A DNA stretch of 64,000 bases. It comes from Gammaproteobacteria bacterium. Its GTDB lineage: Bacteria > Pseudomonadota > Gammaproteobacteria > GCA-001735895. The position numbers were made by a program, and so were the translations under genes. Positions within the stretch are counted from its first letter, which is position 1, and each line of letters starts with the position of its first letter. Shown here one piece after another: positions 1 to 64,000 of this stretch. The notes below the pieces were generated by a model, which was not told where the DNA came from, searched no databases, and saw only the letters and a program-made list of their open reading frames with translations. The stretch spans positions 2,976 to 66,975 of the forward strand of contig JBNKUM010000067.1 of assembly GCA_050298595.1 (NCBI GenBank), given 5' to 3'.

Positions 1-215
1 TCGTGACGATATTTGTTATCTTCCAGGCAATTAAAGGTGCTCACATTAGTTTTTAACCAACTGTATTTAAAGGATTAATTCGAAAAGGCGAGATTCGACA
101 TAAATTATGGAGCAAATTGTCATTGGATCATCATCGAAAAACCATCAATCTTCAGACTGATGCGATAACACCATCATGTTGTCATTTAAATCCACCTGAT
201 AAGAGCTTGAACGAC

Positions 216-2015
216 ATGTCTGAATATAAAGTCCCTCATCGAGATATGAGCTTTGTACTGAATGAAGTACTCGATTTACCGGCCCACTATAGTGAGCTAC
301 CCGATTGTGAGGAAGTCACACCAGATCTGGTAGAAGCTATTCTTGAAGAATGCGGAAAATTTTCCGAACGCGTACTTTCACCCTTAAACCAGATTGGCGA
401 CCAGCAGGGTTGCAAATTCAATGATGGCGAAGTTACCACGCCTGACGGTTTTAAAGAAGCATACCAGCAATATTGTGAGGCTGGCTGGCCTTCACTCCCA
501 CATAGCCCCGAATGGGGTGGCCAGGGTCTTCCTGAATCACTAGGTATCTTAGTCAGTGAAATGACGGGGACCGCTAACTGGTCCTGGAGCATGTATACTC
601 ATTTGAGTCATGGCGCCATGAACACTCTGGAGCAGCATGGCACGCAGCAACAGAAGGAAACCTACCTGCCTCCTCTGGTAAGCGGTGAATGGACCGGCAC
701 CATGTGCCTGACTGAACCACACTGCGGCACCGATCTGGGTATGTTGCGTACCAAAGCCGAACCTCAGGAAGATGGTAGCTACACTATCAATGGCAGCAAA
801 ATCTTTATCTCGGCCGGACAGCATGACATGTCCTCCAACATCGTGCATATAGTGCTGGCGCGTCTACCCGGCGCACCCGAAGGTACCAAAGGTATCTCGT
901 TATTTGTAGTGCCCAGACAGTTACCCGACGAACAAGGTAATGCAGGTGCAGCAAACGGCGTTAGCTGCGGCTCTATTGAACATAAGATGGGGATACATGG
1001 CAATGCAACCTGCACCATTAACTTCGATGACGCAAAGGGCTTTTTAATTGGCCCACCGAATAAAGGCCTCAACTGCATGTTTACCTTTATGAATGGTGCA
1101 CGTATAGGCACAGCTGTGCAGGGTCTGGGGCATGCTGAAATGAGTTTCCAGAACTCTTTGACCTATGCACGCGAACGCCTGCAAATGCGCGCACTGACAG
1201 GCCCCAAAGCACCCGACAAAGCGGCCGACCCCATCATTGTGCATCCTGAAGTCCGCAAGATGCTGCTGATCCAGAAATCAATCGCCGAAGGTGGTAGAGC
1301 CATGCTGTACTTCCTTGCCATGCAGGCAGATAAAGCGCTGCGCCTGAAAGATGAAAAGGAGCGTACCGAAGCAGATACCTTATTATCCTTCATGACCCCT
1401 ATTGCAAAAGCTTTTCTGACCGAAATGGGCTTTGAAGCAGCTAATCATGGACTGCAGGTTTTTGGTGGTCATGGCTATATCGCTGAACACGGCATGGAAC
1501 AAAATGTACGCGATTGCCGTATCTCCATGCTATACGAAGGTACCACTCAGATACAGGCGCTAGATTTACTGGGACGTAAAGTTCTGATGACCAAGGGCGA
1601 TTCATTAAAGATGTTCACCAAAATCATCCACCTGTTCTGTAAAGAGCATGCCAAAGACAAGGCGATGAAAGAATTCATCAAACCGCTTGAAGAGCTGAAC
1701 AAGGAATGGGGCTCCATCACCATGAAGATTGGTATGAAAGCGATGATGAACAAGGATGAAGTTGGTGCCGCCTCGGTGGATTACCTGATGTACTCTGGCT
1801 ATGCAGTACTGGCCTATTTCTGGGCGAGAATGGCCAAAACTGCGCAGTTAAAACTTGCCGAAGGTAGTTCTGAGACAGGCTTTTATCAGGCAAAAATCAC
1901 CACTGCTCGTTTTTATTATCAGCGTATGTTGCCGCGCACCCGCAGTCTGGTGGAAACCATGCAGTCAGGCGCAGATAACCTGATGTCGCTGGATGAAGAG
2001 AACTTTTCATTTTAA
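216..2015 (+). CDS. Long-form acyl-CoA dehydrogenase (about 600 aa family). The start at ATG 216 (MSEYKVPHRDMSFVL...) matches the usual N-terminus of this family; the ORF track's TTG at 117 is probably too long.
   Basis: Acyl-CoA dehydrogenase-like sequence throughout; length and N-terminus typical of the large FadE-like ACADs found next to fadBA; directly upstream of SCP2-fadB-fadA. Confidence 0.8.
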   Translation: MSEYKVPHRDMSFVLNEVLDLPAHYSELPDCEEVTPDLVEAILEECGKFSERVLSPLNQIGDQQGCKFNDGEVTTPDGFKEAYQQYCEAGWPSLPHSPEWGGQGLPESLGILVSEMTGTANWSWSMYTHLSHGAMNTLEQHGTQQQKETYLPPLVSGEWTGTMCLTEPHCGTDLGMLRTKAEPQEDGSYTINGSKIFISAGQHDMSSNIVHIVLARLPGAPEGTKGISLFVVPRQLPDEQGNAGAANGVSCGSIEHKMGIHGNATCTINFDDAKGFLIGPPNKGLNCMFTFMNGARIGTAVQGLGHAEMSFQNSLTYARERLQMRALTGPKAPDKAADPIIVHPEVRKMLLIQKSIAEGGRAMLYFLAMQADKALRLKDEKERTEADTLLSFMTPIAKAFLTEMGFEAANHGLQVFGGHGYIAEHGMEQNVRDCRISMLYEGTTQIQALDLLGRKVLMTKGDSLKMFTKIIHLFCKEHAKDKAMKEFIKPLEELNKEWGSITMKIGMKAMMNKDEVGAASVDYLMYSGYAVLAYFWARMAKTAQLKLAEGSSETGFYQAKITTARFYYQRMLPRTRSLVETMQSGADNLMSLDEENFSF

Positions 2016-2066
2016 AGCACAAAACACCCGCTTTAATGATGACACTAAACCCAAAAGGAGAACCCT

Positions 2067-2384
2067 ATGAGTGATGTAACAACGCTATTAGACACCATGC
2101 AACAGCGATTCAGCCCAGACGCAGCAGCCGGAATGGACGCTATTTTTCAATACGATATTACCGATGAAGGTAGCTGGCATATCTCGGTTAAGCAAAATCA
2201 ATGCGAGATTGCACCCGCCGATACCAGCGAAGCCACAGTCACGTTAAGCATGAGCAAAGACACTCTGGCTGAGGTTATCAGTGGTGAAACCGATGGCATG
2301 CAGGCATTTATGATGGGCGATATCACCGCCACTGGCGACGTGATGCTGGCTACACGCCTAAGTGATCTTTTTCCGCTGACTTAA
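2067..2384 (+). CDS. SCP2 sterol-carrier domain protein
   Basis: 105 aa with an SCP2-like fold signature (…GDITATGDVMLATRLSDLF) and a good RBS (aaaaggagaa); lies between the ACAD and fadB. Confidence 0.7.
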   Translation: MSDVTTLLDTMQQRFSPDAAAGMDAIFQYDITDEGSWHISVKQNQCEIAPADTSEATVTLSMSKDTLAEVISGETDGMQAFMMGDITATGDVMLATRLSDLFPLT

Positions 2385-2442
2385 GGCAGTCAGTTACTAA
2401 CACATTTTATAAATAACTACTCTGATAAAGGAGACATATGCC

Positions 2443-5783
<3,341 letters not shown>

Positions 5784-5793
5784 GCAATATCCA

Positions 5794-5830
5794 CTGGTGA
5801 CTATGGCCCGAAAGCCATGGTCACCATTTA
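5794..5830 (+). terminator. Rho-independent terminator of the fad operon
   Basis: 13-bp stem tggtgactatggc/gccatggtcacca (one mismatch), loop ccgaaa, followed by a T-rich stretch about 10 nt after the fadA stop. Confidence 0.7.
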
Positions 5831-5960
5831 CAACTTATATCACCAAAACTGCACTATCCTCCCACGGACTGGTTGCTATCAGCTTGACCGGGCATTCAAG
5901 CTAGATATTTGGAAACATAGTCTCTATACTTTCCAGATTAACAAATCGGGCTAAAAAGCT

Positions 5961-6662
5961 ATGGACTTCAACGCTTTATCTAAACGACTTATCACAATTG
6001 GTTTGCTTATCTTTTTAAATGCCTGCGCAGAAGATGGGGCCGAAAAAGATTCAAGGGTTGTTATTTCAGATTCTGATGTAATTTCTGATCTTACTGACTT
6101 ACAGTATCAACTGCCCATAGTCGTTCAGGTAGCTGACTCAGATGGATCTCCTCAGGCAAATGCAGAGGTGAAAATAACCTTAACGACCCTGGGCTACTAC
6201 AAAGGCTACTATACTTATCAGGATATCAAGCTGCCACTTGACGGCACCCCTGAGCAATGGGCAGAATTTACATCATCCGTCCTGTGTCCTGCTGAAGACA
6301 TTAACAATAATTTAATGATGGATGCGGGAGAAGATCTCAATGGAAACGGCCTGTTGGAACCAGAAACACCCACCATTACCACACACCCTTCCGAGATACC
6401 AACCCTGATAGCCGGCACATCTACCCTGATCACTGACAGCAATGGCTTTGGGTATTTCACTATCACTTACCCTAAATCTGAAGCCCATTGGGTTAGATAC
6501 AGGCTGACAGCAACTACTCAAGGTGGTTTATCTGAAAATAGAGATGTTTTCGAACGTAATTTACCAGTCTCTGTAGCCGATTTGGAAAAACCGCAGAATG
6601 AACCGCCAGCCTTTATGAAAAGTCCTTATGGTATCACCGCCAACTGCGCCAGCACTAACTAA
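5961..6662 (+). CDS. Predicted lipoprotein, function unknown
   Basis: Signal peptide with lipobox (LIFLNAC); Ser/Thr/Asp-rich mature part; no recognisable enzymatic motifs. Confidence 0.5.
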   Translation: MDFNALSKRLITIGLLIFLNACAEDGAEKDSRVVISDSDVISDLTDLQYQLPIVVQVADSDGSPQANAEVKITLTTLGYYKGYYTYQDIKLPLDGTPEQWAEFTSSVLCPAEDINNNLMMDAGEDLNGNGLLEPETPTITTHPSEIPTLIAGTSTLITDSNGFGYFTITYPKSEAHWVRYRLTATTQGGLSENRDVFERNLPVSVADLEKPQNEPPAFMKSPYGITANCASTN

Positions 6663-6852
6663 AACAACCCAAAAGAAACCGAACTCGACATAATTTAACA
6701 GCCATTTAATCTAATTAAATAGCTATTAACTGGTAGATTCAGTCATTTCATCCAGCAGCTTTTTGGGATGAATCAGGGCATCCAGCTGGTTATCGTAAAT
6801 CTTGCCCAATAACTGAGCCACATGTTAAATCTTTATTTTTTATCTGACTTGA

Positions 6853-7112
6853 ACCTAGAATCCGCAGTTGGACGAATTGTAGTGCGTTTGTGGTGGTAAC
6901 GCAGAGATACGCCGCCTCAAACGTGCAATTCAGCTCGTAGCGGGACTCACCTGTTGGGTTTTCAGCATGGATGCTGTTATTTCGCGAATGCATGGAAGCA
7001 TAGGAGCGTGAAAATACAAACTGACTATGATCGTTTACGAAACAGTGGGTTACTCTCCAATGCGAGCGGTTAACTGCGGAATCCAGGTTAAAGGGAGTTG
7101 CTATCACCTAAG
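6853..7112. repeat. Noncoding repeat element, copy A. It has a roughly 110-nt conserved core (6895-7010) flanked by imperfect inverted repeats, gaatccgcagttgg and aactgcggaatcc.
   Basis: The core is about 85% identical to 40246-40350 (caattcagctcgtagc…ggttttcagcatggatg.tgttatttcgcgaatgcatgga); in the two copies open frames are kept in different phases, which argues against coding. Confidence 0.6.
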
Positions 7113-7150
7113 AGATTATGACCCTTTGATGCTATTGATCAACTACTAAA

Positions 7151-7231
7151 AGATTATCCACGAAGCACACGAATATAAACCTCTATTAATCTTCTTGCTC
7201 TTCATGGTTAATAATACTTTCTAACCATGAG
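7151..7231. repeat. Short hairpin repeat flanked by inverted repeats (attatccacgaag … cttcatggttaat), related to the element at 12643-12773.
   Basis: Shares the motif ccacgaag.acac…aaacctctattaatcttc with 12643-12700; imperfect terminal inverted repeats. Confidence 0.45.
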
Positions 7232-7279
7232 AAAAGTATTCAATATAGGTTGTCCATGTTTGCATTAAATCCCTGAAAT

Positions 7280-7696
7280 TTATACTCCACTGTGTGAGTC
7301 ATTACTCGGCAGCAGGCTAGCAATAATCTTATCAACATCGTCGTAATCCTTTCCTTCATCCTCTACCGGGCAATTGTAGGTTACGAAGAGCATCAGCTGT
7401 CCACAGCAGAGATACCATTCACACCAATATTCTTCTTTAGTTGAATAGTCAAACCAGAATCCATGAAAATCATCCAGATCCAGCTCCTGTGGACTCGCGC
7501 CAGCTTGAAGATCTTCTTCTGCAATATGCATGAGATCATTCGGGGTTAATTCTTTATCGTGAATCACCGAACTGATGTGAACTTCGCCATGAGCGTTTTC
7601 GCCAAACAATACATCAATGCCTTCCTCATTGTCGTACTCCGAGTCCCAGGTGTCAGGTATGCTGACGGTAAAGTAGTTGCCTTGATGGATTTTCAT
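7280..7696 (-). CDS. Hypothetical acidic protein (138 aa)
   Basis: Open frame with reasonable codon usage; very acidic (runs of D/E) with a conserved-looking CEWYLCCG motif; no family recognised. Confidence 0.4.
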   Translation of the reverse strand: MKIHQGNYFTVSIPDTWDSEYDNEEGIDVLFGENAHGEVHISSVIHDKELTPNDLMHIAEEDLQAGASPQELDLDDFHGFWFDYSTKEEYWCEWYLCCGQLMLFVTYNCPVEDEGKDYDDVDKIIASLLPSNDSHSGV

Positions 7697-7818
7697 AATG
7701 TGAATCTAATGATTGGGAGGAATGATCTGCATATTGTACAGCAGCTTGTTCACTCGGGCGAAATATCACAGCCGGTATGAGCGACTATTCCTGTATCATC
7801 TAAGGCTTTTAGTCTACC

Positions 7819-8829
7819 TTGATTTGTGTGATTCTCGCTCCCGAAAATAGCCCTGTGCCAGATTCTATTACTCCGCCTGCAAGAATTTTACTTGCACCTA
7901 TGGAAAGTGTGATCGATTTTAATATGCGCCACTTGTTGACGAAGATTGGGAGCTTTGATCGATGTGTGACTGAATTTATCCGGGTCACAAACACCGTATT
8001 GCCTGCTCGGGTATTCCAGCGTTATTGTCCCGAGCTGCATCAGGATAGTCGTACCAGCAATGGCACACCCGTATTTGTACAACTGATGGGTGGCGATCCA
8101 TTGATGATGGCAGCAAATGCCAAACGAGCCTCAGAACTGGGTAGTGCCGGTATTGATCTTAATTTTGGCTGCCCGGCAAAAACTGTCAACCGAAAAGACG
8201 GTGGCTCTATTTTGTTACAGACACCCGCACGAGTGAAGGCTATCGTACAGGCTGTGCGGGATATTGTTCCTGAGACCGTGCCGGTTAGCGCAAAAATCAG
8301 GTTGGGTTTTGATGACAGTCGTTTACTCACACAGCTCTGCACTGGAATAGAGCAGGCTGGTGCCGATGAACTCTGTATCCATGCCCGTACAAAGCAGGAT
8401 GGTTACAAACCGCCTGCATACTGGTCTCAAATAAAACCTGTCCGTGAGTTGCTTTCCATACCTGTAGTGGTCAACGGTGAAATATGGAATCCACATGATG
8501 CCGATAAGGCAATCTATGAAAGCCAATGTAGCGACCTGATGCTCGGCCGTGGCGCTATTGCCTGTCCCGATCTGTCGATGCAAATCCGCGCTCGCTTATC
8601 AGGAGTCGAATATACGCCATTACAATGGCCAGAGATTGTGGAGTTATTGCAGCAATCATTCGATAGTACCGTACATGTACGACAGAAACATACCGGTAAT
8701 CGTCTTAAACAATGGCTGGTTTATCTTAAACGACAATACCCCCAGGCTGGAGAGCTTTTGCAATCCATTAAGCCACTCAAGGAAATTCATGCGATTAATG
8801 TTGCAATCGAAAGGCATCGTTCACGGTGA
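7819..8829 (+). CDS. dusC: tRNA-dihydrouridine(16) synthase, DusC-like
   Basis: Close to E. coli DusC along its length (LLAPME…CITEF…FVQLMG…DLNFGCPAKTVN…KIRLG…ARTKQDGYK…NGEIW). The true start may be downstream of 7819, since the DusC-like N-terminus begins around ILLAPMESV. Confidence 0.85.
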   Translation: MICVILAPENSPVPDSITPPARILLAPMESVIDFNMRHLLTKIGSFDRCVTEFIRVTNTVLPARVFQRYCPELHQDSRTSNGTPVFVQLMGGDPLMMAANAKRASELGSAGIDLNFGCPAKTVNRKDGGSILLQTPARVKAIVQAVRDIVPETVPVSAKIRLGFDDSRLLTQLCTGIEQAGADELCIHARTKQDGYKPPAYWSQIKPVRELLSIPVVVNGEIWNPHDADKAIYESQCSDLMLGRGAIACPDLSMQIRARLSGVEYTPLQWPEIVELLQQSFDSTVHVRQKHTGNRLKQWLVYLKRQYPQAGELLQSIKPLKEIHAINVAIERHRSR

Positions 8830-8889
8830 ATTCACTTAACTCAGTGCCAAACATAAGGTCTGCCACCTAAGGACATACTACTTTCACCA

Positions 8890-11800
8890 TTATTTTAAAT
8901 ACTGTTTTATAAAAGTACTTATCCCCTCAAGATCAAACCCTTTGGCCAGTTTGTTAAGCTTTCGGGCAAAAGAAATGTAAACCTCATTCTCTGCTTGCAG
9001 ACGAGAGGCCAGCTCCTGTATTTCAAAGACTTGTCCTATATCGGCTAACTGATACAACTCACGCAGCTGGTCGCTGGGCGGTGCAACCAGTGCTGCCTCG
9101 TGGTCGCTTTCTTCCTCAGCGTATACCAGGGTCAATCCCAGTTGCTTTTCCAGGATGTGGTAGATCTCATCGAAGCGGTAGGGCTTGCTGACGTAGTCAT
9201 CCATGCCTGATGCACGTAAGGTTTCCTCCTCCTCTTTTAGGGCGGATGCGGTAACGGCGACGACCTTCACCTGGTCCCCACCCGGCAATTCGCGAATGCG
9301 ACGGGTGGCCTCGTCCCCATCCATGACTGGCATGCGTCTATCCATCAAGATCAGGTCTGGCCTCCATTGCTGGAATATCTGTATACACTCTTCGCCGTTC
9401 TGCGCCACCTTTACGTCCAGGCCGAGGTCAGTCATCACCCTGGCGAGCAGGATTTGACTGTCCCGCTGATCCTCGGCGATCAGGATGCGGCGGGTGGCCT
9501 GCCCCGGCGCGAGGCCTGCCACTGCTCCGTGAGTTTCAGCACTGAGGCGGATCATCTCCGCTTCATCGGGCTCATTCAGCGGCAGATCGACGCGAAACAG
9601 CGAGCCCTGGCCCGGTTTGCTTTCAACGGAGACACTTCCACCCATCAGTTGCACGAACTGGCGCACGATGGCAAGTCCCAGGCCGGTCCCCTCCTGCGAA
9701 GAAGTGCCTGCGGACAGCTGTTCGAAAGGCTTGAACAGACGCCGTTGATCCTTTTTGCTAATCCCTGGGCCATTATCCTCGACCTCGATCAGTAGATGGT
9801 GATGGGCATTGTGTTTGCTGCGCAGGCGCATGGTTACGCTGCCCTGTTTGGTGAACTTCACCGCATTGCTCACCAGGTTGACCAGGATTTGCCGTAGCCG
9901 CGCCTCGTCGCCCTTGATGTAGCGAGGAAACGCTGACGACTGATCCAGCTCTAGTTGCAGCCCCTTCTGTTGCGCCTTCAGTCTCATCATGTCACTTACC
10001 TCACGCACCAGTTCATGCAGGTCAAAGGTGGAGATCTCCAGTTGCTGTTTACCCGCCTCAATCTTGGAGATCTCCAGTACATCGTTGATCAGCTTGAGCA
10101 GGTGATCGCCACTTTTGTTGATGATTTCCAGGTTTTCCCGCTGGCTGGAATTCAGAGACTGGTCCTTACGCATCAGTTGCGAGAAGCCGAGGATGGCGTT
10201 GAGTGGGGTGCGCAACTCATGGCTCATGTTGGCGAGGAAGGTGCTCTTCGCTTTGTTGGCCGCCTCTGCCGCATCACGCGCCAGGCGCAGCTCATCAGTA
10301 CGTTGCTGCACCAGCTCTTCCAGCTCATCCTTGTGCCGACGTAACGTCTCCTCTGCCTGTTTTTGATAGGTGATGTCGTGTGCAATCCCCAGCACGCTGA
10401 CCACCTTGTCCTCCTCATCGTGCTCTGGCGCATACAGGACTTCAAAAGTGCGCGGACCGTCGACCGTTTGCCATTGCATCTGAAGCTTCTGTGTTTGTGC
10501 GGTCGCAAACACCTGAAGGATGGATTGCTCAAGTTCGTAATTTATTGCGTCATCACCCGGCTTACCAATTTGTGTCGGGCTTTTGCCGATGAAGGTCTTG
10601 CGCGGGATGCCAAACGTTTTTTCTACAGACGGATTGACGAACAGGTGACGGCAGTCAGGGGCGAAACGGGTGATACAGTCAGGCAGGTTCTCGATCAGTG
10701 TGCGATAGTCTCGCTCTCGCGCTACCAGTGTCTGTTCTGCAAGTTTGCGCTCGCTAATATCCCGTACCAGGGCAAGATTATAACTCTGTTCGGCATATTC
10801 AATGAAATTGGCGCTAATTTCGACCGGTATGATACGCCCATCCTTTGCTCTATGCCGTCCCTCGAAGGTGATTGATCTCTTTTCCTGCAGATCCCGCCAA
10901 TGCTCCGGCCAGCGAACGGCCGGCCAGTCAGGGTCGATATCCTCCACGCCAGAAGCAAGCAATTCATCGTGAGAATAGCCCAGAATGCGACAGGCCTCCT
11001 CGTTCACGAAGTGGAATCTGGCCCTTTCGTCGATCAGGAATGCCGCTTCATGCACACTATTCAGGGCAAAGCTCAGCAGAGTGACCTGATGTTCGGTCTG
11101 CTTACGCTCTGTGATATCTTCCGAAATCCCCAGTAGATAGACAGGTAGTCCCTCTTTGTTACGCAGGGCAAGTTTTCTGGTATGCAGAATGCGGGTGCCG
11201 TTTACCGTTTCGACAGGCTCTTCCGGGATGTCCACTACACCCGTCTGAGTCAGCACATCACGGTCCTTGCTAATGAAGAAATCGGCCTGTTCCTTCGGAA
11301 AGAAGTCGTAATCATGCCGTCCCAGCAACTCTTCGCGACTAAGTCCCAACAGTTCCTGACCTGTACGGTTGAAGCGGATGAAGCTGAGATCTGATGCACG
11401 TTTCAGAAAGACCATTACCGGGAGATTGTCGACGATGTCGTCGAGCAGGTTTCGGCTCTCCGTGAGGGACCTGTTTAGTAGCAGCATGCCGATGCCAAAG
11501 AACAGCAGTAGCGTAAACACCACCGCGACGGCAACAACCTTGTCTCGGTAAAGTTCGTAAAAGTTTACCGGACGGTTAATAACGACCGAACCTTCAGGCA
11601 GAGACTTATCTTGCAGGTCGAAGCGCTGCAACTGCTCGTAATCGAAGAGGTAACGGTTCGCACTCTCCCATTCGATCGGGATTGAGTCTGCTTCTTCACC
11701 ATTGAGGATACGTATAACCTGCTGGGCTGCCACTTCGCCGTGGGCCTCGCCAGAGGTCAGCTTTCCACCGACAATACCATCGCCAAACATGTAATCCCAG

Positions 11801-12552
11801 ACCGAAAAGACTGGCTGCCTGCTGGCGTCACTGATGGCACGTACGGCAGTACTGCTGTCGATGGTCTCGCCATCATCGTTGGTGGGCCGGTTCAAGATGA
11901 AAACAACTGTATCTGACCCAGCGAGCCTGACTCTCTCCTCAATGTGCGAGAGTACTGGATCATCGAAAAGTTCAAGTTCAGAGGGCCTGCTCCGTTGTTC
12001 ATTGTCCTTTTGCAGACTCGCGAAGTTTCCACGGAAAGTCGGCGACTGCTCACCGAGTACAAGTACACGCCGCCCGGGCAGCAACTTATCAATGATCTCC
12101 AGCGTTTCCTTGAACGCAGCCTCTTCGGCAACACCCGTCAGGTTTTTGTATCGGTCCCGAATGTTGGGACTGAGGCCATTAATTCCACAGAAAACCACAG
12201 GTACGTCGGGCGCCAGCAGTGGACGCACGTCCAGCACAAAATCCAGAGCATTGTTGTCCGTTACCGCAATGACCTCAGGGGGATTCCTCTTGAATTTGCT
12301 CTCAAGGGTCTGCAGGAGATCCTGACGCATGAGATCCTTTTGCTCGCGGTAGCGTAAGGAATCGAGATACTCGATGTGCAGGTCAACCGGTATACCGTTA
12401 TTGGCAAGGGCGTTGATGAACCCCTGATGCTGAGAATCGGTCCAGGGCATGCCGCTGTGATAGGAATGGATTAATAGCACACTGTGACTCTGAGCGACAG
12501 CCGTTGCCGACAGCCCCAGCAGAGCAATGAACAAGACAAGTAGTCGAATCAT
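8890..12552 (-). CDS. Hybrid sensor histidine kinase / response regulator with an N-terminal periplasmic COG2984-type substrate-binding-like domain, multiple PAS domains and a C-terminal conserved tail
   Basis: 1220 aa in the order: signal peptide, periplasmic binding-protein-like domain, TM, four or more PAS/PAC repeats, HisKA ([17 protein letters not shown]), HATPase (GTGLGLAIV), REC (MDRRMPVMDG … D-x-Y-V-S-KP), then an 80-aa tail. Confidence 0.85.
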   Translation of the reverse strand: MIRLLVLFIALLGLSATAVAQSHSVLLIHSYHSGMPWTDSQHQGFINALANNGIPVDLHIEYLDSLRYREQKDLMRQDLLQTLESKFKRNPPEVIAVTDNNALDFVLDVRPLLAPDVPVVFCGINGLSPNIRDRYKNLTGVAEEAAFKETLEIIDKLLPGRRVLVLGEQSPTFRGNFASLQKDNEQRSRPSELELFDDPVLSHIEERVRLAGSDTVVFILNRPTNDDGETIDSSTAVRAISDASRQPVFSVWDYMFGDGIVGGKLTSGEAHGEVAAQQVIRILNGEEADSIPIEWESANRYLFDYEQLQRFDLQDKSLPEGSVVINRPVNFYELYRDKVVAVAVVFTLLLFFGIGMLLLNRSLTESRNLLDDIVDNLPVMVFLKRASDLSFIRFNRTGQELLGLSREELLGRHDYDFFPKEQADFFISKDRDVLTQTGVVDIPEEPVETVNGTRILHTRKLALRNKEGLPVYLLGISEDITERKQTEHQVTLLSFALNSVHEAAFLIDERARFHFVNEEACRILGYSHDELLASGVEDIDPDWPAVRWPEHWRDLQEKRSITFEGRHRAKDGRIIPVEISANFIEYAEQSYNLALVRDISERKLAEQTLVARERDYRTLIENLPDCITRFAPDCRHLFVNPSVEKTFGIPRKTFIGKSPTQIGKPGDDAINYELEQSILQVFATAQTQKLQMQWQTVDGPRTFEVLYAPEHDEEDKVVSVLGIAHDITYQKQAEETLRRHKDELEELVQQRTDELRLARDAAEAANKAKSTFLANMSHELRTPLNAILGFSQLMRKDQSLNSSQRENLEIINKSGDHLLKLINDVLEISKIEAGKQQLEISTFDLHELVREVSDMMRLKAQQKGLQLELDQSSAFPRYIKGDEARLRQILVNLVSNAVKFTKQGSVTMRLRSKHNAHHHLLIEVEDNGPGISKKDQRRLFKPFEQLSAGTSSQEGTGLGLAIVRQFVQLMGGSVSVESKPGQGSLFRVDLPLNEPDEAEMIRLSAETHGAVAGLAPGQATRRILIAEDQRDSQILLARVMTDLGLDVKVAQNGEECIQIFQQWRPDLILMDRRMPVMDGDEATRRIRELPGGDQVKVVAVTASALKEEEETLRASGMDDYVSKPYRFDEIYHILEKQLGLTLVYAEEESDHEAALVAPPSDQLRELYQLADIGQVFEIQELASRLQAENEVYISFARKLNKLAKGFDLEGISTFIKQYLK

Positions 12553-12642
12553 CTGATGGTTCTCCGTCTAGACCGATACACCTTTACCAAAGGTGAAAAG
12601 TTCTTTGATTTAGGTTCCTAATAATTTTTCGCCTGTCAAAAG

Positions 12643-12773
12643 ATTAACCACGAAGTACACAGAGCGCACGAAGAAAAACCTCTATTAATCTTCGTGACCT
12701 CGGCAACTGCTCGGCTCAGGCTTCCTGCGTTGTTCTAATTACGGGCATCCTGCCCTAATTCGTGGTTAATTAG
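12643..12773. repeat. Hairpin element flanked by inverted repeats (gattaaccacgaa … ttcgtggttaatt), in the leader/promoter region of the 1220-aa kinase
   Basis: Perfect 12-13 bp terminal inverted repeats about 105 bp apart; an internal hairpin gggcatcctgccc; shares a 5' motif with 7151-7200. Confidence 0.5.
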
Positions 12774-12908
12774 ATTTTCGAGTCATTGCATTCACAACGA
12801 CAGCCTTGAACGAATTAATCGAAGACTCCTTGGTAGTAAAATATATCACTCCGTCATCTAACAATTTAAAATTCAAGAGTTCAGACGCGTGGGTCAATGC
12901 GCCAATAG

Positions 12909-13973
12909 CTACAAAACCACCGGGAATTCCCCATGATGGTAAAAGGCATCTAGCTGATTGCTGCAGGATTCCAGATCAAAGTTGTTATCCGCCAGCCATT
13001 CATCATTGTAGTAGGTATGCTGGTAGCGCTCGCCACTATCGCACAACAGTGATACCACGCTGCCACTTTGACCCTTTTTATGCATCTCTGCCATAACCTG
13101 GAACGATGCGTAAACATTTGTCCCTGTCGATCCTCCACAACGTCGGTTGAGTAATTTCTGCAGGTAGTGGATGGTGGCTATAGAGGCTTCATCTGGAACC
13201 TTTATCATGTTGTCGATAACGCCAGAGATGAATGATGGCTCTACCCTTGGACGACCGATGCCTTCTATACGCGAGCCGCTGTTGATGGCGATGGAAGTAT
13301 CGCCGGTTTTGAAGTAATCGTAAAAAACCGAGTTTTCAGGGTCGGCTACACAGAGCTGGGTATTATGTTTTTTGTAGCGCACATAGCGGCCTAAAGTGGC
13401 CGAGGTGCCTCCGGTGCCAGCACTCATGACCAGCCAGCTGGGTTCGGGAAAGCGTTCGCAGGACATCTGCGCGAATATCGAATCAGCAATATTGTTGTTA
13501 CCGCGCCAGTCGGTGACACGCTCGGCATTAGTGAATTGATCGACATAGTGTCCGTTTAAATCCTCTGCCAGTCGTCTGGCTTCGGTATAGATATCGCCAT
13601 TGTCTACCAGATGGCATTCGCCCTGATAGAAACAGATCTGGCCGATTTTTTCCTGCGAGGTGCCGCGTGGCATTACCGCGATAAAACGCAGGCCTAACAG
13701 CTTGGCAAAATAGGCTTCGGAAACCGCCGTACTACCGGATGAGGATTCAATAATTGCAGTATCTTCATTGATGTTACCGTTACACAGCCCATACAGGAAC
13801 AGGGATCTGGCGAGTCGATGTTTCAGACTGCCGGTAGGGTGAGTGGATTCGTCTTTCAGATAAAAATCTATCTCCGGCAGGGCGGGTAGATCGACCCGGA
13901 TCAGATGGGTATCGGATGAGCGTTGAAAATCGGCTTCTATGGTAGCTATAGCCTGGTTGACCCATTCTCGCAT
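12909..13973 (-). CDS. PLP-dependent cysteine synthase family protein (CysK/CysM/CBS-like fold type II)
   Basis: PLP-lysine region (…[12 protein letters not shown]…) and glycine-rich loop ([14 protein letters not shown]) typical of the fold-type II tryptophan-synthase-beta superfamily. Confidence 0.7.
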
Positions 13974-14041
13974 TTTTGTCCTCGGTTTGTATACTGACTA
14001 ATTTTTAATTGCAATGATCTTTTATTGCAACTCAGTATAGT

Positions 14042-15244
14042 ATGCCCGCTAACGAAACTAAACAAGAACGCTATATGTTTAACCGCAATCAATTAATCAT
14101 TGTTTATTGCACCATCATTGCATTTGCGATTTTGTACGAGCATCAACCCCTGCTGCCGCTGCTCGCCAAACAATGGGGCCGCTCCTTGAGTGACGCTGCA
14201 CTGCTGACTACGGTAACTATGATTCCACTGGCCCTGGCCCCTTTGATTTACGGTTACTTTCTGGAACGTATTTCATCGCGCCACATGTTGATAGGCGGCT
14301 TTTCTCTATTACTGATCACTCAGGCAATTCTATCAACTGCGCCCGGTTATTCATGGTTTCTGGTATTACGTGCGCTTGAAGGTCTGCTTTTGCCCGCTAT
14401 CTTTACTTCACTGATGACCTATACCTCGGCCAGTGGAGGCTCTCATCATTCGCGCCGCAATATCAGCTTTTATATCGCAGCCACTATCATAGGCGGCTAT
14501 TGTGGTCGTACTCTGACCGGTCTGGTGACCGATCTGTATAACTGGCAAACCTCGTTCTGGATGTGGTCAACCCTGGCTCTGGTCGCTGTCCTCAGTCTAC
14601 TCAAGCTGGATACCGATCCTCGCGGTCAACTGGTTAAGATATCCCTGCCCGAAATACGAAAACTGATCCGTAAGCCGGTGAACCGAGAAGGTCTGATCGG
14701 TGCATTCCTGCTATTTTTTGTCTCAGCCGCGATGATGAACTTCCTGCCCTTTCGCATCTTTGAACTCAAGCCCGATATAACTACAGGTACCATGTCGCTG
14801 GTATATACCGGTTATCTGATAGGTGCTGTTATTTCTGTATTTTCTACCCGTATCATTCCCTTATTCGGTAGTGAAAAGCGTACGCTGCTCACTGCAGCGG
14901 TTATATACGCCACAGGAGCCTTGCTGTTTATGGCTGAACAGATTGCAGTACTTTATCTCGCCATGTTTGTGATGATGGCTGGGATGTTTAGTATCCACAG
15001 CGTGCTTTCAGGCTATCTCAATCATCTGGAATCTTCGCGCAAGGGTATGATTAATGGTTTGTATGTATCCTGTTACTATAGCGGTGGTGTTCTCGGGTCT
15101 TTTGTTCCAGGCCTGCTATACCAATCGGCAGGATGGGTCGCTTTTTGCCTGCTATTGATTAGCCTGATTGGCCTGCTGGGTGTTATGATCTTGCTGATGC
15201 CGAGTTCTGGCAATCACGCAAGTGATAAACTGGTGAGCAGATGA
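14042..15244 (+). CDS. MFS transporter
   Basis: 400 aa with about 12 predicted TM segments and an MFS-like loop motif (GR.LTG…D). Confidence 0.7.
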   Translation: MPANETKQERYMFNRNQLIIVYCTIIAFAILYEHQPLLPLLAKQWGRSLSDAALLTTVTMIPLALAPLIYGYFLERISSRHMLIGGFSLLLITQAILSTAPGYSWFLVLRALEGLLLPAIFTSLMTYTSASGGSHHSRRNISFYIAATIIGGYCGRTLTGLVTDLYNWQTSFWMWSTLALVAVLSLLKLDTDPRGQLVKISLPEIRKLIRKPVNREGLIGAFLLFFVSAAMMNFLPFRIFELKPDITTGTMSLVYTGYLIGAVISVFSTRIIPLFGSEKRTLLTAAVIYATGALLFMAEQIAVLYLAMFVMMAGMFSIHSVLSGYLNHLESSRKGMINGLYVSCYYSGGVLGSFVPGLLYQSAGWVAFCLLLISLIGLLGVMILLMPSSGNHASDKLVSR

Positions 15245-15306
15245 TCTGCCTCATTTTCAAGCAACTACATGCGCCTAAACTGGCGTTTTTCTCTGGGAAC
15301 TGAGCT

Positions 15307-16518
15307 ATGGATTACGATTTAGCTATCATCGGAGCTGGCCCGGCCGGTCTGAGTTTTGCCCTTTCGCTACGCGACAGCGGGCTTAAAATCGTCGTTATTG
15401 AAAAATTGTCTCGCAAGGAACTGGCCGATCCACCGATAGATGGCCGTGATATCGCGCTCACCCATTTATCGCGCCGCCTGATGCAACAGCACGGTAGCTG
15501 GCAAAGAGTCGATGAGCATCAGATTTCACCGATTATCCGCGCCGAGGTTTTCGATGGCGATTCACCCTATACCCTGGGCTTTGATACCCCCTCTGACGAT
15601 ACCGATGCACTCGGCTTTATCATCTCTAACCACCTGATCCGCAAAGCCATCTATGAAGAATTCAGTACGCTGGACAATGCAACCCTGCTGGATGAGTGCA
15701 TGGTCAAACAGGTATCCACTGATGACAACTGCGGCAGTCTGGTGCTGGATAATGGACAAACTCTGCAGGTTAACCTGATTGTCGCTGCGGACACCCGTTT
15801 CTCTGATACGCGTCGCCAGATGGGCATCTCTGCCGGTTCATACGATTTTGGTCGTAGCGCGGTACTGTGCTGGATGGATCATGAACTCAGCCACAACAAC
15901 ACTGCATTTGAATGTTTTCATTATGGGCAGACCCTGGCGATCCTGCCACTGAGCGGCAACCGCAGCTCGGCAGTCATTACTATGCCCTCCAACGAGGTCA
16001 ACCAGATGCTGGGTATGAGCGAAGAGGATTTTAGTCTGGAGATAGAAAACCGTCTGGGTGGAAAACTCGGCAAGATGACTCAGGTTGGCGAACGCTTTAC
16101 CTATCCTCTGGTTGGTGTGCATGCAAACCGTTTTGCCGCCAGACGTTACGCACTCATCGGCGATGCTGCAGTCGGTATGCATCCGGTGACCGCGCATGGT
16201 TTTAATCTGGGGCTAAGTGGCCAGGACATACTCAAGGATGAAATCATCCACGCCATCCAGCATGGACATGCATACTGGGATATCAGTGTGCTTAGACGCT
16301 ACCAGCAACAACATATGCTATCCACCAGACCTCTATATCATGGCACCAATAGCGTGGTGACCCTGTTTACCAACGATAGCTTCCCTGCCACCCTGATTCG
16401 TAAGGCGGTACTACGCTTGAGTAATAACCTGCCACCAATCAAGTGGGCAATAACTCAGAAACTGATGACCAAGAATCATGTAAAACTGACATTGCCGGGG
16501 TTATTGGGACGCAGTTGA
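15307..16518 (+). CDS. FAD-dependent monooxygenase, UbiH/UbiF/Coq6 family
   Basis: N-terminal dinucleotide-binding motif (DLAIIGAGPAGLSFALSL) and a later GDAAVGMHPVTAHGFNLG motif typical of ubiquinone-biosynthesis hydroxylases. Confidence 0.75.
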   Translation: MDYDLAIIGAGPAGLSFALSLRDSGLKIVVIEKLSRKELADPPIDGRDIALTHLSRRLMQQHGSWQRVDEHQISPIIRAEVFDGDSPYTLGFDTPSDDTDALGFIISNHLIRKAIYEEFSTLDNATLLDECMVKQVSTDDNCGSLVLDNGQTLQVNLIVAADTRFSDTRRQMGISAGSYDFGRSAVLCWMDHELSHNNTAFECFHYGQTLAILPLSGNRSSAVITMPSNEVNQMLGMSEEDFSLEIENRLGGKLGKMTQVGERFTYPLVGVHANRFAARRYALIGDAAVGMHPVTAHGFNLGLSGQDILKDEIIHAIQHGHAYWDISVLRRYQQQHMLSTRPLYHGTNSVVTLFTNDSFPATLIRKAVLRLSNNLPPIKWAITQKLMTKNHVKLTLPGLLGRS

Positions 16519-16712
16519 TCGGGCAGATGCAAATATAACTACCTGTCACCAACCATTGTCGCGAACGCAAGTGAATCGGTCTAACACAGCCAAGTTAAAA
16601 TCCACTGGCTTCGATAACCACCAACAGACTGCCGCGCCTGTCAATTCGTAGTAAAAACAGGAATTCCAGATAGTGTTCGTGAATCACCCTTTGAATGAGT
16701 TATCATTGATTC

Positions 16713-17099
16713 ATGATCACCAAGATACTTTTCACCATTACTATCATCGTTGCAGTTATATTTTATCTGCGCATGAGGAACACTTCAGAAGACTCTACTC
16801 CTGCCAGCGGCAGAGTTCACAGTAGCAAACCCACTGCACCCAGCGAAAATGAGAAAATGTTCCGTCAGGGTGCCTGGCTGTTCCTGATTTTTATGGGCAT
16901 TAGTGCGCTGGTGGTGGTCGTATTTGGCCTGAATGATCAATATACCACTGCCAATGTGCATGTGGTGAATACCCAGACCGGCCAAACAAAGACCTATCAG
17001 GCTGAGATGAAGGATATTAAATCCAACCAGTTCACGACGCTTGAAGGCCGTACCATCTACATCGCAGATATCGAAAGAATGGAAGTTGAACGCGATTAA
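16713..17099 (+). CDS. Small membrane protein with two TM segments, function unknown
   Basis: Two hydrophobic segments; no motifs recognised. Confidence 0.4.
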   Translation: MITKILFTITIIVAVIFYLRMRNTSEDSTPASGRVHSSKPTAPSENEKMFRQGAWLFLIFMGISALVVVVFGLNDQYTTANVHVVNTQTGQTKTYQAEMKDIKSNQFTTLEGRTIYIADIERMEVERD

Positions 17100-17106
17100 C
17101 TTTTGA

Positions 17107-18045
17107 TTGTCGAATTCACTTTATATCCACTACTTTGCATGGATGTTTATGACTACAAAATTTTTCAGGTTTTCGCCCTTTCTGTTTTTCATCTTACTGG
17201 TTAATGTTCATATCTTTCAGTCGGCTAATGCCCAGCAGATTGACTTCAAACAGATTCGACAATTTGCCTCTTTGGCAAAAGCAGCCTATGAACCCGAAGA
17301 TATAATCAAACAGGCGGGGTATTTAGAAGGTTATACCCTAAAGCAGTATCGCAATATTCCTGAGGTTGAAGTCACCTACCTGATCGCTATTGATAAGCTT
17401 ACAAAGCAGCCCGTTATCGCGGTACGTGGCACTTCAAATGTCGAAAACGCCCTGGTCGATATCGCCGTTAAACTGCGTGACGATGAACATGCTGGCATCA
17501 AGTTGCACGAGGGTTTCTCACTATCTGCCAGTAAAATCTATCAGGATATTCAACCCCTGCTTGATAAATCTGGCAAAGTCCATTTAACCGGGCATAGTCT
17601 GGGTGGGGCTGTTGCCGTGATTCTGGCTATGTATCTTGATCATGATGGCTTTAATGTGGGTAAAGTTATTACCTTTGGTCAACCCAAGGTCACCAATATT
17701 GCGGGTAGTCGACAATATACCGATATCAATTTAATCCGCGTGGTAACGCCCAGAGATCTAGTGCCACTGGTACCGCCAATGGATCCATTGGATATTCAAA
17801 ATCTGGATGTCTACTGGCATGGTGGAACAGAAGTATTGCTCAACACCGATAACAGCTATTCAATTCTGCAAGGTACGGCCAGTATGTTACGTGCGACCAA
17901 ATTCACCCAACAGATGCTGGATGAGCAAAATCTGGTGAATCATAAGATGGATTTATATTTAAAGCTGATTGATTCGATGATAAAACAGTCTAAGCAGGTT
18001 CCCTTTGAGAATGACTTCAATCTGTTTAATTTGTTTGGTCAGTAA
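17107..18045 (+). CDS. Secreted lipase class 3 (alpha/beta-hydrolase) family protein
   Basis: GHSLGGAVA nucleophile elbow and surrounding class-3 lipase pattern. A signal peptide follows an internal Met (MFMTTKFF…ANA), so the likely start is near 17143. Confidence 0.7.
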   Translation: MSNSLYIHYFAWMFMTTKFFRFSPFLFFILLVNVHIFQSANAQQIDFKQIRQFASLAKAAYEPEDIIKQAGYLEGYTLKQYRNIPEVEVTYLIAIDKLTKQPVIAVRGTSNVENALVDIAVKLRDDEHAGIKLHEGFSLSASKIYQDIQPLLDKSGKVHLTGHSLGGAVAVILAMYLDHDGFNVGKVITFGQPKVTNIAGSRQYTDINLIRVVTPRDLVPLVPPMDPLDIQNLDVYWHGGTEVLLNTDNSYSILQGTASMLRATKFTQQMLDEQNLVNHKMDLYLKLIDSMIKQSKQVPFENDFNLFNLFGQ

Positions 18046-18079
18046 ACCGCTTTAAACCAGGTGACTTGATAACTAATAT

Positions 18080-18553
18080 CTACGACTGCGCTGCCTGCTC
18101 TTCTCTCAGTTTATCCCGAATCCCCATCAGCAACTTGCCAAAGGCGTTATTGCCGCGCATATCGCGGCCGCTGCCCCAGAAGTAGTCGTACTGGCTTACA
18201 TCAACAATTTCTACCTCGCCTGAATCCAGTAACATTTGCGCAACTTCCGGATGAGTGCGGCATTTGATATACATACCGCGTGTCATATAGGTCACCTTGA
18301 CCATATCCCAGTCCTTGCGCCTTTGGTGTTTTTTGCTTTTGCCCAATTTGGCTGCTTCTTTGGGATGGCTCGTCTGACGGATCTGCGCACTGTATTCGGC
18401 ATCTCCGAATTTCATCGCCTGATAGTAATGCTCAACCGAAGGCCACTCAAAACCATCAAGTTCGAATGCGTGTTTAGAGTAGGAAGCCAGCAGGTGATTG
18501 GGATCATTACGCGTGAGGGTCAGGAGTTTTTTCTCTTTTTGGTCAAAAAACAT
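18080..18553 (-). CDS. NADAR (YbiA/DUF1768) family protein
   Basis: …WPSVEHYYQAMKF… and the overall pattern of the YbiA/NADAR N-glycosidase / ADP-ribose-processing family. The start is taken at MFFDQKEKK; the ORF track extends it to 18622. Confidence 0.7.
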   Translation of the reverse strand: MFFDQKEKKLLTLTRNDPNHLLASYSKHAFELDGFEWPSVEHYYQAMKFGDAEYSAQIRQTSHPKEAAKLGKSKKHQRRKDWDMVKVTYMTRGMYIKCRTHPEVAQMLLDSGEVEIVDVSQYDYFWGSGRDMRGNNAFGKLLMGIRDKLREEQAAQS

Positions 18554-18740
18554 TATGCTTTTCCAAATTAGCCATGTGTGGGTAAAATACCATAAAGATT
18601 CCTGATCCAGATTGTTATTCAATTATTGGAGCAAGAATGTCTGAGGCTTTAAACTCCATATTTGAATTTTAACGAATACCTGTTCTCAGTTATTGTCACT
18701 AAACAGGCGTTTATGTCAGTCACCGCTTCAAACAATAAGC

Positions 18741-20369
18741 TCAAGTTTTAACGTCACAGGTTTGACCGGCGATCTTATCTAAATAACTTCTAATATCTCT
18801 TAAAAATTTCTCAAATTTATTTCCAGGCATCTGCTTCAACTGCTCATCCATTACAAAAACAAGGCTTTTTCGGTAAGCATTTTTCGCCAGTCTTACCCTT
18901 TTCTGAAACGCAAAAAATTCATTTTGATCCGGTATTAGTATATGGCTTTTCTGACTATCCTGCTGTAGACGAATCTTGTGAGTAAGAACAAGATCATAAA
19001 TCGAAGATTTAACCGACAGGTTCATTATTTTGACAGGATTACCCGCAACAAAAGGATTTACTTCACCACTATTGTTAGTAATTTTAATAAATCCATCATC
19101 CGTTTCACTTTGTAATTCAACGTATCGAATAGTCTTCCACTTTCCTAAAACAACTAATAGCAACCAGGCAAGAAATGATGGCTTGAGCGGCTTTATTTCA
19201 ATTGCAGTTGCACTAATTTGACTATCACTGGATACAAAAAAACGCAGGAATACTCGTTTACCTAAATACGGCTTGAATCCTTTTGGCTCAAAATCACCCA
19301 ACTTTAAGAAACCCATCTTTTTAATTTCTTTTTCCACTTTATCACAGAATTTTCGCGCAGCCTTATCAAGCTTAGTCGGAGTGAAATCGGCATTCGGGTC
19401 ACGCACATTCTTTGGAATATTCTGAGCGATACTATTCGCAATTTTCTGGTCTGGATTATCCTGCATATCTATATTAATTAATGCGCTGTCTTTTGCTTGA
19501 GTTAATTGATTTTCCTTAACATCTGGTAAATTATTTGCTATAGCACTGTCCTTTAAAACTTCACTCTTTGCTTTAATGTTAAGCAACTCTCCGCGTAGTG
19601 GATTTTCAATCTCCTCAGCGTCATTAAGGCTAACATTCAGACAGTCGTCTCTTTCCTGCTGGATGCTTATTCTAAACTCTTCTGCCTCACTACTAAGAGC
19701 GCTTAAAGCGCTGTCGTATGTGAAAATGGCTAGTTCGAAATCTTTCAGTTGTTTATATAAGCGGGCAATCTTCAGTGGTATTCTGAAATCCTCTTCGTCG
19801 CAATCCATCGCATCATTTAAATCATTTATTGCTTTTTTCAGAGGCCCGACTGCGTAAACTATGCCACAACAATCTTTTAGCTGCTCTTCTGCATCATCAG
19901 GGTGAAGGGAAAGACGTTGGTAAATCGATGCGCGTTCAATGAGTAGATCTTTTTTATTGTCTGGATGCTTTTTGATGGTAGCGTCAACCAGTGATCGCAT
20001 CTCATCGACTCGGTCTAAATCAGCAAGCAAATGAGATTTCTGGGCCAGCAGGGGTAAATTGTTCGGATTATAAAACAGTCCTTTATTAAGCGCTTTAAGC
20101 GCAGTTTCCAGATTTTTGTCTGCCTGATAGATGCGGGATAAACGAATCCATAAACCATAATTTTGTGGGAAAAGCCTGATGCCTTTGCTCAGCATGGCTC
20201 GGGCTTTTCCACGTTCGCCCAAATTTTCGAAGCCAGTAACTACTTCCAGGATGATGTCTAAATTGCTGGCATCTAATTTATACAAATTCTTGAGTATGTT
20301 TAATGCTGCTCTTGGTTTGCCCTCTTTATTCAGCGACCTCGCTTTTTTTAATTCCGCAATACTACCCAT
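18741..20369 (-). CDS. TPR-repeat protein with a C-terminal domain of unknown function (about 250 aa)
   Basis: The N-terminal 240 aa or so show TPR-like periodicity (…LGERGKARAML…, YNPNNLPLLAQKSHLLADL…); the C-terminal half matches no known family; markedly AT-rich codon usage compared with its neighbours. Confidence 0.55.
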   Translation of the reverse strand: MGSIAELKKARSLNKEGKPRAALNILKNLYKLDASNLDIILEVVTGFENLGERGKARAMLSKGIRLFPQNYGLWIRLSRIYQADKNLETALKALNKGLFYNPNNLPLLAQKSHLLADLDRVDEMRSLVDATIKKHPDNKKDLLIERASIYQRLSLHPDDAEEQLKDCCGIVYAVGPLKKAINDLNDAMDCDEEDFRIPLKIARLYKQLKDFELAIFTYDSALSALSSEAEEFRISIQQERDDCLNVSLNDAEEIENPLRGELLNIKAKSEVLKDSAIANNLPDVKENQLTQAKDSALINIDMQDNPDQKIANSIAQNIPKNVRDPNADFTPTKLDKAARKFCDKVEKEIKKMGFLKLGDFEPKGFKPYLGKRVFLRFFVSSDSQISATAIEIKPLKPSFLAWLLLVVLGKWKTIRYVELQSETDDGFIKITNNSGEVNPFVAGNPVKIMNLSVKSSIYDLVLTHKIRLQQDSQKSHILIPDQNEFFAFQKRVRLAKNAYRKSLVFVMDEQLKQMPGNKFEKFLRDIRSYLDKIAGQTCDVKT

Positions 20370-20458
20370 TTAAATATCCTGATACAAAAATCTATGGATT
20401 TATATCAAAGCCTTATTTGATAACATTGCTTGTCCTGAAGATAGCCCATGCTCTAACT

Positions 20459-21217
20459 TCAAAAATCATTACTAACTTCTATAATGTCACTCTCCTGAAT
20501 CAAATCACTATAGCGGTCAGTCTCTATTATCTCTATTGCCAGTCCGGCAAAATGTGCAACCTGCTTCTTGTCATTGATGGTATAAGCAACCCATTGCCAT
20601 TCGCCCGGCCAGAGGGCTGATTTTTCATTCGGGCAGATTTCTTCATCAACAAATAAAAATTCTGGTTCCAACTCCTGTGCCATGATGCGATTCTCATCAC
20701 TCCACTCGGGCAACACCCAGCCAACACGTAGATCCTTATCTTTCTGTTTTGCGTAGGCCAGGGCATCATATTCATAAGAAATTAGCACAGCCTGTGAGTG
20801 AATTTTATTGAGCTGTTTTAGAACGAGCTCGACTGCCTTTAATCCAAAGTTATTCAGGCTGGCTTCTTTCAATTCAATAAAACAGATGGCATCCGGCCAC
20901 TGTGACATGAGTTCAATAAACTGCTCTAGCGTTGCAATTCGGCAATCCTGATATTTATTGCCAAAACGCTCAGCATGCCCTGCGGGGAGATCTTTAATCA
21001 CACTATACGCATGATCAGCAACTATGATTTGCTTCCCGGTCACTTTTAGCAGATGAGCGTCATGACTTAGAACCGGGATCGCATCGGCGGTGATCTGTAC
21101 ATCAGTTTCAACATATTTAGCACCAGACTTGAGTGCATGGCTGAAGCCCTGCAGGCTATTTTCAGGGAAAGTTGAGGGTTGGCCTCTATGTGCCACTAAA
21201 GAAACTCGACCCATCAT
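20459..21217 (-). CDS. Glycerophosphodiester phosphodiesterase (GDPD) family protein
   Basis: N-terminal VAHRG…ENSL…E.D.Q.T.D..PVL.HD catalytic motif. Confidence 0.75.
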   Translation of the reverse strand: MMGRVSLVAHRGQPSTFPENSLQGFSHALKSGAKYVETDVQITADAIPVLSHDAHLLKVTGKQIIVADHAYSVIKDLPAGHAERFGNKYQDCRIATLEQFIELMSQWPDAICFIELKEASLNNFGLKAVELVLKQLNKIHSQAVLISYEYDALAYAKQKDKDLRVGWVLPEWSDENRIMAQELEPEFLFVDEEICPNEKSALWPGEWQWVAYTINDKKQVAHFAGLAIEIIETDRYSDLIQESDIIEVSNDF

Positions 21218-21423
21218 GGGGCATACTCCTCTTTTATAGTTTCAGGTTGTTTTTTTAGAGAGTATTCAGTATAGCGACAAATCACATGATCTAGTTCAAG
21301 AATGCAGATATTTGTGAATTTTTTTAGAGTGCGTTTAGGTTAAGGGCGAAGCGGGAAGCCAGAGCCAAGCAAAAATCTGTCACTGCGCTCGTGATATACA
21401 GTACATCCTGTACATAACAATGG

Positions 21424-21765
21424 TTAATTCATATAGGCTCTGGCTTCTTCGCCGGGATTGGGTAATCCAGCCATTTTCCACAGATTCAGACAGCTACCAA
21501 ACTGCTGCTTAAGCTCACGTTTATCGAGACCAGCCGACTTACATACGCTACGCATGGGCGGTAATGCACCTAGTCTCATGTATTTATCTCGAATAATGTC
21601 GATCAAATGCCAGTGCTGTTGAACCAGTTCGATGCCAGCTTCTTCCGCTCTACGTACAGTAAAGGATTCGGTCCAGTCGACTGGATTAATCAGATAACCG
21701 TCTTCGTCCAGTATTTGCTTATTCTGCAAATTTTCTATGTTGTTTTCAGTTTGTATATGAAGCAT
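21424..21765 (-). CDS. TusE/DsrC-family protein lacking the conserved C-terminal cysteine
   Basis: Alignable to E. coli TusE (…GYL…W…HW.VI.F.R..Y…LFP.G…AGLP.P), but it ends …GLPNPGEEARAYMN instead of …KPxKC[IV]. Confidence 0.6.
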   Translation of the reverse strand: MLHIQTENNIENLQNKQILDEDGYLINPVDWTESFTVRRAEEAGIELVQQHWHLIDIIRDKYMRLGALPPMRSVCKSAGLDKRELKQQFGSCLNLWKMAGLPNPGEEARAYMN

Positions 21766-21869
21766 TTTGGTGCCTCCAATATGGGGTGAGGAGATTATAG
21801 TCAGGCTGCATATATTAAATAAAATAATAAATAATGATTCAATATCATAGTTATTGATACACTCCGCTT

Positions 21870-22790
21870 ATGGAAATCCGTCAACTACAGACTCTGATCA
21901 CCCTGATCAATAATGACTTCAATGTTTCGGTCACTGCTGAAAAGCTATTTCTGGTTCAATCAGCAGTATCTCAACAGTTAAAACGTCTGGAGCTGGAGCT
22001 GGGTAGCGGTTTATTTATACGCAAGGGTAAGCGTATGACCGGCCTCACCCCATTTGGCGAACAGGTCGAACAACTGGCGTATGAAGCAATTCAGGTATTT
22101 AAAAATATTGAACGCCTGGCAGAGGATCAACTGCAACACAGCCAGGGCATACTACGTATTGGCTGTACGCATACTCAGGCGCGCTATATATTGCCAGCCG
22201 TAATCAATCTGTTCAATCGCAGCTACCCGGATGTTGAGCTACAGATGCATCAGGGCAATCCGCAACAGCTGGTTGAATGGGCCGTCCACGATGTAGTGGA
22301 TTTTTCTATCTGCACGGAAGAACTTGCTCAATCAGATAAGCTTGAGAGCATCCCCTGTTATCGTTGGAATCGTTGTCTTATCACTCTGCCTGATCATCCG
22401 ATTCAGCAACTGCAAAAGCCCACACTGGCTGACCTGTGCAAATATCCCATTGTTACCTATGTCGTGGGGTTTACCGGGCGTAAAAGTTTTAATCAAACCT
22501 TCGAAAAAGAAAAGCTTAAACCCAACACCGTACTCAGTGCTGCGGATACCGATATCATCAAGACCTATGTGCTGGATGGATTAGGCATTGGGGTCATCGC
22601 CAGTATGGCTTACAATGAAAACATTGACAAACAGCTTTGCTTTAAAGATTTAAGCCATCTTTTCCCCTGGGAAACCACCCGCATCGCCTACCTGAAAAAT
22701 AAGTATATTCGACGTTATCAGCAAACCTTTATCGATTTGTTTCTGGAAACCATCCGCAAAGATCAAAGCTCCCGGTTCGAAGCCTTATAG
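21870..22790 (+). CDS. LysR-family transcriptional regulator, CysB/Cbl-like
   Basis: N-terminal HTH (…LNVSSTAE.L…QSAVSQQLKRLE.ELG..LF.R.GKR…) closely resembles CysB-type regulators; divergent from the TusE-like gene. Confidence 0.7.
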   Translation: MEIRQLQTLITLINNDFNVSVTAEKLFLVQSAVSQQLKRLELELGSGLFIRKGKRMTGLTPFGEQVEQLAYEAIQVFKNIERLAEDQLQHSQGILRIGCTHTQARYILPAVINLFNRSYPDVELQMHQGNPQQLVEWAVHDVVDFSICTEELAQSDKLESIPCYRWNRCLITLPDHPIQQLQKPTLADLCKYPIVTYVVGFTGRKSFNQTFEKEKLKPNTVLSAADTDIIKTYVLDGLGIGVIASMAYNENIDKQLCFKDLSHLFPWETTRIAYLKNKYIRRYQQTFIDLFLETIRKDQSSRFEAL

Positions 22791-22791
22791 G

Positions 22792-23217
22792 TTAATCAGT
22801 ATCGCGCACCTTCGAACGCAGATTTTTGATCTGTCCTTTATGAGTTTTTGAATCCATACGTTTTCGTTTTGCCGCTCTGGAGGGTTTAGTTGCAATTCGC
22901 TTCTTCTGACTGATGTTGACACTCTTTATCAATTCAGCCAATCGAGCGAATGCATCATCACGATTTTTTTCCTGAGTCCGATATCGTTGCGCCTTAATCA
23001 CTATGACGCCTTCTTTACTGATACGTTTATCCTTCAGATTAAGCAGGCGCTGTTTATAAAAGTCAGGCAGGGACGAACTTTCAATATCAAAGCGGCAATG
23101 TATCGCACTGGAAACCTTATTGACGTTCTGGCCACCTGGACCCTGTGCGCGGATGGCTTCGAGCTCTATCTCGGTTTCGGGCAGTGAAACGTTAGAAGAA
23201 ATCTTTAACGCAATCAT
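22792..23217 (-). CDS. arfB: Alternative ribosome-rescue factor B (peptidyl-tRNA hydrolase)
   Basis: 141 aa with a GGQ motif (GPGGQNVNKVSSA) and a basic C-terminal tail. Confidence 0.85.
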   Translation of the reverse strand: MIALKISSNVSLPETEIELEAIRAQGPGGQNVNKVSSAIHCRFDIESSSLPDFYKQRLLNLKDKRISKEGVIVIKAQRYRTQEKNRDDAFARLAELIKSVNISQKKRIATKPSRAAKRKRMDSKTHKGQIKNLRSKVRDTD

Positions 23218-23271
23218 ATTGTTCGCATGGGAGGTTAGATATTAATACCTGTATAGCCTTTTGTAGGTTGG

Positions 23272-24741
23272 TCATTCTCCACGCTGTTGATCAATACGTC
23301 GTCTGAACGAAGCCATAATGCTTTTATATAACTGATGCCCCAACACCTTGTCTTCTACTTCGGAATCTATACTGGGGTTATCATTCACTTCGATCACAAA
23401 TACACCCGCATCGGTTTCTTTTAGATCTACTCCATATAGACCATCACCAATCAGGTTAGCTGCTTTGACTGCGGTCTTAACTACCTTTTTGGGTGCAGCT
23501 TCTATGGTCATAGTTTCAAAGTCACCGCTATAGTTTTCACCTGCCGCATGATCGTAGATTTGCCAATGTCCGGAAGACATCATGTATTTACACACAAACA
23601 GAGGTTTACGATCGAGTACTCCTACGCGCCAGTCATAATCTGTGTACATGTATTCCTGCGCGAGGATAAGGTCAGAATCGCGAAACAGCTTTTGACAGGT
23701 AGATTTCAGCTCTTTTAAGTTTTCAGCCTTGTAAACACCACGAGAAAAGGAGCCGTCGGGTATCTTTAGAATAATAGGGAAACTAATATCCTTACTGAGT
23801 TGCTTTTCCTGACCCTTGCTCAGGATTAATGTCTTTGGTGTCGGCACCTTATTGGCACGTAATAATTCTTCCAGAAACACCTTGTTAGTACAGCGCAATA
23901 TCGAATCAGGATCATCCATCACCACCAGTCCTTCATTCTGCGCCCGGCGCGCAAAACGAAAGGTATGGTGATCTATGGAAGTCGTTTCACGAATAAACAG
24001 GGCATCATATTCAGCAATGCGACCGTAATCTTTTTTAGTGATCAATTCTGCGGACATGCCTGACTCGTTTGCCGCCTTAATAAAGCACCCGAGTGCCTCT
24101 GCATCTGATGGCGGTAATTTCTCCGCTGGATTGTGCAAGATTGCCAGTTCATATTTATATTGGCGCTGAGCTTTTGGTTTACGCCAGGGTTTACTCAGAT
24201 AAGCCTGTAACGCTGAGACAAAAGTAATCTTTTCCTGATCATCAAGAGACTTGAGTGAAACTGGCCGAACATCTTCTATCCTCCAACCTTTTTTATACCT
24301 GAAATCTACTCGCAGTAAAGGCGTACTAAAGATCTCAAAAATCTGTTGCCCCAGTTCCTGTAACTCAGGAATAGAGGAACGACCAAACATCACTTTGATT
24401 TTCAGGCGTGTTATTTCCGAAGATAGTCCTTTTTTACTGATGGCTTTTTCCACCTGGTTTTCAAGATTTCGTGTCATCAGGCTATAGATAGAGCGTCGAC
24501 TCAAATCCTGAATAGTGCGCACCGACGGTATTACCTTATGGTTCCTGGCTTCGGCTAGCAGTGAACAGTAATAGCCCAGACTGGCATAGCGATGACTGCG
24601 ACACAGATTGACGATGCGCAAGCGCTGCTCGGGGGGATAGCTTTTGCCTGTCAGGTATTCATTTACGGTAATCACTTTCAGATCCGGAAATTGCTTAGGC
24701 CAGTGTGACAGCTTTTCGACGATGACTATGTGCTCTGACAT
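23272..24741 (-). CDS. RimK-family ATP-grasp protein with an N-terminal domain of about 190 aa (function unknown)
   Basis: The C-terminal 300 aa form an ATP-grasp (RimK/LysX-like …GSFSRGVYK…AQEYM.TDYDWRVGVLD…GVDLKE…VIEVNDNPS); a unique N-terminal domain; adjacent to the GNAT/C39 gene. Confidence 0.7.
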   Translation of the reverse strand: MSEHIVIVEKLSHWPKQFPDLKVITVNEYLTGKSYPPEQRLRIVNLCRSHRYASLGYYCSLLAEARNHKVIPSVRTIQDLSRRSIYSLMTRNLENQVEKAISKKGLSSEITRLKIKVMFGRSSIPELQELGQQIFEIFSTPLLRVDFRYKKGWRIEDVRPVSLKSLDDQEKITFVSALQAYLSKPWRKPKAQRQYKYELAILHNPAEKLPPSDAEALGCFIKAANESGMSAELITKKDYGRIAEYDALFIRETTSIDHHTFRFARRAQNEGLVVMDDPDSILRCTNKVFLEELLRANKVPTPKTLILSKGQEKQLSKDISFPIILKIPDGSFSRGVYKAENLKELKSTCQKLFRDSDLILAQEYMYTDYDWRVGVLDRKPLFVCKYMMSSGHWQIYDHAAGENYSGDFETMTIEAAPKKVVKTAVKAANLIGDGLYGVDLKETDAGVFVIEVNDNPSIDSEVEDKVLGHQLYKSIMASFRRRIDQQRGE

Positions 24742-24762
24742 TCTTTTTCTCAGCCCGGGTAA

Positions 24763-25866
24763 TTATTTTTTGTGGTTATTCGAAATCAATACGACAGCCT
24801 GCAGGCCAGAACGACCGAAACGTGCCATGCGTGAGAACTCCCTGCGCGGGATAGCGATATTGATTGAGTCAGTTGGTGTTTCTCCTTCCTCACGATCAAC
24901 AAAAGGGTCATTCACGTATACCAGATGCTGGTCAAATCCACAAACGACTACCCAGTGAGGATTCTTTTCACCATAAATACGGTAAGAACTGATCAGTACA
25001 ATCGGAATCGCACCTGAGTTAAGCCTGGCTTCCATCTCCGGTTGTTCCAGGTTCTGGTAATGCACCGGGATCTGGTAATCTTTGATCTCCCCCAGCATCT
25101 CTTCATGTACCAGACGCATGACTTCTTTCTTTTCTGGGCTACGTACTGTTTCCACAAATGGCACGCCCTGATCATTAACATGAATAACTGCATTGAATCC
25201 ACGCTTATGAGCCGCTAGCGCCAGACCAAAGGGGCCGCAGCCGCCATGGCCGGATGTCATAAATATCGTAGTCGCTTCACGCCATAGACGGATTTCCAGT
25301 GTTCTATCCAGTGTCAATTCAGGTTGCAGACTTTTCATTGCCATCATCAAAGCAGAAGCACCGCAGGTAAATTCCAGTGTCTGCTCGTAAAAAGGCATAT
25401 TGGCTAATTGTGGAGGCTGATCTGGTTGCAGGCTTTTCTCGAAGCGTAGTGCGGGCATATGATCTTCATAATAATCTGCCAGTACGCCAAAGCGATGGTA
25501 GCCCAGTCCTTCAAACAGTCGCAATGACGCAGCATTGTCTTCTCGTATTTCAAGGCGAATATAAAAACGTCCCTGATCACGTGCCGCGGTTTCGGCAGCA
25601 TTGACCAGCCGCCTGCCTATTCCCATGCCACGAGCGCGTTCCTCGATGGCAATAGAATACAGACGTGCAACCGAGGTTGCCCGGTTATATAGCACCATGA
25701 CATATCCAGCCAGCCCTTCATTATCTTCAGATAACAGTATATCCGCATGAGAGCGGGTCAGCAGATAACGCCATTGTCGACGTGAAATCAGGTCTGTCTC
25801 GAAACAACGTTTTTCTATACCCGTGAGCTGGTCAATATCAGAAAGTTTGGCAGGGCGGATCAACAA
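24763..25866 (-). CDS. Bifunctional GNAT N-acetyltransferase / peptidase C39-like protein
   Basis: N-terminal GNAT region (…RLYSIAIEERARGMGIGRRL…) and a C-terminal papain-like region with a candidate catalytic Cys (FTCGASALMMA) and a downstream His; paired with the RimK-family gene. Confidence 0.65.
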   Translation of the reverse strand: MLIRPAKLSDIDQLTGIEKRCFETDLISRRQWRYLLTRSHADILLSEDNEGLAGYVMVLYNRATSVARLYSIAIEERARGMGIGRRLVNAAETAARDQGRFYIRLEIREDNAASLRLFEGLGYHRFGVLADYYEDHMPALRFEKSLQPDQPPQLANMPFYEQTLEFTCGASALMMAMKSLQPELTLDRTLEIRLWREATTIFMTSGHGGCGPFGLALAAHKRGFNAVIHVNDQGVPFVETVRSPEKKEVMRLVHEEMLGEIKDYQIPVHYQNLEQPEMEARLNSGAIPIVLISSYRIYGEKNPHWVVVCGFDQHLVYVNDPFVDREEGETPTDSINIAIPRREFSRMARFGRSGLQAVVLISNNHKK

Positions 25867-26155
25867 AGTATCGCAATTGGGATATTTAGAAATCTTATCT
25901 TAGCAACTTTGAATAAAAAGGAAATGGATATTTTTTAAAGTTGGAATAGCTACTATGACTGTTATTTTTGGCATTAAATTGAATTCCTGACCAATATGAA
26001 AATCCGATAAAACTACTTTTTTGTGATCGTGCTCGTTAAAATACAGCCTTAACCACCAGATGAACCACAACAGTGATCAGTTTTTTTATCTGTTACATGA
26101 TGCCGTATCGTAAGCAACCACACACTTTACTTGCAAAAGAACATCGGGGTTCCTG

Positions 26156-27283
26156 ATGAGTTTCTGCCGCTTTTACGATAATGCAGACTGCCGTTCCTGT
26201 TCGTTGCTTGAGCTCTCCTACCCAATGCAATTGCAACAGAAAGAACAACAACTGCATCAGATTCTCGATCACTTCAAACCAGCCCACTGGCTTGCGCCGA
26301 TAACCGGATCTCAAACAGGTTTCCGCAACAAAGCAAAAATGGTCGCTACAGCGTCACCCCAGGGTATCGTACTCGGATTGTCTGGTGGCATTAGTCTGAT
26401 CGAATGTCCACTGTATGAAAGCAACATGCAAAGGGTATTGCAGCAGGTGCAGCGCTGGTTGAATACTATAGGGGTCAAAGCATATGACGTAAAACGTAAA
26501 AGCGGTGAATTAAAGTATGTATTATTCACCCGCAGCACATACGATAACTCGATGATGCTGCGTTTTGTATTACGCTCGACGTCCAGTATTGATGTTCTGC
26601 GCAAATCTCTCAACTTACTACTCAATAGCGCAACTGAATTAAAAGTAGTCAGTGTCAATCTACAACCTGTACACATGGCGATACTCGAGGGTGATGAAGA
26701 GATTTTTCTCACAGAGCAAACTGTGCTGGAGGAATCCCTGAATGGAATCCCGCTGTTCATCCGGCCCAAAAGCTTTTTCCAGACCAATCCTGAAGTAGCG
26801 GCAAAGCTATACCAGAGCGCAGCTGAATGGGTCGACTCTACCGGCGCTAAAACTATTATGGATCTGTTTTGCGGTGTCGGCGGATTTGCCCTGCATGTCG
26901 CGAATAATGATCGTAACGTCATTGGCATTGAAATCGAAGAGGAAGCCATCATCTGTGCGTCCAAATCTGCCAGGCGACTCGGCATCAATACTCTGAGCTT
27001 TAAAGCACTGGATGCAACGAGTTACAGCACAGAAACATCTACTCCGCCTGAGGTACTCATTGTCAATCCTCCGCGCAGAGGATTAGGCCAACAGCTATGC
27101 AACTGGATAGAAAGCAGTTCGCCTCAGCATATTATTTATTCAAGCTGTAATGCCGCCAGTCTCGGCCAGGATCTGACTGCAATGGAATCTTACAGTGTTG
27201 CCAAAGTACAGATGTTTGATATGTTCCCTCACTCGCGGCATTTCGAGACACTGGTTTATCTGGTAAAAAAAACAGGTAAATGA
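26156..27283 (+). CDS. rlmC: 23S rRNA (uracil747-C5)-methyltransferase
   Basis: 375 aa with an N-terminal Cys cluster (C…C..C), a SAM-binding motif (DLFCGVGGF) and a C-terminal catalytic nucleophile region (SSCNAASL), consistent with RlmC/RumB. Confidence 0.8.
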   Translation: MSFCRFYDNADCRSCSLLELSYPMQLQQKEQQLHQILDHFKPAHWLAPITGSQTGFRNKAKMVATASPQGIVLGLSGGISLIECPLYESNMQRVLQQVQRWLNTIGVKAYDVKRKSGELKYVLFTRSTYDNSMMLRFVLRSTSSIDVLRKSLNLLLNSATELKVVSVNLQPVHMAILEGDEEIFLTEQTVLEESLNGIPLFIRPKSFFQTNPEVAAKLYQSAAEWVDSTGAKTIMDLFCGVGGFALHVANNDRNVIGIEIEEEAIICASKSARRLGINTLSFKALDATSYSTETSTPPEVLIVNPPRRGLGQQLCNWIESSSPQHIIYSSCNAASLGQDLTAMESYSVAKVQMFDMFPHSRHFETLVYLVKKTGK

Positions 27284-27286
27284 TAT

Positions 27287-30100
27287 TTAGTCTTTCAATG
27301 CTTTTAATATGGTCGTGTAGTCAAAGTTCCTGGCGAGCTGAGTCAGTTTGCTCTGTAATTCCTGGTCGTGCATCGAAACCTGCTGGATGACCGCCTCAAT
27401 GCGCTTGGACTCCAGGCTTTCTAGCACTTCAACGAACTCATTGCGCAGTGCTTCAGGCAGGCTATTCAACATCTGCGGCGTTAACGATATATCCGGTTCT
27501 ATTACGTCTGATTCCACAGCGCTCTCATAAAGATATTTCACGCCTAGCTGTCTTGAAAGGCAATCATAAATCTCGCCCGGTCGGTAGGGCTTGCGCACAT
27601 AGTCATCCATGCCACTAGCAAGCATTTCGTCCCGCTCTTCGTCAAACGCCGATGCAGTCACTGCAGCAATCTTAACCTCCTTGCCACCCGCTAATTCACG
27701 GATGCGCCGTGTCGCCTGTATGCCATCCATCACAGGCATGCGTCTATCCATCCAGATGAAATGTGGATGCCAGCTCTCAAACAGTTGTACCCCCTGCTCA
27801 CCGTTCTCGGCTATCCTGACCTTAAAACCAACAGATTCCATAAACCTGCTCAGTAGCAACTGATTATCACGCTGGTCTTCCACGATCAAAATACGATACT
27901 CGCCCTGGTCAGGGGCCAGCGCCATCACTTCGTCCTTGACGATCACCTGCTCTGCCATAGTAATATCTGCCTCCTGTGCTTCAATCAGGGGTAGGTCGAG
28001 CCTGAACAACGAGCCTTTACCTGGAGCACTTTCCAGCCAGATATTCCCGCCCATCATCTTTACAAATTGACGCGTAATCGTTAATCCCAGCCCGGTGCCT
28101 TTATTGGTACCCTGTTCGCCAAGTTGCACAAAAGGCTCGAAAACCTTTTGCTGGTCTTCAACCGCTATGCCAATGCCAGTGTCCTCTACATCGATCAGCA
28201 GATGAGAGATCTTATTATCCTTTGTGTCCAGGCGTAGCGTGACCCCCCCCTGCTCAGTATTTTTGATGGCGTTGCTTACCAGATTGATCAGAATCTGCCG
28301 TAGACGGGCCTGATCACCGACAATGAAACGTGGGAATAGAGAACTCTGGTCGATCCTTAATTGCAGGCCTTTGTTGAAAGCACGTTGCTGCATCATGTCA
28401 ATAATATCGCGCACCAGAGTACCCAGATCGAAGGCTGCATTTTCCAGATTCACCTGTCCCGCTTCGATCTTGGCCATATCTAGCACATCGTTAATCAGCG
28501 CCAGCAGATGTTTACCGCTACGACTAATAATTTCGATGTTCTCACGCAGGGATTCGTGTAGTAATGGATTATTGGTCATGAGTTCGGAGAACCCGAGGAT
28601 GGCGTTCAGAGGTGTGCGAAGTTCATGACTCATATTGGCCAGGAAGGCACTCTTGGCACGGCTGGCTGATTCAGCGTGTTCCTTGGCAGATAGCAACTGC
28701 CGATTTGAATCGGCTAACTCGTGAGTACGTTCATTCACCTTTGCCTCCAGGCCCCCAATTAATGCATGCAATTGACCTGCAATATTATTAAAGACGGATG
28801 TCAGCTCACTGATTTCATCTTCCGATTGGGGTGCTATTGGATGCTGTAGATAACGTCTCAGAGCAATACGCTGGCTATACTCTCTATCTACTTCTTCTTC
28901 CACCATCTCAGGTTTCTCCAGACCCATCGCAGATACTGCCCTGGTAAGCGCCCTGATCGGTGCAACGATTCTACTGATCAAGGAGTATCCGACGGCACCT
29001 CCCAACACAAGAATAAACACAGACGCGGCAATAATGCCCATGACGGTTTGGCGGATGGTGGCAATGGTGTTTTCCCTCGAAAGTGCCTGACTCAGAATAA
29101 GCGAGCTACCATCCTCTGCTATCTGCCAGGGCATAGAAGCCTGGTAGTAGGAATCCCCTCCTATATTTACGGTATGCAACTGGATAAGCGGGTCTCTTTG
29201 CGCAGACAAAACTTCAGTTGGTGTAGCCAGATCTACCAATTGAACACGCTGCTGCCCATCTGCGGAGATAATAGCCGGCAACAAACCCGTCTTCTCAGTA
29301 AGATTTTGCAGAAAGCCTTTGTCAAATACCTGAGTAAAAACAAACATACCGATCCTGACCGGTAAGTCCTCCTGCGTTAGCTGGGCTTGCAAAGCTGTCG
29401 TAGGCGTGGCTATGCTCAGGTTTTCGGCAATGACTTCGTTAAAAGACTGGCGAATCATACCTTGAATCGGCACTATCACGTGCAGCTCGATAACCTCTTG
29501 TGCAGGAAAATCGAAGCTTACCGTCACCCTGTCCACATTGGGAAAGTGGCGATGGATTGATCCTGGCAGTGGGATTTCTGACCAGTTACGCCAGTCATCC
29601 AGCGGTACCTTACCATTTCTGTACTGCTGAATCCCAACCACCCTAGTTTGACTATCGTGTCGCTTTATCATGCCCGCCGCCTGCGGCGTCACAAAATGTG
29701 ACAGGTCATCATCTAGATACACCGCCACACTGGACAGGCGTGCGGAGAGCAGGATTAACTGTAAGCGGTTTAAGGATGTGACCCGGTTAAGACTTACAGC
29801 GCTGTCGAGAGGAGCGCTAGGTTGATTTTTCAGCTTGAGTAGCTGGCTGTATAAAACAGCCATATCGCTAAGATTCTTTTCGTCACGCGCGGCTTGCATA
29901 GACACATTAGACATACGGTTGCGCATTTCCTGTAGATCGTTTTGAAATACGATCAACTCACGTGACAATCGGTTATAGGCTTCTGCCTGACTCTCGCGGT
30001 TAATCAGGTATGAAGCCAGCAGGGCATTAAGCAGCGTAACCGCTAACAGAAATGCCGCAAAGATAGCCAGTAGCTTGTATTTAATACTTACAATTTTCAC
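27287..30100 (-). CDS. Hybrid sensor histidine kinase / response regulator (copy 1) with a periplasmic sensor domain of about 320 aa
   Basis: Order: TM, periplasmic domain, TM, HAMP-like region, HisKA ([17 protein letters not shown]), HATPase (GTGLGLTI), REC (…MDRRMPVMDG…DDYVRKP), then a conserved tail of about 80 aa. About 55% identical to the kinase at 31766-34588. Confidence 0.85.
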   Translation of the reverse strand: MKIVSIKYKLLAIFAAFLLAVTLLNALLASYLINRESQAEAYNRLSRELIVFQNDLQEMRNRMSNVSMQAARDEKNLSDMAVLYSQLLKLKNQPSAPLDSAVSLNRVTSLNRLQLILLSARLSSVAVYLDDDLSHFVTPQAAGMIKRHDSQTRVVGIQQYRNGKVPLDDWRNWSEIPLPGSIHRHFPNVDRVTVSFDFPAQEVIELHVIVPIQGMIRQSFNEVIAENLSIATPTTALQAQLTQEDLPVRIGMFVFTQVFDKGFLQNLTEKTGLLPAIISADGQQRVQLVDLATPTEVLSAQRDPLIQLHTVNIGGDSYYQASMPWQIAEDGSSLILSQALSRENTIATIRQTVMGIIAASVFILVLGGAVGYSLISRIVAPIRALTRAVSAMGLEKPEMVEEEVDREYSQRIALRRYLQHPIAPQSEDEISELTSVFNNIAGQLHALIGGLEAKVNERTHELADSNRQLLSAKEHAESASRAKSAFLANMSHELRTPLNAILGFSELMTNNPLLHESLRENIEIISRSGKHLLALINDVLDMAKIEAGQVNLENAAFDLGTLVRDIIDMMQQRAFNKGLQLRIDQSSLFPRFIVGDQARLRQILINLVSNAIKNTEQGGVTLRLDTKDNKISHLLIDVEDTGIGIAVEDQQKVFEPFVQLGEQGTNKGTGLGLTITRQFVKMMGGNIWLESAPGKGSLFRLDLPLIEAQEADITMAEQVIVKDEVMALAPDQGEYRILIVEDQRDNQLLLSRFMESVGFKVRIAENGEQGVQLFESWHPHFIWMDRRMPVMDGIQATRRIRELAGGKEVKIAAVTASAFDEERDEMLASGMDDYVRKPYRPGEIYDCLSRQLGVKYLYESAVESDVIEPDISLTPQMLNSLPEALRNEFVEVLESLESKRIEAVIQQVSMHDQELQSKLTQLARNFDYTTILKALKD

Positions 30101-30184
30101 TATTAATTAGCATCAGTAATCGATGCACGTCCCTCAATCAATCAGCTGATAAAAAACAGGGGCTCGTTGCACATCCGTTCAACA

Positions 30185-31546
30185 CTACCGATGAGCATAA
30201 CCGTTATGATCTTGAATGTCCTGATCAATCTTTTCGGCTGCTTTACTGAGTTCGGCCTGCACATCAGCCCCTTTAATTATATTATCTACCGCCTCGGCGA
30301 AGACTTTGGTGATAGTTGCATAGGCTGGCGTGAGGGGACGAGGCACAGCCCAACCGGCTTCTATCTGTTGAACATACACGTTTAAAGGGCCACCTGGCTG
30401 GTAAAGCTCTGACCTGGCAAATGCCGATTTACGCGCCGGTACACCAGGGTGAATACCTGTCCAACGCACAATCTTGTCGGGTTGCAGAATATAGTCCAGG
30501 ATCGCCCAGCTCCCTTCAGGATTCTGGCAGGAGCTGGTGATACCAAAATTCCAGGCACCCAAACCAGTTTTGGGTCCATTGCCAAAGTCAGGCATGGGGA
30601 TGACAACCAAATCTTCGCCCAAAGCATCCGCATAGCTGCTATAGGTCCAGTGTCCTACCCAGGAAAGCGCCGCTTTGCCAGAAGCAAAATCCGTATCTCC
30701 CTGTGGGCTGGGGTTAGCCCAGCCCTTCTGGAACCAGCTCTGGAAATGCTGCATAGCTGTGACGGATTGAGGTCCATCCAGTACGCCTTTGGCAGACTGG
30801 TAGTTATTGCGATCAATCAAGTCACCGCCGAAAGACTGCAGGATGGGTGAAAAACCATAGGTAAAGAATTCACCGCGCCCATAGTTGATTTTCATATCCA
30901 GTGGATATTCAACGTCTGGGACGGCGGCCAGTTTTTCTAAAGCCGCTTCAAACTCAGCCAGATCCCATGGCTGCTGGATGGTAGGTATGCGCACGCCAGC
31001 TGCCTTTAGGTACTGGCGATTGCCATACATCGCCAGACCAGAGTCAACTATACCCAGTGTATACAGATTATTATTGTAGGTTCCCTGGGCAATGATAGAG
31101 GGCAGGAAATCGGCCTTCATCTGTGCTGACACAAAGCGGTCTATGGGTTGCAGGTAACCCAGCCAGGCCAGATATGAGACCATAGGTCCGTCAAAGAAAA
31201 GCAGGCAGGGCAGATCACCTGTGCGCCCGGCAGCCAGGATGCGGTCGGTGTAAATGCCTTCTGGCACCAGTGTCATCTCGGCTGAGTAGCGATCCTGCTC
31301 CTTGTTAAAGTCCTTCAGATTGAGTTCCATTGCTTTTAAGGCATTACCGGTACCGGCATTGAACCATACCGTCACGATTTGATTCCTGCTAACTGCGGCT
31401 GATGGAGGCTTAATCTTAGTGGGCGCTGGTTCAGGCGCTATACTGGCTGGTGGGCTTTTAGCAGTGGGTTCACTGGGTGGATCGCAAGCCGTTAGCACGG
31501 ATGCTAGCATGAATAAAATTATTAGATAACTAACCTTCTTGTGCAT
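30185..31546 (-). CDS. Periplasmic solute-binding protein, ABC family 1 (sugar-type), lipoprotein; partner of hybrid kinase copy 1
   Basis: Signal peptide with lipobox (LTAC); typical family-1 binding-protein length and motifs; about 65% identical to the copy at 34615-35982; directly upstream of, and co-directional with, the kinase. Confidence 0.75.
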   Translation of the reverse strand: MHKKVSYLIILFMLASVLTACDPPSEPTAKSPPASIAPEPAPTKIKPPSAAVSRNQIVTVWFNAGTGNALKAMELNLKDFNKEQDRYSAEMTLVPEGIYTDRILAAGRTGDLPCLLFFDGPMVSYLAWLGYLQPIDRFVSAQMKADFLPSIIAQGTYNNNLYTLGIVDSGLAMYGNRQYLKAAGVRIPTIQQPWDLAEFEAALEKLAAVPDVEYPLDMKINYGRGEFFTYGFSPILQSFGGDLIDRNNYQSAKGVLDGPQSVTAMQHFQSWFQKGWANPSPQGDTDFASGKAALSWVGHWTYSSYADALGEDLVVIPMPDFGNGPKTGLGAWNFGITSSCQNPEGSWAILDYILQPDKIVRWTGIHPGVPARKSAFARSELYQPGGPLNVYVQQIEAGWAVPRPLTPAYATITKVFAEAVDNIIKGADVQAELSKAAEKIDQDIQDHNGYAHR

Positions 31547-31765
31547 GACTTTTCACCTGTAAATGAATCGAATACCTTTTCAATCGTCGAGCTCTAATGA
31601 TCTGCCTGTCAGCAGCGGGATGCATGCGCTACTGCTTTTACTTTTATCTTCATACCCTTCAGACTCCTGAGTGTGAAAACCTATTTCTTACTTACGCGAT
31701 ATATAGCCCAGTTTGCACAGCGGTGTATGAATAATAAACGCCTCAGCCTTAGATCGACAGGCCAA

Positions 31766-34588
31766 TTATTCAGCCTTATTTAGTGCTCTTAATATAGCAG
31801 GGTAATCAAACTTACTGGCGAGCTGGCTGAGTGCCCTGTGTAACGCCGGGTCAATCGCCTCGGTGCGCTGGATCACTGCCTCAATGCTCTCGGGCTCCAG
31901 ACTTTCCAGTACCTCAATAAGCTCACTACGTAACACTTCTGGTAACTTTTCCAGCATCTGTGGCGTTAATACTACATGCTCATCTTGCGCCTTTGACGCA
32001 GTACTTCCGTACAGATATTTAACGCCCAGGTGTTTTGATATCACATCGTAGATTAGCGTCGCTCTGTATGGTTTGCTCACGTAATCGTCCATACCGATTT
32101 TTAGAATTTCATTGCGCTCCTCTTCAAAGGCCGAGGCGGTCACCGCGACAATCTTTACCTCTTTGCCGTCAGGCAATTCCCGGATACGTCGTGTTGCCTG
32201 CATGCCATCCATCACCGGCATATGTATATCCATCCAGATTAAATGTGGATGCCAGCTCTGAAACAGTTGTACACCCTGCTCACCATTTTCCGCCAGCTTT
32301 ATCTGGAAACCAACACTCTCCATAATTTCAGAAAGAAGGAGTTGATTGTCGCTCTGGTCTTCGACGATCAGGATACGGTATTCGGGTTGTCCCGGCGCAA
32401 GGCTAGTCACAACCCCCCTGCCAATCTGATCCGGTTTGCTGATATCCTGTTCCAGTGCTTCCTGCAAGATCAGTTCTATGCTGAATACCGTGCCTTTATC
32501 AATCTCGCTTTGCAGGCTGATACTGCCACCCATCATTTGCACGAACTGGCGCGTAATAGCCAGCCCGAGTCCCGTGCCCTTACTGCTATCCTTTTCACCC
32601 ACCTGTACGAAGGGGTCGAAGATAAGTTGTTGATCTTCAGGGCTGATACCTATGCCTGTATCCTCAACCTCGATCAGCAGATGAGATATTCTGTTTTGCT
32701 TTGTGGCCAGACGCAGAGTCACGCCCCCCTGCTGGGTAGCTCTGATGGCATTCCCTATCAGATTGATCAGAATCTGGCGCAGGCGCGACTCGTCGCCTAC
32801 GATGTAACGAGGGAACTGCGATGACTGGTCGACATGTAATTGCAGATCCTTATTTTCCGCGCGTATGCGCATCATATCGATAACATCTCGTAGCATACCG
32901 CCCAGATCAAAAGGCTCATTCTCCAGTTGTACCCGCCCGGCTTCTATCTTGGCCATTTCCAACACATCGTTGATCAGCGTTAGCAGGTATTCGCCACTAC
33001 GATTAATAATATTATTATTGTGCTGTAATCTTTCAGGCAGTGATGGATCCTGGTTCATCAGGTTGGAAAACCCGAGGATAGCGTTCAATGGGGTACGCAG
33101 TTCGTGGCTCATGTTGGCAAGGAAAGTACTCTTGGCTCGGTTGGCAACTTCGGCCTTTTCTTTGGCCGCCTGTAACTCCTGAGTGCGTTCGTCAACGCGT
33201 TGCTCCAGTGTTTCAAACGATTGCCGCAGTTGCCTGATCATGGCATTGAAGGCGGCGGCCAGTTGCCCTACTTCATCACTGGCTTTAAGGTCAATCTCGA
33301 TCAGCTTATCCGAGACTACAGGCGTATCTTTCGCTGTGGAACTATTAATCTGGGTGTTCAGACCGATGCGTGAAACGCTTTCCGTTAAGGCCACAATCGG
33401 TTTGACCAGACGATCTAACAGTATATAGCCCAATATCCAGACCACGATCAAAACCAGAGTAGCCAGGCCAATGAGTGCAGTAACGGTTTCTCGTATCTTC
33501 TGGGAGGCGCTCGCCCCTGATTGCGTAAACCCGATAATCAGCCGGGCTTTATCGCCATAGTGCAACAGGGTCAGGGCCTGGTAATAGGTTTCATCATCCA
33601 CGCTCAGAATCCTTTGTTGCATCGGTTGTTCAGGTGTCGCCTGACTCTGTTGCACCCATTGCACCAGATCTTCCGGCTTCATCTTCATTTTGACGATTTC
33701 GATTTGATGCATCCCATCTAACGAATACAGTGCTGGTAATAAACCACTTTTCTGCGCAATGCCTTGCAAAAATGCCTGGTCAAAGACCTTCTTGAATACA
33801 AAGGCACCAATGAGAACTGGTTTGATTTGGTCGGGATTTTTCTGGTTAAGCGCTTCCTGAGAAGCGATGACTGGATTGTTGACCACAAATCCTTCGGAGG
33901 AACCCAGGGTAATATTGTTTCGCATTACCGTTCGAGTAATTGCCTGTACCGGGACAACGATTTGCAATACCAACGCCTGCTGTTCAGAAAAATAAAAGGA
34001 AATCATGGGTTGCCTGGGTAATGTAATTTGAGATGAGATTAATGGAGGAGGGGTACCCAGCGGCCATATTGGCCAGTTATTGAACTTCATCTCTCCGCTC
34101 TGATCTGGATCAGTTTTAATCAGCCTCTGCTGCCCCTCCCGAAACACACTGATGCCAGCCTCAGTAGTAGTCACGAAATGACTTAACTCATTGCCCGTGT
34201 AAACGGCGGCGCTGGAAAATCCGGCCGTACGCAGAATAATCTGAAACCGATTCAGTGAAATGGTTTTATCGAACAGGAATCCGCGTTCATTCTTTGATGC
34301 TAGCTCAGGATAGTTCTTAAATTGCTGTGTTTTTGCATACAGCGTAGCCAGATCACTCAAGTTATCGATTCCGGTAACATTTTTTTCGGCAACCCTGCGC
34401 AGATCAGTTATCGTTTCCTGCAACTCGTACTGTAACAGGTCGGTCTGTTTGGTCAGGCTGCTAAACGCCTCTCGCTCGCTTTGTTGCGTGGTCAGGTAGA
34501 TGGCGAGTGCTACATTAAGCCCAGCGATAATGATCAGGGCCGTGCTAAACGCCAGCAGCAATTTCGTCTTGATACCCGATATGTTCAC
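31766..34588 (-). CDS. Hybrid sensor histidine kinase / response regulator (copy 2)
   Basis: Same architecture as 27287-30100 (His[19 protein letters not shown]; [13 protein letters not shown]…DDYVSKP; conserved tail). Confidence 0.85.
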
Positions 34589-34614
34589 TGTAACTTGTCA
34601 GCTTTTTCTGTGCA

Positions 34615-35982
34615 CTATTTGATCGGATAGCCGCCGTGATCTTTTATATCCTGGTCAATTTCCTGCGCCGCCCGGTGAAGTTCCGTTTTGACGTCTGCGC
34701 CATTAATAATATTCTCCATCGCTTCGGCAAAGACCTTTGAGATCACGGCATACGCTGGAGTGATCGGACGAGGAATGGCGCGCTCGCTTTCCAGTTGTTG
34801 TGCAATCAAATGTAAGGGGCCTGATTCACCATACAATTTTGACTGTGCCAGCACTGACTTCCGGGCCGGTGGGCCTCCGTTTTCGTTCGTCATACGTAAC
34901 ATTTCCTGCGGGGATAGCAGGAACTCGATGAATGTCCAGGCGCCAGTGGGATCCGGGCAATTGCTGGATATCCCCCAGCTCCAGCTACCCATCGCGGTTT
35001 TTGACCCATACCCAAAATCAGGCTGCGGTAACAACACCAGATCTTCCCCCAGAGCCTCGGCATGCGGTTTGTACATCCAGTGCCCCACCCAGGCGAGGGC
35101 CGCTTTTTTAGATCCGTAAAAATCGTCGTCCGTGGTCCTGGATTTGCCGGCCCAGCCCTTTTCAAACCAGCTCTGAAAGTGTTGCATGGCCTCAATCGAC
35201 TGGGGACTATCCAGCACGCCAGTTGCATGCTGGTAGCTGCTGCGATCAATCAGATCACCACCAAATGACTGGATGATGGGCGTAAAACACCATGAATAAA
35301 ACTCGCCAGGACCATAATTAATTTTCATATCAATTGCATACTCTACGTCAGGCAGGGCGGTCAGTTTTGCCAGCGCCTCTTCAAATTCGACCAGATTCCA
35401 CGGTTTTTCAAAGGTCGGTATGCGGATTCCAGCCGCGTTCAGATAGCGGCGATTGCCGTAGATTACCAGCCCTGAGTCAAACTGTCCGAGGCTATAGAGC
35501 TGTCCGTTGAAGGTTCCCTGGGTGAGAATCGAGGGCAATAAGTCGGCTTTTAGATCTGCTGAAACAAAACGGTCAATCGGCTGCAGATAGCCTGGCCATG
35601 CAAAGTTATAGAGGTATGGACCGTCAAACTCCAGGGCGCAGGCCAAACTACCAGACTGTGCGCTGCCAATGATCCGGTCAGCATAGATTTCCGGTGCAAT
35701 CGGCACATATTCTATGGTGTATTTATTTTGAGCCTGCTCAAAGGCTTCCACCGACTTAGCAAACACATCACCTTCTATGCTGCCAGGTAACATATGCGTC
35801 CAGACGCTGATCACTTTGCGCCTGTCTGTCTGGGGCGAGGGTGTTGAAGGTAGCGCTGTTGGTACTGAAGAGGGAGCGGCTAAAGCAGTGGATGTAGTCA
35901 AGTCCGAAATCCTGCAAAAAGTTAGTATCATGGCCACCAGAATCAGCTTATTTTGATAAAGTATTTTCTTTCTCATTTTCAC
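34615..35982 (-). CDS. Periplasmic solute-binding protein, ABC family 1 (copy 2), partner of hybrid kinase copy 2
   Basis: Signal peptide; paralog of 30185-31546; the 27-bp gap to the kinase start implies co-transcription. Confidence 0.75.
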   Translation of the reverse strand: MKMRKKILYQNKLILVAMILTFCRISDLTTSTALAAPSSVPTALPSTPSPQTDRRKVISVWTHMLPGSIEGDVFAKSVEAFEQAQNKYTIEYVPIAPEIYADRIIGSAQSGSLACALEFDGPYLYNFAWPGYLQPIDRFVSADLKADLLPSILTQGTFNGQLYSLGQFDSGLVIYGNRRYLNAAGIRIPTFEKPWNLVEFEEALAKLTALPDVEYAIDMKINYGPGEFYSWCFTPIIQSFGGDLIDRSSYQHATGVLDSPQSIEAMQHFQSWFEKGWAGKSRTTDDDFYGSKKAALAWVGHWMYKPHAEALGEDLVLLPQPDFGYGSKTAMGSWSWGISSNCPDPTGAWTFIEFLLSPQEMLRMTNENGGPPARKSVLAQSKLYGESGPLHLIAQQLESERAIPRPITPAYAVISKVFAEAMENIINGADVKTELHRAAQEIDQDIKDHGGYPIK

Positions 35983-36121
35983 TCCCCTCTAATGTACTTC
36001 AATACCAATGAGTAATTTCGGGCTCCTGACAAGCCGGCTCTGCTTATAATTAGGGCACCTCCGATGTAAATATTATGCCTTTCATATGTATCCAAATTAT
36101 GATTTGCCTGCTACATCATTA

Positions 36122-37927
36122 TTATTTCTGGAAATTTTCGGGTGAAATCCCCTTGCTGCACATCTCCAGAATTTTGTCTCCTGATACGGACTTGCTGTAA
36201 TAAAACCCTTGCGCAACATCACAATCCACGGATTTCAGAAATTCCTGCTGAGTACCCATCTCAACGCCTTCAGCAACCACTTTCAGATTCAGGCTATGGG
36301 CCATGGCAATAATGGCCAACGGAATCGCATTGCCATGCTCAGTACCAATGTTTTTTATAAAGGACTTATCGATCTTCAGTTCGTTGACGGGGAAATCCTG
36401 CAAATAGGCTAGACTTGAATATCCTGTTCCGAAATCATCAACTGAAAGCCCAACACCTAAATCATGCAGCTTGTTTAGAATATCCAGATTAGTTTTACTG
36501 TACTGCATCAGCAGACTTTCGGTTATCTCCAGTCCAAGCCTGGAGGGCGGTATCTGAAACTCTTCAATAGTACGATGCACGGTATCTTCAAAGCCATCTG
36601 AGTGTAATTGCGGCACTGAGATATTTACCGAGATAGATAAATCATCATAACCAGCATCATGCCATCGTCTTAATTCTGCACAACTCTCACGTAAGCCAAA
36701 CGCTCCAAGTTCCTTGATCAGTCCATTCGCTTCTGCTACCGGGATAAATTCTGCCGGGGATATCAACGTTCCATTGGCGAGACGCCATCGCATTAGCGCT
36801 TCAGCACCTATGATTTTATTTGTAGTTAAATCAATCTGTGGTTGATACTCCATAAACAGTTCCTGATTATGAATCGCATCTATGAGCAAATTGGAAAGGT
36901 TAAGATGATCCTGCACAGTCCTGTTTAATTCGCTGGTATACAGTTTGATTTCGGCTCGACCAGATTGCTTGGCGTGATACATGGCGGTATCGGCATTGCT
37001 CAACAGGGTATCCACATCCGTGCCGTCCTCCGGGTAAACAGCTATACCAATGCTAGCACCTATATGAAAATTCAAATCATTCATTTGAAATGGTATTCGA
37101 AGAGAATCAAATATTTTTCTGGCCATAGCCATGATATCTTGATTTTTCTGATGCAATGGTAGACAAATTACAAACTCATCTCCACCCAGCCTGGCAACAA
37201 TATCTTCATCACGTATGGCACTTTTAAGTCTATCGGCAACTTTACTTAGCAGCTTGTCGCCAGCATGATGTCCTAACGAATCGTTAATAATTTTAAATTG
37301 ATCCAGATCGAGAAACATCAATGCAATATTCTCATCACATCGTTTCGCTCGAGTGATTAGCTGGTTAAGTCGCTCCACCAACAATATACGATTGGGCATG
37401 TCGGTTAACGAATCATGAGTAGCGATATACCTGACCTGTTCTTCAACTCGCTTTCGCTCCTCAATTTCATGGCGTAATAAAACGTTAGCATCAACTAGCT
37501 CCTGAGTGCGCTCGCTAATACGTATATCAAGCTCTTTGCGTAAACCCGAAAGCTCGAGATGAGTATTGATTCGAGCCATTACTTCCGCAAAATTGATCGG
37601 TTTGGTAATGTAATCGACAGCACCCACGGCAAAACCATGCACCATATCGGATGTTTCTGTAGCAGCGCTTAAGAATATGATAGGGATATCTATCAGATCC
37701 TGTTCTAATCTGATGCGACGACAGGTCTCATAGCCATCAATACCCGGCATCATAATATCAAGCAGAATAAGGTCTGGCTTAGGGAGATTGGCCAGTTTTA
37801 GGCGTCGAAGTGCCTGTTCTCCACTTTGCGCGACTGCTATCTTGAGATTCTGCCCCTCAAGACCGTCAACTAGCAACTTCAGATTGGCAGGATTATCGTC
37901 AACTAGCAGGATAATTTTACTTACCAT
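36122..37927 (-). CDS. Response regulator with REC-GGDEF-EAL domains (predicted c-di-GMP turnover protein)
   Basis: N-terminal receiver (…LLDIMMPGIDG…), GGDEF (RLGGDEF) and EAL (EALMRW…) motifs all intact. Confidence 0.85.
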   Translation of the reverse strand: MVSKIILLVDDNPANLKLLVDGLEGQNLKIAVAQSGEQALRRLKLANLPKPDLILLDIMMPGIDGYETCRRIRLEQDLIDIPIIFLSAATETSDMVHGFAVGAVDYITKPINFAEVMARINTHLELSGLRKELDIRISERTQELVDANVLLRHEIEERKRVEEQVRYIATHDSLTDMPNRILLVERLNQLITRAKRCDENIALMFLDLDQFKIINDSLGHHAGDKLLSKVADRLKSAIRDEDIVARLGGDEFVICLPLHQKNQDIMAMARKIFDSLRIPFQMNDLNFHIGASIGIAVYPEDGTDVDTLLSNADTAMYHAKQSGRAEIKLYTSELNRTVQDHLNLSNLLIDAIHNQELFMEYQPQIDLTTNKIIGAEALMRWRLANGTLISPAEFIPVAEANGLIKELGAFGLRESCAELRRWHDAGYDDLSISVNISVPQLHSDGFEDTVHRTIEEFQIPPSRLGLEITESLLMQYSKTNLDILNKLHDLGVGLSVDDFGTGYSSLAYLQDFPVNELKIDKSFIKNIGTEHGNAIPLAIIAMAHSLNLKVVAEGVEMGTQQEFLKSVDCDVAQGFYYSKSVSGDKILEMCSKGISPENFQK

Positions 37928-38508
37928 ACTGAGTTAATCCCGACAGCACAAAACAGATAATTTGAGAGACAATATAGTTTTATTTTTTTCACAAAACTGC
38001 CTGCATAATTGATGAGTTCCTTATTTATTAAGCTGACGCTGTAAAACCCCGGATATCTATGCGCTCTGGAAGCGCCACCTTTTTGAGGACTTATCTATCA
38101 TTAAAAAAAGGTGAGAAAAACAACATCCTGCTATATTGTTTTCCTGTTAACCCTGAGATTCTTATACTGCAATATACTTTATAGCAAAATTTCAGGGAAT
38201 TCGCCTAAAAGGATTTTAAAGATTATTCAGGTAGTCTAAATCAAGTACATAGATTGAAATATGAGCCTGTTTATATTTTTATATTCAATAACTTATAGGA
38301 AATAGTTAGCTTTCTGATCAGTATTTTCAGGTTTATACAGGCATCCCAAAAAATTCAACTATGCGTGAGTCTGTCGGTACTTTTTCAGAGCTTCCTTAAA
38401 TGATGTTGTTCAAACCCACCACTGGAAAGCCAAATGTACTTGAAAAGTAAAAGCCAGGGATAGATCATCAGGGTTTAATTTTCATCCATTCCCAGAGAGC
38501 GGAAACCC

Positions 38509-38934
38509 ATGCATCATAATTCCAGCAAAGCTTATCGTGGTTCCTGCCTGTGTCGAGCTATTCAATTCGAAGCAAGTAACCTGTCACCACAAATGGGGCA
38601 TTGCCATTGCAGTATGTGCCGTAAGTTTCACGGTGCGGCTTTTGCTACCTTTGGCGAAACAACCTCTGAAAATTTTCGCTGGCTAAACGGAGCAGAGCTT
38701 CTTAAGAGTTATCAGGCCCCCAATGGAACCACCCGTCAGTTTTGTAGCGTCTGTGGCTCCAGTCTTACCTTTAAACCCAGTGGCGAGGATACCGGCCTGG
38801 TTGAATTTGCTCTGGGTGCACTGGATGGTCCAATTAGCGAACGGCCGGATGCTCACATCTTCACCGCCTACAAAGCTGACTGGATGGATCTTTGTGATGA
38901 TCTGCCTAAATTTAAGGAAGGCAGAGATGGTTGA
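38509..38934 (+). CDS. GFA (glutathione-dependent formaldehyde-activating / CENP-V) family protein
   Basis: Zn-binding Cys pattern C.C…C.C…C..C (GSCLCRA…HCHCSMCRK). Confidence 0.75.
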   Translation: MHHNSSKAYRGSCLCRAIQFEASNLSPQMGHCHCSMCRKFHGAAFATFGETTSENFRWLNGAELLKSYQAPNGTTRQFCSVCGSSLTFKPSGEDTGLVEFALGALDGPISERPDAHIFTAYKADWMDLCDDLPKFKEGRDG

Positions 38935-39430
38935 CGCTAATACCATCAAGATTCGTGATTTTCATCCTTCTGATGTAAACCTGATTGTTACGTTAAATTA
39001 TCAATCGGTTGCGGTTTTAAGTGCGATGGATGAACAGCGTTTTGATCTTTTGCGGGAACAAAGCAGTGTATTGTGGATTGCCGAACTTAACCAGCAGCCG
39101 GTTGGATTTTTGATGGGTTTTGGCGATGGAAGCAACTACGACAGTGTTAATTATCAGTGGTTTAATGAGCGGTATGATAGTTTTGTGTATATCGACCGAG
39201 TGGTAGTTGGGGTCGAAGTGCGTAGTGCTGGCATAGGCAGCGCCTTTTATGCCCGGCTTGAGCAATGGGCATATGAGCAACAAAAGTCCTGCCTTGTAGC
39301 TGAGGTAGATATTGTTCCTCTTAATCAGGGTTCTCTCAATTTTCATCTGCGCCTGGGGTTTGTTGAAGCTGGGCAGCAGGTGTATGGAAATCCGCAAAAG
39401 AAGGTTTCATTGATGAGAAAAAATCTATGA
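38928..39430 (+). CDS. GNAT family N-acetyltransferase
   Basis: Acetyl-CoA binding motif (…VVVGVEVRSAGIGSAFY); its ATG overlaps the GFA stop (ATGGTTGA). The ORF-track start at 38723 would overlap GFA and is probably too long. Confidence 0.7.
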
Positions 39431-39533
39431 GCTTTCACAGCCGATTGATTTTCAGGCTTTGGGGTCACGAAACCCTGCGATAAGCTTAAATTCTATACGT
39501 AAGATAATCTGACTTACCTTCTATCCATTAATA

Positions 39534-40202
39534 ATGAAACGAACCATTAAGTCACTATCATTCAGGGCTGAATTTTCAATTGTGATCCTTATCGCTTTTG
39601 GATACTTCATGTTATCCAGCCTGCTTTTCATTTTTATCCCATACACTAACGCACCTGTTTCTGAGTCTCATCTCAGGTTTTTATTGGTCTACGAAACTTT
39701 GGTAACCATAGCGCTTTGGAAATTTTTATCTTTTCGAGGGTGGAAGATTCAACAGTTAGGATTAGTGCCTTCGATTCGAGATACTCTTATCGGTATTGGA
39801 CTTTTCGTTGTAGCGTACACTGCCTACCTGGTTGTATGGCTAATTTTTAACAACATAGTCACTGGGTTGGAGGATCAATCACGCGGACTTGTTTCTTCCG
39901 GACTAAGTCTGACAACCGTGCTGATAGTTTCCATTCTGAATCCGATCTTTGAAGAGGTCTTTGTGTGTGGCTATATCATCACGGCTCTAAGAAAAATGCG
40001 AAGTATCTCATTCGCTATTAACATGAGTATAGGTATAAGACTTGTTTACCACCTTTATCAAGGTTCGGTCGGGGTTATTGGTATAATCCCGCTGGGATTT
40101 ATCTTTGCGTATTGGTATGCAAAGACGGGACGTTTGTGGCCTGTAGTTATCGCACATGGTCTAATTGACTTTCTGGGCTTATTTGCCTATACGCAAAAGT
40201 AA
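39534..40202 (+). CDS. CPBP (CAAX) family intramembrane metalloprotease
   Basis: Multi-TM protein with EExxxR (FEEVFVCGY), FxxxH and terminal HGLIDF motifs typical of the Abi/CPBP family. Confidence 0.75.
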   Translation: MKRTIKSLSFRAEFSIVILIAFGYFMLSSLLFIFIPYTNAPVSESHLRFLLVYETLVTIALWKFLSFRGWKIQQLGLVPSIRDTLIGIGLFVVAYTAYLVVWLIFNNIVTGLEDQSRGLVSSGLSLTTVLIVSILNPIFEEVFVCGYIITALRKMRSISFAINMSIGIRLVYHLYQGSVGVIGIIPLGFIFAYWYAKTGRLWPVVIAHGLIDFLGLFAYTQK

Positions 40203-40245
40203 GGCTTCCGCGTCCTGCTCACGCCCCTTGCCAATGTCCCGACAG

Positions 40246-40432
40246 GTAAGGTAGAGATACTCCGCCGCAAACGAGCAATTCAGCTCGTAGCAGAATTCAC
40301 CTATTTGGTTTTCAGCATGGATGATGTTATTTCGCGAATGCATGGACGCCTACATGGACGTAGGTGGTACGAGCTCAGGGGTGAGCGAAGGTAGGACAAT
40401 GCAGGACGCCTAAAGGGATTTAGGTGATAGAG
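40246..40432. repeat. Noncoding repeat element, copy B (same family as 6853-7112)
   Basis: About 85% identical core to copy A over roughly 110 nt; the 3' end is conserved (cctaaagggatttaggtgatagag versus ggttaaagggagttgctatcacctaagag); lies 40 nt after the CPBP stop and abuts the GDSL-lipase remnant. Confidence 0.6.
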
Positions 40433-40696
40433 CGAAAGCTGGATGCCAGAGCAAACCGGTATCCAGAGAGTCAATTGCTGGATTGTCATACCCTGTGGTT
40501 GCACCAGCAAAGGCATAATCGGAAAGGATGGCGGAATAATGATTAACCAAATGCTCGACCCAGATGGTACCGTCAGAAAATCTCTTTACGTTGCCGTTAT
40601 CCGTAAGACTGTCACCGAATGTCAAACAGTACTATAACCCAGAGCACTCCCTGAGGTAAAAAGAGAAAAAAACAGAACAAGTACTAAATATTGCAT
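40410..40696 (-). pseudogene. Remnant of a secreted GDSL/SGNH lipase. It has a signal peptide and a GDSL block separated by a frameshift, and is truncated at its C-terminal side where repeat copy B begins.
   Basis: Minus-strand ATG at 40696 gives MQYLVLVLFFSLFTSGSALGYSTV* (a signal peptide). In the +1 frame the sequence continues TFGDSLTDNGN…SDG…W (GDSL block I) but stops after about 70 aa where repeat copy B begins. Confidence 0.6.
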
Positions 40697-41329
40697 ATGA
40701 TTCAGGCCCATACGCGGTCCTCTTTCAACATTATTTGGATATCCAGGAACTTCTGGTCTCGCAGGATCCAGCTCCTGGTACTCTGCAGATTATTTTTGTC
40801 ATTTATGAGTAGCCTTCGTTTAGTAAATCTATATAAACTGATTGTGATTGATGCGATATGTAGGCAGGTTCAAGAACAAACGTAACCCACCCCGTCTTTA
40901 TCATTTTTTGCCCGATTCAAAGTGCTAAATGCTTTGAAATTGACACCATTACCAGGATTAATGGAATCTGCTTGCGTTGCGACGAGAAATGCCGTTGTAA
41001 TGACGGTAACTTGATATGTATTCATCTTCTTTCCATAAGTACTATTGACACTTAGTTAACAGATATTGAATAGGCATACTCTAACGTAAGAGACAAAAAA
41101 CAATAAAAATGGTTGATCTAGCTTGATAGAATAAAAGTTGAGAAGCCGATATTCTAGCAACTCCTTATAACGTTTAACTGCATTAATTCAGAGCTGCTTA
41201 TTCCGCGCGTGTTTTGATTAAAAAAAGTGTCATTTTTGTAGATGACAAGAATCAGGTACACATAAAGTTATTCTTTGAGTGATTCGAAGTGTACCTATCT
41301 AAATACTCAGTACATGTGAACGGCTGCTC

Positions 41330-43030
41330 CTGGCACAGCCTGTGTGAAAACCCTACTTAGGAGTATAATAAGTCATTCAAATAGACAGGTGAAACAATGA
41401 CTGGATTCATTGAAGGCGTAGCCAGAATACAAGCCACCTTATTTCCTGAATTACTTGACGATTACATCAGCGAAGAAAATCCCGTTCGCGTTATTGATGC
41501 CTTTGTCGATAATCTTGACCTCGATAAATTGGGTTTCAAAACCTACCCAGCAATAACCGGTCGTCCTGGTTACCACCCATCCAGCATGCTCAAGCTGTTT
41601 ATCTACGGTTACCTCAATCGTATCCAGTCTTCTCGTCGTTTAGAAAGGGAGTCGGGGCGTAATGTCGAGTTAATGTGGTTACTCGGTCGTCTATCTCCCG
41701 ACTTTAAAACCATAGCTGACTTTAGAAAAGATAATGGTAAAGGCATTAAAAATACCTGTCGAACCTTTATCGATTTGTGCAGACAATTAAATATGTTCAC
41801 CGATGCTATTGTCGCCATTGATGGCAGTAAATTTAAAGCAGTCAATAGTAAAGAAAATAATTACACACCCAAGAAACTACAATTTCATATAGACCGGGTT
41901 GAGAAGCATATCGAAGACTATTTACAACAACTCGATACCGCTGACAGGGCAGAAAAACCAGAGACTGATGGCAGGTCTATCGAAGATAAAATCACCTGGC
42001 TTAAGAAAAGACTCGCTGAGTTAAAGGCACTGGAAGGTGAGGTGGACAATCATCCTGACAAACAACTATCAACAACGGATCCGGACTCTCGATTAATGAA
42101 AACACAAGGGATGACCAGAGTGGTTTGTTACAATGTACAAACGGCCGTTGACCCCAAAAACCACCTGATTGTAGCCCATAAGGTAACGAATACACCTGAT
42201 CGTGGACAACTCTGCGGTGTAGGTAAACTGGCTCAAGACGCACTGGATACTAAAGGGATCACTGTTATTGCTGACAAAGGTTATTACAGTGGCCAGGATA
42301 TCAAAGATGCTCAGGATGCGGGTATGACGGTACTTGTACCCAAAGGTGATACTTCTGGCAGCGAGAAAAAAGGCATATTTAACCGATCCCGGTTCGAATA
42401 CGATGCAGAGCAAGATAGATATATTTGCCCCGCCAAACAAGAGTTATCCTATCGATTCACTTCGGTTGAGAAAGGACTATCGTTAAAGAAGTATTGGGCC
42501 TATGAACCCACTTGTAGGGCTTGCTCGATGAAACCACAATGCTCTAACAGTAATCAGGCTCGTAGAATCACTCGTTGGGTTCATCAGGATAGATTGGATC
42601 AAATGGACAAGTTACTCTCTTCTCAGCCAGAGTGCATGCTCATCAGAAAGCAAACCGTTGAACACCCTTATGGCACGATTAAATGCTGGATGGGATCAAC
42701 TCATTTTTTAACGAGACAATTCAAAAATGTCAGCACCGAAATGAGTCTGCATGTTTTGGCTTACAATTTAAAACGCATGATGTCGTTATTTGGACAGGCT
42801 GGATTAGTCGCCGCAATGACAAAGGTATAGGGATTAATGGCCCATAGTAATTGCATCTATAAAATACGTCGATATGACGTGTTTATTCTTTTGTGTAAGC
42901 CAGACAATTTTCTTATTCATAAAAAGGACTCTGAAAATAAGGAAGCTCAGGACTTAGCATAAGAAGTCTGAATAATGACTGGAGGACGAAATTATTAAGA
43001 TAATAGTTTTTACACAGCCTGGGCACATAC
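41330..43030 (+). mobile_element. IS1182-family insertion sequence (about 1.7 kb) with imperfect terminal inverted repeats
   Basis: Left end …ggcacagcctgtgtgaaaaccc (about 41328-41350) versus right end ttttacacagcctgggcaca (about 43008-43030; its reverse complement gtgcccaggctgtgtaaaa matches). A single transposase ORF lies inside. Confidence 0.6.
41397..42830 (+). CDS. IS1182-family DDE transposase
   Basis: 477 aa; the N-terminus (…LFPE.LDDYI…NPVRVIDAFVD.LDL…GF…) and the downstream DDE region are typical of IS1182/IS5-superfamily transposases. Confidence 0.8.
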   Translation: MTGFIEGVARIQATLFPELLDDYISEENPVRVIDAFVDNLDLDKLGFKTYPAITGRPGYHPSSMLKLFIYGYLNRIQSSRRLERESGRNVELMWLLGRLSPDFKTIADFRKDNGKGIKNTCRTFIDLCRQLNMFTDAIVAIDGSKFKAVNSKENNYTPKKLQFHIDRVEKHIEDYLQQLDTADRAEKPETDGRSIEDKITWLKKRLAELKALEGEVDNHPDKQLSTTDPDSRLMKTQGMTRVVCYNVQTAVDPKNHLIVAHKVTNTPDRGQLCGVGKLAQDALDTKGITVIADKGYYSGQDIKDAQDAGMTVLVPKGDTSGSEKKGIFNRSRFEYDAEQDRYICPAKQELSYRFTSVEKGLSLKKYWAYEPTCRACSMKPQCSNSNQARRITRWVHQDRLDQMDKLLSSQPECMLIRKQTVEHPYGTIKCWMGSTHFLTRQFKNVSTEMSLHVLAYNLKRMMSLFGQAGLVAAMTKV

Positions 43031-43224
43031 CTCCCTTTGCACGGCACATCTTGAACGTCCTCAATTGCATCCCTGTCCCCCACCACCGCCGGGGAGATAC
43101 AAAATCAAACGCAGATGTGCAATCCAGGTATATTTATATCCCTAAACTATTGGCTTGACATTGGAGTAAACTGGAATAGTATATCTGGATATCCGTATAT
43201 GCGTATTACCACAACAGATCTACT

Positions 43225-43566
43225 ATGAATGAATTCTTTAAAGTTCTGGCCGATGAGACAAGATTAAGGTGTCTGGCATTAATTTTTGAAAACGATGAGC
43301 TTTGTGTATGTGAATTAATACATGCGCTGGATCTACCGCAATCTAAAATATCGCGTCATTTATCCATCATCAAGTTGAATAATCTAATCACCCAGAGGCG
43401 TGAAGGTCAATGGGTGTTATATTCAAAAGAACCGACGTTATCAGACTTCAAGACAGGTTTGATCAAAATGACTATCGATGAGTTAAGTAAAACCAGCATC
43501 TTCAAGCAGGATAAGAAAAGATTAGCCACTATGAATAATCGACCAGCCTTGAGTTGCTGTAAGTAA
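43225..43566 (+). CDS. arsR: ArsR/SmtB-family metalloregulatory transcriptional repressor
   Basis: 113 aa with a winged HTH and the metal(loid)-binding ELCVCEL motif in helix 3. Confidence 0.8.
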   Translation: MNEFFKVLADETRLRCLALIFENDELCVCELIHALDLPQSKISRHLSIIKLNNLITQRREGQWVLYSKEPTLSDFKTGLIKMTIDELSKTSIFKQDKKRLATMNNRPALSCCK

Positions 43567-44519
43567 TGTTTGAGTTATTAGCCGACTTGATAGCCTACCA
43601 ATTACTGGGCCTTTCGACAGAATCCCAGTTTGGACAGAGCATGCACTTTTTTGTTATGGATGTAACCAAAATCTTCTTCATGCTGATTGCAGTTATTTAT
43701 GTGATGGGTTTATTTCGCTCCTTTGTTTCTGCGGAAAGAGTCAGGGATTATGTACGCGGAAAATCAAGCTTAGTCGCCAGGATTTTAGCAATATTTCTGG
43801 GAGCGATTACCCCTTTTTGCTCCTGTTCATCGGTTCCTTTATTTATCGGTTTTGTAGAAGCAGGTATACCGCTAGGCGTCACCTTTTCTTTTCTGATTGC
43901 CAGTCCGATGATTAATGAAATCGCGGTCGTGATGCTGTGGGGAATTGTCGGTTGGAAAATCACCGTGTTGTATGTAGTGTCGGGTATGTTCGCCGCATTT
44001 TTTGGCGGCATGGTGATGGAAAAATTCAAACCCGAAAGATGGGTTGAAGATTATGTGTGGAAAATCAAGGTGGGTGAGGCTGCAAGATTAGAGCAGGATA
44101 ACTCACTCAAAGCGAGACATTATTATGCTTATGCACAGGTCGATGAAATTGTCACGCGTATCTGGAAGTGGGTAATCCTGGGGGTTGGTGCAGGAGCCTT
44201 ATTTCATGGCTATTTTCCAGAAGCATGGGCTACAAACCTAAGCGATAGTAATAATTTCTTCGCGGTACCGATGGCAGTGCTTATCGGCGTTCCGCTCTAC
44301 TCGAATGCTGTTGGTGTTATCCCCTTAGCCGAAGCGATGTTGTTAAAAGGTGTTGCGATTGGAACAACGCTCAGTTTTATGATGAGTATTGCGGCCATAT
44401 CATTGCCAGAATTATTGATTCTAAAGAAGGTCATAAAATGGCAGGCTCTGGCACTATTTACTGCTATAGTGGCTATATCAATTATTTTAGTTGGCTGGTT
44501 TTTTAATATTATTCTGTGA
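43566..44519 (+). CDS. DUF318/ArsP-type permease with a vicinal-cysteine TPFCSCS motif (putative organoarsenical/metalloid efflux permease)
   Basis: 8-TM permease with a conserved TPFCSCSS motif in a TM helix; start overlaps the arsR stop; followed by a thioredoxin-like gene, the usual context for this family. Confidence 0.7.
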   Translation: MFELLADLIAYQLLGLSTESQFGQSMHFFVMDVTKIFFMLIAVIYVMGLFRSFVSAERVRDYVRGKSSLVARILAIFLGAITPFCSCSSVPLFIGFVEAGIPLGVTFSFLIASPMINEIAVVMLWGIVGWKITVLYVVSGMFAAFFGGMVMEKFKPERWVEDYVWKIKVGEAARLEQDNSLKARHYYAYAQVDEIVTRIWKWVILGVGAGALFHGYFPEAWATNLSDSNNFFAVPMAVLIGVPLYSNAVGVIPLAEAMLLKGVAIGTTLSFMMSIAAISLPELLILKKVIKWQALALFTAIVAISIILVGWFFNIIL

Positions 44520-44527
44520 GGTGAAAA

Positions 44528-44794
44528 ATGATAGAAGTTAAGGTTTTAGGTTCTGGTTGTGCTAATTGTAAAAACACACAAAAGTTGATCGAAGAGGTTA
44601 CCGATGAAAATGGCATAGCCATAAACCTGCAGAAGGTAGAGGATATGGCTGAGATAATGTCGTATGGCATTATGTCAACGCCGGGTGTCATCGTTGATGG
44701 TAAAATAGCTCACGCAGGTGGCGTGCCAGATAAAAAAACAATCCTGTCCTGGTTTAAGGCATCCTGTTGCCCAGGTGATGATAATTGCTGTTAG
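44528..44794 (+). CDS. Thioredoxin-fold 'redox-active disulfide protein 2' family protein with a C-terminal Cys-rich tail (CCPGDDNCC)
   Basis: MIEVKVLGSGCANCK…YGIMSTPGVIVDGK matches the small TM0996/MTH895-type thioredoxin family (CxxC); a 15-aa tail carries two vicinal Cys pairs. Confidence 0.7.
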   Translation: MIEVKVLGSGCANCKNTQKLIEEVTDENGIAINLQKVEDMAEIMSYGIMSTPGVIVDGKIAHAGGVPDKKTILSWFKASCCPGDDNCC

Positions 44795-44935
44795 TTAAAA
44801 AAATTTACCACAGAGGGTTAAAAAAGGTGTTCTTAAAATTAAGGAACATTTCAAAATTCTGATAACTAGTGAATTTAAATGGCAATATTACGCTAATAGC
44901 CCTTCTCTGTGTCCTCTCTGTGGTTTTAAAAGCTT

Positions 44936-47001
44936 TTATAGGTTGTTCCGTAACCCTTCAATAGCCAATTTAAACTCATTAATGTCAGTAACGGGTTCAC
45001 GGCAGATCATGCCTTCGCAAAGATATGCTGATACCTGATCATTAATCGGTTTCTTATCATGGAATATGTCTGAAACTTCTGCCTGTTCGTCTACTGGAAA
45101 ACACAGAACATCAGGCAGGTAATATTGGTTAACTATCTGCTGCCATTCCTTTATTGCCTTGTGCTCACCACGAAGAATGACAATGGTAACAGAGTGAAGA
45201 TGGATATCGACCGCATTAAGCATAGAGGCATAGGCTATTGGTTGTTTGGCCAGCTGTAAAGAAGCTGCGCTTATGGTTTTTTCTGCGACATCAAGATAAC
45301 GGGGTTCAGTGCACAGATAACCCAGATAGTATAAAGCCTGAGCAGCAATCGCGTTGCCAGAAGGCATGGCATCATCATTAAATGTCTGGCTGCGCAGAAT
45401 CAGGTTTTCATGGTCATTGCGGGTGAAATAAAACCACCACTTTTCTTATTGGCAAAATCATCGATTAGGCTATCTGCCAGTTCAACACACCATGTAAATA
45501 TATCTTTATCCCATTTTGCCTGTAGCGCTTCGATACAGCTGAGCAACAAGTAGGCGTAATCATCCAGATAGGCATTCAGATGAGCCTTGCCATCTTTCCA
45601 GGTTGCAAGCAATCGGCCATCATGCCAGATATATTGGCGCACAAAGTCGAGTGCGCGGAATGCAGATTTTGCATAGTCAGGACGATTGAGTATACGTGCG
45701 GCAATCAACATGCCACGTATCATCAGCGCATTCCATGAGGTTAGTACCTTGTCATCGGTGCCAGGTTTGATACGCCGATTACGGTGTTCAAACAATTGAT
45801 GACGCGAGCTTTCCAGTGATTCAATTATTTCAACTTCTTTCAGGCCGAATTTTTGACTGAGTTGTGTGTAGGTACGGTAGATGTGCGGATACCAGCTACC
45901 CTCAAAATTCGCTGGGCGATCCAGTCCGTAGGTTTTTATAAAAATATCAAACTCAAATTCGGATAGCAGGTGCTTAACCTCCTCTACCTGCCAGATATAA
46001 TATTTACCTTCCTCACCTTCAGAATCTGCATCCTGTGAGGAATAGTAACCACCCGCAGGTGATTGCATTTCACGCATAAGCCAGTCAGCGGTTAGAGATA
46101 TTGCCCGTTCATAATAGTGGTTTCGTCGTAGTTGATTAGCCCAGACATATATCGGCATCAACTGTCCATTGTCATAAAGCATTTTTTCAAAGTGCGGTAT
46201 CATCCATTGATCGTCAGTAGAGTATCGACAGAAGCCGCCGCCAATCTGATCGAATAAACCACCCTGAGCCATTTTTTCTGCTGTAAATAAACCGGCCTCA
46301 AGTAAGTTAGCATAATCACTCCCATAGAGTGAAAACTGACGCAGACAGCGTTCAACAAAACAGGCATGTGGGAACTTGGGTCTAGGCGTAAAGCCGCCAT
46401 CATCCGCATCGAATTGCTCCAGCAATTGTTGGGACATTACTGCAAAAATATTATCGCTTAACTCGGCCTGATGCTTCGCTGGTTGATTGATATGTTGCAG
46501 TTGTTCAAGTAACGACCGGTTTTGAAATTCGATATCGTTGCGTTTTGTATTATAGGCATTGTGCACAGCCTGAATAATGGACCTGAAAGATTGCATGCCA
46601 TAACGTTCCTGCGGTGGAAAGTAGGTACCCGCAAGAAAAGGCGTCTGGTCATCTGGCATCAGGAACAGGGTTAGTGGCCAGCCACCGCCGCGATGGGTTA
46701 ATACTTGATGCGCCAGTTGATAGATCTTGTCCAGATCCGGGCGTTCTTCACGATCAACCTTGATATTGATGAAATACTCATTCATCAATGCTGCTGTTTG
46801 TTCATCTTCGAAAGATTCATGCGCCATCACATGGCACCAGTGGCAGGCGGAATAACCAATGGATAATAGTACAGGCTTATCCTGTTCTAGAGCTAGTCTT
46901 AAGGCTTCATCTCCCCAGGGGTGCCAGTCCACAGGATTGTGTTTGTGCTGTAAAAGATAAGGACTGGTTTCATCGGCCAGTCGGTTTTCATGCGTATTCA
47001 T
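44936..47001 (-). pseudogene. yyaL: Thioredoxin-domain protein YyaL (DUF255) disrupted by a single frameshift
   Basis: An N-terminal 533-aa ORF (thioredoxin CHWCHVM, six-hairpin glycosidase-like region) ends at …KKSGGFISP. The expected continuation ([31 protein letters not shown]…) reads in another frame. Consistent with loss of one base in the A/T homopolymer at 45431-45434. Confidence 0.7.
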
Positions 47002-47300
47002 GATTCAGTTTCATCCGCAGGGCCTGAACTGGAACCTTGCTGTGACTTTAAAGTTTCAGTGTGTCTTCCTGGAGGTGGCGTCCAGCCTCGTTCGCTACCA
47101 TCATGAAACTGATTGTGATCTTTTTCTAGCAGGCCGCTCAATGTGTCCATATGCTCTCTGCTATGGGAAAGAAAATCATGTTCTTTGAGACCTCTTCGTG
47201 TTCATCCTAAAGTTCATACAGATGTTCTATGCCATGATAGTCGTGTTCGTGAAACGCCATGACCATTTTCTCCACCTTAGAAGGGGTAATCCGAGAAGTT

Positions 47301-47633
47301 TTAAAGCCAGCGGTCCTGTTTCAACAAGGCTATCAAATAGTTCTCGAAACGCATAATCAACGCTGGCTTTTTTAGTAAATAAAGATGCCCTACATCAAAG
47401 GCTCTGGCGAGAACCTTTATGTGAGGGTGATGTCGTTTTACATGCTCAAGCAGTTCTACAGCACGATCTTTGTCATCTATGGCAACAATAAGCGATAATG
47501 TTTTACCTGGTTCTACTGAGATTACGTGATATAGAGCAATTATCGTTTTCCCTGGTTGATGAATTTTGATTCTATACCGACATACCAGCCTCAACAAAAA
47601 CAGTGCGGTTAAACCGCGCCACAGTTCGGACAT
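47301..47633 (-). pseudogene. Fragment of a CPA2 K+/H+ antiporter (KefB/KefC-type TrkA-N regulatory domain)
   Basis: …AIDDKDRAVELLEHVKRHHPHIKVLARAFDVGHLYLLKK… resembles the KefC RCK domain (HPHLQILARARD); the membrane domain is missing and flanking frames are broken. Confidence 0.5.
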
Positions 47634-47833
47634 ATAATCTATCCATCAGTTAAAAATTGGTAAATCATGCTAGTCCTGGGGACAAAAATCGATTTGAGAG
47701 CAGGATAAAGGTAAAAAAGTATTAATTTGCAGTAAAAATAGTAAATATTTCTACTTTTGTTGTTTATTAACAGGAGTATAAGGAACGAAAAACATAAAAC
47801 AAACATGGCAGGCATTTGGCTAGGGAGATCGCA

Positions 47834-48295
47834 ATGTTACGTTTAACAGGCTTTATTCTTCTATTTCTGACTTTCAACACATGTTTCGCAGACAGGTTGT
47901 GTGACACGGGATGCCGTCTGGATATAGACTTTCCAACAGGCGGGGATATACAGGCAGTTAATGATCTGACCATTGTTTTTGGGCAGTCGGGTCTGATAAA
48001 TACTGTTGCTACCACTGTAGGCTTCGTTAACAGGGATAGTCTGGTTTTACACGCTGGCGAACGACTTTTGTTTTTACCGGGTGGCAGCTTCAACCTTGGG
48101 GAAGGCGGAAATCTGGATTATTCACAGTTAATCATTCAAAGCGATGGCGAAATTCAGTTATCAGCGATAGGTGGAACAAGAACACTCTTCATATCGGCTG
48201 GTTCAAGTTTTATCTTATCAGGAAAGGCGAGAATTGAATTTGATGCATATAACCTCATTCTTGATGGAATCCTGACCCGTGTCGACAAAGAATAG
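47834..48295 (+). CDS. Secreted hypothetical protein
   Basis: Signal peptide (MLRLTGFILLFLTFNTCFA); Gly/Ser-rich beta-strand-like repeats; no family recognised. Confidence 0.45.
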   Translation: MLRLTGFILLFLTFNTCFADRLCDTGCRLDIDFPTGGDIQAVNDLTIVFGQSGLINTVATTVGFVNRDSLVLHAGERLLFLPGGSFNLGEGGNLDYSQLIIQSDGEIQLSAIGGTRTLFISAGSSFILSGKARIEFDAYNLILDGILTRVDKE

Positions 48296-48420
48296 AGGTC
48301 ACAATAAAGTAGTTACCGATATAGGATATGGAATGTAGTAATAAGTCGCAGCGCTTATCTTAAAAATTAGCCTTTATACATTTCGCGACAACACTTTTTA
48401 TACAGCAGGAGTTACCACTG

Positions 48421-48834
48421 ATGAATCTATTCGCGTATGGGACATTGATGGATGAGGCCATTATGCACAATGTCTGTGGTGAGCGGTTTCAATCACGAGT
48501 GGCTACTTTATCAGGCTATATGCGCAAAAAACTATGCGGTGAGGTTTATCCAGGGATTATTAGGCAGGCCGATTCAAAGGTTAAAGGGCGGGTATATCTT
48601 GATGTGACCGCGCAGGCTTTGCAGTATCTAGACCAGTTTGAAGGTTCGTTTTATCAAAGACAGCTCGTGTCAGCTGTTTTTGATGATGGCGCAAGCATGG
48701 AGGTTGAAACTTATGTGCTAACCAAAAGCTGTGCCAAACTGCTATCTGCGGAAGACTGGAGCCTGGAAGAGTTTCTAAACCGTGATAAGCCACTATTTGT
48801 GGATAAATATGGCGGTTATGAAAAGCTGGTTTAA
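48421..48834 (+). CDS. Gamma-glutamylcyclotransferase (AIG2/GGCT-like) family protein
   Basis: N-terminal LFAYGTLMDE motif and overall size typical of GGCT-like proteins. Confidence 0.7.
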   Translation: MNLFAYGTLMDEAIMHNVCGERFQSRVATLSGYMRKKLCGEVYPGIIRQADSKVKGRVYLDVTAQALQYLDQFEGSFYQRQLVSAVFDDGASMEVETYVLTKSCAKLLSAEDWSLEEFLNRDKPLFVDKYGGYEKLV

Positions 48835-49050
48835 ACACAAAAACAAGCACCTTTAGGCTGAAGGCTAAACTGACCAGGCTATTTATCTTAGTGTAATAAA
48901 GTCCTTACAAATAACTTGCTAAAATCAGAATTTATCCTAGAATTCGCGCCACTTTAATATCCATCGAGGATTTATGTTATTTCGCTAACCGTGCGCTAAT
49001 TCAAAACAGCGCCGGAACTATTTTTTCTGACGTTATTTTGAGGCTCTTTA

Positions 49051-49353
49051 GTGGAACACTTAACTTCTCAGGCACTGGATCGTGTGATCCAGATGTTGAT
49101 TCATCTCTCAATTCCTGCCATCGCCTACTCAGCTGATGATGAATTTGAGAATCATTTCATGACACACAATGGTATCGAATATGCTGGTATTCCTATCAGT
49201 GTGCCTGGCTTACCGGAACACAACTACGCGGCTTTCGATGCGTTTACTTGTACAGATGGCTGTCCAGAGACAGTGCTGCCCGTATTAAAACCACCTTTCT
49301 TCCCTCGGAGCATGGAAGTCACCGAGCAGCCACGTGGTATTATCCGAGATTAA
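49051..49353 (+). CDS. Short divergent class-1b (SpeH-like) S-adenosylmethionine-decarboxylase-related protein (GTG start)
   Basis: …[18 protein letters not shown] aligns to the SpeH/archaeal AdoMetDC motif WPE.GYAA.D.FTCG; lies immediately upstream of speE; only 100 aa; the canonical ESH autoprocessing site is not evident. Confidence 0.45.
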
Positions 49354-49370
49354 AATTGGAGAATAGACCT

Positions 49371-50225
49371 ATGAAAGAATTCGAAGAAACTTTGTACGAT
49401 GCACTGGCACAGACCTTTCGTATCGATAAGCTGTATTTTGAACATAAAACCGATCATCAGCATCTGATGATTTTCCACAATGCTTTTCTTGGTCGTGTGA
49501 TGACCCTGGACGGAGTAGTTCAAACTACGGAAAAAGATGAGTTTTTCTATCATGAAATGCTGACACATGTGCCTGTTCTGGCGCATGGTAATGTAAAAAA
49601 GGTATTGATTATTGGTGGTGGTGATGGCGGCATGCTGCGAGAAGTGTTAAAGCATGCATCTGTGGAGCAGGTTACTATGGTCGAGATTGATGACAAAGTA
49701 ATCGAGATGGCGAAACAGTATTTACCCAACCACTCAGCCGGTGCATTTGACGATGCGCGAGCTAACATTGTGATTGCCGACGGTATAGATTTTGTGCGGA
49801 ATACTGACGAATGTTTTGATGTCATTATCTCTGACAGCACCGACCCTGTGGGTCCTGGTGAAGTACTGTTTACGGATAATTTTTATTCCGCCTGTCAGAA
49901 AATCCTGAATTCAGGTGGCGTTATGGTGACACAAAATGGCGTTCCTTTTTTTCAAATGGATGAATTAATTAATACGCAGAAGCGTATGGGCGCACAATTT
50001 AAGGATCAAACCTTTTATAGCGCCGCAGTACCTACCTATTACGGTGGGATTATGACATTCGCCTGGGGTAGCGATGATGAAACACTGAGACAGCAGGATA
50101 TCAGTGTTCTTCAACAGCGGTTTATTGATAGCGGTATTAAAACCCGTTACTACACACCGCAAATTCATCAGGCATCTTTTGCTTTACCAGCATATGTACT
50201 GGATAAACTGGAGAAAAACAGTTAG
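49371..50225 (+). CDS. speE: Polyamine aminopropyltransferase (spermidine synthase)
   Basis: …[15 protein letters not shown]…[15 protein letters not shown]… are canonical SpeE motifs; strong RBS (ggagaa) before ATG 49371. The ORF-track start at 49248 is too long. Confidence 0.9.
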
Positions 50226-51367
50226 TGAACAAACGCTCTGTCAGATATGGTGCCAGTCCCGAAGAGAATGAATATTTCCAGGGGCTAGTGTCAAAGTATG
50301 GTTCTCCTTTATTGGTCATCAGTCGTAGTAAACTGATTCAACAGTATCAGAGTCTTAAAAACTACCTGCCCGGCGTGTCGCTATATTACGCCATCAAGGC
50401 TTTTCCTCACCCTGATGTGATTCGAATTCTGGCTGAACAGGGGTGTAATTTTGATGTGGCTTCAGAAGGCGAGATTGAGTTACTTAAGCCACAGCAAATC
50501 AGTGGTCGCAAAACTATCCATACTCATCCTATTAAGAAGGAAGCTCATATCAAGGCAGCATTGCGTGGCGGCTCAACCACTTTTGTAGTGGATAATATTG
50601 ATGAACTGAAAAAAATGATTCCATTTCGACAGCGAGTCGGTGTACTACTACGAGTTAGTTTTCGCAGTGATACCGCGAGTGTCGATCTATCGCGCAAGTT
50701 TGGTTGTAGCCCCGCCCAGGTCAGGGATCTGGTATTAGAGGCACAACAGTATGATATTCATATACGTGGACTGTCATTCCATGTAGGCTCACAGAGCCTG
50801 TCTTCAAATACGCATGTCGATGCGATTCAAAAATGTGCACAACTCATTGAAGAGATTAACGAAGATATTCCGAACCCGATGAATGTACTGGATATAGGCG
50901 GAGGTTTTCCAGTGGATTATGCTCAGGAAAATCCAGATCTGGAAGGATTCTTTAAGCCGATTCAACAGGCACTGTCTGAACTGCCAGATTATCTGGACAT
51001 TATCGCTGAGCCCGGACGTTATCTGGTGGCACCTGCAGTAACCGGCATCAGCAGTGTCACCGGTATCGCCAGGCGAGGGGAGTATATGTGGTATTACCTG
51101 GACGACGGTGTATATGGTTCTTATAGTGGGCAATTGTTTGACCATGTTCTGTACCCCCTGCAAATTCCGAATGATGCCGAACCACGCACTCTATCAATTC
51201 TATCTGGACCAACCTGCGACAGCATCGATATCATCTCCGAAGATATCATGCTGCCCGACCTGCGCGAAGGCGAACTGGTTATAGGCCACATGATGGGCGC
51301 CTATTCGGCAGCCACATCGACGCATTTTAATTCATTGTCGGGTGCCAGGATTATTCTTGAGGACTAG
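50225..51367 (+). CDS. Fold-type III PLP-dependent decarboxylase (ornithine/lysine decarboxylase family)
   Basis: PLP-lysine context (LYYAIKAFPHP), the EGEIELL and HVGSQ motifs, and a C-terminal beta-barrel region; third gene of the speE operon. Confidence 0.7.
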   Translation: MNKRSVRYGASPEENEYFQGLVSKYGSPLLVISRSKLIQQYQSLKNYLPGVSLYYAIKAFPHPDVIRILAEQGCNFDVASEGEIELLKPQQISGRKTIHTHPIKKEAHIKAALRGGSTTFVVDNIDELKKMIPFRQRVGVLLRVSFRSDTASVDLSRKFGCSPAQVRDLVLEAQQYDIHIRGLSFHVGSQSLSSNTHVDAIQKCAQLIEEINEDIPNPMNVLDIGGGFPVDYAQENPDLEGFFKPIQQALSELPDYLDIIAEPGRYLVAPAVTGISSVTGIARRGEYMWYYLDDGVYGSYSGQLFDHVLYPLQIPNDAEPRTLSILSGPTCDSIDIISEDIMLPDLREGELVIGHMMGAYSAATSTHFNSLSGARIILED

Positions 51368-51624
51368 GCAAGTGGGCCAACAACAGGTGCATTTTGTTAT
51401 CCCCTTTTTTTTATTCATATTTATTTTTCACTGCTATACTTTGAGGACTAAAAATACCCAGGGCCAGGCGTATTGTTTTACATCAGCCAGGAATATGAAA
51501 TCTAATAAATAGAACGGAGTAGTCAGGTGCTATCTATCTCCTTAATTAAACTGGGTTATCTCAAAGACAATTGTTGTGACTTTTTACATTCACAGGCTGT
51601 GAGCTGCAAAGTACTTTTGTCGCA

Positions 51625-53700
51625 ATGAATAGCTGGAAGTTATGCATTTTGCTCTGTGCATCCGCCTTTTCTTTATCGGCTGTGGCAGGTAGTGATGACA
51701 GGCTCGATCACTTTCTTTCCTTAAGTTTTGAAGATCTGGTGAATCTGGAAACCAGTATAGCCACAGCATCTCGTCAAACCATTTCTCGAGCACCAGCAGT
51801 TGTTTCAGTAATAACAGCAGATGATATCAAGGCAACTGGAGCGGTAAATCTGGTTGACGCTTTACGTACAGTGCCGGGTCTTCACATCAGGACAGACCCC
51901 TTTGGCAACCGCCCCCTCATCCACTTCCGTGGTTCAAAAGCGGTAAATACTTTGTTAATGGTCAACGGAAACCCAATGAAAGATCTTATGTGGGTATTTG
52001 GCATATTCTGGAAAGGATTACCCGCCAGTATAATTGATCGCATAGAGATTATCCGAGGACCTGGTTCAGCACTATTTGGTGCCGATGCAGCTGCCGGTGT
52101 TATTAATGTGATCACTAAAACAGCAGGCAAGACCGAAGGTACAGAAGCAGGCTTACGTATCGGCAGCTTTAACAGCAAAACCAGCTGGCTACAGCATGGT
52201 GGTAACCTTAATGGCTTCGATATTGGGCTCACGGCCAATATTCATGATACGGATGGATATAGTCCGTTTATCTCAAGCGACAACCAAACCCTCTATGATC
52301 AGGCGCAGACAAGCAATGTTTCGCTTGCACCATCCAATGTGCATTATGGTTGGCATGGCGAAGATCTTCGGCTCTCTATTGGCAAAGGAAACTGGCGATT
52401 ACTGGCGGATTATATGGGTCATAACGATATTCAAACCGGCATGACTGGAACTGCTGTGATCGATCCGCTTACTGTGGCCAGTGATAGCAGATATAACATT
52501 GATGTACTGTATAGCAATGATAACCTGTATGAAGACTGGTTGATCAATGCTGATTTTGGATATGAGCATTTGCAGTATGATTCCGGTGAAGGGTTTCAGG
52601 AACGGCCACCAGGCTTTGTTGATTCCAGTGGCGTTTACCCGAACGGTCTTATCAACCAGATGGAATCGGCTGAGCGTAGTCTGTCTTTTGAAGCCAGCGG
52701 TTTGTATAGTGGTTTTGAAAACCATGTACTTCGCGTCGGTGCGGGTTATTCGGTAAAAGATTTATACTCAGTCGTGCAACGGGTGAACTTTGGACTGGGA
52801 CCCGATGGCAATCAGTTGCCCGCTGGTGGACCGCTGGTTGATGTATCGGATACGCCGTACGCATTCGCCCCTGAAAAAAAACGTGAAATTGCTCATCTGT
52901 TTATTCAGGATATCTGGACTATTACTGACGACTGGGAGCTGACTGCTGGTGCGCGCTACGACGACTATTCTGATTTTGGCGATACGCTGAATCCACGTCT
53001 GGCTCTGGTATGGCAAACTACCGATAAACTAACTAGTAAGTTCATGTATGGAAAAGCATTCCGGGCGCCTTCTTTCCAGCAGCTTTTTTCTGAAACCTCT
53101 CGCGCCCTGCCTAACGACCAGCTTGATGCAGAAGAGTTTGATACGACTGAACTATCACTTTCATATGCCGCAACACAAAAACTTCAACTATCGATGAATA
53201 TGTTCCACCTTAATCAGGAAAATATTATTCAGCGTGTGGCAGTCAGCGGTCTAACCAAGAATCAATATAATAACATTGGAGATCACTGGACCAGGGGCTT
53301 CGAACTCGAAATGAAGTGGCAGACACTGCCGGATCTTAGAATGTCGGCAAACTATGCAGTTCAGCAGCAGAAAGATGATGAGTTTCGATATTTTCTGGTT
53401 CCAGAACAGTCTGCCTACCTGCGTGCTGACTGGTCATTTCACCCCAAATGGAACTGGGATTTTCAGGCAAACTGGATTGGTGAGCGGGTACGCCCATCTA
53501 CTGACACCCGCCCCTCACTTGCCGCTTATACGATTAGCGATACAACGCTTCGTTACACCGATTCAAACTCCTGGTCATTTGCCGCTTCGGTAAGAAATCT
53601 TTTTGACGAGGAGGCAAAAGAATATAGTTCGGGTTCTCTTGAGGATGACCTGCCATTACCAGAACGTAGTTTTTATGTTGAGATGCAATATAAATTTTAA
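51625..53700 (+). CDS. TonB-dependent outer-membrane receptor
   Basis: Signal peptide, TonB box / plug region (…ETSIATASRQ…VITADDI…), a 22-strand barrel-length protein ending with aromatic residues (…YVEMQYKF). Confidence 0.85.
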   Translation: MNSWKLCILLCASAFSLSAVAGSDDRLDHFLSLSFEDLVNLETSIATASRQTISRAPAVVSVITADDIKATGAVNLVDALRTVPGLHIRTDPFGNRPLIHFRGSKAVNTLLMVNGNPMKDLMWVFGIFWKGLPASIIDRIEIIRGPGSALFGADAAAGVINVITKTAGKTEGTEAGLRIGSFNSKTSWLQHGGNLNGFDIGLTANIHDTDGYSPFISSDNQTLYDQAQTSNVSLAPSNVHYGWHGEDLRLSIGKGNWRLLADYMGHNDIQTGMTGTAVIDPLTVASDSRYNIDVLYSNDNLYEDWLINADFGYEHLQYDSGEGFQERPPGFVDSSGVYPNGLINQMESAERSLSFEASGLYSGFENHVLRVGAGYSVKDLYSVVQRVNFGLGPDGNQLPAGGPLVDVSDTPYAFAPEKKREIAHLFIQDIWTITDDWELTAGARYDDYSDFGDTLNPRLALVWQTTDKLTSKFMYGKAFRAPSFQQLFSETSRALPNDQLDAEEFDTTELSLSYAATQKLQLSMNMFHLNQENIIQRVAVSGLTKNQYNNIGDHWTRGFELEMKWQTLPDLRMSANYAVQQQKDDEFRYFLVPEQSAYLRADWSFHPKWNWDFQANWIGERVRPSTDTRPSLAAYTISDTTLRYTDSNSWSFAASVRNLFDEEAKEYSSGSLEDDLPLPERSFYVEMQYKF

Positions 53701-53761
53701 GGATTGATATCATCAGGATGAAAAGACAAAAAAGAATGGCAAGGCATCTGGCCAACCGGGA

Positions 53762-54334
53762 ATGGAGTATCTGTTGAAGCCTATGATAAGGACATGGATG
53801 CTGTGGCTTCTACTATGCCTGTTGTCAGGCATGAAAAATATTGCTGTTGCTGAACAATACCCCGCTGAGGTTCATTTATTTAAAGCTGCTTACATCTACA
53901 ATTTTGGCAAACTGGTGAGTTGGCCAGAGGGAACCTGGCAATCTCAGGAAAGCCCCTTCACTCTATGTACTCTTGGTCAGGATGATGTTATCAATGCGCT
54001 AAATAAATTAGGTGGAAGGAAAATTCAAGGCCACCGTGTCACTATTCAATCGTTTAAAAATAATTTCCCTACAGGTCATTGTCAGATACTGTATATCGCT
54101 AAGAGCAGCGCCCACAACTATCCAGATAAACAGGATAAAGCCTCCCAGCAGGCACTATTAACGGTTAGTGAAATTCCTGGCTTTATAGATCAGGGTGGCA
54201 TTATCGAGCTCTATCGAGAAGATAATCGAACCCGCTTTAAGATTAATCTTGGCAAAGCTCGTGAACTGGGTCTCGAGATCAGTTCTCGATTGTTGACCCT
54301 GGCAACATCTGTTGAGGATAAAATAAAACAATGA
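53762..54334 (+). CDS. YfiR-like periplasmic protein (DUF4154)
   Basis: 190 aa with a signal peptide and a conserved …[14 protein letters not shown]… core like YfiR-family proteins; overlaps the start of the downstream kinase. Confidence 0.6.
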
Positions 54335-56232
54335 TCCTCAGAAATGCCAAAATACAGCAAAAGCTGGAAGCTATCATGCTCATCACCACGGCAGCTGTAT
54401 TAGTGCCGTGTATCCTTGCATTCATGTTTCTTGAGGCCTCATCGGCACGTGATGAGGCCATCATACGTTTAGAATCTCTGGCAACTGTTTTAGCGGTCAA
54501 CAGTAGTGCCGCAATTGCTTTCAGGGATGAGAAGGCAGCATCCGAAGTTATCAACAGCCTTTCTTCTCAGGGTGATATCATCTGGTCAGGCATTCGACTG
54601 ATGAATGGGGAGCTGTTTATCGTGACTAAATCCGGAAGTTTCGAGAAAACCCGTATCCCAAATATCTGGCTTTCAATGTTCAAATCTTTACTGGGTAATA
54701 TCGAGGTAAAAAAAGCGATTGTATTCGATGGGTCCAAGCTTGGTGATTTCATCATTATTGGTGATATGAGTCGGCTGTATCATCATCTCATTCAGCAAAT
54801 ATACGTCGGCCTGGGCATGTTTGTTATCGCCATGCTAATAGCTCTGGTTCTGGCTGATCGGCTGCAACTGGTAGTTTCTGTGCCGGTAAAGAGATTGCTA
54901 GAAACCATGGAAAAAGTCATAGCAGGAAAAGGTTTTGGCTTTAGAGCTGAACGAGTCAGTAATGACGAACTTGGTATTTTGGTCGATGGGTTCAACGAGA
55001 TGCTGCAAAAGATTCAATCCTATGATGAAGAACTGAATAGTCAGCAGAAAAATCTTGAGCTGCAGGTTATAGAGAGAACCCAGCAGCTACAGGAGTCAAA
55101 GATACAGGCTGAATCAGCCAATAAGGCAAAAAGTCTTTTTCTTGCCACCATGAGTCATGAGATACGAACGCCTTTGAATGGTGTGGTGGGGATGATTCAG
55201 GTGTTACGCGAAACGGCGCTGGATAAAGAGCAGCAAAAGTATATCGAGACTCTGGATAGCTCAAGTAAGAGTCTGATGATGCTGATTGATGACCTGCTTG
55301 ATCTTTCAAAAATCGAGTCGGGGAAACTGATATTGGACATTGAACCTTTCTCAAGTAGACAGTGGATAGGCGATATTAGAAATCTGGTCAGCCCTCTTTT
55401 TGACGGTACTCAGGTCGAATTCGACATTAAAGTAAGCAATAACTTGCCGGCCTATCTGCAAGGAGATGCTGCCCGACTGCTTCAGATCGTAGTGAATCTT
55501 GTGACTAATGCGGCCAAATTTACCCGATTTGGAAGGGTGACATTAGATATAGGCGGCCAGCCAGCAAAACAGGGTTATTATGATTTGAGGCTATCCGTTG
55601 AAGATACCGGAATTGGCATACAGGAAGATAAGCTGGATCTCATCTTCAAAGCTTTTCAACAATTAGAAGTGGACCAGATCACCAATAAAGGGGTCGGCCT
55701 TGGGCTTGCGATATGCAAGAGGTTGGCAGATATCATGCAAGGAAGCCTGCGCGTTACCTCTCAACCTGAAGAGGGAAGTTGCTTTACCTTAGAGGTGACT
55801 CTGGCTGAAGCTGAAGTAGGCAGTGATAGCGTCAATAGTGACAATATGCTGGTCATAAACCGGAACCTTTCGGTTCTATTGGTTGATGATGACAATATAA
55901 ATCGTTTTGTTGCACGGTCATTACTGGAAAATGTCGGAATAAAAATCACTGAAGCTCAGAATGGTCAAATTGCCTATGACAAAGTCAAACAGCAGGCATT
56001 TGACCTGATTTTAATGGATATTCAAATGCCTGTAGTGGATGGCATAACAGCGACAAAAATGATTCGAGAATCCGAGGGTGAGGCTCATCGAGTTCCTATC
56101 ATCGGTATAAGTGCCAGCGTCATGAGTGATGAAAAAATTCGCTATCTTGATTCGGGTATGGATGCTGTAGTTGAGAAACCATTGGTGGTCGAGAAGCTGT
56201 TTAAAACTATTCAATCCCTGCTGTATAAGTAG
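54331..56232 (+). CDS. Hybrid sensor histidine kinase / response regulator with a small periplasmic sensor domain and HAMP
   Basis: Order: TM, periplasmic region of about 130 aa, TM, HAMP, HisKA ([17 protein letters not shown]), HATPase, REC (…[10 protein letters not shown]…). Confidence 0.85.
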
Positions 56233-56283
56233 TCGTCCCTGAAAAAGTTTTCAGGGCGCGTTCCATAGTGTTGTGAATAACTA

Positions 56284-56412
<129 letters not shown>

Positions 56413-56537
56413 TCAGTTAGAAAAAGAGCAAACAGATAACTTGTTGAAAAATAGGTAAAAATCAATGCGATTGCCTGCAAATTCTGTTCACTCATTGGGC
56501 AACCTGATAAAGCTATAAGCATTTGTGAAAAATACAT

Positions 56538-56585
56538 GTCCAACTGCGGAATCCAGGATTATTTTGCCAATCCTCGAATTGTCCG
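56538..56585. repeat. Palindromic REP-like unit (caactgcggaatccagg … cgaattgtcc), same family as the units flanking repeat copy A and the hairpin at 62652-62680
   Basis: gtccaactgcggaatccaggatt matches the reverse complement of 6853-6882 and 7072-7087. Confidence 0.5.
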
Positions 56586-56745
56586 TAGAGAGCTATACGG
56601 AATAGCTACTTATCGCTGCTTTACCAAAAAGTAATTGCTGAGTTTAATTGACGCAATATGCATATATCTTAAATAATTAATGCGACATGATATTTAATAA
56701 GCTACAGTACGCAATATAAACAACAATTACACATATGTCGACATC

Positions 56746-58236
56746 ATGAAAGATACGAATCTACCTCCATCTGTCCTCCACAATCGGCTCGATAGCCATG
56801 GCAAAGCTATAGCCTGGGACACTCAGTCATTTCATGACGCACTGATCGCTGCTGGTGCCAACCACTCGTTGCGGACTTCGGAAAGAGAGCTGGAGAATCT
56901 ACTCCCTGCTGCCGTATCGGTGGACAATCTGATCGATGAGACAGGTCGTCAAGCTCTGAAGCTGGTCGTCAGGCAACTGCTGGATGATGTTAAACGCAAG
57001 CGCCACCAGTCCTTGATCCTGCAGCTTGTTGCCTTGCCTGAATCCGGATATCTGTTGCTGGCAAACGATGGTCGTTCTGGCAGGAGATGGATTTTTATTA
57101 ATGAGCTGGATCATCAGACGCTGATAGATGCACTGGACTTATTGGCCGCCGGAAAAACTACATTGTTCTGGCCACATGGCGAGGTGACAAAATATTGCAG
57201 AGATCTGGTGCGGGTACAGGGCAGCATCAAACTCGATTTAGCATCAGGAACTGCTGCATCTCTGGCTACCGTAATATACCGTGAGCCCCTTACGCTACAG
57301 ACCCAGACTCGCCAGAGTGCCGAGTTGATCGAGAAGGCACAACTCTCGCACCTGGACAGGTTAGAGGCCGAGAGCATCTATATCATCCGGGAGGTTGTTG
57401 CCCAGGCGGAAAACCCTGTCATGCTCTACTCAATCGGCAAAGACTCATCTGTGATGTTGCATCTGGCCAAAAAGGCGTTCTACCCCAGCCCGCCTCCATT
57501 CCCGTTGATGCATGTAGATACGCGCTGGAAATTCACCGCTATGTATGACTTTCGGGATCGCATGGCAGAAGAAGTAGGTATGGATCTGATTGTTCACACC
57601 AATCCTGAAGGCATAGAAAAAAATATCAACCCCTACGACCATGGCAGTGCGCTACACACCGACGTGATGAAAACTCAGGGCCTGAAACAGGCACTGGACA
57701 AATACAAATTTGATGCTGCCCTTGGTGGGGCCAGAAGAGACGAGGAAAAAAGCAGAGCGAAGGAAAGGGTCTTCTCGTTCAGATCCACAGCCCATCGCTG
57801 GGACCCGAAGAACCAGAGGCCAGAGCTGTGGAATCTATACAACGGGTACAAGAAAAAGGATGAAAGCATCCGCGTGTTTCCTTTGTCCAACTGGACAGAG
57901 CTGGATATCTGGCAATACATATATCGAGAGAGCATACCCATCGTTCCTCTTTATTTCGCGGCAGAACGGCCAGTTGTTATGCAGGATGGCATGCTGGTGC
58001 TGGTGGACGATGACAGAATGCACCTGTTTGAAGATGACAAGATTGAAATCCGCAAGGTACGTTTCCGTACACTGGGTTGCTATCCGCTGACCGGTGCCGT
58101 CGAATCAGAGGCGGACAATCTCTCCTCTATCGTTCTTGAACTGCTACAGAGCAGAACCAGCGAACGAGAGGGTCGAGCCATAGATAGTGATTCATCTGCA
58201 TCCATGGAAAAGAAAAAACAGGAGGGCTACTTCTGA
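56746..58236 (+). CDS. cysD: Sulfate adenylyltransferase subunit 2 (CysD) carrying an in-frame N-terminal extension of about 190 aa of unknown function
   Basis: The C-terminal 300 aa or so are near-collinear with E. coli CysD (LEAESI.IIREV…[24 protein letters not shown]…HVDT.WKF…[14 protein letters not shown]…RTLGC.PLTGA…). The open frame continues about 575 bp upstream with no stop; the first ATG is at 56746. Confidence 0.8.
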
Positions 58237-60104
58237 TGAACGAGCTTATTAAACAGGTCGATGACTACATAGAAACTCAGTCAAAACTTGACCTTCTCAG
58301 ATTCATCACTTGCGGTAGCGTGGATGACGGCAAGAGCACACTTATCGGCAGGATGCTGTATGATGCTCAGTTACTCTTTGAAGATCAGGTTAGCGCTCTT
58401 CAGAGCGATTCCAGAAAGATGGGAACCCAGGGGGGCGATATAGACTTCGCGTTGCTGGTCGATGGACTGGGAGCCGAACGGGAACAGGGAATTACCATTG
58501 ATGTAGCCTACCGCTACTTCAATACCGACAGACGAAAGTTTATCGTGGCGGATACACCGGGGTACGAACAGTACACCCGTAACATGGTAACCGGGGCCTC
58601 TACTGCAGACGTCGCTGTGATACTTGTGGATGCATCGCAGGGGATTCTTAGTCAGACCCGCAGGCACTCATTCATCGCTTCGCTGCTGGGTATCAAGCAT
58701 GTGGTCCTTGCGATCAACAAAATGGATATAGTCGACTATAAAGAAACGATATTCGATCAAATCCATGAAGCCTACCTGAATTTTGCCGAGCTACTGAACT
58801 TTGAGGCTATCACAGCCATTCCGCTATCGGCACTGAAGGGCGACAACGTTATTCAGCGCTCCAAAATGACAGACTGGTATCACGGCCCAACCTTGCTGGG
58901 TTTCCTGGAAACCGTTGATGTTCGAAAATCCCAGCTAGACTATCCATTCCGCTACCCGGTTCAGTGGGTTAATCGTCCAAATTCTGAATTCCGTGGTTTT
59001 TCTGGTACTGTCGTCGCTGGCAGTATTGCGCGCGGCGAAGCAGTCAGAGTGCTGCCTTCTGGAGAAGTCGCCAATGTGAAGGAAATCGTACTGTATCAGG
59101 ATCAGCTCAGCCGCTGTGTTGCTGATCAGTCCGTTACCATTACCCTGGACAGGGAGATCGATATTTCACGCGGAGACATACTCGTTACCGCTGATGACCC
59201 CTGTGAAGTATCCGACCAGTTTGAGGTTACCCTCGTCTGGATGGATCAGGAAGAAGGTTTTGCCGGTCGCTCCTACCTGATGAAAATTGGCACCCAGCTG
59301 GTTAATGCCACAATCACAGACATCAAATACAAGTACGACATCAATACACACGACCGGCTCTCCTCCAAGACATTGCACCTCAATGAAATTGGTCGCGCCA
59401 CCATAAGTCTCGACAAAGCAGTACCTTTTGAGGCCTACGAAAAATGCAGGCAAATGGGAGCCTTCGTACTAATTGACCGCTACCGTTTCGCCACGGTATC
59501 AGCCGGGATGATTTCTTTCGCCCTGCGTCGCGCGAGTAATGTACACACCCAGGCCCTCACTGTTGACAGAGCAGCACGGGAACGGCTGAATAATCACAGC
59601 GGCAAGGTCATCTGGTTTACAGGGCTGAGCGGATCAGGAAAGTCGACGCTGGCTAACGCCATGGAACAACAGCTGTACAAACGGGGTATTCGCACCTACA
59701 TACTGGATGGTGACAATGTCCGACAGGGACTCAACAAGGATCTAGGCTTTACCGATGCAGACAGAGTCGAAAATATCCGGCGCATTGCCGAGGTGGCCAA
59801 ACTCATGGTTGATGCTGGTCTGGTGGTGATGACCGCCTTCATTTCTCCATTCCGTTCAGAGCGCGACATGGCGCGCTCTCTGTTCGGCGAAGGTGAGTTT
59901 ATAGAGGTGTTTGTCGATACGCCACTGGCGATAGCTGAGGAGCGAGATCCGAAAGGACTGTACAGGAAAGCTCGTCGTGGAGAACTACCCCACTTTACCG
60001 GCATAGACAGCCCTTACGAAGCACCGGAAGCGCCCGAACTTGATTTGAATACAGGAAGCTTATCGATTGACGAATGTGTCGAGAAGTTGCTGAAATTATT
60101 CTGA
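58236..60104 (+). CDS. cysNC: Bifunctional sulfate adenylyltransferase subunit 1 / adenylylsulfate kinase (CysN-CysC fusion, NodQ-type)
   Basis: N-terminal translational-GTPase domain ([13 protein letters not shown]…DTPGYEQY…NKMD), then a C-terminal APS kinase with P-loop ([11 protein letters not shown]); start overlaps the cysD stop (CTGATG). Confidence 0.9.
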
Positions 60105-60109
60105 TGAAT

Positions 60110-60640
60110 AAGTCCTACTACAGAGAAACGCATCTCTAAAGCATGGCAAAAGTACTGTCCTGGTGGGTGACGGCAACGCTCACCAGGGGCCTCATTGCGT
60201 TCTTTATAACCAGTGATTTTATACGGCTCTGACCATCCAGTGATCATGGCAAAGGATACCCTTGAAATGAGGCAGGATGCCGGTTTCATCGGCCTGAGCC
60301 AGTTTGTCTTTAGTCAACTGTTCAAATTGGAATAAACTCGACGATATAGGGATCATCCGTCTTTTTCAGCATCTTGCCCATATACCCTGTTTGAGCTCCT
60401 GAGGGTTTGTCTGATTTCTTGTGTGAGGTCTTTAAACGATTTGGATCACTCGACGGTGGCTTGCTGCTGTTTTTACTGGTCAGTGTTGTGCGGTTTATCA
60501 GCACAGAAACTAACAGCAGCAGAACCTTTAAAGCGGCTCGAACAGAAGATGACAGTCCAAGTTCCTGGTCAATCAGTTGCCGGGCATTATGGAGAGTCTT
60601 TTCAACCTCAATCGAATCTATTTTCAATGGATACACCCGT
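60110..60640 (-). pseudogene. Degraded IS66-family transposase remnant
   Basis: The minus-strand frame encodes …KNSSKPPSSDPN…KSDKPSGAQTGYMG… (the characteristic IS66 TnpC N-terminal motif). After the stop, a second frame reads …LPHFKGILCHDHW… (DDE-region-like). Multiple frame breaks and far too short for an intact gene. Confidence 0.55.
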
Positions 60641-61154
60641 CCCTTTCAGTACAGGGGTATTCTCGTATGACTTTTCAGGGGCGACTTTTTCTCTTTGTAT
60701 AGCTCTGTGCGCCGTTAAAAAAATGAATTCATGAATGGGGTCACTGTCATGCTGTTAAAGCAATTAAACATTATCAGGTACGACCTGAGTACGCTTTATT
60801 ATACGATTGATAATTCTTGTGAAATTTTCAAAAAACCTATGAAATCCACCCAAGCTTTTTTTATGATTAATTTACGGTGAGTAGTTACACTTAAATTTTA
60901 AATAAGTGTTATAAATCTGTGCATAAATATGGGGCAGAGAGCATTATTCTCTAATGCTGGAATCAATGGCTCTATGCTCCGGACTTTAGCAGTAATCTTT
61001 CACCAGCTCTGAATAATATTAAGCGCGCTCGGTTAGAACTTGATTTTGTCCATGTTTCTATATAAATACACTGTATTGAGTATTTGTATAGAAAGAATTT
61101 GATTATTGAGTAGTATCGTGGCCACAATGTTCCTATTCACTAAGATCTTAAGCT

Positions 61155-62648
61155 ATGGCAAATAAAAATATAGACGTCCTTTTAGTCGGTGCGGGAGCAA
61201 TGAGCGCGACTTTAGGCTCTATGCTCAACCAGCTCGATCAAAACCTTACTATCACCATGGTAGAAAAGCTCGATAAGCCATTACAGGAAAGTAGCGATGG
61301 CTGGAATAATGCAGGCACTGGACATGCCGCTTATTGCGAACTCAACTACACGCCAGAGAAAGAGGACGGAAGTATCGACGTCCATAGAGCCTATGGTATC
61401 AATGCGCGCTACGAAGTAAGCCTGCAATACTGGTCACATCTGGTTAAGAGTGGAGCACTACCATCGCCAGAAAAGTTCATTAACCCTGTCCCGCATATTA
61501 GTTTTGTATGGGGTGAGGCAAACGTAGAGTTTTTACGTAAACGTCATCAGTTATTAATTGAACACCCGATGTTTGAACAAATGGAGTTTACCGAAGACCA
61601 CGAAGTTTTAAAGCAGTGGCTCCCTTTAATGATGAAAAACAGAGATCCTGCGCAAAAGCTCGCTGCTACCAGGGTTTCTTATGGAACCGATGTGAATTTT
61701 GCTGCCGTAAGTAGAGGCATGATTAATCACCTGAAAACTCAGGATAGCTTCAACCTACTACTTAACAGCTCGGTTGAAGATTTAGTACAAAACCCTGACT
61801 CAAGCTGGCAAGCCACTATAAAGAATATTCAGACTGGAGAGACTGAAAAAATTAACGCAAAATTTGTATTTATAGGAGCTGGTGGGGCAGCACTTCCTCT
61901 ATTGCAAAAATCAGGGATTGAGAATATTAATGGTTATGCCGGTTTTCCGGTGAGTGGTCAGTGGCTGGTGTGCAAAAATCCGGATATTGTTAATCAGCAC
62001 ATGGCGAAGGCGTATGGTAAAGCACCGTTAAACGGGCCACCGATGTCTGTACCCCATCTGGACACGCGAATAATCGACGGTGAAAAAGCCTTATTATTTG
62101 GCCCTTTTGCCGGGTTCACTACCAAATTTTTAATCCATGGTTCTATTTTTGATTTATTTAAATCTATTCGTTTAGACAACCTCTGGCCGTTATTAAATGT
62201 TGGCTTAAGAAACTTTGCCCTGATTAAATACCTGATCACTGAAGTCCTGCAAACACATAAGTCGCGCATGGTTGCTTTACGAGATTTCTATCCTGATGCC
62301 AAAAGTTCTGACTGGAAGCTGGCTAAAGCTGGCCAACGCGTTCAAATCATCAAAAAATGTCCCGAAAAGGGTGGCAAATTAGAGTTTGGAACAGAGGTTG
62401 TACACTCGAATGATGGCACATTAGCAGGCTTACTGGGCGCATCTCCTGGCGCATCATTACTGGTACCAATTATTTTAGAAGTTATTGAAGATTGTTTTAG
62501 CGAAAAGCTGGCGACACCGGAATGGCATAAAAAGATTAGACAAATTATCCCATCCTATGGAATATCCATCGTTTCCCATAAGGATTTATTTATGTCGATT
62601 CGTGAAGACACTTTATCTACGCTAAAATTAAACAGGAATTTAAATTGA
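61155..62648 (+). CDS. mqo: Malate:quinone oxidoreductase
   Basis: 497 aa; N-terminal FAD-binding motif (DVLLVGAGAMSATLG) and family-wide conservation (…WNNAGTGHAA.CELNYTP…). Confidence 0.88.
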   Translation: MANKNIDVLLVGAGAMSATLGSMLNQLDQNLTITMVEKLDKPLQESSDGWNNAGTGHAAYCELNYTPEKEDGSIDVHRAYGINARYEVSLQYWSHLVKSGALPSPEKFINPVPHISFVWGEANVEFLRKRHQLLIEHPMFEQMEFTEDHEVLKQWLPLMMKNRDPAQKLAATRVSYGTDVNFAAVSRGMINHLKTQDSFNLLLNSSVEDLVQNPDSSWQATIKNIQTGETEKINAKFVFIGAGGAALPLLQKSGIENINGYAGFPVSGQWLVCKNPDIVNQHMAKAYGKAPLNGPPMSVPHLDTRIIDGEKALLFGPFAGFTTKFLIHGSIFDLFKSIRLDNLWPLLNVGLRNFALIKYLITEVLQTHKSRMVALRDFYPDAKSSDWKLAKAGQRVQIIKKCPEKGGKLEFGTEVVHSNDGTLAGLLGASPGASLLVPIILEVIEDCFSEKLATPEWHKKIRQIIPSYGISIVSHKDLFMSIREDTLSTLKLNRNLN

Positions 62649-62651
62649 ACC

Positions 62652-62680
62652 TGAATCCGCAGTGGCTCAACTGCGGATCC
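62652..62680. terminator. Bidirectional hairpin between the convergent mqo and prpF genes (REP-like)
   Basis: tgaatccgcagt-ggctca-actgcggatcc forms an 11-bp stem immediately after the mqo stop and 18 nt from the prpF stop. Confidence 0.55.
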
Positions 62681-62697
62681 AGCTTGAAAGAAGTTTC

Positions 62698-63876
62698 CTA
62701 AAAACAATCCCCCGGCACACGAACCCAGCCTTCCATCAATACTCGTGCACTGCGACTCATAGCGACTTTCTTTACTGCCCATAGTCCATCAACTTCAGTG
62801 GCTTCTGCGCCCACCTTTAAGGTACCTGAAGGATGTCCAAAAACAACAGAATCCCGTTCACCGCCACCGGCGGCCAGATTAACCAGCGTACCGGGTATGG
62901 TTGCAGCGGTACCGATGGCAACTGCCGCTGTGCCCATCATCGCATGGTGTAATTTGCCCATGGATAAGGCGCGAACATTAAGGTCAATATCTGTGGCATT
63001 AATCTGTTTGGCGCTGGATGAGGTATAAGCCTGGGCTGGTGACACAAAAGCCACCTTGGGTGTATGCTGGCGCGCAGCAGCATCTTCCAGTTTCTCAATC
63101 AAGCCCATTCTGATCGCGCCATGTGCGCGGATGCTTTCAAACATCGCCAGTGCTTTTTCGTCGCTATTAATGCTGTCCTGTAATTCGGTGCCAGAGTAAC
63201 CGATATCGGCGGCATTCAGGAATATAGTCGGGATACCGGCATTGATCATAGTGGCGTTAAATGTGCCAATGCCTGGAACCTCAAGTTTGTCGACCAGATT
63301 TCCAGTGGGGAACATATCGCCTTCACCATCGGCGGGATCGAGAAACTCAACCTTCACTTCGGCAGCAGGGAAGGTGACGCCATCCAGCTCAAAATCTCCG
63401 GTTTCCTGAACCTCACCATTGGTCATGGGTACATGCGCAATAATGGTTTTTTTGATATTGGCCTGCCAGATGCGCACCACTGCGGTACCATTTACAGGTA
63501 CTCGCTCAGGGTCTACCAGTCCACTGCTGATGGCAAATGAACCAACCGCTGCGGTCAGGTTGCCACAGTTACCACTCCAGTCTACGAAAGGCCTGTCGAT
63601 GGAGACCTGTCCGAACAGGTAATCCACGTCATGCTCCGGCTGGCTGCTTTTGGACAGGATAACGGTCTTGCTGGTGCTTGAAGTCGCACCACCCATACCA
63701 TCGGTTTGTTTGCCGTAAGGGTCCGGGCTGCCGATAACACGCAATAATAATTTATCGCGCGCTTCACCGGGAACCTGTGCCGATTCGGGTAAATCACTCA
63801 GGTTAAAGAAAACGCCCTTGCTGGTACCGCCACGAATATAGGTAGCAGGTATCTTAATTTGTGGTACGTGGGTCAT
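62698..63876 (-). CDS. prpF: 2-methylaconitate cis-trans isomerase PrpF (AcnD-accessory protein)
   Basis: The N-terminus (…PQIKIPATYIRGGTSKGVFF…) and length (392 aa) are characteristic of PrpF. Its usual partner acnD would lie beyond the window edge. Confidence 0.85.
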   Translation of the reverse strand: MTHVPQIKIPATYIRGGTSKGVFFNLSDLPESAQVPGEARDKLLLRVIGSPDPYGKQTDGMGGATSSTSKTVILSKSSQPEHDVDYLFGQVSIDRPFVDWSGNCGNLTAAVGSFAISSGLVDPERVPVNGTAVVRIWQANIKKTIIAHVPMTNGEVQETGDFELDGVTFPAAEVKVEFLDPADGEGDMFPTGNLVDKLEVPGIGTFNATMINAGIPTIFLNAADIGYSGTELQDSINSDEKALAMFESIRAHGAIRMGLIEKLEDAAARQHTPKVAFVSPAQAYTSSSAKQINATDIDLNVRALSMGKLHHAMMGTAAVAIGTAATIPGTLVNLAAGGGERDSVVFGHPSGTLKVGAEATEVDGLWAVKKVAMSRSARVLMEGWVRVPGDCF

Positions 63877-63896
63877 AGTTATTTGATCTCTTGTTT

Positions 63897-63961
63897 AACC
63901 ACAGAGGGCACAGAGGTAATTAATAAATAAAATCTCTGTGTTCTCTGTGGTTGATATGTTT
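63897..63961. repeat. Long imperfect hairpin in the prpF 5' leader
   Basis: Arms aaccacagagggcacagagg and ctctgtgttctctgtggtt (19 bp with a 2-nt internal mismatch) around a 26-nt AT-rich loop; 20 nt upstream of the prpF start. Confidence 0.5.
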
Positions 63962-64000
63962 TTTAATGATTCGATTCAAGAAAGTCCTGTGCGAAGCGCT

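Follow-up and report, generated by a model that had tools for sequence, protein, structure and literature searches.

A MITE family with IS1380-like ends and a conserved strand-specific fold at two loci of a gammaproteobacterial contig

Insertion sequences of the IS1380 family have terminal repeats of about 15 bp that start with CC and generate target-site duplications of 4-5 bp, and members of the ISEcp1/IS1380 group mobilise resistance genes, for example blaCTX-M. The target of piggyBac is TTAA, and the ERIC and Correia elements duplicate TA, as opposed to the 5 bp that are duplicated by the MITE family described here. The left terminal repeat of ISEcp1 is CCTAGATTCTACGT, and the duplications made by ISEcp1 are 5 bp long and A+T-rich (PMC6061673). 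The piggyBac elements are eukaryotic relatives, for which IS1380 transposases serve as an outgroup (PMC10813416), and the BrickBuilt MITE contains a minisatellite (PMC4596501).

Here we compare with these systems a repeat that is present at two loci of the window, by which we mean the whole 64,000-nt stretch of DNA that was analysed. Judged by FadA, for which the closest named proteins (about 80% identity) are those of Neptuniibacter, Marinobacterium and Amphritea, the window belongs to an uncultured marine gammaproteobacterium that is Oceanospirillales-like; in relatives, contigs of 1.7-3.4 Mb encode FadA at 85-87% identity. The elements to which the repeat belongs are likely to be non-autonomous DNA transposons that derive from an IS1380-family insertion sequence (ISEcp1-like branch) and are probably moved by one in trans, which would tie a MITE family to the ISEcp1/IS1380 group. 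They are an ordinary kind of element, a MITE, and the fold of the family is unusually well conserved. The family was not found described in the literature searched, nor was any MITE tied to the IS1380/ISEcp1 group found there, and a literature search with the terminal-repeat sequence returned only an unrelated primer.

The shared stretch and its two copies in the window

The initial annotation of the window described a conserved noncoding element at two distant loci, and this repeat is real: blastn aligns 6895-7002 with 40245-40352 at 88.0% identity over 108 nt without gaps (E 1e-34), and these are the only two copies within the 64-kb window. Both copies, which we call A and B, lie 3' of the end of a + strand gene, as had been observed. 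The inverted units seen beside copy A are also present (6848-6869 against 7072-7093), and they are the element's own terminal inverted repeats, not separate REP-like units. In contrast, the short 3' motif on which the two copies had been thought to reconverge (taaaggga.tt, ggtgatag/ctatcacc) is an 11-nt match no better than chance (E about 7), which in copy A lies outside the element, beginning in the right target duplication, and in copy B falls within an internal module. The statement that overlapping ORFs occupy different frames in the two copies was wrong, given that both copies keep the same relative frame open across the repeat, and do so on both strands; one + frame is open in 14 of the 16 near-full copies of the 108-nt core among the fetched loci. 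The conclusion drawn from it, that no peptide is conserved, holds for another reason, which is that variable sites are spread evenly over the codon positions (13/14/15). The ratio of synonymous to nonsynonymous changes in the open frame of the core is 19:60, the same as in the other frames, and no codon periodicity was detected in the 16 near-full copies.

Copy A is a complete element. Its parts are as follows:

6849-6853, no strand: left target-site duplication TTGAA, which fits the 5-bp W-T-N-A-W target and is one base off the right copy
6854-7087, + strand: copy A, a complete but internally rearranged MITE of 234 nt, matched by the family profile in three pieces
6854-6872, + strand: left terminal inverted repeat CCTAGAATCCGCAGTTGGA, from the terminal-repeat scan, starting like the ISEcp1 left repeat CCTAGATTC
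6873-6936, + strand: shortened long helix, from the profile matches and a fold that pairs its arms
6937-6942, + strand: conserved GTAGCG motif, invariant or nearly so in the canonical alignment (A3)
6947-6957, + strand: 5' half and loop of the TCACC-N4-5-GGTGA hairpin, which is reconstituted without C2
6958-7007, + strand: C2, a lineage-specific 50-nt insert that splits the hairpin, missing from canonical elements and from the L002 variant
7008-7068, + strand: 3' half of the hairpin (7008-7012) and a variable A+T-rich stretch, profile 173-237
7069-7087, + strand: right terminal inverted repeat GTTAACTGCGGAATCCAGG, from the terminal-repeat scan, equivalent to the IRL side of IS1380-family elements
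7088-7092, no strand: right target-site duplication TTAAA, the 5-bp duplication of the family

The family profile matches copy A as pieces 1-35, 94-173 and 173-237, indicating that this copy lost the apical part of the long helix and gained the 50 nt of C2. The remaining helix has a 5' arm at about 6873-6893 and a 3' arm at about 6894-6936, with the apical part (profile 36-93) deleted. As an RNA, copy A folds at -85.3 kcal/mol (z -4.3), with both ends paired. When 6958-7007 is taken out, the hairpin TCACCCAACAGGTGA is restored and lies, counted from the right end, at nt 77, in agreement with IS1380-family elements. C2 itself contains the mini-palindrome CATGGA(T/A)G twice and, at 6963-6976, a weak terminator-like hairpin. 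Within C2, positions 6963-6985 hold the near-palindromes CAGCATGGATGCTG and TTCGCGAA together with ATGCAT, which also occur in other copies; the first near-palindrome is the weak terminator-like site, and the C2 core TGGAT resembles the terminal repeat CCTGGATTC. The same locus as copy A is present in another MAG (GCA_050297635.1, L002:1212-1397) without the 50-nt insert. About 28 nt past the insert position differ in this variant and the neighbouring protein is identical; either copies have exchanged sequence or the assembly is chimeric at this repeat.

Copy B lies between a CPBP-protease gene and a GDSL-lipase remnant. Its parts, and the remaining pieces of the family in the window, are listed below:

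about 40180-40452, + strand: copy B, an internal fragment with no terminal repeat, with family similarity over 40180-40405 and modules read against other copies
40205-40251, + strand: 47-nt unit, by module comparison
40252-40307, + strand: helix arm with GTAGC and half of the hairpin, by module comparison
40308-40346, + strand: C2, by module comparison
40347-40366, + strand: CCTAC..GTAGG hairpin, by module comparison
40367-40390, + strand: 24-nt unit, by module comparison, followed by further modules to about 40452
40410-40625, - strand: ORF of the GDSL-lipase remnant (Pfam Lipase_GDSL, profile 2-56 of 208, E 6e-4)
56538-56557, + strand: solo terminal-repeat fragment GTCCAACTGCGGAATCCAGG, followed by ATTAT (to 56562), from the repeat scans
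62650-62683, + strand: mini-element of 34 nt made of two terminal repeats and a 5-nt loop (62645-62688 with its perfect TTGAA duplications)

The fold of copy B is not unusually stable (z -1.5). Family similarity begins near 40180, and the copy starts within the CPBP-protease ORF (39534-40202), whose final seven or so codons and stop (40180-40202) resemble the 47-nt unit of the element. The element may supply the C-terminal tail of the protease. On the other side, copy B adjoins an N-terminal GDSL-lipase fragment, as had been reported; the Pfam match, whose score is below the gathering score, covers the first quarter of the domain only. No more than about 40453-40625 of this ORF is lipase-derived, and its tail reads through element sequence. 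It had further been suggested that an event at the element deleted the rest of the lipase gene. The missing sequence is borne out, in that both element ends are absent and the GDSL gene is reduced to its N-terminal quarter, and these features make a deletion plausible; the simplest account is that a deletion or recombination at the element left copy B behind as an internal, immobile piece. The same arrangement is found in another MAG.

Next to the lipase remnant, positions 40626-43100 hold an IS1182-family insertion sequence (transposase 41397-42830; Pfam DUF772 and DDE_Tnp_1_6), which adjoins about 770 nt of A+T-rich non-coding DNA, and the whole region looks decayed. No inverted repeats of this insertion sequence were found at the settings used. 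The IS1182-family element at 41397-42830 was considered as a partner of the MITE and rejected, as the two have no repeats in common. Elsewhere in the window, the solo fragment has no other part of the element adjoining it. The mini-element lies between convergent genes, and its left duplication includes the TGA stop (62646-62648) of the ORF at 61155-62648.

The 108-nt core is one arm of the long helix together with the GTAGCG motif, half of the hairpin and the lineage-specific insert C2. What the two loci share is therefore the core of a mobile element rather than a free-standing RNA gene. The MITE reading accounts for the two conserved intergenic stretches of the window, the stop-codon hairpin, the orphan repeat and the decayed region near the lipase pseudogene.

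Dispersed copies, insertion sites and the canonical form

A 22-mer from C2 was scanned against 185,579 species, with one genome for each, and was found in two of them only. Of the 25 stretches that matched, 24 belong to the MAG 'Gammaproteobacteria bacterium H1.bin.24' (JBNKMF01) and the remaining one to another MAG; several of the matches are in tandem with a spacing of 50 or 97-98 nt. An all-against-all comparison of the matched loci gave 39 repeat segments of 78-582 nt (mostly 130-580), all of them between ORFs. The check for further copies turned up dozens elsewhere in the related MAGs, at 130-590 nt. Short-read contigs that hold the neighbour gene of copy A end exactly at the start of the repeat, and those at copy B do likewise. 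Such breaks are typical of repeats, and assemblies of this lineage evidently break at the element. Among the Logan contigs, L004-L006, L033 and L034 end within a few bases of the element start at both window loci.

Read side by side, the segments share an order of modules: a left end CCTGGAATCCGCAGTTGGACGAG..., 47-nt units in variable number, the initially annotated stretch (GAGATACGCCGCC...GTAGCGGGATTCACCTGCTGG, then GTTTTCAGCATGGATGCTGTTATTTCGCGAATGCATGGA), optional hairpin modules that are in tandem in some segments, and a right part with the end ...GGTCAACTGCGGAATCCAGG. Two changes mark this lineage, in which C2 and related hairpin modules split the small hairpin and the 47-nt units are expanded within the long helix. 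With these variable tandem inserts, the mosaic elements reach lengths of about 590 nt. C2 disrupts the hairpin in most copies of this lineage and such copies are numerous, which speaks against the preferred reading. The large elements of H1.bin.24 (L026:7408-7969, L010:3616-4087 and L027:2701-3160) contain tandem units of 24 nt (GTACGAGACTATGGATGGTCGAAG) and 29 nt (GTAGAACAATGCAGGAGCTATTGTCGAGA), each of which is a small hairpin with GGA in or near its loop.

The marks of transposition are consistent across the collection. Target-site duplications of 5 bp are exact in 36 of 73 elements, comprising 28 of the 57 metagenome elements and 8 of the 16 elements from the related MAGs and the window. 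Flank repeats are never exact at widths of 3, 4, 6, 7 or 8, and the next five bases outward match at three of five positions at most. The target consensus is W-T-N-A-W (TTNAA or ATNAT). A 3-bp TNA duplication, which would point to the IS1031 group of IS5, was rejected because the base beside each TNA belongs to the 5-bp duplication. The terminal inverted repeats are 19 nt long, with 97.7% of cells paired in the end helix of the canonical alignment. Two elements of H1.bin.24, L018:847-1082 and L019:4364-4648, match at 235 of 236 positions once a 47-nt unit and an indel of 2 nt are set aside; the two lie in unrelated flanks (16/70) and their duplications differ, indicating recent movement in H1.bin.24. 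Thus, of the options offered in the initial annotation, that of a MITE-like unit is upheld by the terminal inverted repeats, the 5-bp duplications, the many dispersed copies and the near-identical copies in unrelated flanks.

The insertion sites also bear on the position of the copies relative to genes. Convergent gene pairs are favoured (11 of 26 contexts, against 3 divergent), and every W-T-N-A-W site contains a TAA or TGA triplet in one of its strands. Among 75 elements, 14 have a duplication that includes the stop of a neighbouring ORF (80 codons or longer), as compared with 3.8% of all WT[AG]AW pentamers. Since an insertion on a stop codon would duplicate the stop and be tolerated, this helps to explain the copies that lie just after genes.

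Beyond this lineage, the terminal-repeat pattern occurs in metagenome contigs at no fewer than 120 loci from many environments. We collected 74 distinct repeat-bounded elements with G+C contents from 40% to 67% and sizes of 96-589 nt. The modal size is 228-241 nt and the spacing of the inverted ends is most often 233-239 nt, with about 236 nt the most frequent; shorter size classes lie at about 100, at 126-136 and at 171-203 nt, and other classes are longer. Twenty-seven elements of the modal class were aligned over their whole length to give the canonical alignment (A3). In these, a left repeat is followed by a long imperfect helix, GTAGCG, a small TCACC/GGTGA hairpin, an A+T-rich stretch and a right repeat. 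The profile of the 27 canonical elements matches a 238-nt element (L018:846-1083) end to end (E 3e-37). A blastn search of the plasmid collection with a canonical element gave no match, and of two pattern scans of viral contigs one returned nothing and the other one likely chance hit. A recurrent ORF pair beside solo repeats in the metagenome, which had an IS21-type look, was discarded as a candidate, as it proved to encode multi-haem cytochromes at one locus that had been sampled repeatedly.

The proposed link to IS1380, the conserved fold and rival explanations

Many elements of the family start with CCTAGATTC or CCTGGATTC, and the repeat CCTGGAWTCC... is combined with 5-bp duplications. The ISEcp1 and MITE repeats both start CCT(A/G)GATTC, but they agree at 10 of 14 bases only, diverging after 9-10 bases. 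A second resemblance lies inside the ends. Counting from the outer edge of the left repeat, the hairpin TCACCCATTGGGTGA of ISEcp1 on plasmid pC15-1a starts 76 nt in. Of two environmental ISEcp1-like elements, one has the same hairpin start at nt 76 and the other at nt 85, and for a Ligilactobacillus IS1380-family element the start is nt 75. Thus, TCACC-N4-5-GGTGA is found at nt 75-85 from the left repeat in all four of the IS1380-family elements with recognisable ends. A fifth element, an IS1247-like insertion sequence, has its only similar motif at the start of the transposase gene. Judging from these four elements, the subterminal hairpin may be a hallmark of the IS1380 family. Among the canonical MITEs, 21 of 27 have a hairpin that starts at nt 75-78, counted from the right end, and this match in position indicates that the right side of the MITE corresponds to an IS1380-family left end. 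C2 interrupts the 3' arm of this hairpin as an insertion.

By tblastn, no IS1380-family transposase gene was detected in the 168 fetched loci or in the window, and no insertion sequence with identical terminal repeats was found in the 168 loci; it is for this reason that we infer the partner from the ends of the elements. No transposase protein remnants were found in the canonical elements, whose translations lack significant similarity to three IS1380-family transposases. In environmental assemblies, transposases 83-100% identical to that of ISEcp1 are frequent (proteins P0001-P0120), and the records of ISEcp1-like transposases bear the names of very different organisms, among them Labilibaculum and an ANME-2 archaeon MAG. 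The ISEcp1-like elements at loci L158-L167 have different terminal repeats and the same subterminal hairpin. The partner would be a DDE transposase of the IS1380 family (PF13701/DDE_Tnp_1_4) that binds the terminal repeats of about 19 nt (CCTGGAWTCCGCAGTTG...). Insertion at W-T-N-A-W through a 5-bp staggered cut would duplicate those 5 bp, and insertion onto a stop codon would duplicate the stop and be tolerated.

The fold was assessed on the canonical alignment, where the long helix has covariation support. Of the 54 pairs that RNAalifold predicts, 32 have compensatory changes, and 91.2% of cells are paired, as compared with 75.3% in shuffled alignments (none of 500 reaches the observed value) and 33-40% when the partners are slid. 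Changes on both sides occur in 26 of the 29 pairs of the long helix. The fold is also specific to one strand: the internal helices contain 130 G-U against 10 A-C combinations, the consensus energy is -65 kcal/mol against -33 kcal/mol for the other strand, and in 26 of 27 sequences folded singly it is the forward strand that is the more stable. For both window copies this favoured strand is the + strand, and it would be antisense to transposase reading in a parent insertion sequence, a further point against the preferred reading. The long helix is kept on one strand across hosts of 40-67% G+C. Such strong covariation and strand asymmetry are not needed by a passive deletion derivative and count against a simple MITE reading. 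We put forward as a tentative and rather doubtful proposal that the long helix and conserved loop motifs of the 236-nt element are a working part and not a by-product. One strand would then act as ssDNA or RNA in IS1380-type transposition or its control, and candidate roles for the folded strand are those of a cofactor, a strand marker or a priming signal. If so, this would be a widespread structured nucleic acid that is absent from RNA family libraries. The conserved strand-specific fold is the one feature of the family that merits follow-up.

The same fold could be read in another way, namely that the element is or carries a functional structured RNA (small, 3'-UTR-derived or cis-regulatory) and that its spread by transposition is secondary. 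The strand-specific, covarying long helix fits this reading, as do the conserved unpaired motifs GGCAAGGCG, GCAACGC and GTAGCG, the sense orientation of both window copies after a + strand gene, and the weak terminator-like hairpin in C2. We nevertheless consider it improbable. A search of Rfam for a known RNA family gave no match for the window or for 13 canonical loci, permissive thresholds included, and a conserved sigma-70 promoter was not found. In co-directional contexts of the related MAG the elements are oriented six sense against six antisense, and in the metagenomes seven sense against 13 antisense, so that there is no orientation bias; moreover, copy A is without the apical half of the helix and copy B is without the 5' arm. 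Without a conserved promoter or an orientation bias, a role as regulator of host genes is unsupported, and the small-RNA and cis-regulatory options of the initial annotation did not gain support. The window contains no tRNA genes, and Rfam searches of it at gathering thresholds and, around copy A, at permissive thresholds returned nothing relevant.

Strand-specific folding is likewise expected of elements that are handled as single strands, and the conserved GTAGCG lies a few bases 5' of the small hairpin, itself conserved. These features recall a REP/REPIN-like element moved as ssDNA by a RAYT-type (HUH, Y1) transposase that recognises GTAG and a hairpin. We know of no terminal inverted repeats or target duplications in REP/REPIN or IS200/IS605-type elements. 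The 19-nt terminal inverted repeats and true 5-bp duplications of the present family are marks of DDE transposition, and both the hairpin and its spacing from the end agree with the left ends of IS1380-family elements, so that movement by a RAYT-type enzyme is very improbable.

It is harder still to credit that the tandem modules of this lineage (C2, the CCTAC..GTAGG hairpin and the 24- and 29-nt units) act as a decoy for a GGA-binding regulator of the CsrA/RsmA type. Over 12.2 kb of elements, one strand has 93 occurrences of the motif CANGGANG and the other has 4, and several module types with different stems keep a (U/C)GGA loop. However, these counts are not independent, since the copies descend from few modules; 28% of the GGA motifs lie in predicted hairpin loops, as compared with 10.6% of all bases; the CsrB/Rsm families of Rfam were not matched; there is no orientation bias; and in the 47-nt units the motif is found on the opposite strand. 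Finally, that the two copies form a segmental duplication or are remnants of a protein-coding gene, as the frame open in 14 of 16 core copies might suggest, has next to no probability and is already contradicted by the data given here: the genes flanking copies A and B are unrelated, dozens of copies exist elsewhere, no codon periodicity is seen, and canonical translations lack significant similarity to the three IS1380-family transposases.

Comparison with known systems

The preferred reading, a non-autonomous transposon with IS1380-like ends, places ISEcp1 and the IS1380 elements closest to the family. In copy A, positions 7008-7068 correspond to the ISEcp1 region between IRL and the hairpin. 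Unlike those elements, the MITE has no transposase gene, and it has a covarying long helix beside its other end. The family offers natural variation for studying what IS1380-type transposases recognise, in its 19-nt repeat, its subterminal hairpin and its W-T-N-A-W target. With piggyBac the MITE shares a short A+T-rich target with twofold symmetry, whereas piggyBac elements are autonomous, have eukaryotic hosts and duplicate 4 bp in place of 5 bp. The likeness to REP/REPIN (RAYT) elements consists of a GTAG-type motif by a hairpin and of selection on single-strand folding.

Among bacterial repeats, ERIC/IRU and Correia (NEMIS) elements are likewise small, intergenic and bounded by inverted repeats, with long hairpins and many hosts (PMC10969869). 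They differ from the present family in size, sequence and terminal repeats, and the ERIC and Correia elements have documented effects on mRNA. The BOX and BrickBuilt elements are mosaic in the same manner, with fixed end modules and variable internal tandem units, although their sequences and hosts are unrelated to those of this MITE family. In comparison with BOX and BrickBuilt, the tandem units here are found at two places of a conserved fold, the long helix and the small hairpin.

Follow-up and report, generated by a model that had tools for sequence, protein, structure and literature searches.

A conserved histidine-less C-terminal domain of hybrid histidine kinases, genomically linked in one large subclade to c-di-GMP response regulators

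The window, meaning the whole 64-kb stretch of DNA that was analysed, encodes three hybrid kinases (termed A, B, and C) that continue beyond their receiver (REC) domain into a C-terminal tail. The closest record is the MAG GCA_050292965.1, which has 98.6% DNA identity, and among named relatives the Gynuella and Hahella MAGs come nearest. Kinases B and C lie near a gene for a c-di-GMP response regulator, and kinase A is an orphan, flanked by dus and a gene for a PLP enzyme.

8890..12552, minus strand: hybrid kinase A, 1220 aa (ORF and Pfam)
9142..9492, minus strand: receiver domain of kinase A, residues 1021-1137, acceptor Asp1071 (Pfam, coordinates)
9091..9141, minus strand: linker of kinase A, residues 1138-1154, beginning LGLTLVY (by analogy with the modelled linker of kinase C)
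8893..9090, minus strand: tail of kinase A, divergent "A-type", residues 1155-1220, LVAPPSDQ...KQYLK (profile comparisons)
27287..30100, minus strand: hybrid kinase B, 937 aa (ORF and Pfam)
27548..27898, minus strand: receiver domain of kinase B, residues 735-851, acceptor Asp785 (Pfam)
27485..27547, minus strand: linker of kinase B, residues 852-872, LGVKYLY... (the analogous segment of kinase C is predicted to be disordered)
27290..27484, minus strand: tail core of kinase B, residues 873-937, LTPQMLNS...KALKD (match to the tail profile)
30185..31546, minus strand: second solute-binding protein, just upstream of kinase B (Pfam)
31766..34588, minus strand: hybrid kinase C, 940 aa, a paralog of kinase B with identical architecture (ORF and Pfam)
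32030..32380, minus strand: receiver domain of kinase C, residues 737-853, acceptor Asp787 (Pfam; AF2 pLDDT 95-99)
31970..32029, minus strand: linker of kinase C, residues 854-873, LGVKYLY..., predicted to be disordered (AF2)
31769..31969, minus strand: tail core of kinase C, residues 874-940 (AF2, tail profile)
34615..35982, minus strand: solute-binding protein SBP_bac_8/SBP_bac_1, just upstream of kinase C (Pfam)
36122..37927, minus strand: REC-GGDEF-EAL response regulator, whose gene opens the same-strand cluster (Pfam)

Kinase A is composed, in order, of a periplasmic ABC_sub_bind-like domain, three PAS domains, HisKA, HATPase_c, REC, and the A-type tail (ORF and Pfam), while kinase B has a periplasmic domain of ~330 aa followed by HAMP, HisKA, HATPase_c, REC, and the tail. 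HisKA, HATPase_c, and Response_reg are matched in each of the three with Pfam E-values of 1e-20 to 1e-33, and the presence of HisKA, HATPase_c, and a phosphorylatable REC in one polypeptide marks all three as hybrid histidine kinases. An initial annotation of this DNA had given the same three ORFs and described them as extending past the receiver. This is borne out: each runs past a complete REC by 65-85 residues, with the Pfam domain ending at residue 1134 of 1220 in A, 846 of 937 in B, and 848 of 940 in C. A fourth hybrid kinase (54331-56232) was rightly described as lacking the tail, its REC reaching residue 627 of 633 (Pfam). The solute-binding protein at 34615..35982 probably serves as ligand-binding partner for the kinase C sensor, and the REC-GGDEF-EAL protein is probably the cognate regulator of kinases B and C. 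Among the response regulators of the 64-kb window, none has a DNA-binding output; the broader statement that the window holds no DNA-binding regulator is incorrect, as it encodes one regulator of the LysR type (21870-22790) and one of the ArsR type (43225-43566).

The family alignment shows that the receiver joined to the tail keeps an acidic pocket together with the acceptor Asp, the Thr, and the Lys; no variation is seen at D8, D51, or K103, and at least 90% of the sequences have T81. An LGxxYxY junction after REC helix 5 is likewise conserved, and the linker between REC and tail measures ~15-25 residues. The tails of B and C are 54% identical to each other, score 93.9 bits (best domain) and 92.1 bits, respectively, against the tail profile, and reach 107-108 bits against a profile made from foreign tails alone. 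The consensus of this B/C-type family, taken over 373 non-identical tails, is xLTPeMLavLPxeLRxELrxALESLDsERIxavIxqVaxxDxxLxktLsrLAdNFDYPAILkAL. A single tail pattern had been proposed for all three kinases. The pattern, L..LP..LR.E...L..L...IEAVIQ...L..LA..FDY..IL.AL, corresponds to this consensus; it fits B and C, but kinase A only loosely. Against the B/C profile the tail core of kinase A reaches 5.4 bits, a score matched by 12 of 2000 shuffles. The kinase A tail falls into a second subtype, VAPPxExLxxLYQLAxxGxxxxIxExAxxLxxxxxxYxPFAxxLxxLAxxFxxxxIxxFIxQYL. Comparison of the two subtype profiles by hhalign gives an alignment of 55 columns at P=2.8e-4, and homology of the A-type and B/C-type tails is therefore likely but weaker than the common tail of the initial annotation implied. 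Conserved positions of the tail are mostly core hydrophobics and helix caps, so that no obvious binding surface stands out; a few charged residues are conserved, namely R16 (82%), R30 (69%), D42 (90%), and D58 (82%).

The tail is a real, widespread, and conserved domain. Its profile retrieves 5,561 cluster representatives at E<=0.001, of which 888 reach E<=1e-10. Methylomonas sp. TEB (NZ_CP180476.1) is an example of a complete genome rich in tail-kinases. As homolog queries, REC+tail segments were productive (384 homologs at E<=1e-10, with query coverage mostly 89-100% among the 120 listed), whereas the tail alone returned three fragments only. Among the 150 representatives listed, all 102 of at least 400 aa have the order HKcore-REC-tail (eight of them with an extra N-terminal REC, one with two kinase-core matches, and one with two tails), and in these 102 the tail stands at the very C-terminus, with a median of 3 residues beyond it. 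The tail is always fused to one REC clade, irrespective of the neighbouring genes. Tandem double tails are found occasionally, which agrees with an autonomous module. Two loci (L003 and L091) hold seemingly genuine stand-alone REC+tail genes without a fused kinase; five further candidates (L002, L092, L093, L094, and L095) were rejected as pieces of frameshifted kinase genes from error-prone assemblies.

No significant match to the tail was found in curated families (Pfam-A 2025, NCBIfam 20.0) or in PDB sequences. The best Pfam E-values were 0.0036 among the three window tails and 0.0017 across a set of 61 tails, with scores far below the gathering thresholds, and matches elsewhere had E-values of at least 0.01 (NCBIfam) and at least 0.018 (PDB sequences). 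Full-text searches of the literature found no description of the tail. Pfam Cut8 was matched by 26 of the 61 tails, in every case far below threshold, and was set aside as helical noise; a resemblance to sigma-70 region 4 or a helix-turn-helix output does not extend past the common LPxxLR start.

Modelling predicts the tail to be an independently folding domain of ~65 residues, a small acidic bundle of four helices. In the AF2 predictions for kinase C, the tail core consists of a short helix plus a four-helix bundle with helices of 11-13 residues each. When the tail is modelled alone, its core has a pLDDT of 83-90; when modelled together with REC (pTM 0.65), its four helices reach a pLDDT of 94-98, and the linker falls below 50 at model residues 125-132. 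This difference indicates two rigid domains on a flexible tether, and the model contains no confident packing of the tail on REC. The earlier view of the tail as a folded helical module is thereby upheld, and its converse, an unstructured low-complexity sequence not conserved in orthologs, is ruled out by the predicted fold and by conservation far beyond orthologs.

By sequence, the tail is not a phosphotransfer (HPt) domain. The HxxKG histidine had been noted as missing, and in 373 tails the highest His frequency in any of ~68 columns is indeed 0.17; no His position is common to the A, B, and C tails. The HPt domains (PF01627) of ArcB, BarA, TorS, EvgS, and RpfC have a His motif, whereas the tail has no conserved His, and the HPt chains or segments compared span ~116-125 residues, with helices about twice as long as those of the tail. 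Pfam Hpt is absent at E<=10 for the three window tails and from the weak matches of the 61 tails, the hhalign comparison with HPt domains (five from E. coli) has P=0.02 (probability 2%) for the B/C-type and P=0.19 for the A-type, and Foldseek with the tail returned nothing significant. HPt kinship was accordingly rejected as not significant by hhalign or by Pfam on the 61 tails; with His frequency added, these comparisons reveal no canonical HPt match that the first reading had overlooked.

The claim that no HPt is encoded in the 64 kb holds as far as tested, since Pfam finds none in all 50 ORFs of at least 70 aa, nor does a small HPt profile scanned over all six frames at E<=1. This small five-sequence profile also matches 0 of the 102 family members of at least 400 aa among the 150 listed, and no HPt gene was found in 79 related loci or in nine Pfam-annotated neighbourhoods. 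Because a stand-alone HPt gene often lies in another part of the genome, the argument from absence in 64 kb is weak. The docking or output role originally proposed is supported in part: the tail is folded in silico, conserved, without a phosphorylatable His, and located at the HPt position.

New in the present analysis is the presence of a c-di-GMP response regulator beside the tail-kinase in 43 of 75 related loci. The loci, 79 in all, were chosen by the single pattern FDYPAILxA from a 12-sequence tail alignment; they cover alpha-, beta-, and gammaproteobacteria and Geobacter and are not independent because several paralogs come from the same MAGs. In the 43 (of 75 evaluable loci, with tail-kinase loci only being scored), the c-di-GMP gene lies <=500 bp from the tail-kinase, and 30 of the 75 have at least 1 kb of downstream sequence and no such link. 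The adjoining regulator is usually a REC-HD-GYP protein, which directly follows the tail ORF in 30 of 90 cases (confirmed by Pfam HD_5). Kinase and regulator genes overlap by 4 bp at 14 of 36 junctions, and most of the others are within 24 bp. The RECs of the adjoining regulators share 45-54% identity with that of the window REC-GGDEF-EAL protein, whatever the output domain, and make up one subfamily; the window regulator's REC is 65% identical to that of its Hahella-MAG ortholog (L017) and only 32% identical to the internal REC of kinase C. These neighbourhoods in relatives back the connection to the REC-GGDEF-EAL protein that the initial annotation had raised. In eight Pfam-annotated contexts of other REC+tail matches, no c-di-GMP regulator adjoins the tail gene, the nearest being a REC-DUF3369-GGDEF-EAL gene of L095, which lies ~6.7 kb off, at the locus edge. 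The genomic link to c-di-GMP regulators is thus a feature of one large subclade and is not universal.

The tail is tentatively read as an output appendage of the internal receiver, a candidate protein-protein docking or regulatory module, at somewhat below an even chance. We infer partner binding by the tail, the identity of that partner, and the route of the phosphoryl group as follows. The solute-binding proteins would report ligand to the periplasmic domains of kinases B and C, and the kinase would autophosphorylate and then phosphorylate its own REC, at Asp785 for B and Asp787 for C. The tail would help to couple this kinase-REC unit to the REC-GGDEF-EAL regulator of the cluster, for example by holding the regulator's REC at the kinase, and c-di-GMP turnover would thereby be controlled without a locus-encoded HPt. 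A bolder proposal, which is quite unlikely, is a widespread but undescribed class of hybrid-kinase pathway in which the histidine-less tail replaces the HPt and docks the REC of a dedicated c-di-GMP regulator, either REC-HD-GYP or REC-GGDEF-EAL, and the internal receiver gates output, either by direct His-to-Asp transfer to the regulator or by setting regulator activity through binding alone. If true, a phosphorelay-shaped architecture would be working without a second histidine.

Rather than binding an external partner, the tail could act purely within its own protein and regulate its own kinase, by dimerising the C-termini or by packing on REC or the kinase core and so tuning the kinase/phosphatase balance or the lifetime of the REC phosphate. 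This is somewhat unlikely. Its constant attachment to the same REC clade regardless of gene neighbours, its presence on orphan kinases such as A, and the LGxxYxY junction, which suggests coupling to REC, would all suit such a role, but AF2 gives no confident tail-REC docking (pTM 0.65, disordered linker), the apparent stand-alone genes have no fused kinase, and tandem double tails would be odd for a fixed latch. It is quite unlikely that the tail derives from the C-terminal HPt of RpfC-like unorthodox kinases, shrunken and with its His lost, and still binds REC domains as a cis-acting decoy or scaffold without carrying phosphate. Such an origin would fit the position of the tail, which is that of RpfC's HPt, and the predominance among tail-kinase neighbours of REC-HD-GYP proteins like RpfG (PMC5391125); the non-significant hhalign alignment even sets the tail's "I-x-Q-I-a" opposite "H-x-x-K-G" of the HPt. 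The hhalign values themselves, the Pfam and Foldseek results, and helices about half the length of those in HPt domains argue against it.

A small-ligand sensor, in which the tail would bind c-di-GMP or another nucleotide and feed the messenger level back to the kinase, is very improbable. All that speaks for it is the proximity of HD-GYP and GGDEF-EAL regulator genes and a few conserved charged residues (R16, R30, D42, and D58). Against it, the PilZ RxxxR, I-site RxxD, and MshEN motifs are not recognised by eye in the consensus, no c-di-GMP-binding family appears in Pfam scans of the tails, the domain is acidic and very small, its conservation is mostly structural, and many tail-kinases have no nearby c-di-GMP gene. 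Chance similarity, or a functionless, disordered, low-complexity extension, can practically be dismissed: nothing beyond the absence of database annotation favours it, and it conflicts with the 888 representatives at E<=1e-10, scores of 92-108 bits for B and C against profiles of foreign tails, a pLDDT of 94-98, and conservation across four bacterial classes.

In the usual view, hybrid kinases need an HPt step to reach a response regulator. Thousands of hybrid kinases carry at the HPt position a conserved, histidine-less domain of unannotated function, and in one large subclade the neighbouring genes encode c-di-GMP regulators under translational coupling, while no HPt gene was found there. 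The tail is a candidate for a new Pfam family; defining it would close a gap in annotation and could show how an internal receiver controls signalling to c-di-GMP enzymes.

The closest architectural parallel is RpfC of Xanthomonas, a hybrid kinase of HK-REC-HPt order whose phosphate relay passes via His657 of the HPt and whose partner, RpfG, is a REC-HD-GYP c-di-GMP phosphodiesterase (PMC5391125). The input domains of that system are unrelated to those of the tail-kinases, and the two are compared by architecture, not sequence. The window and its relatives display the same pairing of a kinase with a REC-HD-GYP or REC-GGDEF/EAL regulator, with the tail in RpfC's HPt slot. Unlike RpfC's HPt, the tail has no conserved His and cannot relay phosphate by known chemistry, and a four-step relay via a C-terminal HPt of the kinase is not what the sequences of A, B, and C predict. 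TorS/TorT and LuxQ/LuxP pair a sensor kinase with a periplasmic binding protein, and kinases B and C likewise each have a solute-binding protein gene just before them; the best NCBIfam scores of B and C, below curated cut-offs, are to the TorS, BarA, and LuxQ models and cover the kinase-REC core. TorS, however, has an HPt and LuxQ stops at REC; both are taken to be without this tail because the NCBIfam alignments end at REC or in the linker. Plant pseudo-HPt proteins of the AHP6 type have no phospho-His and inhibit the relay. AHP6 can be recognised as a full-length HPt from its sequence; the tail cannot, and it forms part of a bacterial kinase in cis. The likeness, one of concept only, is that of a histidine-less module that could still bind receivers.

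Each of the three hybrid kinases first annotated in the window is present, combining HisKA, HATPase_c and Response_reg domains (Pfam) with a C-terminal segment, the tail, that continues past the receiver domain (REC).

8890-12552, (-) strand: kinase A, REC ending at residue 1134 of 1220 (Pfam)
27287-30100, (-) strand: kinase B, REC ending at residue 846 of 937 (Pfam)
31766-34588, (-) strand: kinase C, REC ending at residue 848 of 940 (Pfam)

The fourth hybrid kinase (54331-56232) indeed lacks the tail, stopping six residues past REC (Pfam); an apparent operon at 51625-56232 comprises a TonB-dependent receptor, a YfiR/HmsC-like DUF4154 protein and this CHASE8 kinase. The tails of B and C are 54% identical (67% over REC and tail together) and score 107-108 bits against a profile made solely from other organisms' tails. 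The tail pattern that the initial annotation assigned to all three kinases is borne out for B and C, whereas kinase A fits it only loosely, its tail core scoring 5.4 bits against the same profile, a value equalled by 12 of 2000 shuffles. In a search with the REC and tail of kinase A, near relatives end identically and remoter ones have in common the motif VAPPxExLxxLYQLAxxGxxxxIxExAxxLxxxxxxYxPFAxxLxxLAxxFxxxxIxxFIxQYL. Profiles of this A-type tail and of the B/C-type align across 55 columns (P=2.8e-4), and the two types are alike in position, length and preceding REC clade. The tail of kinase A is accepted as a divergent family member, less certain than those of B and C. At their other ends, the periplasmic domains of B and C (~330 residues) have no Pfam match, and kinase A begins with a periplasmic ABC_sub_bind-like domain (25.4 bits; Pfam cut-off 25.9) followed by three PAS domains.

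The homology searches show the tail to be a real, widespread and unannotated domain. The REC and tail of kinase C retrieved 384 proteins at E ≤ 1e-10, with query coverage mostly 89-100% among the matches listed, and of 1.84 billion cluster representatives scored with a profile of the tail alone, 5,561 matched at E ≤ 0.001 and, more stringently, 888 at E ≤ 1e-10. Among the best 150 of these 5,561, all 102 proteins of at least 400 aa have the order kinase core, REC, tail, with a median of three residues past the tail. A further REC stands at the N-terminus of eight of them, one matches the kinase core twice, one bears two tails, and none matches a small HPt profile (5 sequences). Double tails occur in tandem in two proteins; P0140 (383 aa) and P0189 (852 aa) carry tandem tails of a variant type (LPAEW...FEYD) behind a single REC. 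The pattern FDYPAILxA places the tail in alpha-, beta- and gammaproteobacteria and one Geobacter MAG, frequently in multiple copies per genome. Pfam-A, NCBIfam and all PDB sequences gave no significant tail match, and no description of the tail was found in the published literature searched. Weak matches of 26 of 61 tails (alignment A2) to Pfam Cut8 (PF08559, profile positions ~53-102; best E=0.0017, well below the gathering score) are probably helical noise, and a resemblance to sigma-70 region 4 did not stand up to testing. The majority of stand-alone REC-tail matches are pieces of frameshifted kinase genes; two (L003 3228-3932 and L091 10001-10669) look genuine, each beginning 165-186 bp after the end of an intact hybrid kinase gene that encodes its own REC.

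The absence of an HPt histidine from the tail was confirmed, His reaching at most 17% in any column of 373 non-identical tails. Conservation falls on hydrophobic core positions, on helix caps and on a handful of charged residues, the named ones being R16, E18, D27, R30, D42, D58 and Y59. AlphaFold2 modelled the tail alone (61-sequence alignment) as a short helix followed by four helices of 11-13 residues, with core pLDDT 83-90 and the initial ~20 residues disordered. No Foldseek match fell below E=2.7, hhalign against five E. coli HPt domains gave P=0.02 (B/C-type) and 0.19 (A-type), and Pfam Hpt was absent even among the weak matches of 61 tails. By these results the tail is not a canonical HPt; it may have descended from one. 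That the tail is a His-less HPt relic with receiver binding retained, close to one form of the initial proposal, is unlikely. With REC included (54 sequences), pLDDT was 95-99 for REC and 94-98 for the tail, falling below 50 at residues 125-132, and pTM was just 0.65; these values point to two rigid domains joined by a flexible tether, with no confident packing of one against the other. A purely intramolecular or dimerising regulator is a doubtful reading of the tail. In REC itself the catalytic residues are retained (D8, D51 and K103 invariant, T81 in at least 90%), and its closest structures are the relay-kinase receivers SLN1, DivK and GacS D1. Directly past REC helix 5 lies an LGxxYxY motif (linker codons 9121-9141 in A, 27527-27547 in B, 32009-32029 in C), its G and final Y at least 90% conserved; modelled by AlphaFold2 as non-regular with low confidence, it is a possible functional linear motif.

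B and C belong to one same-strand gene cluster.

36122-37927, (-) strand: REC-GGDEF-EAL regulator
34615-35982, (-) strand: solute-binding protein
31766-34588, (-) strand: kinase C
30185-31546, (-) strand: second solute-binding protein
27287-30100, (-) strand: kinase B

The stretch 27287-35982 is a tandem duplication of a solute-binding protein and kinase pair. Kinase A, flanked by a dus gene and a PLP-enzyme gene, is an orphan with no adjoining signalling partner. A Pfam scan of all 50 non-overlapping window ORFs of at least 70 aa found no HPt, in agreement with the initial annotation and with a six-frame scan; its companion claim of no DNA-binding regulator was too strong, since LysR-type (21870-22790) and ArsR-type (43225-43566) regulators are encoded. 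A DDE transposase (DUF772/DDE_Tnp_1; 41397-42830) adjoins the ArsR/ArsP-type permease/thioredoxin cluster (43225-44794). At 23272-25866, a RimK-like ATP-grasp protein with an RLAN domain adjoins a GNAT and DUF3335 (peptidase C39-like) fusion, a pair kept in a related MAG contig, L001 (GCA_050292965.1, JBNKMF010000136.1). Positions 5890-10889 of L001 are 98.6% identical to window 22963-27989, as far as about residue 704 of kinase B, where the match ends at a transposase fragment (HTH_33). Distinct ORFs are called there for REC (134 aa) and tail (61 aa), so that this close relative carries a decayed copy of kinase B.

The main new result of the comparison with relatives is the neighbourhood of c-di-GMP regulators. 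Called ORFs in 79 loci (flanks up to 10 kb) were scored by small local profiles; the loci are not independent, having been drawn by the single pattern FDYPAILxA and including several paralogs from the same MAGs, and only tail-kinase loci were counted. On that basis, 43 of the 75 loci that could be evaluated have a c-di-GMP gene no more than 500 bp from a tail-kinase, and 30 of the 75 have no c-di-GMP regulator although downstream sequence is visible. For 30 of 90 tail ORFs the next gene encodes a ~341-residue Response_reg and HD_5 protein of HD-GYP type (Pfam-confirmed); some of the remainder are followed by REC-GGDEF-EAL or a second tail-kinase. Kinase-regulator junctions overlap by 4 bp in 14 of 36 cases, the rest lying mostly within 24 bp. 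The regulator RECs are 45-54% identical to that of the window regulator irrespective of output domain, and for a Hahella-MAG ortholog the identity rises to 65% in REC and 67.5% along the whole protein, compared with just 32% for the internal REC of kinase C. The 5,734 ORFs of the 79 loci yielded no HPt-like ORF, and nine Pfam-annotated neighbourhoods no HPt. In eight Pfam-annotated contexts of other REC-tail matches, no c-di-GMP regulator adjoins the tail gene, the closest being a REC-DUF3369-GGDEF-EAL gene ~6.7 kb off at the edge of locus L095.

The best-supported reading, in line with the output or partner-docking idea of the initial annotation, is that the tail serves one particular receiver clade as its output appendage, a small module for docking or regulation and not a phosphate carrier. 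For the window, the most economical model, offered tentatively, is that the two solute-binding proteins would report ligand to B and C, the tail would join their kinase-REC unit to the REC-GGDEF-EAL regulator of the cluster, and c-di-GMP turnover would then respond to the reported ligand. That the tail itself is a ligand sensor is very improbable, and chance similarity or disorder is excluded as an explanation.

Hybrid kinases and c-di-GMP regulators are themselves ordinary. The databases and papers searched describe neither the domain nor its abundance, neither its occupation of the HPt slot while lacking a histidine nor its association with HD-GYP and GGDEF-EAL regulators. The tail thus offers work on two-component signalling a solid lead that can be tested, its mechanism putative. 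RpfC is an HK-REC-HPt protein with phospho-sites D512 and H657, and RpfG is a REC-HD-GYP protein (PMC5391125). The arrangement of tail-kinase and c-di-GMP regulator mirrors that of RpfC and RpfG, with the tail standing where RpfC has its HPt.

Follow-up and report, generated by a model that had tools for sequence, protein, structure and literature searches.

Gene content and layout of the locus

The window (the whole 64 kb stretch of DNA that was analysed) carries five co-directional genes on its minus strand, encoding a REC-GGDEF-EAL protein and two modules, each of a solute-binding protein (SBP) followed by a hybrid histidine kinase (HK). Their positions, Pfam domains and spacing agree with an earlier note on this DNA. 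The features of the locus are as follows.

36122..37927, minus strand: REC-GGDEF-EAL protein, 601 aa (Pfam Response_reg-GGDEF-EAL); candidate output
34615..35982, minus strand: SBP2, type-2 signalling SBP (Pfam SBP_bac_8/SBP_bac_1); signal peptide and Pro/Ser/Thr-rich linker
31766..34588, minus strand: HK2, hybrid histidine kinase, 940 aa (Pfam HAMP-HisKA-HATPase_c-Response_reg)
33497..34483, minus strand: periplasmic sensor domain of HK2, type 2, without a Pfam match
33365..36150, minus strand: exchangeable specificity cassette comprising SBP2 and the HK2 sensor and HAMP, delimited by sliding DNA identity
30185..31546, minus strand: SBP1, type-1 signalling SBP, 453 aa (Pfam SBP_bac_8/SBP_bac_1); lipobox
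27287..30100, minus strand: HK1, hybrid histidine kinase, 937 aa (Pfam HAMP-HisKA-HATPase_c-Response_reg)
29051..29998, minus strand: periplasmic sensor domain of HK1, type 1, predicted dCache-like double-PAS fold
27287..28690, minus strand: HK1 transmitter (DHp-CA-REC-tail), of type-2 lineage by domain-wise identities

The intergenic gaps are 26 nt between SBP2 and HK2 and 84 nt between SBP1 and HK1, and 139 nt separate the REC-GGDEF-EAL gene from SBP2. An independent MAG contig matches the locus at 99.6% identity across 15 kb, which rules out an assembly artefact as the source of the arrangement. SBP2 probably starts at the ATG at 35976, yielding a gene of 453 aa as called in the 99.6% identical MAG. 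In SBP1 the lipobox reads LTAC, Asp occupies position +2 and a Pro-rich tether is present; the protein is probably lipid-anchored and tethered. No match to an ABC permease, an ABC ATPase or Hpt was obtained in the 64 kb window, either among ORFs of at least 150 aa, in small intergenic frames (the ~30 longest, out of 45 that reach 60 aa) or at the C-terminal ends of the kinases, in line with the absence of these genes that had been claimed.

HK2 is composed of TM1, a periplasmic sensor of ~329 aa, TM2, HAMP, DHp (His495), CA, REC (Asp787) and an 88-aa helical tail; HK1 has the same order, with a sensor of ~316 aa, His492, Asp785 and an 87-aa tail. The sensor lengths bear out the estimate of ~320 aa made previously. 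Both tails are acidic helical bundles, in which no evidence of a DNA-binding function was found. Catalytic motifs are intact in the kinases and in the REC-GGDEF-EAL protein, which retains the receiver Asp57, the RxxD I-site, GGDEF, EAL, DDFGTG and EGVE.

The periplasmic sensor domain

The sensor was confidently modelled as a dCache-like double-PAS fold resembling LuxQ, DctB and CuaS. The proposed LuxQ-like sensing architecture thus stands at the level of fold class, which is shared with the LuxQ, ChiS and CuaS sensors; the LuxQ-periplasm Pfam model gave no match to the sensors, the NCBIfam LuxQ score was far under the cut-off, and the HK2 sensor had no Pfam match at E ≤ 10. The structures nearest to the model (DctB, PscC, TlpA and Mlp24, among others) belong to proteins that bind their ligands directly, as dCache domains usually do with small ligands, so the fold leaves room for direct sensing here. 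Two remote members of the sensor family are fused to chemoreceptor signalling domains, with no gene for an SBP in a range of 6 kb. The case that the earlier note had set against its own reading, a standard Cache domain binding ligand directly, is therefore half borne out: the fold is dCache-like and these chemoreceptors lack an adjacent SBP.

Mosaic structure of the two modules

Over their full length HK1 and HK2 are 49% identical, and SBP1 and SBP2 53% (56% over the mature part); the values of ~55% and ~65% given previously were too high. The averaged kinase figure masks a mosaic build: by domain, identity is 31% in the sensor, 33% in TM2 and HAMP, 72% in DHp, 68% in CA, 77% in REC and 55% in the tail. 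For DHp/CA/REC, the HK1 transmitter is 72/68/77% identical to that of HK2 and 69/68/77% to that of a Thiodiazotropha kinase (L016), and only 61/41/33% to that of a type-1 relative (L006). The HK2 sensor, in turn, is 68% identical to that of L016. By these identities HK1 carries a transmitter of type-2 descent on a type-1 sensor, which makes the present pair a chimera or graft and not two diverged copies. Three different kinds of transmitter were seen behind the type-1 sensor, which keeps its SBP throughout.

SBP1 and SBP2 were placed in the type-1 and type-2 subclades of kinase-linked SBPs, respectively, each of which had a bootstrap of 100/100. Relatives of the first module in other lineages are 74-88% identical in the SBP and 45-52% in the sensor; those of the second, in Thiodiazotropha and Anaerolineae, are 75-81% and 53-68% identical. 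The SBP and sensor halves of each module are hence less closely related to their counterparts next door than to homologues from other organisms, and on sequence grounds they fall into two ancient subtypes in which SBP and sensor always go together. The SBPs are much the better conserved (88% versus 50%, and 81% versus 68%), which fits an SBP acting as the ligand reader and a sensor acting as its docking surface.

Conservation and exchange of the SBP-sensor unit

An SBP gene lies directly upstream of 30 of the 30 related kinase genes for which upstream DNA was available (29/29 in the main survey and the divergent L104), in Gammaproteobacteria, Ca. Thiodiazotropha, Anaerolineae and diverse metagenomes; the SBP-then-kinase unit is thus strongly conserved in relatives. 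Pairing by subtype is strict, type-1 SBPs occurring with type-1 sensors and type-2 SBPs with type-2 sensors. The r between SBP and sensor identity is 0.91 overall, 0.86 within type 1 and 0.82 within type 2 (Mantel p=2e-4), whereas SBP identity does not follow the DHp/CA encoded by that kinase gene (r of 0.42 overall and -0.17 within type 2). Part of this co-variation could come from DNA proximity, since the SBP gene lies next to the end of the kinase gene that encodes the sensor.

Exchange of the unit was also seen between close relatives, in which exactly SBP2 and the HK2 sensor and HAMP have been replaced: DNA identity of the cassette to the closest MAGs is only 56-76%, compared with ~85% in the flanking REC-GGDEF-EAL gene and 85-96% in the HK2 transmitter. 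At one Thiodiazotropha locus a single kinase gene is preceded by three tandem SBP genes, two intact and one split, and no transporter is present.

Relationship to transporter binding proteins

Kinase-linked SBPs form a single clade (bootstrap 99/100, rising to 100/100 with L104 added). The sister clade consists of ABC-transporter SBPs, often in operons with GH32 fructosidases, and the nearest transporter SBPs outside the kinase-linked clade are 50-61% identical. Transporter genes, CUT1 permeases among them, are absent from all of 25 kinase-linked loci (305 kb in total), while CUT1 permeases are encoded at all 56 sister ABC-linked loci, and the proposal that the SBPs are dedicated to signalling gains from this survey. 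GH32 genes occur at 19 of the 56 sister loci, and at 15 of the 29 whose downstream DNA spans 4 kb or more; the operons are not uniform, GH13 and a phosphorylase being present in one subclade. Several Thiodiazotropha loci carry, beside their type-2 modules, genes for LamB-family porins that resemble ScrY in having an N-terminal coiled coil (PMC6173795).

The predicted ligand is a sugar. A beta-fructoside, for example sucrose or a fructo-oligosaccharide, is our best guess and would still be an unlikely one to prove right, as it extrapolates from transporter SBPs of 50-61% identity with non-uniform operons.

Candidate output

A REC-GGDEF-EAL ortholog, 71% identical, again adjoins a type-2 module in Ca. 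Thiodiazotropha taylori (L013), and type-2 modules in other Thiodiazotropha are flanked by REC-PAS-GGDEF-EAL (L014) or REC-HD-GYP (L015); REC-containing c-di-GMP enzymes therefore flank type-2 modules in the group of the window and in these three loci. The gene is also retained in L009 despite deletion of module 2. Many other relatives have no nearby c-di-GMP gene, having instead a stand-alone REC (type-1 relatives), REC-PAS kinases or nothing. The link to the c-di-GMP gene drawn in the earlier note thus recurs beside type-2 modules in several lineages and fails in many relatives. A c-di-GMP output is plausible, if tentative: recurrent and not universal. For hybrid kinases, it is nothing unusual that no HPt is encoded within 64 kb.

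Comparison with known systems

The closest parallel is CuaD/CuaS/CuaR of Ruminiclostridium cellulolyticum, in which a signalling-dedicated family-1 sugar SBP, a paralog of a transporter SBP, is encoded beside the kinase; CuaD binds the sensor CuaS, whose extracytoplasmic domain of ~270-330 aa likewise has a long helix with two alpha/beta (PAS-like) modules (PMC10384115). However, CuaS is a kinase of the classical type, works with an AraC-type regulator and has the cognate cellobiose ABC transporter under its control, whereas the present locus, in a Gram-negative host, has two modules with hybrid kinases and lacks linked genes for a regulator, a transporter or catabolism. Membership of a common family with the CuaS system was not found at sequence level.

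In GltB/GtrS of Pseudomonas aeruginosa, which senses glucose, an SBP_bac_1 sugar-binding protein stimulates the sensor kinase (PMC8050422), but GltB also serves a transporter, is encoded with its genes, and GtrS regulates glucose catabolism. NspS/MbaA, the polyamine sensor of Vibrio cholerae, shares an SBP_bac_8 signalling SBP that acts on c-di-GMP turnover via a dCache-like periplasmic domain, with a ligand that is a cue and not a nutrient (PMC8050422). MbaA differs in being itself a GGDEF-EAL enzyme, whereas a hybrid kinase and a presumed phosphorelay would here precede a soluble REC-GGDEF-EAL protein. In Vibrio chitin sensing by CBP/ChiS, the SBP recognises sugar oligomers and governs a hybrid kinase that lacks HPt and has a dCache-like domain in the periplasm (PMC8050422, PMC12704726). 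CBP, however, is an SBP_bac_5 protein that serves an ABC transporter too. ChiS is reported to bind DNA via a C-terminal domain, in contrast to the acidic helical-bundle tails found here. LuxP of the Vibrio AI-2 sensor LuxP/LuxQ belongs to Peripla_BP_4 and not to SBP_bac_1/8, and that system feeds quorum-sensing regulators. RpfC/RpfG-type pairs resemble the window and L015 in that a hybrid kinase gene adjoins that of a REC-HD-GYP or REC-GGDEF/EAL effector; RpfC includes an HPt of its own and detects DSF with no SBP involved, whereas HPt is neither fused nor linked here within the 64 kb window.

Proposed mechanism and alternatives

SBP-dependent sensing is well supported by the comparative evidence, and we hold it to be quite likely. 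There are precedents for it (PMC8050422, PMC10384115). Were the dCache-like domains instead to bind the signal themselves, the adjacent SBPs would be accessory (scavenging or concentrating the ligand) or unrelated neighbours. The fold, the direct binders among its closest structures and the chemoreceptors without an adjacent SBP are in favour of this, as are P. aeruginosa AgtS and AruS, for which adjacent SBP and kinase products showed no interaction experimentally (PMC11113362), and CuaS, which may weakly sense cellobiose without CuaD (PMC10384115). We nevertheless consider it improbable, given the invariable SBP adjacency across phyla with the transporter absent, the monophyly of kinase-linked SBPs, their exchange with the sensor as a single cassette and correlated divergence within subtypes, the tandem SBP amplification before one kinase, and SBPs far more conserved than sensors. 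Similarly improbable are SBPs of dual use, which would also supply an ABC importer encoded elsewhere so that the kinases couple uptake status to signalling. Their nearest out-of-clade relatives are bona fide transporter SBPs, our view is of 64 kb of the genome, and CBP with ChiS and GltB with GtrS are precedents (PMC8050422); against this stand the contrast in CUT1 permeases between the sister clades, the long separate history of the kinase-linked clade, and dedicated signalling paralogs such as CuaD (PMC10384115).

Simple lineage-specific tandem duplication of one module followed by divergence, as first claimed, accounts for the common gene order and domain architecture and for transmitters 68-77% identical, but it is already contradicted and highly improbable: close paralogy is confined to the transmitter halves, while the 31% identical sensors, the SBPs at 53-56%, the closer relatives of both in other lineages, the two fully supported SBP clades and the type-2 descent of the HK1 transmitter beneath a type-1 sensor do not fit. 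As to output, it is quite possible, though somewhat doubtful, that the kinases bypass the REC-GGDEF-EAL protein, using an HPt and a response regulator encoded elsewhere or ending at their own REC and tail, with the c-di-GMP gene a coincidental neighbour. The lack of HPt in the window, the 139 nt gap and the relatives with stand-alone REC or REC-PAS kinases agree with this; the T. taylori ortholog, the enzymes in L014 and L015 and the retention in L009 argue against it.

We therefore favour, as a probable overall explanation, two three-component-style sensory modules. The periplasmic family-1 (CUT1-like) SBP of each would capture a carbohydrate and, when loaded, dock onto the dCache-like domain of the kinase encoded immediately downstream, which may switch the state of its HAMP and DHp. 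These SBPs would descend from transporter SBPs of operons that often bear GH32 genes and have since become dedicated to signalling. As the modules differ in anciently diverged SBP-sensor input cassettes and have nearly the same transmitters, two related ligand signals would most likely enter one phosphorelay via an HPt encoded elsewhere, although whether both feed a shared pathway we rate as evenly balanced. The adjacent REC-GGDEF-EAL enzyme is, by its adjacency, the best candidate target, in which case the output would be the level of c-di-GMP. The modules represent an uncharacterised family of a known kind of sensor, built as mosaics and not by simple duplication.

Gene content of the cluster

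The five genes described in the earlier note were all found on the minus strand, with exactly the Pfam domains that it had assigned:

36122-37927, minus strand, Response_reg-GGDEF-EAL gene
34615-35982, minus strand, SBP2, solute-binding protein (SBP_bac_8/SBP_bac_1)
31766-34588, minus strand, HK2, hybrid kinase (HAMP-HisKA-HATPase_c-Response_reg)
30185-31546, minus strand, SBP1, solute-binding protein (SBP_bac_8/SBP_bac_1)
27287-30100, minus strand, HK1, hybrid kinase (HAMP-HisKA-HATPase_c-Response_reg)

SBP1 and HK1 are referred to as module 1, and SBP2 and HK2 as module 2; the intergenic distances from binding protein to kinase are 26 nt in module 2 and 84 nt in module 1. Against Pfam gathering cut-offs of 27 and 26 bits, SBP1 scored 82.5 and 60.9 bits and SBP2 scored 84.6 and 74.1 bits. 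By motif, both kinases are hybrid histidine kinases: the H-box His is intact, as are the N, G1 and G2 boxes, and a receiver is fused to each (His492/His495, NLVSNAI/NLIGNAI, DTGIGI, GTGLGL, receiver Asp785/Asp787 and the conserved Lys). The REC-GGDEF-EAL protein carries every diagnostic motif of a c-di-GMP enzyme, and is predicted to be one (Asp57, the RxxD I-site as RDED, GGDEF, EALMR, DDFGTG, EGVE and QGFY).

All ORFs of at least 150 aa were scanned for ABC transporter and HPt genes, together with the ~30 longest small intergenic frames out of 45 that reach 60 aa. As had been proposed, no ABC permease or ATPase was found in these ORFs and frames of the 64 kb, and neither kinase, tails included, nor any other scanned ORF or frame matched the HPt domain (PF01627). 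The two BPD_transp_1 permease genes that stand beside the SBP gene in a CUT1 importer operon were missing from the window. The gene order recurs in an independent MAG contig (GCA_050300895.1), at 99.6% identity across 15 kb, hence the arrangement is not a misassembly. A search of 26900-38800 for promoters and terminators found as many as expected from shuffled sequence and no terminator in any of the four intergenic gaps; an Rfam search of the window returned no RNA family.

The N-terminus of SBP1 (30185-31546) has a lipobox (LTAC) with Asp at position +2, followed by a Pro-rich tether of ~35 aa, and the E. coli +2 rule predicts retention at the inner membrane. The type-1 SBP orthologs of other lineages have ordinary signal peptides, unlike SBP1.

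Neighbouring genes

A tRNA (uracil-5)-methyltransferase-like gene (26156-27283, plus strand) converges on HK1 and ends 3 nt from its stop codon; two related loci (L009 and L010) lack it here, their downstream flank following on directly. A transposase gene of an IS element (DUF772 + DDE_Tnp_1_6; 41397-42830, plus strand) is located 3.5 kb from the cluster, and the 99.6%-identical MAG contig has it at the corresponding position. At 23272-25866 (minus strand), a RimK-like ATP-grasp protein with an RLAN domain stands beside a GNAT + DUF3335 (C39-like peptidase) fusion, a conserved-looking pair. Another arrangement of a periplasmic protein with a kinase, besides the two modules, is found at 51625-56232 (plus strand), a three-gene run of a TonB-dependent receptor, a YfiR/HmsC-like periplasmic protein (DUF4154) and a CHASE8 hybrid histidine kinase.

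Sensor domain of the kinases

The large periplasmic domain expected in each kinase was located between two hydrophobic segments, which bracket ~316 aa in HK1 and ~329 aa in HK2. The N-terminal 372 residues of HK1 were modelled (pLDDT 85, pTM 0.80) in the order TM1, long helices, two PAS-like alpha/beta modules and TM2. The modelled domain is dCache-like, a fold class known to dock SBPs and one that is common to the SBP-dependent sensors LuxQ, ChiS, VirA, HptS, MbaA and CuaS (PMC8050422, PMC10384115). The earlier note had raised the possibility of standard Cache or CHASE domains that bind ligand directly; the likeness holds at the level of the fold but not in sequence, where no Cache (dCache_1 PF02743), CHASE or LuxQ-periplasm (PF09308) model matched the periplasmic region, even with the threshold relaxed to E ≤ 10. 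Direct binders and SBP-dependent sensors have this fold in common, so that it does not by itself settle the mechanism. Two loci (L101:6001-8796 and L103:6001-8787) encode a domain of the same family (25-31% identity) joined to HAMP arrays and to the signalling domain of methyl-accepting chemotaxis proteins, with no SBP gene within 6 kb. Such chemoreceptor members would count against an exclusive dependence of the sensor family on SBPs.

None of the NCBIfam equivalogs (TorS, BarA, LuxQ, ArcB) passed its cut-off, the best being TorS at 375-380 bits against 676, and the matches of these named kinases to HK1 and HK2 span the transmitter only. A literature search on NagS, a structure match (8w7p), gave nothing usable. 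A word-indexed search with the HK1 sensor returned 9 matches and was not used to judge rarity because it missed homologs from MAGs that are 94% identical. The better figure comes from a profile search run exhaustively over 1.84 billion representative proteins, in which 76 clusters had this sensor at E ≤ 1e-3, 40 of them at E ≤ 1e-30. The analysis defines a sensor-kinase family that has no Pfam or NCBIfam annotation and comprises ~40-76 clusters (50% identity) among the 1.8 billion proteins.

Mosaic structure of the two modules

The two modules had been read as the products of a single duplication followed by divergence, with identities of about 65% for the binding proteins and 55% for the kinases. 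Both values were too high (53% for SBP1 and SBP2, 49% for HK1 and HK2) and the duplication itself is not borne out, as the kinases are a mosaic of regions of unequal identity. HK1 and HK2 are 31% identical in the periplasmic sensor and 33% in TM2 and HAMP, 72% in DHp, 68% in CA, 77% in REC and 55% in the C-terminal tail. The sensor of HK1 is nearer to sensors of other organisms (45-52%) than to that of HK2, which in turn is 53-68% identical to sensors of Ca. Thiodiazotropha and an Anaerolineae MAG. Likewise, the relatives of SBP1 and SBP2 elsewhere reach 74-88% and 75-81%, respectively, against 56% between the mature parts of SBP1 and SBP2.

The relatives fall into two old subtypes of SBP and sensor, with module 1 having type-1 and module 2 type-2 inputs. 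The HK1 transmitter is 69/68/77% identical in DHp/CA/REC to a type-2 kinase of Thiodiazotropha and only 61/41/33% identical to L006, a hybrid type-1 relative; judged from these identities, it is of the type-2 lineage. In other type-1 relatives the kinase is non-hybrid, with another HisKA class, and a stand-alone receiver comes next. The region identities and the outside relatives together indicate that old inputs of both types sit here on near-identical transmitters.

Co-inheritance of binding protein and sensor

Contexts of the sensor kinases came from look-ups and from scans of genomes and of metagenomes; in the genome collection, where the sensor alignment was searched with narrow patterns, 9 loci were recovered. 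An SBP_bac_1/8 gene lies immediately upstream in 30/30 sensor-family kinases having upstream DNA, so that the synteny anticipated for the binding protein and kinase is kept throughout. This count consists of 29/29 and L104, a divergent third type with a sensor 27% identical and an SBP 47-50% identical. Pairing is strict, type-1 SBPs always occurring with type-1 sensors and type-2 SBPs with type-2 sensors. Over 20 non-redundant SBP-kinase pairs, SBP identity correlated with sensor identity (r=0.91 for all pairs, 0.86 within type 1 and 0.82 within type 2; Mantel p = 2e-4 for each), and with the DHp/CA of the same gene at r=0.42 for all pairs, 0.54 within type 1 and -0.17 within type 2.

The closest MAGs are 77-88% identical to the window in the flanks at the DNA level, ~85% in the GGDEF-EAL gene, 92-98% in module 1 and 85-96% in the HK2 transmitter. 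Identity falls to 56-76% at ~36150-33365, exactly SBP2 with the sensor and HAMP of HK2, which shows that an input cassette was exchanged as a unit. Simple physical linkage could account for part of the co-inheritance, because the sensor-coding end of the kinase gene abuts the SBP gene. The co-variation and the cassette exchange make a physical, ligand-modulated contact between SBP and sensor a candidate. The modules and their relatives give unusually clean comparative evidence that an SBP and a periplasmic sensor form one input cassette, whose inheritance and exchange do not depend on the kinase core.

Rearrangements were also observed at the level of whole modules or genes. Module 1 (27290-31620) is 92-98% identical to three related loci (L004, L009 and L010) whose flanking genes are only 77-88% identical, which suggests recent exchange of this module among the lineages. 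L009 is without module 2; when its positions 8287-8556 are compared with 35810-36121 and 31546-31558 of the window, the junction joins the 5' end of SBP2 to the beginning of SBP1, which points to a deletion between the tandem modules. In one Ca. Thiodiazotropha locus (L014:6019-9973), two intact divergent type-2 SBP genes and a third that is split or frameshifted stand in tandem before one kinase, with genes for a LamB porin and a REC-PAS-GGDEF-EAL protein ahead of them.

Origin of the binding proteins

The SBP family gave 2123 matches at E ≤ 1e-3 and 336 metagenome loci, which were classed using seeds for the sensor, CUT1 permeases, GH32 and LamB. The 25 kinase-linked loci, totalling 305 kb, contained no CUT1 permease and no GH32 genes. 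CUT1 permease genes were present in 56/56 ABC-linked loci and GH32 in 19/56 (15/29 of those having at least 4 kb downstream), the GH32 assignment being upheld by Pfam in 7/7 cases tested. A neighbour-joining tree groups all the kinase-linked SBPs into a single clade whose sister is the ABC-linked set (bootstrap 99/100, or 100/100 when L104 was added), and the type-1 and type-2 subclades are each supported at 100/100. The kinase-linked SBPs represent a signalling lineage that arose from transporter SBPs. No NCBIfam model covers them and their public annotation is 'sugar ABC transporter substrate-binding protein'; the monophyletic clade is named as transporter parts in the databases and is kinase-wired, not permease-wired, in every case seen.

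Two further arrangements were noted on the transporter side. A separate subclade (L048:1476-5794, also L065 and L081) has no permease downstream, and in L048 a dCache_1-HAMP hybrid kinase lies ~650 bp downstream of the SBP, which may be an independent recruitment to signalling. In a soil-metagenome subclade (L072-L074, e.g. L074:1010-7724), a histidine kinase and response regulator immediately upstream of an ABC-linked SBP with permeases look like a classical two-component system governing the transporter.

Phosphorelay and output

HK1 and HK2 probably address the same partner, given their near-identical transmitters. Hybrid kinases are commonly without a fused or nearby HPt, as with LuxQ and LuxU. 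The REC-GGDEF-EAL gene is conserved in the window group and still attached in L009, and in T. taylori an ortholog (71% identical) lies two genes upstream of a type-2 module, with a porin gene between. Other Thiodiazotropha loci have a REC-PAS-GGDEF-EAL or REC-HD-GYP gene adjoining the module. The expected synteny of the c-di-GMP gene held in these groups but not in many relatives, which have other receiver proteins, or nothing, near the module. We regard c-di-GMP as a possible output of the modules, at somewhat less than an even chance.

A domain of ~87 aa follows the receiver in HK1 (27287-27550) and HK2 (31766-32032), and also at 8890-9150 in an unrelated PAS-PAS-PAS hybrid kinase (8890-12552); it recurs in metagenome hybrid kinases with the C-terminal pattern 'LA..FD...I'. 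It was modelled as a disordered linker followed by five short helices and is acidic, with no Pfam family and no conserved His, features on which a degenerate HPt was rejected. Considered as a ChiS-like DNA-binding domain, the same acidic tail again had no Pfam match.

Ligand

The nearest solved SBP structures in the PDB by sequence are distant CUT1 sugar or oligosaccharide binders (E ~1e-14), and the ABC- and GH32-linked relatives are 50-61% identical. GH32 beta-fructosidases are the commonest partner in the sister transporter operons, yet are not universal: one ABC-linked subclade has a GH13 enzyme and a phosphorylase instead, and others are uninformative. LamB-family porins accompany the type-2 modules of Ca. 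Thiodiazotropha (Pfam 1e-75 to 1e-76), at loci where no ABC transporter was found:

L013:3293-4843, LamB-family porin with N-terminal coiled coil, directly upstream of type-2 module
L014:4444-5961, LamB-family porin with N-terminal coiled coil, directly upstream of type-2 module
L015:7063-8553, LamB-family porin with N-terminal coiled coil, directly upstream of type-2 module
L017:12904-14394, LamB-family porin, adjoining type-2 module

A fifth locus (L016) gave a weak fragment match to LamB only, and the window has no porin of its own. The sucrose porin ScrY is known to have a coiled coil at its N-terminus (PMC6173795). Together, two indirect clues, the GH32 genes of the sister operons and the ScrY-like porins, make a beta-fructoside, e.g. 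sucrose or a fructo-oligosaccharide, our best guess at the ligand, albeit a doubtful one that is kept tentative because GH32 is not universal among the ABC-linked relatives.

Relation to known systems and implications

The SBP-stimulated sensor kinase, or 'three-component system', is a well-established mechanism class (PMC8050422), so the modules extend known biology and overturn nothing. The closest analogue is CuaD/CuaS/CuaR, with a signalling-dedicated family-1 sugar SBP and a tandem alpha/beta extracellular kinase domain (PMC10384115); the modules also resemble LuxP/LuxQ in having a hybrid kinase without HPt, and NspS/MbaA in the candidate c-di-GMP output. An SBP gene that adjoins a kinase gene need not be linked to it in function (PMC11113362). 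In the literature searched on such systems, no description of the present SBP-kinase family turned up.

The lineage is of interest as a probable case of transporter-free sugar sensing among relatives of chemosynthetic symbionts, for which beta-fructosides offer a concrete ligand hypothesis. A transport-independent pathway for periplasmic sugar cues can be envisaged in sulfur-oxidising symbiont-related Gammaproteobacteria, though we consider it unlikely in its entirety. A ScrY-like LamB porin, as in the Thiodiazotropha loci, would admit a beta-fructoside such as sucrose, signalling-only SBPs descended from GH32-linked transporter SBPs would read it, and interchangeable cassettes of SBP and dCache-like sensor on a constant hybrid-kinase transmitter would relay the signal to REC-c-di-GMP enzymes. 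The sediments that receive seagrass sucrose are where lucinid symbionts live. This sucrose is released into the sediments from seagrass roots (PMC9262712), and chemoautotrophs would then sense a plant or host sugar as a signal of habitat and not as food. If such a pathway is true, close relatives that swap cassettes would thereby retune their specificity, in the manner of pherotype loci.

Follow-up and report, generated by a model that had tools for sequence, protein, structure and literature searches.

The closest described systems for the sequences considered here are the PEP-CTERM GDSL/SGNH lipases (PF00657 together with PF07589) and the Legionella lysophospholipase PlaA (NF045906); insertion sequences of the IS1182 family, such as IS1272 and the copies on enterobacterial plasmids; the MITE- and ERIC-like repeats; and the small RNAs of the RsmZ/PrrB family (RF00166). 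The IS1182 family is heterogeneous in its target-site duplication and insertion signature, and IS1272 replaces a target stem-loop without duplication (PMC5678879), whereas the element described here made a target duplication of 4-6 bp.

Comparison of these systems with the window, the whole stretch of 64,000 nucleotides that was analysed, revealed both likenesses and departures. A lipase remnant aligns with the PEP-CTERM lipases at 53-63% identity over the first ~95 residues, including the signal peptide and the motifs FGDSLTDNGN, DG-IWVE, GATTG and TGLLW, but it keeps only ~30% of the protein, lacks blocks III and V and any C-terminal sorting signal, and has a broken frame; its likeness to PlaA is more distant. 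An insertion sequence passes the equivalog cutoff of NF033551 and resembles the IS1182 family in its DUF772 and DDE domains, its terminal inverted repeats and its length of 1.7 kb. A dispersed repeat is MITE- or ERIC-like in being non-coding and ~240 nt long, with ~20-nt terminal inverted repeats, and in occurring in two species at several intergenic sites that are unrelated to one another, but it has no Rfam match, no flanking duplication was seen, no parent transposon is known, and just a few copies were observed. Beside it, a segment with a run of short GGA-loop hairpins and AGGA linkers over ~120 nt recalls RsmZ/PrrB, yet its score falls far short of the family threshold, and it lacks a terminator U tract, is unconserved in a sister species and sits at the junction of two truncated sequences.

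These features occupy a variable patch of intergenic DNA, flanked by GFA-GNAT-CPBP genes and by an ArsR-regulated permease operon. We consider it very probable that the patch records several separate events, with lipase decay preceding arrival of the insertion sequence. The locus is ordinary genome wear, comprising the front third of a dead lipase, a broken repeat copy and a recent insertion sequence, and it carries little significance beyond annotation, although it provides a small worked example of how decay events can be ordered by comparing co-occurring strains across metagenome assemblies.

The lipase remnant

The remnant lies on the minus strand at 40443-40696 and covers residues 1 to ~85 of ~285. 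Its ATG at 40696 opens a 24-codon ORF (40622-40696) encoding the signal peptide MQYLVLVLFFSLFTSGSALGYSTV and ending at a stop codon at 40622-40624, and an overlapping 71-codon ORF (40410-40625, minus; MTFGDSLTDNGN...AFAGATTG) contains SGNH blocks I and II, so that the initial annotation was right to place a GDSL block one frame over from an interrupted signal peptide. Block I, FGDSLTDNGN, is encoded at ~40590-40619 with the catalytic Ser codon at 40608-40610, and block II, AFAGATTG, with the oxyanion-hole glycine, is encoded at 40491-40514 and lines up with GGATTG of homologues. Insertion of a single X gave a gap-free alignment across the signal peptide and GDSL block to three homologous proteins (P0001, P0006 and P0002) and to the metagenome locus L107, with 53-58% identity. 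Adding one nucleotide near 40623-40626 restores the alignment, which agrees with the proposed 1-nt frameshift; this is a 1-nt deletion that must fall between 40622 and 40631, the AAA/TTT run at 40624-40626 being its most likely place. The reading frames and alignments indicate that the two short ORFs are parts of one former gene, encoding a secreted GDSL lipase of ~280 aa, and they should be annotated as a single lipase pseudogene.

The GDSL similarity, which the initial annotation had left to profile searches, proved significant. The NCBIfam PlaA model matched the remnant with E=3e-9, and phmmer against 1.84 billion representatives gave a best E=3e-15, with matches falling at residues ~32-95 of proteins of 270-300 aa, which themselves score E ~1e-20 to 1e-25 with PF00657 and two of which also match PF07589. 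The Pfam Lipase_GDSL score of the remnant itself (E=6e-4, 20.4 bits) is below the 23.6-bit gathering score, as expected because it is a fragment. A metagenome scan with the rebuilt lipase returned only two relatives, of 63% and 38% identity, both in unrelated contexts; L107 encodes a 286-aa PEP-CTERM GDSL lipase that is 63% identical to the rebuilt protein. When the 95-aa rebuilt lipase was used as query in a word-indexed homologue search, no match was obtained, and the relatives came from the exhaustive HMMER search. The suggestion that the gene might have encoded an autotransporter esterase (EstA/EstP type, ~640 aa with a C-terminal beta-barrel) was not borne out, since the EstP model scored only 12.7 bits (cutoff 1000), the closest relatives measure 270-300 aa and carry PEP-CTERM tails, and no barrel-coding sequence is present.

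Downstream, lipase similarity stops at 40443, and blocks III (GxND) and V (DxxH, with the catalytic Asp and His) are absent from the remnant. No further lipase piece was found in the window by tblastn with four full-length homologues, consistent with the 3' deletion originally proposed. Hence ~70% of the gene (its 3' two thirds) is missing, with the breakpoint at 40442/40443. Because no catalytic Asp or His is left, the remnant cannot yield an active enzyme. The gene was inactivated, having lost one nucleotide just 3' of the signal peptide and everything past residue ~85.

The dispersed repeat and the adjoining segment

The fullest copy of the repeat, copy A, is a ~240-nt element on the plus strand at 6853-7091 bounded by terminal inverted repeats of ~20 nt, CCTAGAATCCGCAGTTGGAC and, near 7069-7091, its complement, which form a long stem in the predicted fold (20-bp closing stem). 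Copy B (40245-40352, plus) matches 6895-7002 of copy A with 88% identity, which upholds the repeat pair of the initial annotation, and it is shown to be an internal fragment of the element, without both terminal inverted repeats and without the 3' half present in copy A. For a 21-nt core of the repeat, 0.00 occurrences would be expected by chance in the window. The terminal repeat of the dispersed element, CCTRGAWTCCGCAGTTGGAC, also occurs alone at 56538-56557, and a third 5' end of the element lies at a contig end in the sister species L004. Across the DNA examined, the element was seen as no more than three copies, partial or full, together with lone terminal repeats. Further copies are hinted at by contigs whose ends fall within the element.

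Copies of the element are often truncated and contain indels. L004 has, at the corresponding site, a copy that is 82-87% identical to copy B and retains an A-like 3' half; three alleles (L085, L087 and L089) have a 36-nt tandem duplication within copy B, and another (L093) has lost the 50-nt core of the element. Copy A is small and non-coding, with terminal inverted repeats, and we provisionally describe the element as MITE-like, the label being provisional because few copies were seen and copy A lacks a flanking target-site duplication. Rfam at gathering thresholds gave no match across the whole window, and at permissive E-values around both copies it gave only noise apart from a weak RsmZ match. 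Exact-pattern searches found the repeat core in no JGI metagenome contig, and neither the core nor the terminal repeat in viral contigs. A retron or 6S RNA was rejected for copy A, which has no adjacent reverse transcriptase gene and no Rfam match, and a protein-coding repeat was rejected because, on a reading of the two copies, most differences between A and B alter an amino acid in the sole open frame.

The lipase does not end exactly where copy B begins, as had been stated: the repeat ends at 40352, the stop of the 71-codon ORF (40410-40412) lies 58 nt further on, and lipase similarity, which ends at 40443, is separated from the repeat by a 90-nt stretch of other sequence (40353-40442). The nearness of the breakpoint to this unstable repeat suggests that deletion or illegitimate recombination involving the repeat removed the 3' end of the lipase.

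The segment between repeat and remnant (40344-40465, plus) was matched at no other locus. In the predicted RNA fold, its pair of 26-nt direct repeats (40344-40369 and 40404-40429) fold into hairpins whose loops contain GGA, followed by a 9-bp hairpin at 40437-40465; a CRISPR was rejected for these repeats, which lie 60 nt apart, because there are only two copies, of 81% identity, with no cas genes nearby. A reading in which the segment encodes a small RNA like RsmZ/CsrB, whose GGA loops would sequester CsrA, with the shared repeat as its upstream or 5' region, would account for the two GGA/GGGA-loop hairpins, the single-stranded AGGA motifs and the terminal hairpin, for a GGA density (six in 130 nt) in the top 0.5% of windows, and for a PrrB_RsmZ alignment that spans the whole model and places the motifs on its GGA sites. 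That alignment reaches only 15.6 bits, where the gathering score is 44, with E=0.64 in a 1251-nt search and E=0.1 in a 201-nt search. Moreover, no U tract follows the last hairpin and no promoter-like site was seen (promoter and terminator scans found no more sites than in shuffled sequence), four of the six GGA motifs stem from one internal duplication, no CsrA gene was found in the DNA examined, and L004 lacks the segment and has mutations in two of the three GGA motifs of the shared part. We therefore regard a CsrA-sequestering RNA as very unlikely. The broader proposal, that the segment, possibly with the ~240-nt element, represents a lineage-specific family of GGA-loop small RNAs acting as CsrA/RsmA sponges, spreading like mobile repeats and varying in copy number among strains, appears highly doubtful. 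The unclassified dispersed repeat and its adjoining GGA-hairpin segment are the sole item of some interest left at the locus.

The IS1182-family element and the order of decay

Comparison with alleles that lack it set the ends of the IS1182-family element at 41336-43021 (plus, 1686 bp). The same-species assemblies L085 and L087 have no IS, and their empty site reads CTCCTGGCACATACC; excision of 41336-43021 together with one copy of the target-site duplication GGCA (41332-41335 on the left, 43022-43025 on the right) restores their sequence, and thus the IS caused no deletion. An alternative boundary, with the IS starting at 41338, would make the left duplication GGCACA (41332-41337). Its terminal inverted repeats are CAGCCTGTGTGAAAAC and CAGGCTGTGTAAAAAC, which agree at 14 of 16 positions. 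The transposase gene (41397-42830, plus) scored 428.8 bits against NF033551 (cutoff 270, E=3e-128), confirming the family given in the initial annotation, and contains the Pfam domains DUF772 (PF05598), DDE_Tnp_1 (PF01609) and DDE_Tnp_1_6 (PF13751). Annotated IS1182-family transposases on enterobacterial plasmids share 64% amino acid identity with it, and because the nearest plasmid copies are no closer, the element is a new member of the family, with exactly defined ends and a presence that varies among strains.

The IS lies 5' of the dead gene and begins 640 bp from its ATG, in agreement with the original estimate of ~0.6 kb. IS elements can cause adjacent deletions, and this distance is what favours a role for IS1182 activity, by insertion or adjacent deletion, in destroying the lipase. 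However, the IS-free alleles L085 and L087 have the identical frameshifted, truncated remnant, the 4-bp target duplication is intact with the IS flanks contiguous in the empty alleles, and the part of the gene that was lost is its 3' side, making such a role extremely improbable. Thus, of the claim that mobile DNA destroyed the gene, the dead lipase near a repeat fragment and an IS stands, whereas the IS as cause does not. The IS is polymorphic in the population, and was inserted later than, and is unrelated to, the lipase decay; it inserted 640 bp upstream of the start codon of an already dead lipase, duplicating GGCA. Equally little likelihood attaches to a sequencing or assembly error that makes the gene look more damaged than it is. 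The missing base does sit in a 3-nt homopolymer, and a nearby DUF255 gene is likewise split by a homopolymer deletion, but four further same-species assemblies from different samples (L001, L085, L086 and L087) are identical to the window across the remnant, frameshift included. The frameshift is therefore not a sequencing error and, since all five assemblies share the remnant, the decay is older than their divergence. At least some of the related MAG contigs have SPAdes- or MEGAHIT-style names, which also speaks against an artefact. Furthermore, the DUF255 deletion, present in three assemblies and absent from one, behaves as a real polymorphism, and two thirds of the lipase gene would be gone even without the frameshift.

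No intact lipase, which the initial annotation had suggested seeking in relatives, was found at this site in L004, L005, L006, L090 or three more CPBP contexts, nor was an intact lipase found beside CPBP homologues of 57-77% identity, and because no relative has an intact lipase here, both in-place decay and arrival of a broken fragment fit. The latter reading holds that the lipase fragment, the small ORF orf51 and an AT-rich spacer came in already truncated, by horizontal transfer or by illegitimate recombination into the repeat element. It draws on the lack of any sampled relative with a lipase at the site, on the distance of the nearest lipases (only ~55-63% identical), on the AT-richness of the segment (37.6% GC compared to 46% for the window) and on the presence in L004, where this segment would sit, of a copy of the element whose 3' half is intact. 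Nothing speaks directly against it, but L004 clearly lost DNA here (its CPBP gene is missing and the 5' part of its element is cut) and could have lost a lipase too, and we consider import of a truncated segment possible but rather unlikely.

Flanking genes and allelic variation

To the right of the IS, an ArsR-family regulator, a PF03773 permease and a Thioredoxin_3 protein (43225-44794, plus) form a cluster that had been taken for an arsenic-resistance insertion. The order ArsR, permease, Thioredoxin_3, DUF255 is the same in two sister species, L004 (89% amino acid identity) and L005 (85%), and the cluster is absent only in the more distant L006. Pfam and NCBIfam profiles detected only an HTH_5 regulator, the PF03773 permease and Thioredoxin_3 in the cluster, with no ArsB, Acr3, ArsC or ArsA; the best NCBIfam matches of the permease, SaoE and SO_0444, were both under cutoff. 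A recent arsenic-resistance island, and with it the proposed insertion edge, was therefore rejected; what was supposed to be an island is an ArsR-regulated permease operon that is conserved. The distance from the GNAT gene to arsR differs among species, being only ~0.45 kb in L004, and synteny with L005 breaks there. No tRNA or tmRNA that could mark an integration site was found.

The host is an uncultured gammaproteobacterium, related most closely to MAGs of sulfur oxidisers.

The AT-rich spacer (40697-41335) occurs in every same-species allele but not in L004. It contains orf51 (40870-41025, minus), a 51-codon ORF upstream of the dead lipase that has a signal-peptide-like start and no Pfam match. 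The DUF255 thioredoxin-domain gene is split by a 1-nt deletion in a T run in some strains only, and this is shown to be a second, separate frameshift: neither L085 nor L087 has the IS, the DUF255 gene being intact in L085 and split in L087, and L086 and the window have both the IS and the split.

The intact left neighbour is a gene for a CPBP (Rce1-like) intramembrane protease (39534-40202, plus), which adjoins GFA-GNAT in a more distant relative, L090. Directly after its stop codon lies a 47-nt unit (GYAAGG...; 40203-40249) that, in an alignment of five same-species alleles, occurs once here and twice in tandem in L087. Two Logan contigs, L002 and L003, end at 40229, the latter with the variant base of the second 47-nt unit.

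A frameshifted and truncated GDSL lipase gene

Analysis of the lipase remnant (40443-40696, minus strand) revealed two overlapping ORFs in different frames: a 24-codon signal-peptide ORF, MQYLVLVLFFSLFTSGSALGYSTV, with its ATG at 40696 and its stop at 40622-40624, and a 71-codon GDSL ORF (40410-40625, minus strand), which starts (M)TFGDSLTDNGN and runs on to ...AFAGATTG.... The GDSL-carrying frame stays open below 40631 but not above it, and the signal-peptide frame is closed at 40622; the shift must therefore fall inside 40622-40631, and one base added beside the AAA/TTT run at 40624-40626 yields a single continuous reading frame. The rebuilt protein, with one X, is gap-free at the frameshift site relative to its relatives, passing from signal peptide through blocks I and II to the TGLLW stretch. 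This alignment and the lipase matches described below indicate that the two ORFs are pieces of one gene split by a 1-nt deletion, as the initial annotation had proposed. Four further assemblies from different samples agreed base for base with the window across 40203-40720, and at least some of the related MAG contigs are named in SPAdes or MEGAHIT style; we regard the frameshift as real rather than an artefact.

The GDSL similarity proved significant. The Pfam Lipase_GDSL model scored 20.4 bits (E=6e-4) against a gathering score of 23.6, as expected for a fragment, and the NCBIfam model of the Legionella GDSL lysophospholipase PlaA gave E=3e-9. Exhaustive phmmer comparison with 1.84 billion representative proteins returned 55 hits (best E=3e-15, 60% identity), all of them proteins of 270-300 aa in which the fragment covers residues ~32-95. 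These relatives score as GDSL hydrolases (PF00657, E 1e-20 to 1e-25); two match the PEP-CTERM model, and three more, when read by eye, combine at the C-terminus a VPEP-type motif with a hydrophobic helix and a tail rich in arginine. A 286-aa metagenome-contig protein, 63% identical to the remnant, aligns with GDSL lipases and, judged from its sequence, ends in a VPEP-type (PEP-CTERM-like) tail. The ancestral gene thus encoded a small secreted lipase, probably with PEP-CTERM sorting. An autotransporter-esterase, the other identity first suggested, was rejected given the low EstP model score (12.7 bits; cutoff 1000) and the length of the relatives.

The proposed 3' deletion was confirmed. Searches by tblastn with four full-length relatives confined the similarity to 40696-40443 and found no other lipase pieces anywhere in the window; residues ~86-285 are missing, and with them the catalytic Asp and His of blocks III and V. 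Since only 240 nt are left before the stop codon at 40202 of the converging CPBP protease gene (39534-40202, plus strand), the loss is physical and not mere divergence. The lipase does not, however, end exactly at repeat copy B, as had been claimed: the repeat's end (40352) lies 58 nt from the ORF stop and 90 nt from the limit of lipase similarity. Directly upstream of the dead lipase lies a 51-codon ORF (40870-41025, minus strand) with a signal-peptide-like N-terminus and no family match, found in the window species only; it may encode a small secreted protein or be a remnant itself.

The IS1182-family element and the order of events

The ORF at 41397-42830 encodes an IS1182-family transposase (NF033551, 428.8 bits; cutoff 270) that has DUF772, DDE_Tnp_1 and DDE_Tnp_1_6 domains and shares 64% identity with copies annotated on enterobacterial plasmids; the element is a new member of the family and a minor by-product of this analysis. 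Among same-species assemblies, retrieved by look-up of the exact CPBP protein, it is present in L086 and L001, as in the window, and absent from L085 and L087. Comparison of the empty site (...GCTGCTCCTGGCACATACCTCC...) with the occupied one (...CTCCTGGCA, then the element, CAGCCTGTGTGAAAAC ... GTTTTTACACAGCCTG, then GGCACATACC...) set its ends at 41336-43021 (1686 bp), with inverted repeats matching at 14/16 positions and a target duplication of GGCA, or of GGCACA if the element starts two bases later. Members of this family vary in target choice and in making duplications (PMC5678879); IS1272, for example, replaces stem-loops without duplication (PMC5678879), in contrast to the element here.

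The initial annotation attributed destruction of the lipase to mobile-DNA activity, a reading that, as far as the IS is concerned, the IS-free alleles contradict. They carry the identical remnant, frameshift included; excision of the element with one duplicate gives exactly the empty-allele sequence, and no deletion adjoins it. The intact empty site and the remnant in these alleles indicate that the element is a later, clean, strain-variable insertion, 5' of a lipase gene already dead.

A second, strain-variable frameshift lies ~2 kb from this zone, in a DUF255/Thioredox_DsbH (YyaL-like) gene (44936-47001, minus strand). Loss of one nucleotide from a T run (T5 in the sister species L004, T4 in the window) splits the gene into 533-aa and 143-aa ORFs in the window, L087 and L086; in L085 it is intact (688 aa). 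The simplest order would place lipase decay, common to all strains, before the DUF255 frameshift, found in all but L085 of these four, and the IS insertion, restricted to L086, L001 and the window, last. The initial observation was largely right and its label "decay zone" fair; what it describes is ordinary pseudogene and mobile-element wear.

The dispersed repeat and the adjoining spacer

Copy B (40245-40352) shares 88% identity with 6895-7002, and by chance the repeat's 21-nt core would be expected 0.00 times. The fullest copy, A (~6853-7091), has ~20-nt terminal inverted repeats and a strongly structured fold with a 20-bp closing stem (z = -3.4 on one strand and -4.3 on the other). L004, the nearest sister species (84-91% nucleotide identity), has a copy where copy B sits in the window; it retains the A-like 3' half, terminal repeat included, and has its 5' part cut off at the stop codon of the GNAT gene. 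Another 5' end of the element is located at a contig end in L004. A lone 20-nt terminal repeat with 2 mismatches occurs in another intergenic region (56538-56557, minus strand), with no further similarity to the element around it. Strain L093 has lost the most conserved core through a 50-nt internal deletion in copy A, and three Logan contigs end inside that copy, at 6925. The repeat had no Rfam match and zero matches in viral or JGI metagenome contigs. We provisionally consider it a small, dispersed, MITE-like intergenic element, unstable and dispensable, of which few copies and no target duplication were seen; it is unclassified and a minor by-product of the analysis. Most direct repeats in the window are of another kind, namely 62-300 nt stretches (63-81% identity) shared by three paralogous hybrid histidine kinase genes (8890-12552, 27287-30100 and 31766-34588).

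Between copy B and the lipase remnant, 40353-40442 matched nothing in the other loci compared. Two 26-nt direct repeats, 60 nt apart, lie in this stretch and its flanks; they fold as hairpins with GGA or GGGA in their loops and are followed by a 9-bp hairpin. This segment (40344-40465, plus strand) could be read as an Rsm-like small RNA of the CsrA-binding RsmZ type: the Rfam PrrB/RsmZ model aligns with it end to end, and in GGA density it ranks among the top 0.5% of windows. We nevertheless consider such an RNA highly improbable, given a score of 15.6 bits, far below the gathering score of 44, a segment with neither a terminator U tract nor a promoter-like site, and a sister species, L004, that lacks the junction segment and has not conserved the GGA motifs in the part it shares. 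An unconstrained, slippage-prone spacer is consistent with the strain-variable tandem duplications nearby, one of 36 nt inside copy B (L085, L087 and L089) and one following the CPBP stop codon, where L087 has two copies of a 47-nt unit with ~87% identity between them.

Gene order around the decay zone

To the right of the IS element (43225-44794, plus strand) lie genes for an ArsR-family regulator, a PF03773 permease, whose best NCBIfam matches (SaoE and SO_0444) are both under cutoff, and a Thioredoxin_3 protein; ArsB, Acr3, ArsC and ArsA are absent from the cluster. These three genes and the DUF255 gene that follows keep their order in the sister species L004 (89% aa identity) and L005 (85%) and are absent only from the more distant L006. 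The cluster is thus no recent insertion with its edge in the decay zone, and the arsenic-resistance insertion first suggested is not supported. Variation is confined to the stretch from GNAT to arsR, which in L004 spans ~0.45 kb without CPBP, lipase remnant, 51-codon ORF or IS element, and at which L005 changes to unrelated genes. A relative with a 77%-identical CPBP retains GFA-GNAT-...-CPBP, so that CPBP is probably ancestral here and L004 probably lost DNA. None of the relatives examined, near or distant, carries a lipase gene beside CPBP, and the comparisons are compatible both with decay in place and with arrival as a fragment.

Two contigs deserve mention. L089 (JBNKMF010000260.1), a 1.2-kb contig binned with L004 (JBNKMF010000032.1) into the sister-species MAG, covers CPBP and copy B and runs into the lipase remnant at 100% identity to the window species, the remainder of that MAG being 84-91% identical; it is probably mis-binned. 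The L001 contig (GCA_050291125.1) has 1 mismatch to the window over 39389-43294 and then 58 differing positions (~7%) over 43295-44036, inside arsR and the permease gene, reflecting either a sister-lineage recombination tract or a chimeric metagenome consensus.

What the first reader, a model, noticed from the sequence alone, without database searches (positions are those of the whole stretch)
43225..44794. IS-adjacent arsR / ArsP-type permease / thioredoxin-like cassette whose thioredoxin has a CC-x5-CC tail
The three-gene cassette (ArsR repressor with ELCVCEL; DUF318 permease with the vicinal-Cys TPFCSCS motif described for the methylarsenite efflux permease ArsP; small CxxC 'redox-active disulfide protein 2') lies right next to the IS1182 element, which suggests horizontal acquisition. 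The thioredoxin-fold protein ends with an extra SCCPGDDNCC tail. Two vicinal cysteine pairs are a classic soft-metal or As(III) chelating arrangement that the minimal family members lack. This could be a metallochaperone-like add-on that hands substrate to the permease. No arsB/acr3/arsC accompany it, so the cassette may target organoarsenicals or another thiophilic toxicant.
Basis: partly seen in the sequence, partly recalled or inferred. Interest (0 to 1): 0.55.

Follow-up and report, generated by a model that had tools for sequence, protein, structure and literature searches.

The report
ArsD-like cysteine tail on arsenic-permease partner
A common three-gene metalloid-efflux operon (regulator, ArsP-type permease, small thioredoxin-like protein) in a sulfur-bacterium genome, whose thioredoxin-like protein has a conserved CC-x5-CC end like that of the arsenic chaperone ArsD; the neighbouring insertion sequence is a recent, unrelated arrival.

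Summary
The three ORFs, their motifs and the adjacent IS1182 are all present as described. Profile searches confirm ArsR/SmtB, ArsP_1 (PF03773) and TIGR00412 ("MTH895/ArsE family").

The horizontal-acquisition reading fails. Sister genomes about 99.6% identical have the cassette in the same chromosomal position without the IS.

The permease + thioredoxin-like pair is a widespread, known module. It was found in 85 of 86 loci. In tail-less relatives it often lies inside full ars clusters with acr3, arsC, arsM and arsD.

The tail is not a local oddity. CCPxDDxCC-COOH is kept in 114 of the 120 closest homologues, and its Cys codons vary synonymously. It defines a clade of sulfur-oxidising Gammaproteobacteria (Thioploca, Thiomargarita, mussel symbionts). 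Other CC-rich tails occur elsewhere in the family.

The new point is that ArsD, the As(III) metallochaperone, ends in the same CC-x5-CC-COOH arrangement. ArsD is also a detectable remote homologue of this protein's core (hhalign 95.8% with tails removed).

Best reading: an ArsD-like thiol binder that serves an ArsP-type permease. The substrate is unproven, because tailed loci mostly lack other ars genes. This is a new variant of a known kind, of moderate interest.

The parts
41338..43019 (+). IS1182-family insertion sequence (transposase ORF 41397-42830). It is a neighbour of the cassette, not part of it.
   Evidence: NF033551 at 429 bits. The boundaries come from alignment to the empty site in L001/L003. 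The terminal inverted repeats are GCCTGTGTGAAAAC and GGCTGTGTAAAAAC, and the duplicated target is about 7-9 bp (CCTGGCACA). The IS is present in L002 and absent in L001, L003 and L004.
43155..43182 (+). Sigma-70-like promoter of the operon (TTGACA, 16-nt spacer, TAGTAT).
   Evidence: 10 of 12 consensus matches, 43 bp upstream of the arsR ATG. It lies about 135 bp downstream of the IS end, so the IS does not disrupt it.
43181..43202 (+). Candidate ArsR operator, ATATCTGGATATCC-G-TATATGC, overlapping the -10 element.
   Evidence: The same sequence sits at the same position upstream of arsR in L007, L008, L009 and L095. Degenerate versions occur in L015, L016 and L093. Binding was not tested.
43225..43566 (+). 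arsR: an ArsR/SmtB metalloregulator with an ELCVCEL (Cys27/Cys29) site and a terminal Cys111-Cys112.
   Evidence: HTH_5 at 41 bits and NF033788 at 85 bits against a cutoff of 55. The CVC motif is conserved across relatives. The C-terminal CC is variable within the clade.
43566..44519 (+). ArsP-family (PF03773) permease of 317 aa. TPFCSCS is at residues 82-88 (43809-43829).
   Evidence: PF03773 at 227 bits. SaoE scores 132 against a cutoff of 325 and SO_0444 scores 106 against 300, both below cutoff. Cys85 and Cys87 are the only Cys conserved in 71 of 71 permeases. Hydropathy shows two hydrophobic bundles around a hydrophilic loop of about 75 aa.
44528..44794 (+). MTH895/ArsE-family thioredoxin-like protein of 88 aa. 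CANC is at 44558-44569.
   Evidence: TIGR00412 at 93.4 bits against a cutoff of 62. PDB 1ILO (MTH895) hits at E 1.5e-11. The AF2 model has pLDDT 86 and a thioredoxin fold, and Foldseek to 1ILO gives TM 0.79. CxxC and the cis-Pro are kept in about 164 of 165 family cores.
44762..44791 (+). C-terminal tail SCCPGDDNCC (residues 79-88): CC-x5-CC-COOH.
   Evidence: Present in 114 of the 120 closest homologues. C80, C87 and C88 are invariant, and C81 and P82 are kept in at least 90%. TGT/TGC vary synonymously at all four Cys codons. pLDDT is about 53, so the tail is probably flexible. The pattern is the same as the ArsD C-terminus GCCGGNTSCC*.

Best explanation
This is a chromosomal, self-regulated three-gene efflux operon: arsR, an ArsP-family permease, and an MTH895/ArsE-family thioredoxin-like protein. 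The host is a sulfur-oxidising gammaproteobacterium whose closest named relative is Thioploca.

Proposed mechanism:
1. ArsR carries the CVC site used by As(III)-type ArsR repressors. It probably sits on a conserved operator that overlaps the -10 element and leaves when a thiophilic inducer binds.
2. The permease exports a trivalent, thiol-reactive species through its only conserved cysteines (C-S-C).
3. The small cytosolic thioredoxin-fold partner keeps a CxxC. In this clade it has also gained a flexible CC-x5-CC-COOH tail.
4. That tail has the same architecture as the C-terminus of the As(III) metallochaperone ArsD, which is a remote homologue of the same fold.
5. The partner therefore most likely captures As(III), methylarsenite or Sb(III) on its cysteine pairs. 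It would buffer the metalloid and/or pass it by thiol exchange to the permease, as ArsD does for ArsA.

Shown here:
- Gene identities and operon layout.
- Conservation of, and selection on, the tail.
- The ArsD homology and the tail parallel.
- Ars-cluster context of sister lineages.
- The IS is incidental.

Inferred:
- Metalloid binding by the tail.
- Hand-off to the permease.
- Arsenic as the physiological substrate in this clade.
For: - Family assignments.
- The pair permease + thioredoxin-like protein occurs in 85 of 86 loci.
- In tail-less relatives the pair sits inside real ars clusters. Acr3 scores TIGR00832 385 bits against a cutoff of 283, ArsM scores NF008823 369 against 263, and LMW ArsC is also present. 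Counts are acr3 in 32 loci, arsC in 29, arsM in 13 and true arsD in 4.
- Enterobacterial and arsenite-oxidiser plasmids carry the pair beside arsR-arsC-arsD or acr3-arsC.
- Within the tailed clade, Ca. Albibeggiatoa (L017) has an ArsC-like LMW phosphatase between the permease and the tailed protein (TIGR02691 at 125 bits, below its cutoff of 174).
- In a neighbour-joining tree the tailed-clade permeases lie next to ars-embedded relatives.
- The tail is conserved with synonymous Cys codon changes.
- R773 ArsD was verified at 100% identity in plasmid NZ_LT985319 and ends in GCCGGNTSCC*. ArsD homologues in L021, L023, L029 and L080 end in CC-x4/5-CC.
- hhalign of the family against ArsD gives 90.7% with tails. 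With tails removed from both, and 165 cores against 4 ArsDs, it gives 95.8% and E 6.8e-9.
- In a phmmer search with ArsD, the TIGR00412 proteins are the next hits after the true ArsDs.
- Literature: the ArsD cysteine pairs are described as metalloid-binding sites (PMC12607644; PMC4562236).
- At least 11 of 150 50%-identity cluster representatives carry two or more CC pairs in a C-terminal extension, which points to a recurrent selected function.
Against: - Tailed loci are almost always stand-alone. With at least 5 kb of upstream sequence, 1 of 10 CC-tailed loci has acr3, arsC or arsM nearby, against 26 of 40 tail-less loci. This count is not phylogenetically corrected.
- Some close relatives sit next to CDF metal exporters (Ghiorsea) or include a SoxH-like metallo-hydrolase and a rhodanese (the L093 genome, whose tailed protein is closest to those of mussel gill symbionts).
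- The CSC motif is shared with Cu/Zn exporters.
- In ArsD the C-terminal pairs are reported to be unnecessary for chaperone activity; Cys12, Cys13 and Cys18 do that job. By analogy the tail could be auxiliary.
- One MAG (L016) has lost the tail through a nonsense mutation at the domain boundary, and L012 has lost one Cys.
- The window protein does not reach PF06953 (ArsD) in a Pfam scan at E<=0.01.
- No binding or transport data exist.
Confidence: 0.5

Rival explanations
1. Redox maintenance rather than chaperoning. The thioredoxin-like protein uses its CxxC to keep the permease's Cys85/Cys87 reduced, or to supply electrons to a reductase step. Examples are ArsC, or the reduction attributed to ArsE with ArsF in Shewanella (recalled from memory, not checked). 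The tail would be an auxiliary or resolving thiol relay.
For: - CxxC and the cis-Pro loop are kept in about 164 of 165 family members, as in redox-active thioredoxins.
- The closest solved structures are thioredoxins and MTH895.
- In L017 a thioredoxin-dependent-type ArsC homologue sits directly upstream of the tailed protein.
- Castillo and Saier proposed a redox role for 'redox-active disulfide protein 2' in ars operons.
Against: - A redox role does not explain why two vicinal pairs at a flexible C-terminus recur, or why they mirror ArsD, which lacks the CxxC.
- Most tailed loci encode no reductase partner nearby.
- Vicinal CC pairs are poor disulfide formers and good As(III) ligands. This is established chemistry, not tested here.
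Confidence: 0.2
2. In the tailed clade the module no longer handles arsenic. It handles another thiophilic species common in sulfidic habitats, such as Cu(I), Zn, Cd, Hg, or reactive sulfur, selenium or tellurium compounds. The tail would then be a general soft-metal or persulfide carrier.
For: - Tailed loci lack ars neighbours (1 of 10 against 26 of 40).
- The closest tail-less relatives (Ghiorsea, L022 and L024) have a CDF exporter immediately downstream.
- L093 inserts a SoxH-like metallo-hydrolase and a rhodanese inside the operon. That rhodanese's second-best NCBIfam hit is the selenite/tellurite protein ExtH. L090-L092 have the SoxH-like gene divergent upstream.
- The permease shows sub-threshold similarity to the SO_0444 Cu/Zn exporter and to SaoE.
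- The CSC motif is shared with those families.
Against: - The regulator keeps the ELCVC(E/D)L site and scores best with the general ArsR/SmtB models. BigR, CmtR and TsoR score far below their cutoffs.
- L017 carries an ArsC-like gene inside a tailed operon.
- Sister permease lineages are ars-embedded.
- The same SoxH-like hydrolase also occurs between acr3 and the permease in Thiobacillus ars clusters (L031).
Confidence: 0.22
3. The cassette was brought in by the IS1182 element or with it.
For: The IS lies about 205 bp upstream of arsR. In other species the module sits in varying genomic contexts, so it does move over long timescales. A DDE transposase also lies near the module in L093 and L013.
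Against: L001 and L003 are about 99.6% identical to the window and have the same flanking genes and the cassette, but an intact empty target site. L004 is 85-92% identical and also lacks the IS. The IS has its own inverted repeats and a target duplication that do not enclose the cassette. GC content across the cassette (0.37-0.44) is within the range of the flanks.
Confidence: 0.03
4. The tail has no specific function, or acts only as a sensor or regulatory appendage, as in the early repressor model for ArsD.
For: - The tail is lost or damaged in two MAGs (L016, L012).
- The ArsD C-terminal pairs are dispensable for chaperoning and were linked to regulation.
- The tail has low model confidence.
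Against: - There is strong amino-acid conservation with synonymous codon turnover across about 70-98% identical homologues.
- CC tails recur in distant branches.
- The protein has no DNA-binding domain, and an ArsR is already present.
Confidence: 0.05

Closest known systems
ArsD, the As(III) metallochaperone of arsRDABC operons (R773; Pfam PF06953)
   Same: - It has a thioredoxin-type fold.
- It is a detectable remote homologue over the cis-Pro/beta3-beta4/alpha region (hhalign 95.8%, E 6.8e-9, tails removed).
- Its cysteines sit at the position of the thioredoxin active site.
- Its C-terminus has the same form, CC-x5-CC-COOH: GCCGGNTSCC* against SCCPGDDNCC*.
- The tail is present in only part of the family in both cases.
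   Different: - ArsD uses Cys12-Cys13-x4-Cys18, not CxxC.
- ArsD is 120 aa, with a linker of about 14 residues before the tail.
- ArsD delivers to the ArsA ATPase, not to a secondary permease. No arsA is present here.
- The window protein does not hit PF06953.
MTH895/ArsE family thioredoxin-like proteins (TIGR00412; 'small redox-active disulfide protein 2'; PDB 1ILO)
   Same: - It scores above the family cutoff (93.4 against 62).
- It has the CANC motif at the N-terminus and a one-domain core of about 77 aa.
- It lies adjacent to an ArsP-family permease, as in many ars clusters.
   Different: Typical members stop at about 76-80 aa. This clade adds the conserved 10-residue CCPxDDxCC tail. I found no description of such tails in the searchable literature.
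ArsP, the methylarsenite/roxarsone(III) efflux permease of Campylobacter jejuni (TC 2.A.119; PF03773)
   Same: It has the PF03773 domain at 227 bits, a size of about 300 aa with two hydrophobic bundles, a conserved Cys pair in a TM segment, and an ArsR-controlled operon.
   Different: A direct comparison with the characterised protein was not possible, because neither its sequence nor the paper was available. C. jejuni ArsP works without a thioredoxin-like partner. Two arsP clusters of possibly different function have been reported.
[quoted passage not shown]
   Same: It pairs an ArsP-family exporter with a small thioredoxin-like protein that carries extra cysteine. Cys-Cys motifs are interpreted as heavy-metal ligands.
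   Different: Scores are far below the family cutoffs: SaoE 132 against 325 and SaoT 16 against 65. In SaoT the extra Cys lies inside the CxxC (CxCC), not in a tail. None of the other seven sao genes is present.

Membership tests
TIGR00412 MTH895/ArsE thioredoxin-like family | Whole-protein HMM score above the curated cutoff | tested here: met
   93.4 bits against a cutoff of 62. Pfam Thioredoxin_3 at 92.4 against 24.8.
TIGR00412 MTH895/ArsE thioredoxin-like family | Minimal one-domain thioredoxin fold with an N-terminal CxxC and a cis-Pro loop | tested here: met
   CANC at residues 11-14 and TP at 51-52. The AF2 model has pLDDT 86 with a beta-alpha-beta-alpha-beta-beta-alpha order. Foldseek to 1ILO gives TM 0.79.
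TIGR00412 MTH895/ArsE thioredoxin-like family | Organoarsenical-resistance activity attributed to ArsE | not testable with these tools
   The ArsEFG paper is not held. Only the family name and a secondary citation are available.
ArsP permease family (PF03773, TC 2.A.119) | PF03773 domain over the full length | tested here: met
   227 bits, covering residues 22-314 of 317.
ArsP permease family (PF03773, TC 2.A.119) | Conserved membrane-embedded cysteine pair | tested here: met
   TPFCSCS is invariant in 71 of 71 permeases, and no other Cys is conserved. The motif is not specific to arsenical transport.
ArsP permease family (PF03773, TC 2.A.119) | Location in an ars operon or under ArsR control | tested here: inconclusive
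   ArsR is adjacent and translationally coupled. No other ars gene is in the window. Sister lineages are ars-embedded.
ArsP permease family (PF03773, TC 2.A.119) | Efflux of MAs(III) or Rox(III) | not testable with these tools
   Needs transport or resistance assays.
ArsD metallochaperone (PF06953) | Pfam ArsD profile match | tested here: not met
   No PF06953 hit at E<=0.01. Only remote profile-profile similarity was found.
ArsD metallochaperone (PF06953) | Cys12-Cys13-Cys18 metalloid-binding site | tested here: not met
   The equivalent position carries C11-A-N-C14.
ArsD metallochaperone (PF06953) | C-terminal vicinal pairs Cys112-113 and Cys119-120 (CC-x5-CC-COOH; present in a subset of ArsDs) | tested here: met
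   SCCPGDDNCC* against GCCGGNTSCC*. The arrangement is the same; common descent of the tails is not shown.
ArsD metallochaperone (PF06953) | Partner ArsA ATPase | tested here: not met
   No arsA in the window.
ArsR/SmtB As(III)-responsive repressors | HTH_5 domain and family HMM above cutoff | tested here: met
   PF01022 at 41 against 22, and NF033788 at 85 against 55.
ArsR/SmtB As(III)-responsive repressors | ELCVCDLC-type cysteine site in the DNA-binding region | tested here: met
   ELCVCEL has two of the three R773 cysteines. Two are reported to be sufficient for binding. The motif is conserved in relatives.
ArsR/SmtB As(III)-responsive repressors | Derepression by As(III), Sb(III) or MAs(III) | not testable with these tools
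   Needs EMSA or reporter assays. A candidate operator lies at 43181-43202.
SaoE / SaoT (SAO system) | Equivalog HMM scores above cutoff and the nine-gene sao neighbourhood | tested here: not met
   SaoE 132 against 325 and SaoT 16.4 against 65. No other sao genes are nearby.
SO_0444 Cu/Zn efflux transporters | Equivalog HMM score above cutoff | tested here: not met
   106 against 300.
IS1182 family insertion sequence | IS1182 transposase, terminal inverted repeats and target duplication | tested here: met
   429 bits against a cutoff of 270. Inverted repeats and the duplicated CCTGGCACA were seen against the empty site.

The most novel reading that the evidence does not exclude
The MTH895/ArsE thioredoxin-like proteins that travel with ArsP-family permeases would be the ArsD equivalents for secondary carriers. 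They would be dedicated cytosolic metalloid chaperones that bind As(III) or MAs(III) on the CxxC plus a C-terminal CC-x5-CC 'fishing line' and pass it to the permease's C-S-C site. The Cys-pair tail would be a module that both ArsD and this family have gained repeatedly, notably where the permease pair stands alone without ArsD or other ars genes.
Probability: 0.3. Interest if true: 0.65.

Novelty: new variant of a known kind. Interest (0 to 1): 0.45.

Why it matters
The ArsP-type permease plus small thioredoxin-like protein pair is very common in bacterial ars islands, including clinical Enterobacteriaceae plasmids. It is still annotated only as "permease" and "thioredoxin family protein", and the partner has no established role.

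The partner is a remote homologue of ArsD. In several lineages it carries an ArsD-style CC-x5-CC C-terminus under selection. This gives a specific, cheap-to-test hypothesis: metalloid binding and hand-off to a secondary carrier.

It also identifies natural variants for the test: tailed, tail-less, and nonsense-truncated forms.

Finally, it bears on how large sulfur bacteria and mussel symbionts cope with thiophilic toxicants in sulfidic habitats.

Tried and rejected
- The primary ArsP paper (PMC4681449), the ArsEFG paper (DOI) and the uptake/efflux review (PMC6472914) are not held. What I say about ArsEFG beyond searches comes from memory.
- The Foldseek search against the PDB returned only generic thioredoxins and MTH895. 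It cannot discriminate an ArsD-like fold.
- hhalign of the shallow clade alignment without the tail against a single ArsD sequence was weak (38%, E 3.4e-4). Only the deeper alignments gave 95.8%.
- The ArsR C-terminal CC looked like the MAs(III)-selective Cys101-102 site. It is not conserved within the clade, so I do not build on it.
- Single-linkage clustering of neighbour ORFs over-merged families; the 'sigma70' and 'DUF1631' labels are unreliable. I relied on direct HMM scans of chosen neighbours instead.
- The Rfam scan of the window found nothing. The repeat scan around the IS gave nothing beyond the operator-like palindromes.
- The TGA codons in the L016 tail were considered as possible selenocysteine. 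They are better explained by a nonsense change plus a 5-nt deletion.
- The association between CC tails and absence of ars neighbours (p=0.003) is not corrected for phylogeny. It rests on perhaps three independent tail origins, so it is only suggestive.
Full report
**Observation**

- arsR, 43225-43566, 113 aa, with ELCVCEL and a terminal SCCK.
- A 317-aa permease, 43566-44519, with TPFCSCS. Its start overlaps the arsR stop by one base.
- An 88-aa protein, 44528-44794, with CANC at residues 11-14 and the C-terminus SCCPGDDNCC. A GAGG ribosome-binding site precedes it.

Profile searches confirm the assignments.
- ArsR/SmtB: NF033788 at 85 bits, cutoff 55.
- ArsP_1 PF03773: 227 bits.
- TIGR00412: 93.4 bits, cutoff 62. 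NCBI now names this family "MTH895/ArsE family thioredoxin-like protein".
- IS1182 transposase: 429 bits, cutoff 270.

The permease is not a member of the two curated sub-families it weakly resembles. SaoE scores 132 against a cutoff of 325, and SO_0444 scores 106 against 300.

No acr3, arsA, arsB, arsD, arsM, or either type of arsC is detectable anywhere in the 64-kb window.

A promoter with 10 of 12 consensus matches lies 43 bp upstream of arsR. Directly after its -10 element comes ATATCTGGATATCC-N-ATATGC. This sequence is conserved at the same place in related loci and is a candidate operator.

**The insertion sequence**

An exact-sequence look-up of the 88-aa protein returned six contigs from closely related MAGs. 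L002 has the same IS. L001 and L003 do not. They are about 99.6% identical over the flanks and share the same gene order: GFA, GNAT, Rce1-like, cassette, DUF255, and onwards. L004 is 85-92% identical and also lacks the IS.

Alignment to the empty site places the element at about 41338-43019. It has imperfect terminal inverted repeats and a duplication of CCTGGCACA.

The IS therefore inserted about 205 bp upstream of a cassette that was already there, and it leaves the promoter intact. It says nothing about how the cassette was acquired. Base composition is also unremarkable.

**How common the cassette is**

A scan of one genome per species returned 80 loci encoding relatives of the 88-aa protein. 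Together with the six sister contigs, 85 of 86 loci also encode a relative of the permease. In most it lies immediately upstream, and in the others it is separated by one inserted gene.

In the tail-less relatives (55-70% identity; Thiobacillus, Azonexus, Sedimenticola, Thiocapsa and others) the pair often sits in genuine ars clusters.
- Thiobacillus has acr3, the permease, arsM, then the thioredoxin-like gene. Acr3 scores 385 bits (cutoff 283) and ArsM scores 369 (cutoff 263).
- Overall, 32 loci carry acr3, 29 an LMW-type arsC, 13 arsM, 8 a CDF exporter and 4 a true arsD.

Plasmids of Enterobacteriaceae, and one plasmid of an arsenite oxidiser, carry "permease" plus "thioredoxin family protein" next to arsR-arsC-arsD or acr3-arsC.

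The association has been noted before.
- Castillo and Saier listed "redox-active disulfide protein 2" as an ars-operon determinant.
- A Pseudodesulfovibrio study describes an arsenic-induced arsR-arsP-arsE operon.
- Haft describes the related SaoE/SaoT pair.

So the gene trio itself is a known kind of module.

**The tail**

Of the 120 best homologues, 115 are exactly 88 aa and 114 end in CC-x(3-8)-CC. The consensus is SSCCP[AGT]DDNCC.

In an alignment of 25 diverse members, C80, C87 and C88 are invariant. C81 and P82 are kept in at least 90%.

At the DNA level, each of the four Cys codons switches between TGT and TGC among species while remaining Cys. This is the signature of purifying selection.

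Named sources are Thioploca, Thiothrix, Thiomargarita, Ca. Venteria, Ca. Albibeggiatoa, and symbionts of Bathymodiolus and of a lucinid clam.

In the species-level set the tail is confined to the loci with at least 70% identity (L007-L015 and L017-L019). The next tier ends at ...SWL, as does MTH895.

The tail can be lost.
- In L016 a TCA-to-TGA change exactly at the domain boundary, plus a small deletion, removes it.
- In L012 the first Cys is Tyr.

CC-rich tails also occur elsewhere.
- L033 ends in CCPDNSATSGGCSDEKCC, L075 in GGCCSGGGNNGGCC and L043 in GSGCCGGCGS.
- A search with the core alone, against representatives of 50%-identity clusters, found about 11 of 150 with two or more CC pairs in a C-terminal extension. 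About 17 have at least one. Spacers and copy numbers vary widely.

The model of the protein is a confident thioredoxin fold (pLDDT 86). The last eight residues score about 53, so they are probably flexible.

**The ArsD parallel**

The R773 ArsD sequence was verified at 100% identity in plasmid NZ_LT985319, where it is annotated as the ArsD metallochaperone beside arsA, arsB and arsC. It ends in ...SGCCGGNTSCC followed by a stop: CC-x5-CC-COOH. True ArsD homologues in four of my loci end in CC-x4/5-CC.

Profile-profile comparison of the clade alignment with ArsD gives 90.7% probability. It aligns STPGVIVDGKIAHAGGVPDKKTILSWF with EGLPLLLLDGETVMAGRYPKRAELARWF, and tail with tail.

With the tails removed the signal from the shallow alignment is weak. 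With 165 family cores against four tail-less ArsDs it is 95.8%, E 6.8e-9.

In a plain phmmer search of all locus ORFs with ArsD, the hits that follow the four true ArsDs are all TIGR00412 proteins, including tail-less ones.

According to the literature, the ArsD cysteine pairs are metalloid-binding sites. Only Cys12-13 (with Cys18) is conserved and needed for transfer to ArsA. The C-terminal pairs are found in a subset of ArsDs and were tied to the older repressor model.

The window protein is not an ArsD.
- It has no PF06953 hit.
- It has CxxC instead of CC-x4-C.
- No ArsA is present.

It is, however, a small thioredoxin-fold relative with cysteines at the same structural position and the same kind of C-terminus.

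**What it most likely does**

The permease has exactly two conserved cysteines (C-S-C) in 71 of 71 sequences. The partner keeps CxxC and the cis-Pro in about 164 of 165.

The simplest model is thiol-exchange handling of a trivalent thiophilic species. The cytosolic partner binds it on the tail pairs, possibly together with the CxxC. It then either buffers it or passes it to the permease.

Arsenic or antimony is favoured by four observations.
- The regulator's ELCVCEL site.
- The ars context of sister lineages.
- A neighbour-joining tree in which tailed-clade permeases lie beside ars-embedded ones.
- L017, where an ArsC-like gene sits between the permease and the tailed protein.

Against this, tailed loci are otherwise stand-alone. 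With at least 5 kb of upstream sequence, 1 of 10 CC-tailed loci has ars neighbours against 26 of 40 tail-less loci (Fisher p=0.003, not phylogenetically corrected).

Other observations keep a non-arsenic thiophilic substrate open.
- The nearest tail-less relatives in Ghiorsea carry a CDF exporter.
- The L093 genome inserts a SoxH-like hydrolase and a rhodanese into the operon.
- The CSC motif is shared with Cu/Zn exporters.

The same pattern could instead mean that the tail compensates for the absence of ArsD. In the four loci with a tailed ArsD, the thioredoxin-like partner is tail-less.

**Verdict**

- The family assignments, and the idea of a selected soft-metal(loid)-binding add-on, are supported.
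- The IS-based acquisition idea is refuted.
- The organoarsenical specificity is unproven.
- The module is known.
- The conserved ArsD-style tail on the ArsE/MTH895-type partner, and its recurrence, appear undescribed in the literature I could search.

I rate it a new variant of a known kind, of moderate interest and readily testable.

Noticed in passing
window 44936-47001 (- strand): The DUF255/YyaL-type thioredoxin-domain gene downstream of the cassette is split into 533-aa and 143-aa ORFs by a 1-nt deletion in an A-run near 45431. It is intact (687-688 aa) in sister MAGs L001 and L004. The same lesion is in L002, L003 and L005.
   Followed up: partly
window 43181-43202 and 40735-40744: The operator-like sequence ATATCTGGATATCC-N-ATATGC after the arsR -10 element is conserved in related loci. 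A second perfect TGGATATCCA palindrome lies about 2.4 kb upstream (about 0.8 kb without the IS), in a region with only small ORFs.
   Followed up: partly
window 40287-40323: A duplication of about 36 bp relative to sister MAG L001, in the intergenic region upstream of the IS.
   Followed up: no
L016:2026-2330: In Thioploca sp. CSMAG_545 the tail is removed by a TCA-to-TGA change exactly at the domain/tail boundary, and the terminal CC is destroyed by a small deletion. This is a natural tail-less variant of a tailed lineage, or an assembly error.
   Followed up: partly
L093:1839-5267; L090-L092:2588-5267: In a 1.5-Mb genome (L093, GCA_030142985.1), whose tailed protein is closest to those of Bathymodiolus gill symbionts, the operon reads arsR, permease, SoxH-like metallo-hydrolase, rhodanese, tailed thioredoxin-like protein. 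Bathymodiolus symbiont contigs have the SoxH-like gene divergent upstream. The same hydrolase type sits between acr3 and the permease in Thiobacillus L031.
   Followed up: partly
L021:4218-4580, L023:4180-4578, L029:4207-4575, L080:2544-3119: True ArsD homologues in betaproteobacterial loci also end in CC-x4/5-CC. In these loci the permease's thioredoxin-like partner has no tail.
   Followed up: partly
window 43225-43566 (ArsR residues 111-112): ArsR ends in a vicinal Cys pair (SCCK), reminiscent of the Cys101-102 site of MAs(III)-selective ArsR. The pair is present in some relatives (L007-L009, L011, L040, L063) and absent in others of the same clade (L012, L015-L017).
   Followed up: yes
L088 (NZ_CP027145.1) and about 1000 other plasmid records: Homologues of the permease at about 42-47% identity are on 1018 PLSDB plasmids, mostly E. 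coli and Salmonella. They are annotated only as 'permease' with an adjacent 'thioredoxin family protein', next to arsR-arsC-arsD.
   Followed up: partly
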